A stretch of DNA of 20,000 nt, taken from an uncultured virus (IMG/VR IMGVR_UViG_3300025867_000015) (Duplodnaviria > Heunggongvirae > Uroviricota > Caudoviricetes). Both the position numbers and the translations under genes were made by a program. The notes below the pieces were generated by a model, which saw only the letters and a program-made list of their open reading frames with translations, was not told where the DNA came from and did no database searches. Shown here one piece after another: positions 1 to 20,000 of the stretch (within the stretch, counting starts at the first letter, position 1; each line of letters begins with the position of its first letter). The DNA lies in IMG/VR virus record IMGVR_UViG_3300025867_000015, positions 56,548 to 76,547 of that record; one strand, written 5' to 3'.

Positions 1-432
1 TTTAATAGTGTCTTCAGGTTCAGGGTTAACATACTTCATCAAATCAAATTTACAAAATTCAAACATATTCAACATAAATTCAGAGTCAAATTTGATAAAA
101 TTATGTCCTAATAATACTGGTAACTTAGTTCCCACTTTATATTTTTTAAATACATCAATAACTTTCATACAGACTTCTTTTAAATCTTCCCCTTGCTCTT
201 CTACCATTTCTTTAGTTATACCAGATGTAACAGCTGCTTCTTGTGAATATACTAAACCTTCTTTATAGGGTTTAATCAACCATGAATACTGATCAATTAT
301 TTCTAATTCTTTTGATACAACCACTAAAGCTATTTCAGTCAAAGCAATATCAAATACTGCTTTCTTAATCTTACTGGGGAGCCCCCCAGTTTCTACATCT
401 ATTACAATAAAATTTTGATATGGACTATCCAT
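1..432 (-). CDS. DEDD-family (DnaQ/RNase T-like) 3'-5' exonuclease, runs off the window end (3'-truncated)
   Basis: Not in the ORF track. Manual translation from ATG at 432 gives 144 open codons: MDSPYQNFIVIDVETGGLPSKIKK...TEIALVVV...LIKPY...SGIT...LLGHNFIKFDSEFM...EDTIK. It has the ExoI (IDVETGG) and ExoII (GHNxxxFD) motifs. The start overlaps the stop of the 67-aa ORF (ATGGATAG). Confidence 0.93.
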   Translation of the reverse strand, partial: MDSPYQNFIVIDVETGGLPSKIKKAVFDIALTEIALVVVSKELEIIDQYSWLIKPYKEGLVYSQEAAVTSGITKEMVEEQGEDLKEVCMKVIDVFKKYKVGTKLPVLLGHNFIKFDSEFMLNMFEFCKFDLMKYVNPEPEDTIK

Positions 433-628
433 TCTTTTTAAGATTATATAGTTTTACACATTTAATTTCGCTATTCAATACAATTATATTACCACCTAAA
501 TATTTAGGTAAATGTCCACGTCTAATATAAGATTGAACATCACTAATAGTAAACTTTTTACCAGTCTTCTTCTTATAATTTTCATTAAGATAACTTACTA
601 AAAAAGTAAGTGTTATGTTTGTTAACAT
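425..628 (-). CDS. small basic protein, putative (winged) HTH DNA-binding protein
   Basis: 67 aa, Lys-rich. LVSYLNENY...FTISDVQSYIRRGHLP resembles MerR/excisionase-like HTH patterns. Co-oriented with and overlapping the exonuclease start. Confidence 0.55.
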   Translation of the reverse strand: MLTNITLTFLVSYLNENYKKKTGKKFTISDVQSYIRRGHLPKYLGGNIIVLNSEIKCVKLYNLKKNG

Positions 629-659
629 TTTTCATAAACATAAAAAATAAATCGAAATA

Positions 660-1172
660 CTATCTTAAAAATAACCCTCTATATAATTCCATATAATCAT
701 CTAATTTCTTAAGAACACTATCTCTATCTTCTAAATTATCATATTCTAAAATTTCGTTAGCATAAAATGGTACTTGTTTCGCATTATCTGGAGTAGGGTT
801 CAATCTTATAACATAGATTATACCATCTTTTTCAGATACCCAATCTACAGAATCATACCCGATCAATAAAAATAAATCTAATCTTCGACCACAAGTATTT
901 AAATACCTAAGAAATAATGGATTACTATTATCACCCTCTTTACTATTAGTAATATTTGTATTTACTTCTAATAAGGCTAAAGCAATATCATCATCTGATT
1001 TATATTTATAATTATTCAATATTTCAACCACATCTTTAAATCTCAGTTTCTTAAATAACTCAATAATCTCAGTAACTATCTGTCCATCTATATCAGAAAT
1101 AGGATGGATGAGTTTATCCTTGATTTCATCTGGGTATCTATCAGATGCTGCCTTTAGATATTTGTTCATCAA
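660..1172 (-). CDS. hypothetical phage protein
   Basis: 170-aa ORF in the operon, overlapping the upstream gene end by 32 nt. No motif recognised. Confidence 0.75.
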   Translation of the reverse strand: MMNKYLKAASDRYPDEIKDKLIHPISDIDGQIVTEIIELFKKLRFKDVVEILNNYKYKSDDDIALALLEVNTNITNSKEGDNSNPLFLRYLNTCGRRLDLFLLIGYDSVDWVSEKDGIIYVIRLNPTPDNAKQVPFYANEILEYDNLEDRDSVLKKLDDYMELYRGLFLR

Positions 1173-1665
1173 ATAATTCTTGTATTATTTCTTGGTTCAT
1201 TTTAAAAATTTTCATATTCTCTCTATCACCACTTTCCCACCTAGTATGATCTCTTTGACATAATCTATTAAAATTTTTCTTATTTCTTCTAAATTCTGGA
1301 TATGCTCCCTTACTCAATATATGTGAATACTGATATCTATCTATAACAAAACCATTACTGTCTCTAAAAATATCTGGCAATTCTGTCTCACACTCTGCAC
1401 ACTTATTTGGTTGACTGCAAAAAACTTCATAATATACTTCTTCATCCAACCTGAGTTCTTCTTTACGTTTATCAATTCTTTCTTGCTTCAAATTACTAAT
1501 AACACTTGATTTCTTTTTCTTTACTATACTTTTATTTCTTTGCTTATCTAATTCATATTCAAACTTATTCTTACCATGTAATCTAATAAAATTACAATTA
1601 TCACATAAACAGTATTTCTTATTTGTTACATAAGAACTACCACATTTAACACAACCGTCTGACAT
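1141..1665 (-). CDS. Zn-finger + HNH-type endonuclease (NinG/Rap-like)
   Basis: N-terminal CVKC...CDNC knuckle. C-terminal CAEC...YSHILSKGAYPEFR...NFNRLCQRDH matches the beta-beta-alpha-Me (HNH/NinG) pattern. Confidence 0.75.
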   Translation of the reverse strand: MSDGCVKCGSSYVTNKKYCLCDNCNFIRLHGKNKFEYELDKQRNKSIVKKKKSSVISNLKQERIDKRKEELRLDEEVYYEVFCSQPNKCAECETELPDIFRDSNGFVIDRYQYSHILSKGAYPEFRRNKKNFNRLCQRDHTRWESGDRENMKIFKMNQEIIQELFDEQISKGSI

Positions 1666-2137
1666 GATTATAACAAATTTGGTAATTAATACAACATTTA
1701 CAAATATCAGAACTATCGCTAAATAAACTTAATTCATCACAATATAATAATCTATCATTTATATCAGTAAATCTTAATTTCTCTCTCTCATTATGTTCTT
1801 TTATATTTAATTTATCAAATTCTCTATTAATACCTAATTTTCTTCTAAATTCATTAGCAAAATAAACTTGTTGTTCTGTCCTATTCTCCCATCTCTCAAT
1901 TGCCTTATCACCAAAAATCCAATTCAAATAAACCCTATCGAATCGTGTTTTCATACCATCATAATATGAAAACTGAAAAATAATAAAATCTAACAACCAC
2001 TGTTCTCCAACATTAATATTAATCTTATCTATAAAATCTTTTATTAATTTCTCAACTTTATCATTCTTAAAATGATATTCAAAACCATATATCTGCATGT
2101 ATACTTTATTAAATATATCTTTAACCAAATCTATCAT
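1646..2137 (-). CDS. hypothetical phage protein with C-terminal Cys cluster
   Basis: 163 aa, ends C...CKCC...C (possible metal site). First gene after the AT-rich intergenic gap. Confidence 0.75.
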   Translation of the reverse strand: MIDLVKDIFNKVYMQIYGFEYHFKNDKVEKLIKDFIDKININVGEQWLLDFIIFQFSYYDGMKTRFDRVYLNWIFGDKAIERWENRTEQQVYFANEFRRKLGINREFDKLNIKEHNEREKLRFTDINDRLLYCDELSLFSDSSDICKCCINYQICYNHVRRLC

Positions 2138-2214
2138 TTAAATATAAATTTTATATTTTAATTTATAAAATTATATAATTTATCAATATAAACTTTAAAA
2201 AACCAAAAATATTT
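2138..2214. promoter_or_regulatory. AT-rich intergenic region at the structural/non-structural boundary; candidate promoter/operator
   Basis: Largest gap in the window (77 bp), almost all A/T. Contains palindromes AAATATAAA-T-TTTATATTT (2140-2158) and AAATTATATAATTT (2168-2181). Confidence 0.4.
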
Positions 2215-2778
2215 TTACCACTGAAAATTAATATCAATAATATCCTCTTTAGAAAGTTCCACCTCATTATAATGATATGGATCACTAGAGTCTTGTTGAT
2301 ATATAGAATTTTGTTCTAACTTAATAGCATCTAAATTTAATTCTCTTTCAAACCAAATACCAAGCATACCACCTGAAGCTATACTGCCTATACTAATTTT
2401 ATTATCTTCTCCATCAGCTTCATAAAATGTTGCATACAATGGTTTACTCTCATTACTACTAATATGTTCCATAAATTCTATACCGTCTGTATCAGTAGCT
2501 AAATCGACAATAGCTACCCTAAATTTAGAAGAACAAGAACTTGGATATTTAAACCAAAAATATACATCTGAATGTGCTACAGAATCTTCATTAACTAAAA
2601 TTAGACCAATATATTTATTACTGTTGTTATTCTTAACAGTATACATTGATATGTCACTAAACAAATTTTCAAATCTATTACTCTCAACTAAATTAGCAGA
2701 TTTATATCCACCTAAACTTAGTTCAGGTTTAAATTGGACATCATTCTGAGCTGATGCTACAGTATAGTATAATTTCAT
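2215..2778 (-). CDS. putative virion/baseplate-associated structural protein
   Basis: 187 aa. SLGGYKS...NLFSDIS and GIWFER motifs recall conserved proteins at the distal end of myophage baseplate operons. Last gene of the tail module. Confidence 0.6.
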   Translation of the reverse strand: MKLYYTVASAQNDVQFKPELSLGGYKSANLVESNRFENLFSDISMYTVKNNNSNKYIGLILVNEDSVAHSDVYFWFKYPSSCSSKFRVAIVDLATDTDGIEFMEHISSNESKPLYATFYEADGEDNKISIGSIASGGMLGIWFERELNLDAIKLEQNSIYQQDSSDPYHYNEVELSKEDIIDINFQW

Positions 2779-2781
2779 TTC

Positions 2782-4446
2782 TTAGAAGTATATAATTACT
2801 GTTTTATAACAATTCCCAATGCCAGTTGTGGTCATAATCGTTACTAACCCATTAATATCTATAGTAACCTTACCAGTCATCTCTATACTATCATAAGATT
2901 GTAGAAAATCTACCACTTTATGAGAAAATGTAAATGGCACTACAAAAGTAATAGGTACCGCTACAGATATTGCAATGCGTTCTATATTAATTACTAATTT
3001 ATTTACATCATATTTATAATACACCTTATTAGTAGCAGTACTTATAAGAGCAGAATTAGTATCATACATCTTATCAACTTGAACCCAAGGAGAATCTACC
3101 CAACTTGAATTGATATTTACTAAATTCCAAACATTATCTTTATCTAAAACTAAATGTATAATACTACCACTCTTTATCACAACTCTTGGCCCTACTACAT
3201 AATTAAGAGCATAATCATTAGTCTTTATAGACCAAGCTACAGCTGGATCAGAATTTACTTTTACTCCAATTGTTAAATCGACACTACTATCATCTAATTT
3301 TAAAAACAAAGAAGTCCCTGGTAATACTGATTTAGTACAAGTAATACTAACTAATTCATATCCACCAGTAGCAGTTATATAAAACAATGATCCATTCCTA
3401 TCAGGAATAACTAGACTACTAGTATTATTCCCATTCGTTAATGTAATAGGAGTAACAGCTGATATAGAATCTAAATAATATTCTAAAAATGAAGCAAACG
3501 AGGGCACAGCTGTTGAAAAAGTCTTTTTACCTGTAATTGTCTGAACTAAACTCTTATATACTATATCAGGTGAATAAGCAAAATTGAACAAATAATCGCC
3601 TCTCAGATCCACTACAGTAAATGCCCCACCTGAACCAAACACTAATTTACAAATAATAAAACCACCTGCCCCTGTTATATCTGATGCTGTCTCCGTAAAC
3701 GTTAATTTCCCATTAGCAGTAACATATGAAAATTTATTTGTCAAACTGCCTTGAATATCTAAATCATAAGACCCAACAATCAACATTTTTACATTAGTTT
3801 CATTACTTACTATACCTGAAATAATAATATTATTATCATCTATAATTGATATTACTTCATATGTCTCACTATTAACAGCTGCTGCACCAAGTTCTGTATA
3901 AAATCGTATTTTAGTAGGATTCTTCAGAGATTGTCCTCTTAATTTCGTAAAATCTCCCCCAGTTATAGTAACCTGGTTAGAAGAAGAAATATTACACAAC
4001 CCAACCTCTAATGGATCCCAAATAGGGGAGAGACCCATATAAACTTCATCTCCACTACCATAAGTTTCTATACCATCAACTGTGATATTATCAGTCTCTT
4101 CCCATTTTAACAATGTCACTAATTGCTTAGAAAGAGAGTTATTATAATACTCCAACCCTGATACTTTCTTTGTTGTTGTATTTTCAACACACAGAACACC
4201 ACGTCCAACTCCAACCTTTAATGTATTATAACCCTCAACTTGAACAGATCCTAATGATACTTTAAAAAAATCATTTATTAATGAACTTGTATTAGTATCA
4301 TAAGCATCTAAAGACCCTCCCACTAAATCTGAATTACGATTATATCGTAATACATTACCAACTAACTCTCTCAAAGATTCATCCCAAAGTCTTAATTCTT
4401 CTTTAGAAATTATCTGTTTACTATTGAAATTAGGTGTCTGTTGCAT
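2782..4446 (-). CDS. baseplate-attached tail fibre / receptor-binding-type protein
   Basis: 554 aa, beta-rich, Gly/Thr/Ser-rich. Carries a fibre-shaft motif (QTITGKKTF) followed by a putative distal binding region. Located downstream of the wedge genes. Confidence 0.65.
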   Translation of the reverse strand: MQQTPNFNSKQIISKEELRLWDESLRELVGNVLRYNRNSDLVGGSLDAYDTNTSSLINDFFKVSLGSVQVEGYNTLKVGVGRGVLCVENTTTKKVSGLEYYNNSLSKQLVTLLKWEETDNITVDGIETYGSGDEVYMGLSPIWDPLEVGLCNISSSNQVTITGGDFTKLRGQSLKNPTKIRFYTELGAAAVNSETYEVISIIDDNNIIISGIVSNETNVKMLIVGSYDLDIQGSLTNKFSYVTANGKLTFTETASDITGAGGFIICKLVFGSGGAFTVVDLRGDYLFNFAYSPDIVYKSLVQTITGKKTFSTAVPSFASFLEYYLDSISAVTPITLTNGNNTSSLVIPDRNGSLFYITATGGYELVSITCTKSVLPGTSLFLKLDDSSVDLTIGVKVNSDPAVAWSIKTNDYALNYVVGPRVVIKSGSIIHLVLDKDNVWNLVNINSSWVDSPWVQVDKMYDTNSALISTATNKVYYKYDVNKLVINIERIAISVAVPITFVVPFTFSHKVVDFLQSYDSIEMTGKVTIDINGLVTIMTTTGIGNCYKTVIIYF

Positions 4447-4448
4447 TT

Positions 4449-6308
4449 TTATATGAATTGAATATTGGTATTACAATTATAAGGTATTAATTTATCATCA
4501 ATGAAATCTTTGATATACTCATCTGACATACCTGAATTATTCTTTAAAAAACAAATCATCTTATTTTTATTATCTATCATTCCTTTTGAAGTATTCAAAC
4601 TCAATGGCCTGACTACAATATCTTTTATATTAACAACTGCTCCTAAACCAGAACAATAAAAATTAATTACTGGCATCAAATATTTTACTTCATTCTGAGA
4701 ATCATTATACAAATTACTGCCAATATTTATATTTAACGTATCAGCAACATCTGGTAACTTTATCAATGAATATACTCCTCTTACCCATAAATCTCTACCA
4801 TTACACAATGAAAATAAAGTGTCTTCAATAAACATATTAGAAGCTGTATCATCACTATACTTCTTAGTCTTATCAACTTCATTGAAATCAACATCTAATG
4901 TCTTTATACCAAACTGTAAATTAATATTAGCATCTGTTTTAATCACAAAACTAATTTCATACCCGGAAATATCATCACTGTCTGTAGCAATAGGTATTGG
5001 ACAAAATGGGAATAAAGTATTTGGCTTATAAGAATCTAGAGTCATAACATCTACAGTATTTAACCCAAATACTCCAGGATTTTCAAAATCTAAAGAATAT
5101 TGAATATATCCATTACTAATTATAGGCTTAATATTATTAGTCCATAATAATGGATATCTACTTAATCTATTTACAACTCCCTTTTCATACGATTTGTTTA
5201 AATTAACGCAACTTGCTTCCTGAGAAATAGGGGAGCTAACATCAATAGTTAACCCTAATTCTGATGATTTTATCAACTCGGTTAAACATTCACCATCAAT
5301 ATGATTAATCAATCTTCTTATCTCTCCATCAACTCTTACATAATCAATATTATCAAATCCAACATTTCTTACCCAATTACTATCCCAGACACCATCAACA
5401 GTTACTCCCATTACTCCGGGGTATAAAGGTGCTTTATTACTATCTAATATAAATCCTCCTCCTTCATTACATTTCCATTGATATACATCATCAATAGTAT
5501 AATCACTATTATATTTAGTAACTCTAAGGTTAGCTAAAACAGGTAATGAACCATTAAACAAGTGTATAAACGTATATGCATTAACTGTGGAAACTACTAT
5601 ACTACTTATTAGTTCACCATTAATATACAGATAAATATTAGTGCCTACTCTTATAAACTTCACATTATTAACAATAGTAACATCTAATGATGCATTATAT
5701 GTTAAAACATTAGTATAACAATTATATGAAATACTATACACTCCTATATTATTTTCGTCTGGGTCACTTACTTTCTTTATATGAATAAAACAACTACTTA
5801 ATGTTCTATAAAATAAATCGCCATCAACAGTTAATAAAGTATCACCATTTTTTAATAAAATATCAAACTCTATACAATGAAAAAAACCTAAATAAACAGA
5901 AGTGTCTAATGAACAAGCCCCACCAATAACACCAATCCCACTATTATTATCTATATCTGATTCTATATCTTCTGTTAATTCATACATATTTGATCCAACT
6001 TCATCTGATTTACCAATATAATTATCAATTTGTTTAGTGCCTCGTTTACTTATTTCTTCTCTCCAGTATTTATACAAATAATCTAACAAATAACTATCTG
6101 AATCATTACTAAAAGCAATTTCTCTTGATTTTAAAAATCTTCTAACCATTTCATCATAATTATCAATATCTCTAAATACATATCTATAAATATTAAGCAT
6201 GCCAACTAAATAACAAATAGAATACCAATATGAATAAAAATCCATATCGCCATCACCCGAGTCTACAAAAACTCCACCAACTTTAGTATAGTCATTTATT
6301 TCAGGCAT
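4449..6308 (-). CDS. baseplate wedge protein (P2 gpI / T4 gp7-like) with inserted LamG/concanavalin-like domain
   Basis: 619 aa. Helical N-terminus ends in KRGTKQI, resembling the gpI K/R-G-T motif. Internal IEFDI...VKFIRVGTNIYLYINGEL...WKCNEGGG..DS is LamG-like. Position is downstream of baseplate J. Confidence 0.65.
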   Translation of the reverse strand: MPEINDYTKVGGVFVDSGDGDMDFYSYWYSICYLVGMLNIYRYVFRDIDNYDEMVRRFLKSREIAFSNDSDSYLLDYLYKYWREEISKRGTKQIDNYIGKSDEVGSNMYELTEDIESDIDNNSGIGVIGGACSLDTSVYLGFFHCIEFDILLKNGDTLLTVDGDLFYRTLSSCFIHIKKVSDPDENNIGVYSISYNCYTNVLTYNASLDVTIVNNVKFIRVGTNIYLYINGELISSIVVSTVNAYTFIHLFNGSLPVLANLRVTKYNSDYTIDDVYQWKCNEGGGFILDSNKAPLYPGVMGVTVDGVWDSNWVRNVGFDNIDYVRVDGEIRRLINHIDGECLTELIKSSELGLTIDVSSPISQEASCVNLNKSYEKGVVNRLSRYPLLWTNNIKPIISNGYIQYSLDFENPGVFGLNTVDVMTLDSYKPNTLFPFCPIPIATDSDDISGYEISFVIKTDANINLQFGIKTLDVDFNEVDKTKKYSDDTASNMFIEDTLFSLCNGRDLWVRGVYSLIKLPDVADTLNINIGSNLYNDSQNEVKYLMPVINFYCSGLGAVVNIKDIVVRPLSLNTSKGMIDNKNKMICFLKNNSGMSDEYIKDFIDDKLIPYNCNTNIQFI

Positions 6309-6320
6309 GACAAATTTTAA

Positions 6321-7061
6321 TTATATGATAATTGCATTACTTTCATCATTATTATAACTACATCTAGCTAAAGTAGTTAAGGCTGCCCATGCTGCATTAT
6401 CTGTAACTTCCGGTATTAATGTCCCATCTCTTAATTTTGTTTCACAAATATTATCAGCTAAAATTTCAAGACCGCCAATACAAATTGTGCGATACACTTT
6501 ATCATCATTTCCTATATATATCCCTGACTCCCCATTCTCTAAAGTTGTCGAATCCTTTATTACTCTTATGGATCTCCCACTTTTTTCTTCTCCCAAATAA
6601 GCCATAACAAAATAACTATGTAAATAACTAAAAATAATTTCAGAAGGAGTTTCATAAACTAAATCTGATGTCATAATATTGCTAATATTTTTTAAATCAG
6701 AAAATGTACCATCAGAGTTTCTTTTACCACCGCCTCTTGCATTAAATCCATATAAATTATCAGCACCAGTATTAGGTGAATTCCAAAAATCATTAATAAT
6801 ATCTTTCATATGTCCACCTCCTATTTCATATCCACCCACACTATCTTCAATAGTTATATATTCATCTCTAGATGCCACATGCCACCCTATAGCAGCTAAT
6901 TCATTACCATTTAATACAGTATATGGATTATATAAATATCCAAATTTTACAGATGTAATAATAGGACTAGGATCACTTCCACCTGTGAAATAATTCAATT
7001 TCCACCAATTCTTAATGACATCCTTGGATGTCACTTTTATATTTGCTATATATGTCGACAT
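6321..7061 (-). CDS. Fib_succ_major (FISUMP) domain protein, circularly permuted
   Basis: 246 aa. Motifs FGYLYN, GWHVAS..EY, WNSPNTGADN..GFNARGGGKRNSDGTF and GRSIRVIKD are followed by GNDDKVYRTICIG...LADN and IPEVTDNAAWAALTTLARCSYNND. Confidence 0.9.
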   Translation of the reverse strand: MSTYIANIKVTSKDVIKNWWKLNYFTGGSDPSPIITSVKFGYLYNPYTVLNGNELAAIGWHVASRDEYITIEDSVGGYEIGGGHMKDIINDFWNSPNTGADNLYGFNARGGGKRNSDGTFSDLKNISNIMTSDLVYETPSEIIFSYLHSYFVMAYLGEEKSGRSIRVIKDSTTLENGESGIYIGNDDKVYRTICIGGLEILADNICETKLRDGTLIPEVTDNAAWAALTTLARCSYNNDESNAIII

Positions 7062-7064
7062 ATC

Positions 7065-9107
7065 TTATATATTGTTTTCATCTCCATTAGGATAGCACCA
7101 TGCTCCTGTAGATAAATGGCCCCAAATAGAATTGCTATCTACAAAAGATATAGAATCACCATTACGGTAATGTTTCACTTTTAAATTAGTAGTTGCCCAC
7201 CTTTGCTCACCTATAACTATAATATCATACACATTACCATCATAATCCGTTATCTGACTAGGAGGCGGATTACTTTGTGAGAATAATGACATATCTATCA
7301 AAAATCTAACAGACATACCTACCTTATTATATTCATACGATCTTACTAATGATACTAATGAATCTGATAACTTTCTATACCAAGATCTATCATAAGAATA
7401 CTGTGTATCGGTCCACCACAATCCTTCTGATTGGAATTGATGATATACCCCATCAGATGATCTATACCCTGCTGGTCTAGCGCTAAATCCACTACTATTA
7501 GTTCCTGGATTAGTAGGCCAGTCATATGTGGTCTTTAATTTAGGACCAGCAGCAGTTATACCACCTAAATATGTTGACAATTCTGTCCAATCATCATCAG
7601 TAGCCACCCTTGTCATTAATGGAGCTATATTTCTAGAATCTTGAATAGCATAATTATTATATATTAACCCATATCCACCATCTGTAATAGGGGTGGGTTC
7701 ATTTACAACATCTACTTCCCAATCTAATGTCCCACCTTCTGAGATAACACAAGTATCAGGAGTAATACTCACTAAAACATAATTTTCCATAGGACTTTCT
7801 GTTATCACATAGGTATCTTCTGGTAAATCATTAAAGACTATAGGGTGCTCATCCATTGTACCTGACTTAGTCACTATCAATGGAGTTGGGCCACTACCAG
7901 TAACAGTATATTCAAATACATCATGTTGTGAAACAGGTACTTCCCCAACAGATTTATTTATAACTATAGACCCAAGAGTTGGAACTGATTCTTTTTTGAT
8001 ATTAGTAACGACAACACTTACAGATAAAGTATCTTCATCTAAAGTAAAACTACTTGGAACTATACTATCTAAATCATACCATTCTTCTGTATCTTCTGTA
8101 ACAACATAATTACCAAGTGACATATTTGTTAATAATAATGGAGTACCTTGTACTATACTATAAGATACACCATTTACTTTCACTCTAAATATATGTTTGT
8201 CTGTAAGAGCATTACTTACAACCTTATTAATTTGTATAGTCCCTGTAACAACAACTTCTTCTTCATAAACAGCTATAACATCGTGATCTTGATCCATCGT
8301 CACCAATATTCCAACTTCTCCTTCAGTTTGGTCTACACTGTCTAATCTCCATAATTTAAAAACTGTACCTGTATTTGATACTGATGGTGCTGTTATTAAT
8401 ACACTCTCACCATCTATATATGTTCTAGTAAAACTAGTTATACCATGTGATTGACCATTTTTATCAATCTTATTAACTGATATAGAAACACCACTATTAG
8501 GAGCTAATGAACTCACATTTACATCAAAATATACAGTAACCGGAGGGGTCGAAGGTCCAGATACATATAAAATATTATATTCTGTATCTATATCTTCACT
8601 TAAAATATCAGTACCTAACAAAACATTATCTATATAAAGGCTAACATCATAATGATCTCTGATTATCTTTATTTTATATAACTTATATAACTCAAAAGTA
8701 GTTAAAAACTCTAATCCATGAAATGTTATTGTCCCATCTGGTCTAATAAGTAACTTACTATCAAACATATCTATATCACCAAAAATAGGCTCATTAAATG
8801 AAATCTCAAATTCTATAGTATAAACTCTACCTAAATTATCATATCTGCTATCTCCTTCAACAGTCAATAACTTGCCACAATAGGCATATCCAAATGTGAA
8901 CTTATCATCTTTGATACCTATTGGTGCAGCAGCTGATCCATCTACTACATTAAACTTCTCTCTTACTATTTTGTCTCTCTTAATATAACCAGCTAATTCC
9001 CCAAATTGTCTAATCTTTTCAAACAAATTATTAGCAATTTCAGCGATCTTTGGGTCGTTGTAATTAAATAGACCGGAAAATTCAGTATCGTTATACTTTT
9101 TTATCAT
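7065..9107 (-). CDS. mosaic tail/baseplate adhesin: wedge-like N-terminus, LamG-like domain, B-repeat-like domain, 2x CnaB/SpaA Ig-like domains, circularly permuted Fib_succ_major domain
   Basis: 680 aa, ATGA overlap with baseplate J. Motifs: IKIIRDHYDVSLYIDN (LamG-like); GESVLITAP...FKLW...VTMDQDHDVIAVY (InlB-B-repeat-like); two GxIxINK...YVxTE...VxN repeats; YGLIYN...GFSARPAGYR...GLWWT...GMSVRF then TDYDGNVY...IGEQRWATTNL. Confidence 0.85.
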   Translation of the reverse strand: MIKKYNDTEFSGLFNYNDPKIAEIANNLFEKIRQFGELAGYIKRDKIVREKFNVVDGSAAAPIGIKDDKFTFGYAYCGKLLTVEGDSRYDNLGRVYTIEFEISFNEPIFGDIDMFDSKLLIRPDGTITFHGLEFLTTFELYKLYKIKIIRDHYDVSLYIDNVLLGTDILSEDIDTEYNILYVSGPSTPPVTVYFDVNVSSLAPNSGVSISVNKIDKNGQSHGITSFTRTYIDGESVLITAPSVSNTGTVFKLWRLDSVDQTEGEVGILVTMDQDHDVIAVYEEEVVVTGTIQINKVVSNALTDKHIFRVKVNGVSYSIVQGTPLLLTNMSLGNYVVTEDTEEWYDLDSIVPSSFTLDEDTLSVSVVVTNIKKESVPTLGSIVINKSVGEVPVSQHDVFEYTVTGSGPTPLIVTKSGTMDEHPIVFNDLPEDTYVITESPMENYVLVSITPDTCVISEGGTLDWEVDVVNEPTPITDGGYGLIYNNYAIQDSRNIAPLMTRVATDDDWTELSTYLGGITAAGPKLKTTYDWPTNPGTNSSGFSARPAGYRSSDGVYHQFQSEGLWWTDTQYSYDRSWYRKLSDSLVSLVRSYEYNKVGMSVRFLIDMSLFSQSNPPPSQITDYDGNVYDIIVIGEQRWATTNLKVKHYRNGDSISFVDSNSIWGHLSTGAWCYPNGDENNI
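7701..8246 (-). repeat. tandem duplication (protein level) of two ~82-92 aa CnaB/SpaA-like Ig domains inside the 680-aa gene
   Basis: TGTIQINK..F...NMSLGNYVVTE...YDLDSIVP...VVVTN (8246-8001) versus LGSIVINK..F...DLPEDTYVITE...YVLVSITP...VDVVN (7976-7701). Confidence 0.8.
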
Positions 9108-10279
9108 ATACTATAATAAATTGGTAATATTGAATTATTATTATCATACAATATATTACCATACATATCTCTCATTATGAATTTAATAATTCTAGGGAGT
9201 TTATACTTATAAATATAAGTATCATTATTAGGCAAGAAAAATTCATCTGGTACATATTTAACACCTCTTACATTCTTAACTATTTGTAATAAATCATCCC
9301 ATTCTATTACACTCTTAGTAAAATATCTAAAATCAAAATACTTAGTCATTTGTATTTGAATACTCCTTCTTATATCTACATCTGAATACCCTGACATTAT
9401 ATCAACTCTAAAATCTATACCATTAGAACCGCCAACTTCATGCCATTCTATATTCTGTAATTTTATACCTAAAACACCAGCTTGGTCATCTACATCATTT
9501 ATATTCATAAACGATGACAATTTTTCTTCAAATGAAGAAAGTTCATCATCTGAGTACCATTTACCGTTACAAGTAACTATTGAAATCAATATCTTACCAT
9601 CTTCAGTATACCCACTCTTTCTTATACTCAAAATATCACTATCTATAGAATTCAAATTCACTAACAAATTAGAAAAAGAACCTTTAGCAGCAAACTCTCT
9701 GAACATTGATATTCTAGTTTTAAAATCTTCATCACTCTCAATATCTCTGCCCCCACTTGCTTCATATTCATTAGTACAATATAAATGACCAAGAGGTGGA
9801 TTCTGGATCTGATTTATACTGAAAGCACTAACATTAGTATTTCTACCAACTGATGTACTTCTAACTGGTATATATGCATATCCATTATCACCAACAATAG
9901 TAACATCTGTTATACTAAAAGTTACACCCTGATTACTTACAAATAATGACTCACCAGGAACATAAGTAGTAGCTGGATCAGCATAAACAAGTACATAAGT
10001 AGAAGATACATTGGCAGATAATCTATCTCCACATCCTACTAATTTAGCTGCATTATCTAAATAACTCCCTGAACTTAATTCAGGAAATATTTGTGATTCA
10101 ATAATAGCAGTATCTTTTATATCTTTTTGAAATATCTTAGCTATACCAAAAGCATGGGCATTCAAAACTGACAAATCAGATATCTTAGACACCTTAGTCG
10201 TATGATTAAGAAATGTCTCAACATACAATGCTTTTAAATCAGCAATAGTCAATACTTCTGTTAATAATTTATCTAACAT
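9104..10279 (-). CDS. baseplate J-like (T4 gp6-like) wedge protein
   Basis: 391 aa. GSYLDNAA..VG..R, VRSTSVGRNTNV and ASGGRDIESDEDFKTRI are characteristic Baseplate_J motifs. Confidence 0.93.
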   Translation of the reverse strand: MLDKLLTEVLTIADLKALYVETFLNHTTKVSKISDLSVLNAHAFGIAKIFQKDIKDTAIIESQIFPELSSGSYLDNAAKLVGCGDRLSANVSSTYVLVYADPATTYVPGESLFVSNQGVTFSITDVTIVGDNGYAYIPVRSTSVGRNTNVSAFSINQIQNPPLGHLYCTNEYEASGGRDIESDEDFKTRISMFREFAAKGSFSNLLVNLNSIDSDILSIRKSGYTEDGKILISIVTCNGKWYSDDELSSFEEKLSSFMNINDVDDQAGVLGIKLQNIEWHEVGGSNGIDFRVDIMSGYSDVDIRRSIQIQMTKYFDFRYFTKSVIEWDDLLQIVKNVRGVKYVPDEFFLPNNDTYIYKYKLPRIIKFIMRDMYGNILYDNNNSILPIYYSI

Positions 10280-11181
10280 TACAATGTTTTATTTATTTCT
10301 TGATGTAAACGAGATTCAATCTTAAAATCATAAAAAACAACATCTTCTACAACTCTACTATCAACCATTTGAACATTCTTAAAAGAATCATCTGTTTTAA
10401 AATTATTTATCACCTCTCTATTTAAAGAAGAAAACATTATATTATTCAACGAAGATCCAACAAAATGTTTTGAAATCCCTAAAATAGGGAATTCTGGGAC
10501 ACTACCCCTAACCACTCTTAAACAAATATCTGCCGATTGTTCCATAGTATCTTCAACCCCAAGAGTTAATACATCATCATCAATAAATTGTATAAAATCT
10601 ATCATATCTTTACCTAAAATATTATTCCCAACCATAACATCTACAACTGTAGTAATATTCATAACTTTATTATCTATTCTATTTATATTTAATAAATTTC
10701 CACCATCATGATCATAATCTACTTCAAGTAAATTATTACTAACTGTCAATTCCACCCAATCAAAATTAGGGTCACTACTCCCTAATTGTAATGATAAATT
10801 CTCAATAGTCTGTCTCTGTTTTAAAATATATTCAAATTTAGAATTATTCTCATATCCATACACATAAGAACTTCTCAACCATTTGCATAAATTTAAACAA
10901 GTCTCTAATTTAACCTTCATATCAGACAAATTATCTACTAAATCCCAAAACTCAGTATTATTACTTAAATTAGTATTAACATGGGAAATCATTTTCTCTA
11001 TAATTAAACTTTCATTATATAATCTGTTTAGTTCACTAAATGAATATTTATCTACATTAGAATTGCCACTATAATATGCAGAAATCTGCGGTAAATAGTC
11101 AGTAATAAAAGTTTCAAAATCTGAAAAATAAACTTTCAGATCATAATTAGTAACAGACCAAAACTTATCTAAAATATTCAT
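10279..11181 (-). CDS. baseplate wedge protein: helical N-terminus + LysM-like (gp53/gpX) + gp25/gpW-like sheath initiator
   Basis: 300 aa. YILKQRQTIENLS...WVELTVSNNL...GNLLNI is LysM-like. LGKDM...DDVLTL...RGSVPEFPILGI is gp25-like. Directly precedes baseplate J. Confidence 0.75.
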   Translation of the reverse strand: MNILDKFWSVTNYDLKVYFSDFETFITDYLPQISAYYSGNSNVDKYSFSELNRLYNESLIIEKMISHVNTNLSNNTEFWDLVDNLSDMKVKLETCLNLCKWLRSSYVYGYENNSKFEYILKQRQTIENLSLQLGSSDPNFDWVELTVSNNLLEVDYDHDGGNLLNINRIDNKVMNITTVVDVMVGNNILGKDMIDFIQFIDDDVLTLGVEDTMEQSADICLRVVRGSVPEFPILGISKHFVGSSLNNIMFSSLNREVINNFKTDDSFKNVQMVDSRVVEDVVFYDFKIESRLHQEINKTL

Positions 11182-11987
11182 CTCTTTAAAATATCCATTT
11201 GATTATAACTCATCGTCATAGATTGAAGAGTTGATATATTACCCAATATTTTATCAGCCGTAAAAGAATATTGCATATGTTTATCAGACTGATTTATACA
11301 CTCCACATCTTCAAGATCAGCAATTACTATCAAATTCAAAGTATATTGCCATATCATATTAGAAGTTTGTTCAGACTGTGAAAATGATAATGGATTTTTA
11401 GCCGGAACAACCAAATAATTCTCCCCTAAAGCAGGATTATAGAAATATAATTTATAAGTCTTACCTGTATCTCCATGTGACTTCGCCTTATGAATGATGG
11501 ACTTCAGTATATTTATACAACTAAAGCCAGTCTTTATACCATATGGCAATTTAAGTTTTTTAAATAGATTACTATCATTATTCACATCTTCTGATTTATA
11601 ATACCCATTCTCAATAGAAGGACTAATTCTAATCCCTCTAAACAACTGTGCATAATCTTCTTCTATACCCTTAGTTGGTTGTATTATCTTAAATGATCTA
11701 CCAAAATCTCCCTGTATCGTTAATTCATCTGGAATATACCCCTTTTTGTTAAAAACAGTTATCCCATTGAATGAATGTTGAATAGTTGTAGCCTCACTCT
11801 CATTTTTAGTAATACTTTTAGGCATTACAGGAAATGCAAAATAATCAACAGGAAACAAATTATCATCAACCAACTCTAAAGCGCACATATATACCTCAAA
11901 ATCTCTTGGATATAAAGATGACATTTTTTCTCTTCCCAACTTATTAAGTTGTTCAGAAGCCATTTCTATAAAATTGTCTAAAATCAC
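11178..11987 (-). CDS. putative tail tube initiator / baseplate hub protein
   Basis: 269 aa, GTG start (a downstream ATG is possible). FAFPVMPKSITKNE...T.IQHS..G...LTIQGDFG...LYFYN...WQYTLNL fits tube-fold initiator proteins. Lies between the spike and wedge genes. Confidence 0.65.
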   Translation of the reverse strand: MILDNFIEMASEQLNKLGREKMSSLYPRDFEVYMCALELVDDNLFPVDYFAFPVMPKSITKNESEATTIQHSFNGITVFNKKGYIPDELTIQGDFGRSFKIIQPTKGIEEDYAQLFRGIRISPSIENGYYKSEDVNNDSNLFKKLKLPYGIKTGFSCINILKSIIHKAKSHGDTGKTYKLYFYNPALGENYLVVPAKNPLSFSQSEQTSNMIWQYTLNLIVIADLEDVECINQSDKHMQYSFTADKILGNISTLQSMTMSYNQMDILKR

Positions 11988-12011
11988 GGTATAAAATTAT
12001 AAAAAATTTTG

Positions 12012-12860
12012 CTATTCTAAAAATGATTTTTCGCTTTTAATTTTATCAAAATTACCTAATGTCTTACCAAGTAATGCTAATTTAATAGCGACCTTCAAAG
12101 AGGCACCTCCATCACCAGGTATAGGAGACCAAGTATTTATTGTATCTAAAATAGTCTGAACAACTTCATTACTCTTATCTAAATTAGTCTTCAATTCATC
12201 ACCTCTAACCATAGATTCATTAGCTTCATGAACAGATAATTTATCTGATTTAATACTAATTTCTCTATCTGAATCTATAACTATATTCTTATCAGATTTT
12301 ATATTTAGACTACCATCTATAGAGGTAATATTAATATTACCTACACTGTTTAAATTAATATTCCCTTTAACATTCACATTCATTGATGATGTGTAATCAT
12401 CACTTCTAACATCTAAATCAAAACTGCTATTTTTACCTATTATATCTATATTTATCTTACCATTACCATCAACTGATAATATAGACATCCCTGTACCATT
12501 ACCTCTCTTAAATACAAGTATATTTTCATTATTAATCTCAGTTTCATCATGTTTAGAAATTACTCCAGTAATAATACATAAACTAGCATCTGGTTCTACA
12601 AAAAATGTTACTGCACTACCTAACTTCTCTCCCTTTAGAGGGAACTTTATATCTTGAATAGCGGATTTAGTAGCCCGACAATTATGGATTACCCCGCCAA
12701 ATGATTCAACTAAAATAGAAAATCTCTCTAATCTCAAACATCTATTCACATAACTATCACGATCTATATCTTCAGGTATAATTATATACCCAAAGTTTAT
12801 AGATCTCCTAAAACTTTGATCAAAATCCTTATAAACACCAGCACCACTCTCTATTCCCAT
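12012..12860 (-). CDS. baseplate central spike (gpV/gp5/gp138-like)
   Basis: 282 aa. N-terminal OB-fold-like part (FP..GEKLGSAV...CIITGVI), then repeated short beta strands (INVNVKGNINLNSVGNINITS-type), then VRGDELK...PGDGGASLK tip motif. Follows the hub gene. Confidence 0.75.
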   Translation of the reverse strand: MGIESGAGVYKDFDQSFRRSINFGYIIIPEDIDRDSYVNRCLRLERFSILVESFGGVIHNCRATKSAIQDIKFPLKGEKLGSAVTFFVEPDASLCIITGVISKHDETEINNENILVFKRGNGTGMSILSVDGNGKINIDIIGKNSSFDLDVRSDDYTSSMNVNVKGNINLNSVGNINITSIDGSLNIKSDKNIVIDSDREISIKSDKLSVHEANESMVRGDELKTNLDKSNEVVQTILDTINTWSPIPGDGGASLKVAIKLALLGKTLGNFDKIKSEKSFLE

Positions 12861-15631
12861 TGTTTTCTTTTTAAGAAAAAATCTAACATGTTCGGATTTA
12901 TTAATTTGGAATTATCACTTATTGTTGATGTCCCTATTTTACCATTATCTAATTTAATCCGTAATCTATCAACTATAACATCTATATTTACGATATTAAA
13001 ATAATTTATGAATTTATCATCTATTTTCTTACCTGATTCATCAATAACATATTTTTTCTTCATACCTCTGTCTACATTTATAACTGTTGATCTATTAATA
13101 GTATCACCATTTATTGAAACTGAATTAGATACAGAATTAACATAAAAAATTTCTTCTGTAGGTGCAAAATAAATCCACATCCCCCTTTTTATCCTTCTAT
13201 CCCCACCAGGGATAGTAATAGTACCTTTACGAGTAAATGGTAATATCATATTCGATTCCACTAAAAACTTCATATCATTAGCCAAAAAATCTCTAAACAA
13301 ATCATAATTTACCTTTGACTGATCTCCAACTAACACACTTGTAGCTATATAGGCATCTGGTACAACTTTCTTATGTATACCAAAAATATTAGCAAACTCT
13401 TCAAAATATACTATAGGAAGAAATGCTGCTGTAGTATATTGATTACTGCCTAAAGTACCTATATCTGATGGAATAACTTGATACCAAGTAAAATATGAAC
13501 TTTCCCAATCTAATGAAACATCATTAAACATATCAGCATCGACACTAATAATTTCATTATTCTTAAAATAATCTTGTATCTGAGATTTAGTATATGGAGG
13601 TTGTCTAGCCATGAACACAAATTGATCACCAATAGTATCACCCCAAAATTCAACAAATGGGAATTGACATACTTTATTAATCAACTCTAAAATAGGCCCA
13701 TCTGGATTAGATAACTCTCCATTAGCTAATCTTCTACTATCTAATTGATGATCAATAACCATCTTTATTATTTTCCAAACTCCATTTTGCTCAACACTAT
13801 CTAAATATTCTTTATTTGAGTTGCTTATTACATATGTCTTACTTTGTCTGTCTTCAATTTTCTTTGTTATTCTATTAAATGAACTCTTATAAGAATTAAA
13901 TAAATCACTATTTTTAGGCAATACACCTGTATTAGTCAACTGATTAAAAATAAACCCCAATGAATCTCTTATACTTCTATGAAGAACAGTAAATGTAGAC
14001 ATAAACTGACCTGTAGTAAATATTCTCTTAAAAAATGTATCATCCTTATTATAATTAAGAAAAAAGTCCTTAGCACCATTAACTAATGCAAATGGCATAA
14101 AATAACTACCATCTTCTGATAACAATTTACTAAAATCTCTACCACTAACACTTATTGTAGATATTGCAGAAACTGAATTATATGATTCATGACAAGTATC
14201 AACTAACCCTATCATATCATAAATCTTATTAGGCAACTCATTCTTATCAATAAACATATCCCATTTATTCATATCATATATACTTCTCTTTTTCTCTATG
14301 TCAAGTTTCTCAAATCTAATGAAAACTATATCATTCTGTTGTATATATTTATGAAAATATGATAAATTATACTTATCATTAACTGTCTTATCTATATAAG
14401 AATACAAAGTATCACTAAACTTTTCTACATTATAAATATTATCTATTTCACCTAATGAAAATGAAAAATCTCCACTCTCTGATACTTTAGTATCCATTGA
14501 TATAATAAATGGAGAAATATCTAATATCTTATCTATTGATCTAATATATATCCAACAGCTGAAAGAAACATGTAAATATCTTATAGAATAAGATGAATTT
14601 ATAATCTTCACTTCATGAGCAGGAACATATGTAGGGTCATTTATAAGTGCTTTTAATTCATCTGATAAAAAAGTAGTTAAATTTTGTTGCACTAAAAATA
14701 TGTCTTTCCCAGTAACAGATAATACTTCTAAATTTGTTCTATTTTTAGGCACTATTATCATAGTCCCCACATTTATATCATAGTCTAACTTATCATCAAA
14801 CTTAGGTTTTACTAATTTTCTTTGTTCTATATATTCATCTTTTTCTGAATAAGTGGTAGCGGCTAATATCTTATCTGTTAAACTTTTATATTCTGTAGAA
14901 AATTCATTTTTCTGATCAATATTATACTTATCCCATAATCTATATAAATTACTCATATTAGTAGTACCTTGATATTCTAAAATCTCTTTCTTAGACATTT
15001 TAGGGGTGCCTATAATAGAATTAGGATCTTGAATTAATTTACTAATAGTACTCAACCCAGAATCTTGAACATAATATTCATAATAATCTTTAACAGGAGG
15101 CAAAACAGCTCTTTCAACTGATTTAACTTGTTTAGTAACATTTTTCTTAACTACATCGCTAGGCTCTTTAGAGTAATCTTTTATTTGAAATTTACCACTC
15201 TCAATAGCTATGTGATTAAAAGTCTTATAAAAGAAAAACTCTCTAACTCCTAATGCATATAATTTAACAAACAAATCACTACCACCTCTTATATCTTTCT
15301 TATACTCATCATGTAATATTATATCATCACTAAAAAACTTAAAATCTATTGCTTCTCCATACAAATGTCTTGATGTTTCTGAGCTATTAGGAAGTGTAGA
15401 ATTAAATTCTTTTGTTCTTCTGCTAGAAGTTATAATAACAGACTGTATATTATAGTATACACAAATTTCTACTATAGCTTTCATTATTCTTTCATCAACA
15501 AACATATCTCTTTTACCAAATCCACCTCCACTTATTCCTCTAAAATCATCATAAGTAATACCAACATACTCCGATTTATAATCGAAGTATCTATCATCTC
15601 CTTTAACTAATTTAACTAATTTAATAGACAC
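12851..15631 (-). CDS. baseplate hub / tail-associated lysin (gp27/Tal-like) with N-terminal M15 Zn-peptidase domain
   Basis: 926 aa, GTG start overlapping the TMP stop (TAGTG). SSRRTKEFN...SRHLYGEAIDF...FNHIAIE is the M15 HxxxxxxD...H Zn site. MIGLVD...ISVSGRDFSKLL, PFVEFWGD...ARQPPY and GTITIPGGDRRIKRG...FYVNSVSNS are hub motifs. Confidence 0.85.
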   Translation of the reverse strand: MSIKLVKLVKGDDRYFDYKSEYVGITYDDFRGISGGGFGKRDMFVDERIMKAIVEICVYYNIQSVIITSSRRTKEFNSTLPNSSETSRHLYGEAIDFKFFSDDIILHDEYKKDIRGGSDLFVKLYALGVREFFFYKTFNHIAIESGKFQIKDYSKEPSDVVKKNVTKQVKSVERAVLPPVKDYYEYYVQDSGLSTISKLIQDPNSIIGTPKMSKKEILEYQGTTNMSNLYRLWDKYNIDQKNEFSTEYKSLTDKILAATTYSEKDEYIEQRKLVKPKFDDKLDYDINVGTMIIVPKNRTNLEVLSVTGKDIFLVQQNLTTFLSDELKALINDPTYVPAHEVKIINSSYSIRYLHVSFSCWIYIRSIDKILDISPFIISMDTKVSESGDFSFSLGEIDNIYNVEKFSDTLYSYIDKTVNDKYNLSYFHKYIQQNDIVFIRFEKLDIEKKRSIYDMNKWDMFIDKNELPNKIYDMIGLVDTCHESYNSVSAISTISVSGRDFSKLLSEDGSYFMPFALVNGAKDFFLNYNKDDTFFKRIFTTGQFMSTFTVLHRSIRDSLGFIFNQLTNTGVLPKNSDLFNSYKSSFNRITKKIEDRQSKTYVISNSNKEYLDSVEQNGVWKIIKMVIDHQLDSRRLANGELSNPDGPILELINKVCQFPFVEFWGDTIGDQFVFMARQPPYTKSQIQDYFKNNEIISVDADMFNDVSLDWESSYFTWYQVIPSDIGTLGSNQYTTAAFLPIVYFEEFANIFGIHKKVVPDAYIATSVLVGDQSKVNYDLFRDFLANDMKFLVESNMILPFTRKGTITIPGGDRRIKRGMWIYFAPTEEIFYVNSVSNSVSINGDTINRSTVINVDRGMKKKYVIDESGKKIDDKFINYFNIVNIDVIVDRLRIKLDNGKIGTSTISDNSKLINPNMLDFFLKRKQWE

Positions 15632-17283
15632 TATTTAATAATTTTTGAATTCTTACTATCTACCCAATTCATAAATTTAGTAATAGCTGTAACAAAATTA
15701 GATGTTGCTCTGTTAAACCCTCTAACAGCATCTGTTTGTAAATCTACAAATTTGGCTCTTAATTCCTCTTGAGTAGGGGTAGCTGCAATAGCTCTAGCTT
15801 CTAAATCTGAAACACCAACTTTTCCTTTAAACTCTTGTTTCATCATCTGTCCCATCTTACCATACCCTTTACCTAATATCTCAGCTTGACTAGCTGAAAT
15901 TCCCATAGCACCTTCTAAATTCAAATATAAATTCTCTCCACCACCTGTTATATTCTTTAATAATTCTATCATACCTTCTGCATATCCCGGAGTTCTAAAC
16001 CCAGCTTCTCTCATCTTTCTCAATTCAAAATAACTAGCACCAGGATACATTCTTGATAAAACTGAATATTGTAATGCTTCCATCTGAGGTGATTTAGCAC
16101 CTGTCAATCCACCCTGTAACCCATTTAATAAAGAACTTAAGGCTTCAGGTGACTTACTCAATACATCATCCATACTGGCTAATGATGAAACCATCTTAGA
16201 ATTTACTCCAACATCTATCCTGCCTAATCTTGATAATTGTTCTTTACCTTGTTGAACTATTATAGACAAAAAGTCAGGTACTGCAGACATATCCTGTCCT
16301 CTTACTATCCCACCTGCTCTCATAGCTGCAATAGCTGATTGTATATTACTTAACCCTGTTTGTCCACTTATTGTGGACATCATTTCCATGGAAGAATATA
16401 AATTTTCATCTAAATTAATACCTTTCTTCAATAAAAGCATATTCCTCAATGACTCTTCAATCCCAACACCTGATCTTCTTGACATTGCCAAAGGAGCAAG
16501 TCTCGATAACATATCTATTTTACTAAAACCAAGGGCTTCATTTGCTCTTCTATCTCCCAAACTTGCTTCTCTACCTAATGTAGCATATGATTCTCCCCAC
16601 TGTTTAGCATATTCTGTAGCTAAACTCCATCCCTTTTTTGCAACTTCTGCCCCTATTAAAATACCTATCCCAGCAGCTGCTACTCCACCACCAAAACCAA
16701 CCATAGCACTACCAGTACTACTAGCAACACCTAATCCCATATCAACGGGAGTTTCTGCTCCAGTAAAAGAACGTGTCAAACCTAATGCGATTGTAGAGGC
16801 ACTCAATCTACGATAGTCACGTCTATCTCTCTCTTCTCTAGTTGAAGTATCAGATGACCCTCTAGTACCATACTTATCTTCACGATCATTAAAAACTGTT
16901 TCAGTATCAGATTCTCTGTCTTGTTTATTAAGTAACTCTCTAATCTGTTTTAAAACATCTAATTGTTCATCTTCTACTTTTGATTGACTTATTACATCAT
17001 CATACTGTTGTCTAGCTTCTTCTCTATCTTGCTCACTTCTGGCACTGAACATAGCATTACTAAATTCCAACCTAGATTCTGCCAGAGATGTTTTATTTAT
17101 ACGTTCTCTTAATGAAATTTCTCTCTCTAATGCTTTATTAAATTCTTCCTGTGAAGAAGTTTTACTTCTAATATCATCAACAACCTTTCTTGCTTCTTGG
17201 AATAAACTATCACGAATCTCTTGCATACCTGTCCGAATATCGCCAGGTTCAACAGATAATCTTATTTTCTTATCGACATCCAT
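15631..17283 (-). CDS. tail tape measure protein (short)
   Basis: 550 aa. Charged coiled-coil N-terminus, Gly/Ala-rich hydrophobic segment (GFGGGVAAAGIGILIGA), helical Ala/Gly/Met/Ser-rich body. Located after the chaperones and before the hub. Confidence 0.8.
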   Translation of the reverse strand: MDVDKKIRLSVEPGDIRTGMQEIRDSLFQEARKVVDDIRSKTSSQEEFNKALEREISLRERINKTSLAESRLEFSNAMFSARSEQDREEARQQYDDVISQSKVEDEQLDVLKQIRELLNKQDRESDTETVFNDREDKYGTRGSSDTSTREERDRRDYRRLSASTIALGLTRSFTGAETPVDMGLGVASSTGSAMVGFGGGVAAAGIGILIGAEVAKKGWSLATEYAKQWGESYATLGREASLGDRRANEALGFSKIDMLSRLAPLAMSRRSGVGIEESLRNMLLLKKGINLDENLYSSMEMMSTISGQTGLSNIQSAIAAMRAGGIVRGQDMSAVPDFLSIIVQQGKEQLSRLGRIDVGVNSKMVSSLASMDDVLSKSPEALSSLLNGLQGGLTGAKSPQMEALQYSVLSRMYPGASYFELRKMREAGFRTPGYAEGMIELLKNITGGGENLYLNLEGAMGISASQAEILGKGYGKMGQMMKQEFKGKVGVSDLEARAIAATPTQEELRAKFVDLQTDAVRGFNRATSNFVTAITKFMNWVDSKNSKIIK

Positions 17284-17285
17284 TA

Positions 17286-17666
17286 TTAATTATCATCGTA
17301 CTCTGATAAATCGAAAGATTCAAATTCCTTTTTGAATTTCTTAAATTTTTGCTCTTCCGTTAAATTATCAATATCTTGATCAATATAAAACCAATCTCCT
17401 ATATTAGGTGTATAATCATTCTTCTCCTTTACTTTCTTTATAATCAAATCTTCCTCATACTCAAATCTAATATCTAAAAAAGATACCCTCCGATGTGCTT
17501 CAGAGCCAAAAGCTATTTTATGCTTTTCTCTCCACCAACGATCAAGAGGGTAACGTATATTCCATATATAACAAAAATCTATAACATCTTCATTAGTTGT
17601 AAGACTATTTTGTATATCCAAAACTAACTTCTGAGACTTTTGAAATAATCTCAAAATATTTATCAT
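17286..17666 (-). CDS. putative tail assembly chaperone (second, gpT-position)
   Basis: 126 aa, ATGA-coupled to the upstream gene and immediately before the TMP. Assignment is by synteny. Confidence 0.55.
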   Translation of the reverse strand: MINILRLFQKSQKLVLDIQNSLTTNEDVIDFCYIWNIRYPLDRWWREKHKIAFGSEAHRRVSFLDIRFEYEEDLIIKKVKEKNDYTPNIGDWFYIDQDIDNLTEEQKFKKFKKEFESFDLSEYDDN

Positions 17667-18013
17667 TTCTTCTCATCTTTCTTATTAATCATAAGTTTTT
17701 CAATACTATCTAACCAAGGTTGTATTTGAATATTATAAATTTCTTTTAATTCTAAATAATCTTCTAATCCCATATCTTTAATACTACCTGATTTCAAAGA
17801 CTTAATAAAACTAGGGCAAAATGATACAAAAAATGATTCTATGTCCACCATTAACAATGCTTCATCTGCAATAGGCATACCAAATCTATAAATATTTCCA
17901 TAATTACCACCTGATAATATACTTCTCCATCTCCACAAATCTATAAAATTACCTACACTGGGATTAGAAACAGTGAATGTTTGTCCTTTTACTGAAAAAG
18001 AAAGCTGATCCAT
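17663..18013 (-). CDS. putative tail assembly chaperone (gpG-position)
   Basis: 116 aa, immediately after the tail tube. The N-terminal FSVKGQTFTVSNPSVG followed by helices is typical of tail assembly chaperones. Confidence 0.65.
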   Translation of the reverse strand: MDQLSFSVKGQTFTVSNPSVGNFIDLWRWRSILSGGNYGNIYRFGMPIADEALLMVDIESFFVSFCPSFIKSLKSGSIKDMGLEDYLELKEIYNIQIQPWLDSIEKLMINKKDEKK

Positions 18014-18030
18014 AATTTATTTTACTATTA

Positions 18031-18516
18031 TTAAATTGGAAGTATTACTGGAGTAGTATACTCTCCAGACTGATTAAATGCACTTATCTGATTTTCTGTA
18101 ACATCCCACGATGTATTATCAAGATATATATCTTTTATAGTACAAAAGACAGTACCTTTAGTAGCAGTGACAACATTCTTATCACTTACTGTTAAAATAT
18201 CTTTCTTATATACAACAATATCTATAGGGACGTTTAACAAAACTTTGGTATCTACATACTGTTCTACTGTTTGTACTTCACGATTATCTAATCCGGGTAT
18301 TCCAGTCTTCTTCAAATCTATCATATAGAAATCACATGACCATGTACAAGTAATGGACAGTAATGGTCTCTCCAACTTTGTTACTCTACCAAGTCCCATT
18401 ACACTGCCACGTTGATTAGCTTCTGTACAGCGTAAATTTCTTATCAAGCCTATTGCTACACCATTACGTTTAATAATGGCTCTAGCTGCTGTCATTGTAG
18501 CATTCTGTTCAGGCAT
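18031..18516 (-). CDS. tail tube protein (SPO1/Twort-like myovirus type)
   Basis: 161 aa. AIIKRNGVAIGLIRNL...E...RGSVMGLG...E pattern resembles Herelleviridae tube proteins. Directly follows the sheath. Confidence 0.85.
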   Translation of the reverse strand: MPEQNATMTAARAIIKRNGVAIGLIRNLRCTEANQRGSVMGLGRVTKLERPLLSITCTWSCDFYMIDLKKTGIPGLDNREVQTVEQYVDTKVLLNVPIDIVVYKKDILTVSDKNVVTATKGTVFCTIKDIYLDNTSWDVTENQISAFNQSGEYTTPVILPI

Positions 18517-18544
18517 ATCTTTAAGTATAAAAAATTATCGAATA

Positions 18545-20000
18545 TTATAAGTACAATCTACCAGTAAAGAATATTCCCTTAATCTCACTATTAGGAGATG
18601 CTTCATAGTCTACGAATATCATATCTTGTTCTGTATGTGCAGTCACATTTCTGTATTCTACAATTAAAGTTCCAATTTTTCTCTGTAAATAAATCTTAGT
18701 CCATTCTATTGCATCTTCTTCAGTCAAAGATGATTTATTCACACCATCCGGATCAGACAATAAATCTTTCTTTGAGTTTATGATTAACTCCTTATTCAAT
18801 TGAGATTTTATTCTCTCAATTTGAATTAAATGAGATTCACCATTATTAGTTAAAACAAAATCACTATCTTGTAAAGTATTAACATCATGTAAATTAATAA
18901 ACTTACCAAAATCTTCATCCCATACTGTTACCAAAACACCATAATCATCCGCTATTTCTTTATCTTTATCATTTAACTCTGAAACTAATCCATCTATATC
19001 TAACGATTTAAAGGTAATAGGTACCTGAGGGGCTAATCCAAGAACTCTACCTGTATAATATGCTGCATGGAAAAATGCTTCCCAAATTCTAAACCCTGAT
19101 GCATCTAATTTTGACGCTTTCTTAATGGATCCATGAACTAAATTAACTCTTTCTGAATTAAAATCTGAAGCATACTCAATAGAAGATAATATAGCATCAT
19201 CATGACCAGCTAAAAACAAAAATTTATCATACTTAGCTTCATTAACTATATGATCTAATATAAGTAAAATATCAGTATCTGTTTGTGGCTTAGTAGTGGA
19301 GCATGTAGTTAATATAGCATTATAATCTAAATCTTTAATTACATCTAAAACATCTGCTAAAGAATCATATGTAGCAGACCCTCCAGTTGCGAGTTGAAAA
19401 CTCTTAATATTAATTATGTCTGCTGAAGTAACTGTGCCAAGACCAGTAACTTCACTTTCTTCTTGATCTAAAACAAAATATCTACCAAAATCAGTATTAG
19501 TAAGTCCCCAAGTAATAAGAGTTTGAATATTATCAAATTCAGGAGACTGTGCCATCAATACAAACTTACTATCAGCTTGATATACTTCATCATATGGAAT
19601 ATTATCACTATATAATCCTTTATACTCTCCTCTCCATAATTTATACACCCATTTAGAAGTATCCTTTACTCCTGTCTCAATAGTATAAGCATAACCACTA
19701 TATAACTTAGTAGCATCTAACCCACCAGAGAATTTAGTTGCAGTGCCTGTAGCTGTCCCTGTTACTTCGACAGTAGGAGTAATAATATTACTAGAAGCAC
19801 CATACCCAATAGGGGCACTAAATACTATAGTAGGAGATGTCGAAGATATTACAGAACAAATTCCCAATAACGTCATATTAGCAGCTAACCCTGCCACCAC
19901 TGTTGCTATATTATCACTGTTAGCATTAGTATATGAAGCTACAGTAATACCAGATATTTTTATAGTTATCTTATCAGATGTAGCACCTGCTGATGTAACA
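18545..20000 (-). CDS. contractile tail sheath protein (5'-truncated by the window edge)
   Basis: The frame stays open upstream of the listed GTG at 19900 to the window edge (VTSAGATSDKITIKISG...). Sheath motifs: LATGG, AAYYTGRVLGLAPQVPITFKSL, DVNTLQ, and C-terminal VDYEASPNSEIKGIFFTG. Confidence 0.92.
   Translation of the reverse strand, partial: VTSAGATSDKITIKISGITVASYTNANSDNIATVVAGLAANMTLLGICSVISSTSPTIVFSAPIGYGASSNIITPTVEVTGTATGTATKFSGGLDATKLYSGYAYTIETGVKDTSKWVYKLWRGEYKGLYSDNIPYDEVYQADSKFVLMAQSPEFDNIQTLITWGLTNTDFGRYFVLDQEESEVTGLGTVTSADIINIKSFQLATGGSATYDSLADVLDVIKDLDYNAILTTCSTTKPQTDTDILLILDHIVNEAKYDKFLFLAGHDDAILSSIEYASDFNSERVNLVHGSIKKASKLDASGFRIWEAFFHAAYYTGRVLGLAPQVPITFKSLDIDGLVSELNDKDKEIADDYGVLVTVWDEDFGKFINLHDVNTLQDSDFVLTNNGESHLIQIERIKSQLNKELIINSKKDLLSDPDGVNKSSLTEEDAIEWTKIYLQRKIGTLIVEYRNVTAHTEQDMIFVDYEASPNSEIKGIFFTGRLYL

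What the first reader, a model, noticed from the sequence alone, without database searches (positions are those of the whole stretch)
6321..7679. Two adjacent tail genes carry the same circular permutation of the Fib_succ_major (FISUMP) domain
Established: the canonical order is (A) D.DGNxYxTVxIGxQxWMAENL...W..L.T.AWCYYNND, then (B) YGxLYNWYA...GWHVP...GF.ALPGGYR...WWSST...GxSVRCxKD at the C-terminus. Seen: both proteins here run B then A. In the 680-aa protein, YGLIYNNYA (from ~7679)...GMSVRFLID (~7293) is followed by a linker and TDYDGNVYDIIVIGEQRWATTNL...GAWCYPNGDENNI-stop (7250-7065). In the 246-aa protein, FGYLYNPY (~6945)...GRSIRVIKD (~6553) is followed by a linker and GNDDKVYRTICIG...LARCSYNNDESNA-stop (6513-6321). 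The breakpoint is the same in both although the copies are strongly diverged, which points to an old, functional permuted subfamily rather than an assembly artefact. The Cys residues of the usual CPxGW and SVRC motifs are both absent in both copies (IAPLMT/SVRF and LAAIGW/SIRV), consistent with co-loss of a disulfide. Inference: permutation moves the termini and so re-orients the C-type-lectin-like binding face on a virion stalk, making this a candidate new class of phage receptor-binding or adhesion tip.
Basis: partly seen in the sequence, partly recalled or inferred. Interest (0 to 1): 0.85.

Follow-up and report, generated by a model that had tools for sequence, protein, structure and literature searches.

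The report
Phage-type circularly permuted FISUMP lectin domain
Two neighbouring tail genes of an uncultured phage end in a known lectin-like surface-binding domain whose two halves are in swapped order, a rearranged form that turns out to be common in phages and rare in bacteria and probably serves as the host-recognition tip.

Summary
Both proteins (680 aa, 7065-9107 minus strand; 246 aa, 6321-7061 minus strand) carry the Fib_succ_major/FISUMP unit as B then A. Pfam, and profiles built only from canonical-order proteins, read the domain as A then B.

It is not an artefact. Hundreds of relatives end the same way, and two fold predictors model B+A as one compact unit. The two halves given as separate chains dock strand to strand (score 0.86; best control 0.01).

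B is the C-type-lectin-like core. A is a clamp sub-domain, and the new chain ends lie in the hairpin that joins A to B in canonical proteins.

The cysteine pattern is rewired across the subfamily, not merely lost.

The permuted form made up 27 of 80 FISUMP reading frames in an order-neutral sample of viral contigs. It was almost absent from bacterial genomes, where 2 of its 3 cases sat beside phage tail genes.

Gene position just after baseplate J, tail neighbours in other phages and a hypervariable patch in B point to receptor binding. That function is inferred. The proposed re-orientation of the binding face was not tested.

This scan noted permuted FISUMP units before, in another phage. No paper found describes them. 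Verdict: a new variant of a known kind, of moderate interest.

The parts
7065..9107 (-). Gene for the 680-aa tail protein (W680). It overlaps the stop of the baseplate J gene by 4 nt. It has an N-terminal domain, a beta-sandwich stalk and a C-terminal permuted FISUMP unit.
   Evidence: ORF; Pfam hits; few orthologues (P0138 and P0272 at 66-68% identity, P0185 at 54%).
8463..9107 (-). W680 residues 1-215: N-terminal domain of no named family, probably the baseplate attachment part.
   Evidence: No Pfam or PHROG hit. Atlas structure neighbours are lectin-like or ConA-like sandwiches at TM 0.40-0.51, which is a lead only. Conserved at 53-55% identity in P0185 and P0160.
7698..8462 (-). W680 residues 216-470: stalk of beta-sandwich repeats (weak InlB B-repeat-like and prealbumin/SpaA-like matches).
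   Evidence: Sub-threshold Pfam hits: PF18998 at residues 216-283 (E 0.002), PF24514 and PF17802 at residues 394-459. Orthologue P0138 carries precomputed PF17802 and PF24547.
7293..7673 (-). W680 residues 479-605: segment B, the C-type-lectin-like core, running from the YGLIYNNYA motif to the SVRFLID motif.
   Evidence: PF09603 model positions 38-185; own and canonical-only profiles.
7068..7259 (-). W680 residues 617-680: segment A at the C-terminus, ending a few residues after its only cysteine.
   Evidence: PF09603 model positions 2-46 on the tail piece; canonical-only A profile E 8e-23.
6321..7061 (-). Gene for the 246-aa protein (W246): a 38-residue leader followed by a single permuted FISUMP unit.
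   Evidence: ORF; AF2 model with pLDDT 85.2 and pTM 0.81; Atlas model with pTM 0.81.
6948..7061 (-). W246 residues 1-38: variable leader with one predicted helix (residues 12-22) and no signal peptide. Presumed docking piece.
   Evidence: pLDDT under 50 for residues 1-27, helix at 12-22. Highest 10-residue hydropathy 0.67, against 2.2 or more in 14 of 92 relatives. Column conservation 0.11-0.24.
6552..6947 (-). W246 residues 39-170: segment B, the C-type-lectin-like core.
   Evidence: PF09603 model positions 49-187. VIA-align matches to C-type-lectin-like domains cover model residues about 32-175.
6579..6707 (-). W246 residues 119-161: hypervariable patch inside B, the presumed specificity-determining surface.
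   Evidence: Mean majority-residue share 0.27, against 0.68 for the B core and 0.83 for A, in 70 aligned relatives. Only residues 119, 120, 123, 129 and 160 of this stretch touch A.
6324..6530 (-). W246 residues 178-246: segment A, a clamp sub-domain with the subfamily's own cysteine pair (C194, C234).
   Evidence: Canonical-only A profile E 6e-15; pLDDT 93-97; strand pairing with B; cysteine counts.
9104..10279 (-). Baseplate J-like wedge gene directly upstream. It is context that places both genes in the tail module.
   Evidence: PF04865 E 1.8e-13; phrog_6 baseplate wedge subunit E 1e-24.

Best explanation
Both genes encode distal tail (baseplate-fibre) proteins of a contractile-tailed phage that is probably Bacteroidota-infecting. 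Each ends in a true circular permutation of the FISUMP unit.

Anatomy. The unit consists of a C-type-lectin-like core (B) and a small beta-rich clamp (A) that pairs strands with both the first and the last strand of B. In canonical proteins the chain runs A then B, through a tight hairpin. Here that hairpin is cut to give the new N- and C-termini, and the old termini are joined by a conserved linker of about 8-12 residues.

Origin (inferred). The form most likely arose by off-register excision from A-B-A-B tandem arrays, which are abundant in bacterial surface proteins. It then spread among phages as a portable module.

Function (inferred). The unit is the host-surface-binding part, probably binding glycan. 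Specificity lies in the hypervariable patch of B (residues 119-161 of the 246-aa protein), which faces away from the A clamp. The 680-aa protein presents its unit on a beta-sandwich stalk fixed to the baseplate. The 246-aa protein is a separately encoded unit of the kind that orthologous fibre proteins carry internally. It therefore probably joins the same appendage through its short N-terminal leader.
For: Shown:
- Inverted order against Pfam and against canonical-only profiles.
- Collinear B-linker-A alignment of the two copies.
- Subfamily size: 583 relatives at E<=0.001, and 116 of the 120 listed run B..A.
- In viral contigs found with the permuted alignment, 92 of 96 FISUMP ORFs in 78 loci are BA, BABA, BBA or BABABA. 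These include the window's own two.

One structural unit:
- AF2 gives pLDDT 85.2 and pTM 0.81, with A at pLDDT 93-97. The ESM Atlas model of the same protein has pTM 0.81.
- B (residues 30-175) and A (176-246) given as two chains: the model supports binding, score 0.86, best of 3 controls 0.01. That mark was reached by 116 of 157 solved complexes and 2 of 215 mismatched pairs. The runs agree in at least 95% of contacts and the partner's pLDDT is at least 88. My own alignment was used, so these counts hold only roughly. B 41-45 pairs with A 232-236, and B 164-169 with A 199-205.

Permutation seen in structure comparison: the Atlas model aligns over residues 2-245 (TM 0.85) to a 100% viral cluster. 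It aligns only up to residues 170-172 (TM 0.53-0.57) to all 9 bacterial FISUMP clusters listed.

Fold: B matches C-type-lectin-like domains, including fibre and adhesin tips. Matches are InvE 5n40 (Z 5.2, rmsd 2.6, 84 residues aligned), Bd2740 8oks (Z 5.2, rmsd 2.7, 81 aligned), and Mtd and TvpA (Z 3.9).

Cysteine rewiring.

Virus enrichment:
- 27 of 80 closed-3' FISUMP ORFs in an order-neutral viral sample end in A.
- Only 3 of 85 complete ORFs in genome contigs run B..A, although the query was permuted. Two of those 3 lie beside tail genes.
- 129 of 144 PF09603 matches in 151 genomes of one bacterial phylum are collinear; 5 start at model position 30 or later.

Tail context:
- The genes follow sheath, tube-initiator, hub and baseplate J genes in one co-directional block.
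- Among upstream neighbours of B-A ORFs in 66 other viral loci, 14 are tail or virion-structural, 1 is a peptidase, 13 match unknown-function families only, and 38 have no match.
- Orthologues P0185 and P0160 of the 680-aa protein carry one or two internal W246-type units.
Against: No experiment or proteomics places either protein in the virion, and no ligand is known.

The PDB matches are weak (Z at most 5.2, where chance best hits are often Z 7-8). Foldseek found nothing in the PDB. The lectin-like assignment therefore rests on the consistency of the list and on the Pfam family.

The docking test used two halves of one chain with my own alignment, and shows the model's confidence only.

The tail of the 246-aa protein gets no Pfam or TIGRFAM hit on its own. 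The protein's TIGR02145 score (35.9 bits) is under the curated cut-off of 41.65.

14 of 92 single-unit relatives have signal-peptide-like N-termini, so not every member is a virion part.

No other viral locus shares the neighbouring genes of this window.

The viral and cellular censuses used different methods. Viral contigs may include cellular fragments, and near-duplicate loci inflate the counts.
Confidence: 0.62

Rival explanations
1. The halves do not pair within one chain. B of one subunit pairs with A of another, either in a domain-swapped homotrimer or between the 680-aa and the 246-aa protein. On this reading the permuted order is an oligomerisation or docking device rather than a monomeric re-threading.
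For: Fibre tips with this fold can be trimers (Bd2740, PMC10769870, passages read). The two genes are adjacent, and relatives fuse both unit types in one chain. The docking test shows that A binds B when unlinked, so pairing in trans is physically conceivable.
Against: Monomer predictions by two methods close the unit within one chain with high confidence. The linker is conserved (majority share 0.75) and long enough. Single-unit proteins with signal peptides exist without a partner gene.
Confidence: 0.1
2. The 246-aa protein is not a virion component. It would be a soluble or secreted lectin made during infection, for example to mask a receptor (superinfection exclusion) or to act on the host surface.
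For: 14 of 92 single-unit relatives have signal-peptide or lipobox-like N-termini, including one on a 38-kb viral contig. The protein is small, and its leader is poorly conserved and modelled at low confidence.
Against: The window's protein has no hydrophobic leader. It lies 3 nt after a fibre gene inside the tail block. Orthologous fibre proteins carry the same unit type internally.
Confidence: 0.15
3. The units are targets of a diversity-generating retroelement, like other FISUMP/DUF1566-type C-type-lectin proteins, and the hypervariable patch is its variable repeat.
For: Fib_succ_major/DUF1566 proteins form a class of such targets, also in phages (PMC5758913, PMC8143477, PMC11661182; passages read). 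The variable patch lies where variable repeats lie in this fold (established knowledge for Mtd and TvpA; recalled, not tested here).
Against: No reverse transcriptase (PF00078) was found in the 76.5-kb record, though the record is estimated only 70% complete. There is no template-like repeat of the two genes in that record. No adenine-biased repeat pairs were found in 201 viral loci with FISUMP ORFs, within flanks of 3-6 kb.
Confidence: 0.03
4. The B-A order is a remnant of a decayed tandem array or an assembly error and has no function as a unit.
For: Tandem A-B arrays contain B-A junctions, and long array proteins dominate the family's best hits.
Against: Both ORFs are intact and end 9-12 residues after the conserved cysteine of A, as do most of the 116 B..A relatives among the 120 proteins classified. 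A near-identical copy (96% identity) exists on another contig. A is the most conserved part, and the subfamily has its own cysteine pair.
Confidence: 0.02

Closest known systems
Canonical Fib_succ_major / FISUMP domain (Pfam PF09603, NCBIfam TIGR02145) of Fibrobacterota and Bacteroidota surface proteins
   Same: The same two sequence segments with the same conserved motifs. Scores are above the Pfam cut-off in both proteins. The C-type-lectin-like core is the same.
   Different: The order is B then A instead of A then B. The CPxGW/SVRC cysteines are absent and replaced by a pair inside A. There is no lipoprotein signal. The permuted form is found mainly on viral contigs.
C-type-lectin-fold receptor-binding proteins diversified by retroelements: Mtd of Bordetella phage BPP-1, TvpA, Legionella LdtA, Bacteroides uniformis 'Bacuni' phage targets
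   Same: A lectin-like fold at the end of a phage tail or surface protein, with variability concentrated in one patch. Matches: Mtd 1yu0 (Z 3.9, rmsd 3.3, 107 residues aligned) and TvpA 2y3c (Z 3.9, rmsd 3.6, 114 aligned). Fib_succ_major is named as a target class (PMC5758913, PMC8143477, passages read).
   Different: No reverse transcriptase or template repeat here. The variable patch is internal, about 85-125 residues from the C-terminus, because A follows it.
Trimeric fibre tips with a C-type lectin fold: Bdellovibrio Bd2740 (PDB 8oks) and Legionella Lcl C-terminal domain (PDB 8q4e)
   Same: Among the best structural matches of segment B: Bd2740 Z 5.2, rmsd 2.7, 81 residues aligned; Lcl Z 4.5, rmsd 2.3, 80 aligned. 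Both are adhesive tips at the end of fibres (PMC10769870, passages read; PMC11162425, abstract in a search listing only).
   Different: Those tips are the bare lectin-like core without the A clamp. No sequence similarity was detectable. The oligomeric state here is unknown.
Permuted or rearranged FISUMP modules noted earlier in this scan in other phages (e1-6021534; crAss-like muzzle proteins e1-3415683 and e1-5931237)
   Same: A rearranged FISUMP unit in phage tail proteins, said there to belong to mostly viral subfamilies that no paper describes.
   Different: Other genomes and other host proteins. One of those notes speaks of three segments rotated in two ways. I did not examine those sequences.

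Membership tests
Fib_succ_major / FISUMP (PF09603, TIGR02145) | Score above the curated family cut-off | tested here: met
   PF09603: 96.3 bits (680-aa protein) and 56.9 bits (246-aa protein), cut-off 33.9. TIGR02145: 66.4 bits (680-aa protein) is over the cut-off of 41.65, but 35.9 bits (246-aa protein) is under it.
Fib_succ_major / FISUMP (PF09603, TIGR02145) | Collinear match over the whole model (segment A, then segment B, ending at the SVRCxKD motif) | tested here: not met
   B precedes A in both proteins. For comparison, 129 of 144 matches in 151 bacterial genomes span the model collinearly.
Fib_succ_major / FISUMP (PF09603, TIGR02145) | Conserved cysteines taken to form extracellular disulfides (CPxGW and SVRC positions) | tested here: not met
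   Both are absent in both proteins. Both are present together in 173 of 261 canonical units and 0 of 133 permuted units.
Fib_succ_major / FISUMP (PF09603, TIGR02145) | Lipoprotein signal sequence (frequent in the family, as paraphrased in PMC5758913) | tested here: not met
   No hydrophobic leader in the 246-aa protein. The 680-aa protein starts with a non-hydrophobic N-terminal domain. The test was a simple hydropathy scan, not a signal-peptide predictor.
C-type-lectin-like fold (CTLD superfamily) | The core fold of two helices and paired terminal strands superposes on solved CTLDs | tested here: inconclusive
   Most of the 50 listed VIA-align rows are C-type lectins, Link modules, intimin/invasin tips, FGE-like or retroelement-target proteins, and nearly all align within model residues about 32-175. 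But Z is at most 5.2, and Foldseek found no PDB match at E<=0.001.
Diversity-generating retroelement target proteins (CLec2 / category d) | A nearby reverse transcriptase and a template repeat matching a variable repeat with adenine-specific differences | tested here: not met
   No PF00078 match in the 76.5-kb record, which is 70% complete. No repeat of the two genes elsewhere in it.
Phage tail fibre / receptor-binding proteins | Gene lies in the tail or baseplate module, distal to the baseplate wedge genes | tested here: met
   The gene order on the minus strand is sheath, tube-initiator, hub-like 926-aa protein, baseplate proteins, baseplate J, then the two genes.
Phage tail fibre / receptor-binding proteins | Presence in the virion and binding to a host surface receptor | not testable with these tools
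   This needs virion proteomics and binding or adsorption assays. The host is unknown.

The most novel reading that the evidence does not exclude
The B-A FISUMP unit is a phage-specific plug-in host-recognition cassette. It was captured from bacterial tandem arrays by an off-register cut. A conserved A clamp and adjacent chain ends let phages move it freely: to fibre ends (the 680-aa protein), into the middle of fibres (P0185, P0160), nested inside another unit (B-B-A-A in P0237), or as a separately encoded clip-on adhesin (the 246-aa protein). Host range would be set by a 40-residue hypervariable patch that diversifies without any retroelement.
Probability: 0.3. Interest if true: 0.65.

Novelty: new variant of a known kind. 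Interest (0 to 1): 0.5.

Why it matters
FISUMP-type lectin-like domains are among the commonest surface modules of Bacteroidota and Fibrobacterota, and they appear on many uncultured phages. Yet they have no solved structure and no known ligand.

A subfamily that is re-threaded, nearly confined to viral contigs and marked by its own cysteine pair has practical uses:
- It gives a simple sequence marker for phage-borne copies.
- It offers a natural experiment on how a lectin-like fold tolerates new termini.
- It provides a compact (about 210 residues), confidently modelled candidate for host-recognition studies and for predicting the host range of uncultured phages.

Only two of 50,697 deposited phage genomes hold a relative, so the module is essentially unstudied at the bench.

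Tried and rejected
- PDB by sequence: no match for the 680-aa protein's C-terminal domain or for the 70-sequence profile at E<=1.
- Foldseek against the PDB: nothing at E<=0.001.
- A second structure prediction (full 680-aa protein with alignment A2) was not accepted by the tool, twice. The stalk and N-domain are therefore described from weak family hits and Atlas neighbours only.
- I could not make a canonical A-B model or run a permutation-aware structural alignment.
- A viral scan with a single canonical protein (P0255) returned no locus. I used an order-neutral motif instead.
- Retroelement search: no reverse transcriptase in the record, no template-like repeat, and no adenine-biased repeat pairs in 201 viral loci (best ratio 8 of 11 mismatches, in short repeats between paralogous units).
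- Synteny: none of 17 window proteins or protein parts (16 whole proteins and the FISUMP-free N-terminal part of the 680-aa protein) has a relative (phmmer E<1e-4) in the other 77 viral loci.
- Promoter-like sites are at chance level (68 found, 73.7 expected), and no terminator-like site lies next to the two genes on their strand.
- No tRNA was found. One short tandem repeat lies outside the genes.
- Cluster look-up gave no source names for any of five proteins.
- The free tree needed 4 changes of order state, which could suggest several origins. The constrained single-clade tree was 75 log-likelihood units better than the short free search (AU p 0.94), so multiple origins are not supported.
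- A FastTree of B segments alone gave 11 changes with weak support. I gave it little weight.
Full report
**Setting**

The window is the tail module of an uncultured contractile-tailed phage, with all genes on the minus strand.
- The gene order is tail sheath (18545-19900), tube-initiator-like protein (11178-11987), baseplate proteins, and a Baseplate J-like wedge protein (9104-10279). Then follow the 680-aa protein (7065-9107), the 246-aa protein (6321-7061), and two large proteins of no known family (4449-6308 and 2782-4446).
- G+C content is about 29%.
- The sheath's nearest deposited relatives are a human-faecal phage, a Chryseobacterium phage and Bacteroides phages, at 31-37% identity. A Bacteroidota host is therefore likely but not shown.
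- The window lies in a 76.5-kb viral record estimated 70% complete. The same genes occur on a 94-kb IMG/VR contig.

- In the 680-aa protein, Pfam PF09603 matches residues 467-602 to model positions 38-185 of 187. The last 78 residues, scanned alone, match model positions 2-46 (E 7.6e-5). TIGR02145 matches positions 7-31.
- In the 246-aa protein, Pfam matches residues 39-169 to model positions 49-187. The tail alone gets no curated hit.
- To avoid circularity I built A and B profiles only from proteins in canonical order (273 A and 484 B segments). These find B at 40-170 and A at 185-242 (E 6e-15) in the 246-aa protein. In the 680-aa protein they find B at 479-604 and A at 619-679 (E 8e-23).
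- The two copies align end to end through B, linker and A (28% identity, E 1e-17).

**It is a family, not an accident**

- A word-indexed search with the 246-aa protein gave 583 relatives at E<=0.001. By my segment profiles, 116 of the 120 listed run B..A and 4 run B..B. Nearly all end a few residues after the conserved C-x-Y-N-N-D motif.
- An exhaustive profile-free search with the 680-aa protein's C-terminal domain found 35,910 representative proteins at E<=0.001. The best 150 are mostly long tandem arrays. 136 run A..B (112 end in B within 15 residues of the C-terminus), 10 run B..A, 2 A..A and 2 B..B.
- Both registers exist as single units with their own termini, so this is a true permutation and not a matter of where a repeat is taken to begin.

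**One structural unit**

- AF2 with a 70-sequence alignment gives mean pLDDT 85.2 and pTM 0.81, with A at pLDDT 93-97. Only the first 27 residues are poorly modelled.
- The ESM Atlas holds an independent model of the same protein with pTM 0.81.
- When B (residues 30-175) and A (176-246) were given as separate chains, the model supports binding.
  - The score is 0.86, against 0.01 for the best of 3 controls.
  - That mark was reached by 116 of 157 solved complexes and 2 of 215 mismatched pairs. My own alignment was used, so these counts hold only roughly.
  - The runs agree in at least 95% of contacts, and the partner's pLDDT is at least 88.
- The contacts are informative. The first strand of B (41-45) pairs antiparallel with the last strand of A (232-236). 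The last strand of B (164-169) pairs with A 199-205.
- In canonical proteins the envelope of A ends a median of 2 residues before B begins. There, those first two strands form a hairpin. In the permuted proteins that hairpin is where the chain begins and ends, and a conserved linker joins the old termini (median envelope gap 8 residues).

**Fold**

- VIA-align against 48,161 PDB representatives matched only model residues about 32-175, which is B. The list is nearly all C-type-lectin-like: InvE, invasin and intimin tips, Bd2740, Lcl, Link modules, Mtd, TvpA, FGE-like enzymes and animal C-type lectins. All matches are at modest Z of 5.2 or less.
- Foldseek found nothing in the PDB.
- B is therefore the lectin-like core, and A is an accessory clamp outside it.
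- Atlas structure neighbours show the permutation directly. A 100% viral cluster aligns over residues 2-245 (TM 0.85). All nine bacterial FISUMP clusters listed align only up to residues 170-172 (TM 0.53-0.57), as expected if A sits on the other side of the chain in them.
- In BFVD, two viral proteins align over the whole model (TMq 0.77) and a third over 128 columns only.

**Cysteines**

The table counts cysteines at the four profile positions A17, A57, B18 (CPxGW) and B129 (SVRC).

| Position | 261 canonical units | 133 permuted units |
|---|---|---|
| A17 | 0 | 104 |
| A57 | 181 | 132 |
| B18 | 173 | 24 |
| B129 | 249 | 5 |
| B18 and B129 together | 173 | 0 |

- A17 never occurs without A57 (104 of 104), as expected of a pair.
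- The 246-aa protein has the main permuted pattern (C194, C234). The 680-aa protein has only the A57 cysteine, a pattern seen in 22 units.

**One origin or several**

- A tree of 92 units (42 permuted, 50 canonical; cysteine columns removed) puts the 246-aa protein in a well-supported clade of 29 permuted units. It puts the 680-aa protein in a separate clade of 4.
- That tree needs 4 changes of order state, against a mean of 30.6 for shuffled labels.
- The best tree with all permuted units held together was 75 log-likelihood units better than the short free search, and it is not rejected (AU p 0.94).
- A single old origin is compatible with the data but not proven.

**Where it lives**

- With the permuted alignment as query, 405 stretches of IMG/VR contigs encode relatives. 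In the best 78 loci, 92 of 96 FISUMP ORFs run B..A: BA 73, BABA 15, BBA 3, BABABA 1. 14 loci hold two or more such ORFs side by side, as here.
- With the same query in 185,579 species-representative genomes, the best 80 loci held 101 FISUMP ORFs, of which 16 open-ended ones were dropped. Of the 85 complete ORFs, 77 run A..B, 3 B..A, 4 B..B and 1 A..A.
- Two of the three B..A cases lie beside a minor tail protein or a tape-measure protein.
- PF09603 searched in 151 genomes of the phylum of a 'Bacteroidetes bacterium' MAG gave 144 matches in 53 genomes. 129 are collinear over the model, 10 are N-terminal partial matches, and 5 start at position 30 or later.
44 ORFs open at the 3' end were dropped. 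Of the remaining 80, 53 end in B and 27 end in A.
- The permuted form is thus a large minority in viral contigs and rare in cells, while canonical units are also common in phages. The methods differ between the two censuses.
- Only two of 50,697 deposited phage genomes hold a relative. One is a Rhodobacteraceae phage with a 209-aa B-A protein just after a 'virion structural protein'. The other is a Microcystis phage matching B only.

**Function (inferred)**

- The genes sit just distal to baseplate J.
- Upstream neighbours of B-A ORFs in 66 other viral loci split as follows: 14 tail or virion-structural by PHROGs, 1 peptidase, 13 unknown-function families only, and 38 without a match. Some of these loci are near-duplicates.
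- P0185 (914 aa) and P0160 (1291 aa) are orthologues of the 680-aa protein. They share 53-55% identity over residues 1-300 and 43-47% over the C-terminal part. They carry one and two extra internal units that group with the 246-aa protein's clade. This links the two window genes functionally.
- Within 70 aligned relatives, A is the most conserved part (0.83), the B core is next (0.68), and residues 119-161 are hypervariable (0.27). That patch is largely outside the A interface. This is the pattern expected of a scaffold with one specificity surface.
- No retroelement accounts for the variability.
- C-type-lectin tips on fibres are known adhesins (Bd2740 and Mtd; PMC10769870, passages read).

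**Literature**

- Searches for FISUMP, Fib_succ_major, TIGR02145 and PF09603 found 11 papers. Searches for the domain's long names found 5. Of the papers opened, the word 'permut' was looked for in two (PMC5758913 and PMC11661182) and found in neither; PMC8143477 was searched for other terms.
- A search for 'circular permutation', 'C-type lectin' and 'tail fiber' together found one paper. It uses the terms in unrelated places.
- A search pairing 'circularly permuted' with 'DUF1566' was badly framed and shows nothing.
- I found no description of the B-A form in print. Supplements were not examined.
- This scan had already noted permuted FISUMP units in another phage (e1-6021534).

**Verdict**

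The permuted subfamily and the cysteine change are real and widespread. The receptor-binding role is likely but inferred, and the re-orientation idea is untested. This is a new, virus-enriched variant of a known domain rather than a new kind of system.

Noticed in passing
P0185 (914 aa) and P0160 (1291 aa), relatives of window 7065-9107: These orthologues of the 680-aa protein carry one or two extra internal B-A units between the N-terminal domain and the stalk. The extra units are of the 246-aa protein's type, so the two window genes correspond to one fused gene elsewhere.
   Followed up: partly
P0237 (419 aa); viral loci L015, L024, L064 (BBA); L160 (BAAB): Nested or irregular orders occur, such as B-B-A-A. 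They look as if one unit is inserted into the B-to-A linker of another.
   Followed up: no
Relatives of window 6321-7061, e.g. P0013 on the 38-kb viral contig of L002: 14 of 92 single-unit B-A proteins begin with signal-peptide-like or lipobox-like leaders. Some are on viral contigs, which suggests phage-encoded secreted or lipid-anchored copies. The window's protein has no such leader.
   Followed up: partly
window 4449-6308 (-) and 2782-4446 (-): Two large proteins (619 and 554 aa) directly downstream of the FISUMP genes match no Pfam or PHROG family, apart from a sub-threshold BppL_N hit. None of the other 77 viral loci holds a relative. They are probably further fibre or baseplate parts.
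   Followed up: partly
window 12851-15631 (-): A 926-aa protein with weak N-terminal matches to Peptidase_M15 and an endolysin family (residues about 44-147). It is probably the tail hub or tape-measure-associated cell-wall hydrolase.
   Followed up: no
window 1-432 (-): The start of a DNA polymerase exonuclease-like gene (RNase_T family) marks the end of the structural block.
   Followed up: no
L080 (contig of a MAG titled Nanoarchaeota archaeon), 2260-3714: A 484-aa B-A protein with an N-terminal membrane-anchor-like leader lies on a 42-kb contig with a ribonucleotide reductase gene nearby. It is the only B-A case in genome contigs without phage tail neighbours.
   Followed up: partly
window 12241-12303: A short imperfect tandem repeat (24-nt period, 2.6 copies, 73% matches) lies inside the 282-aa gene.
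   Followed up: no
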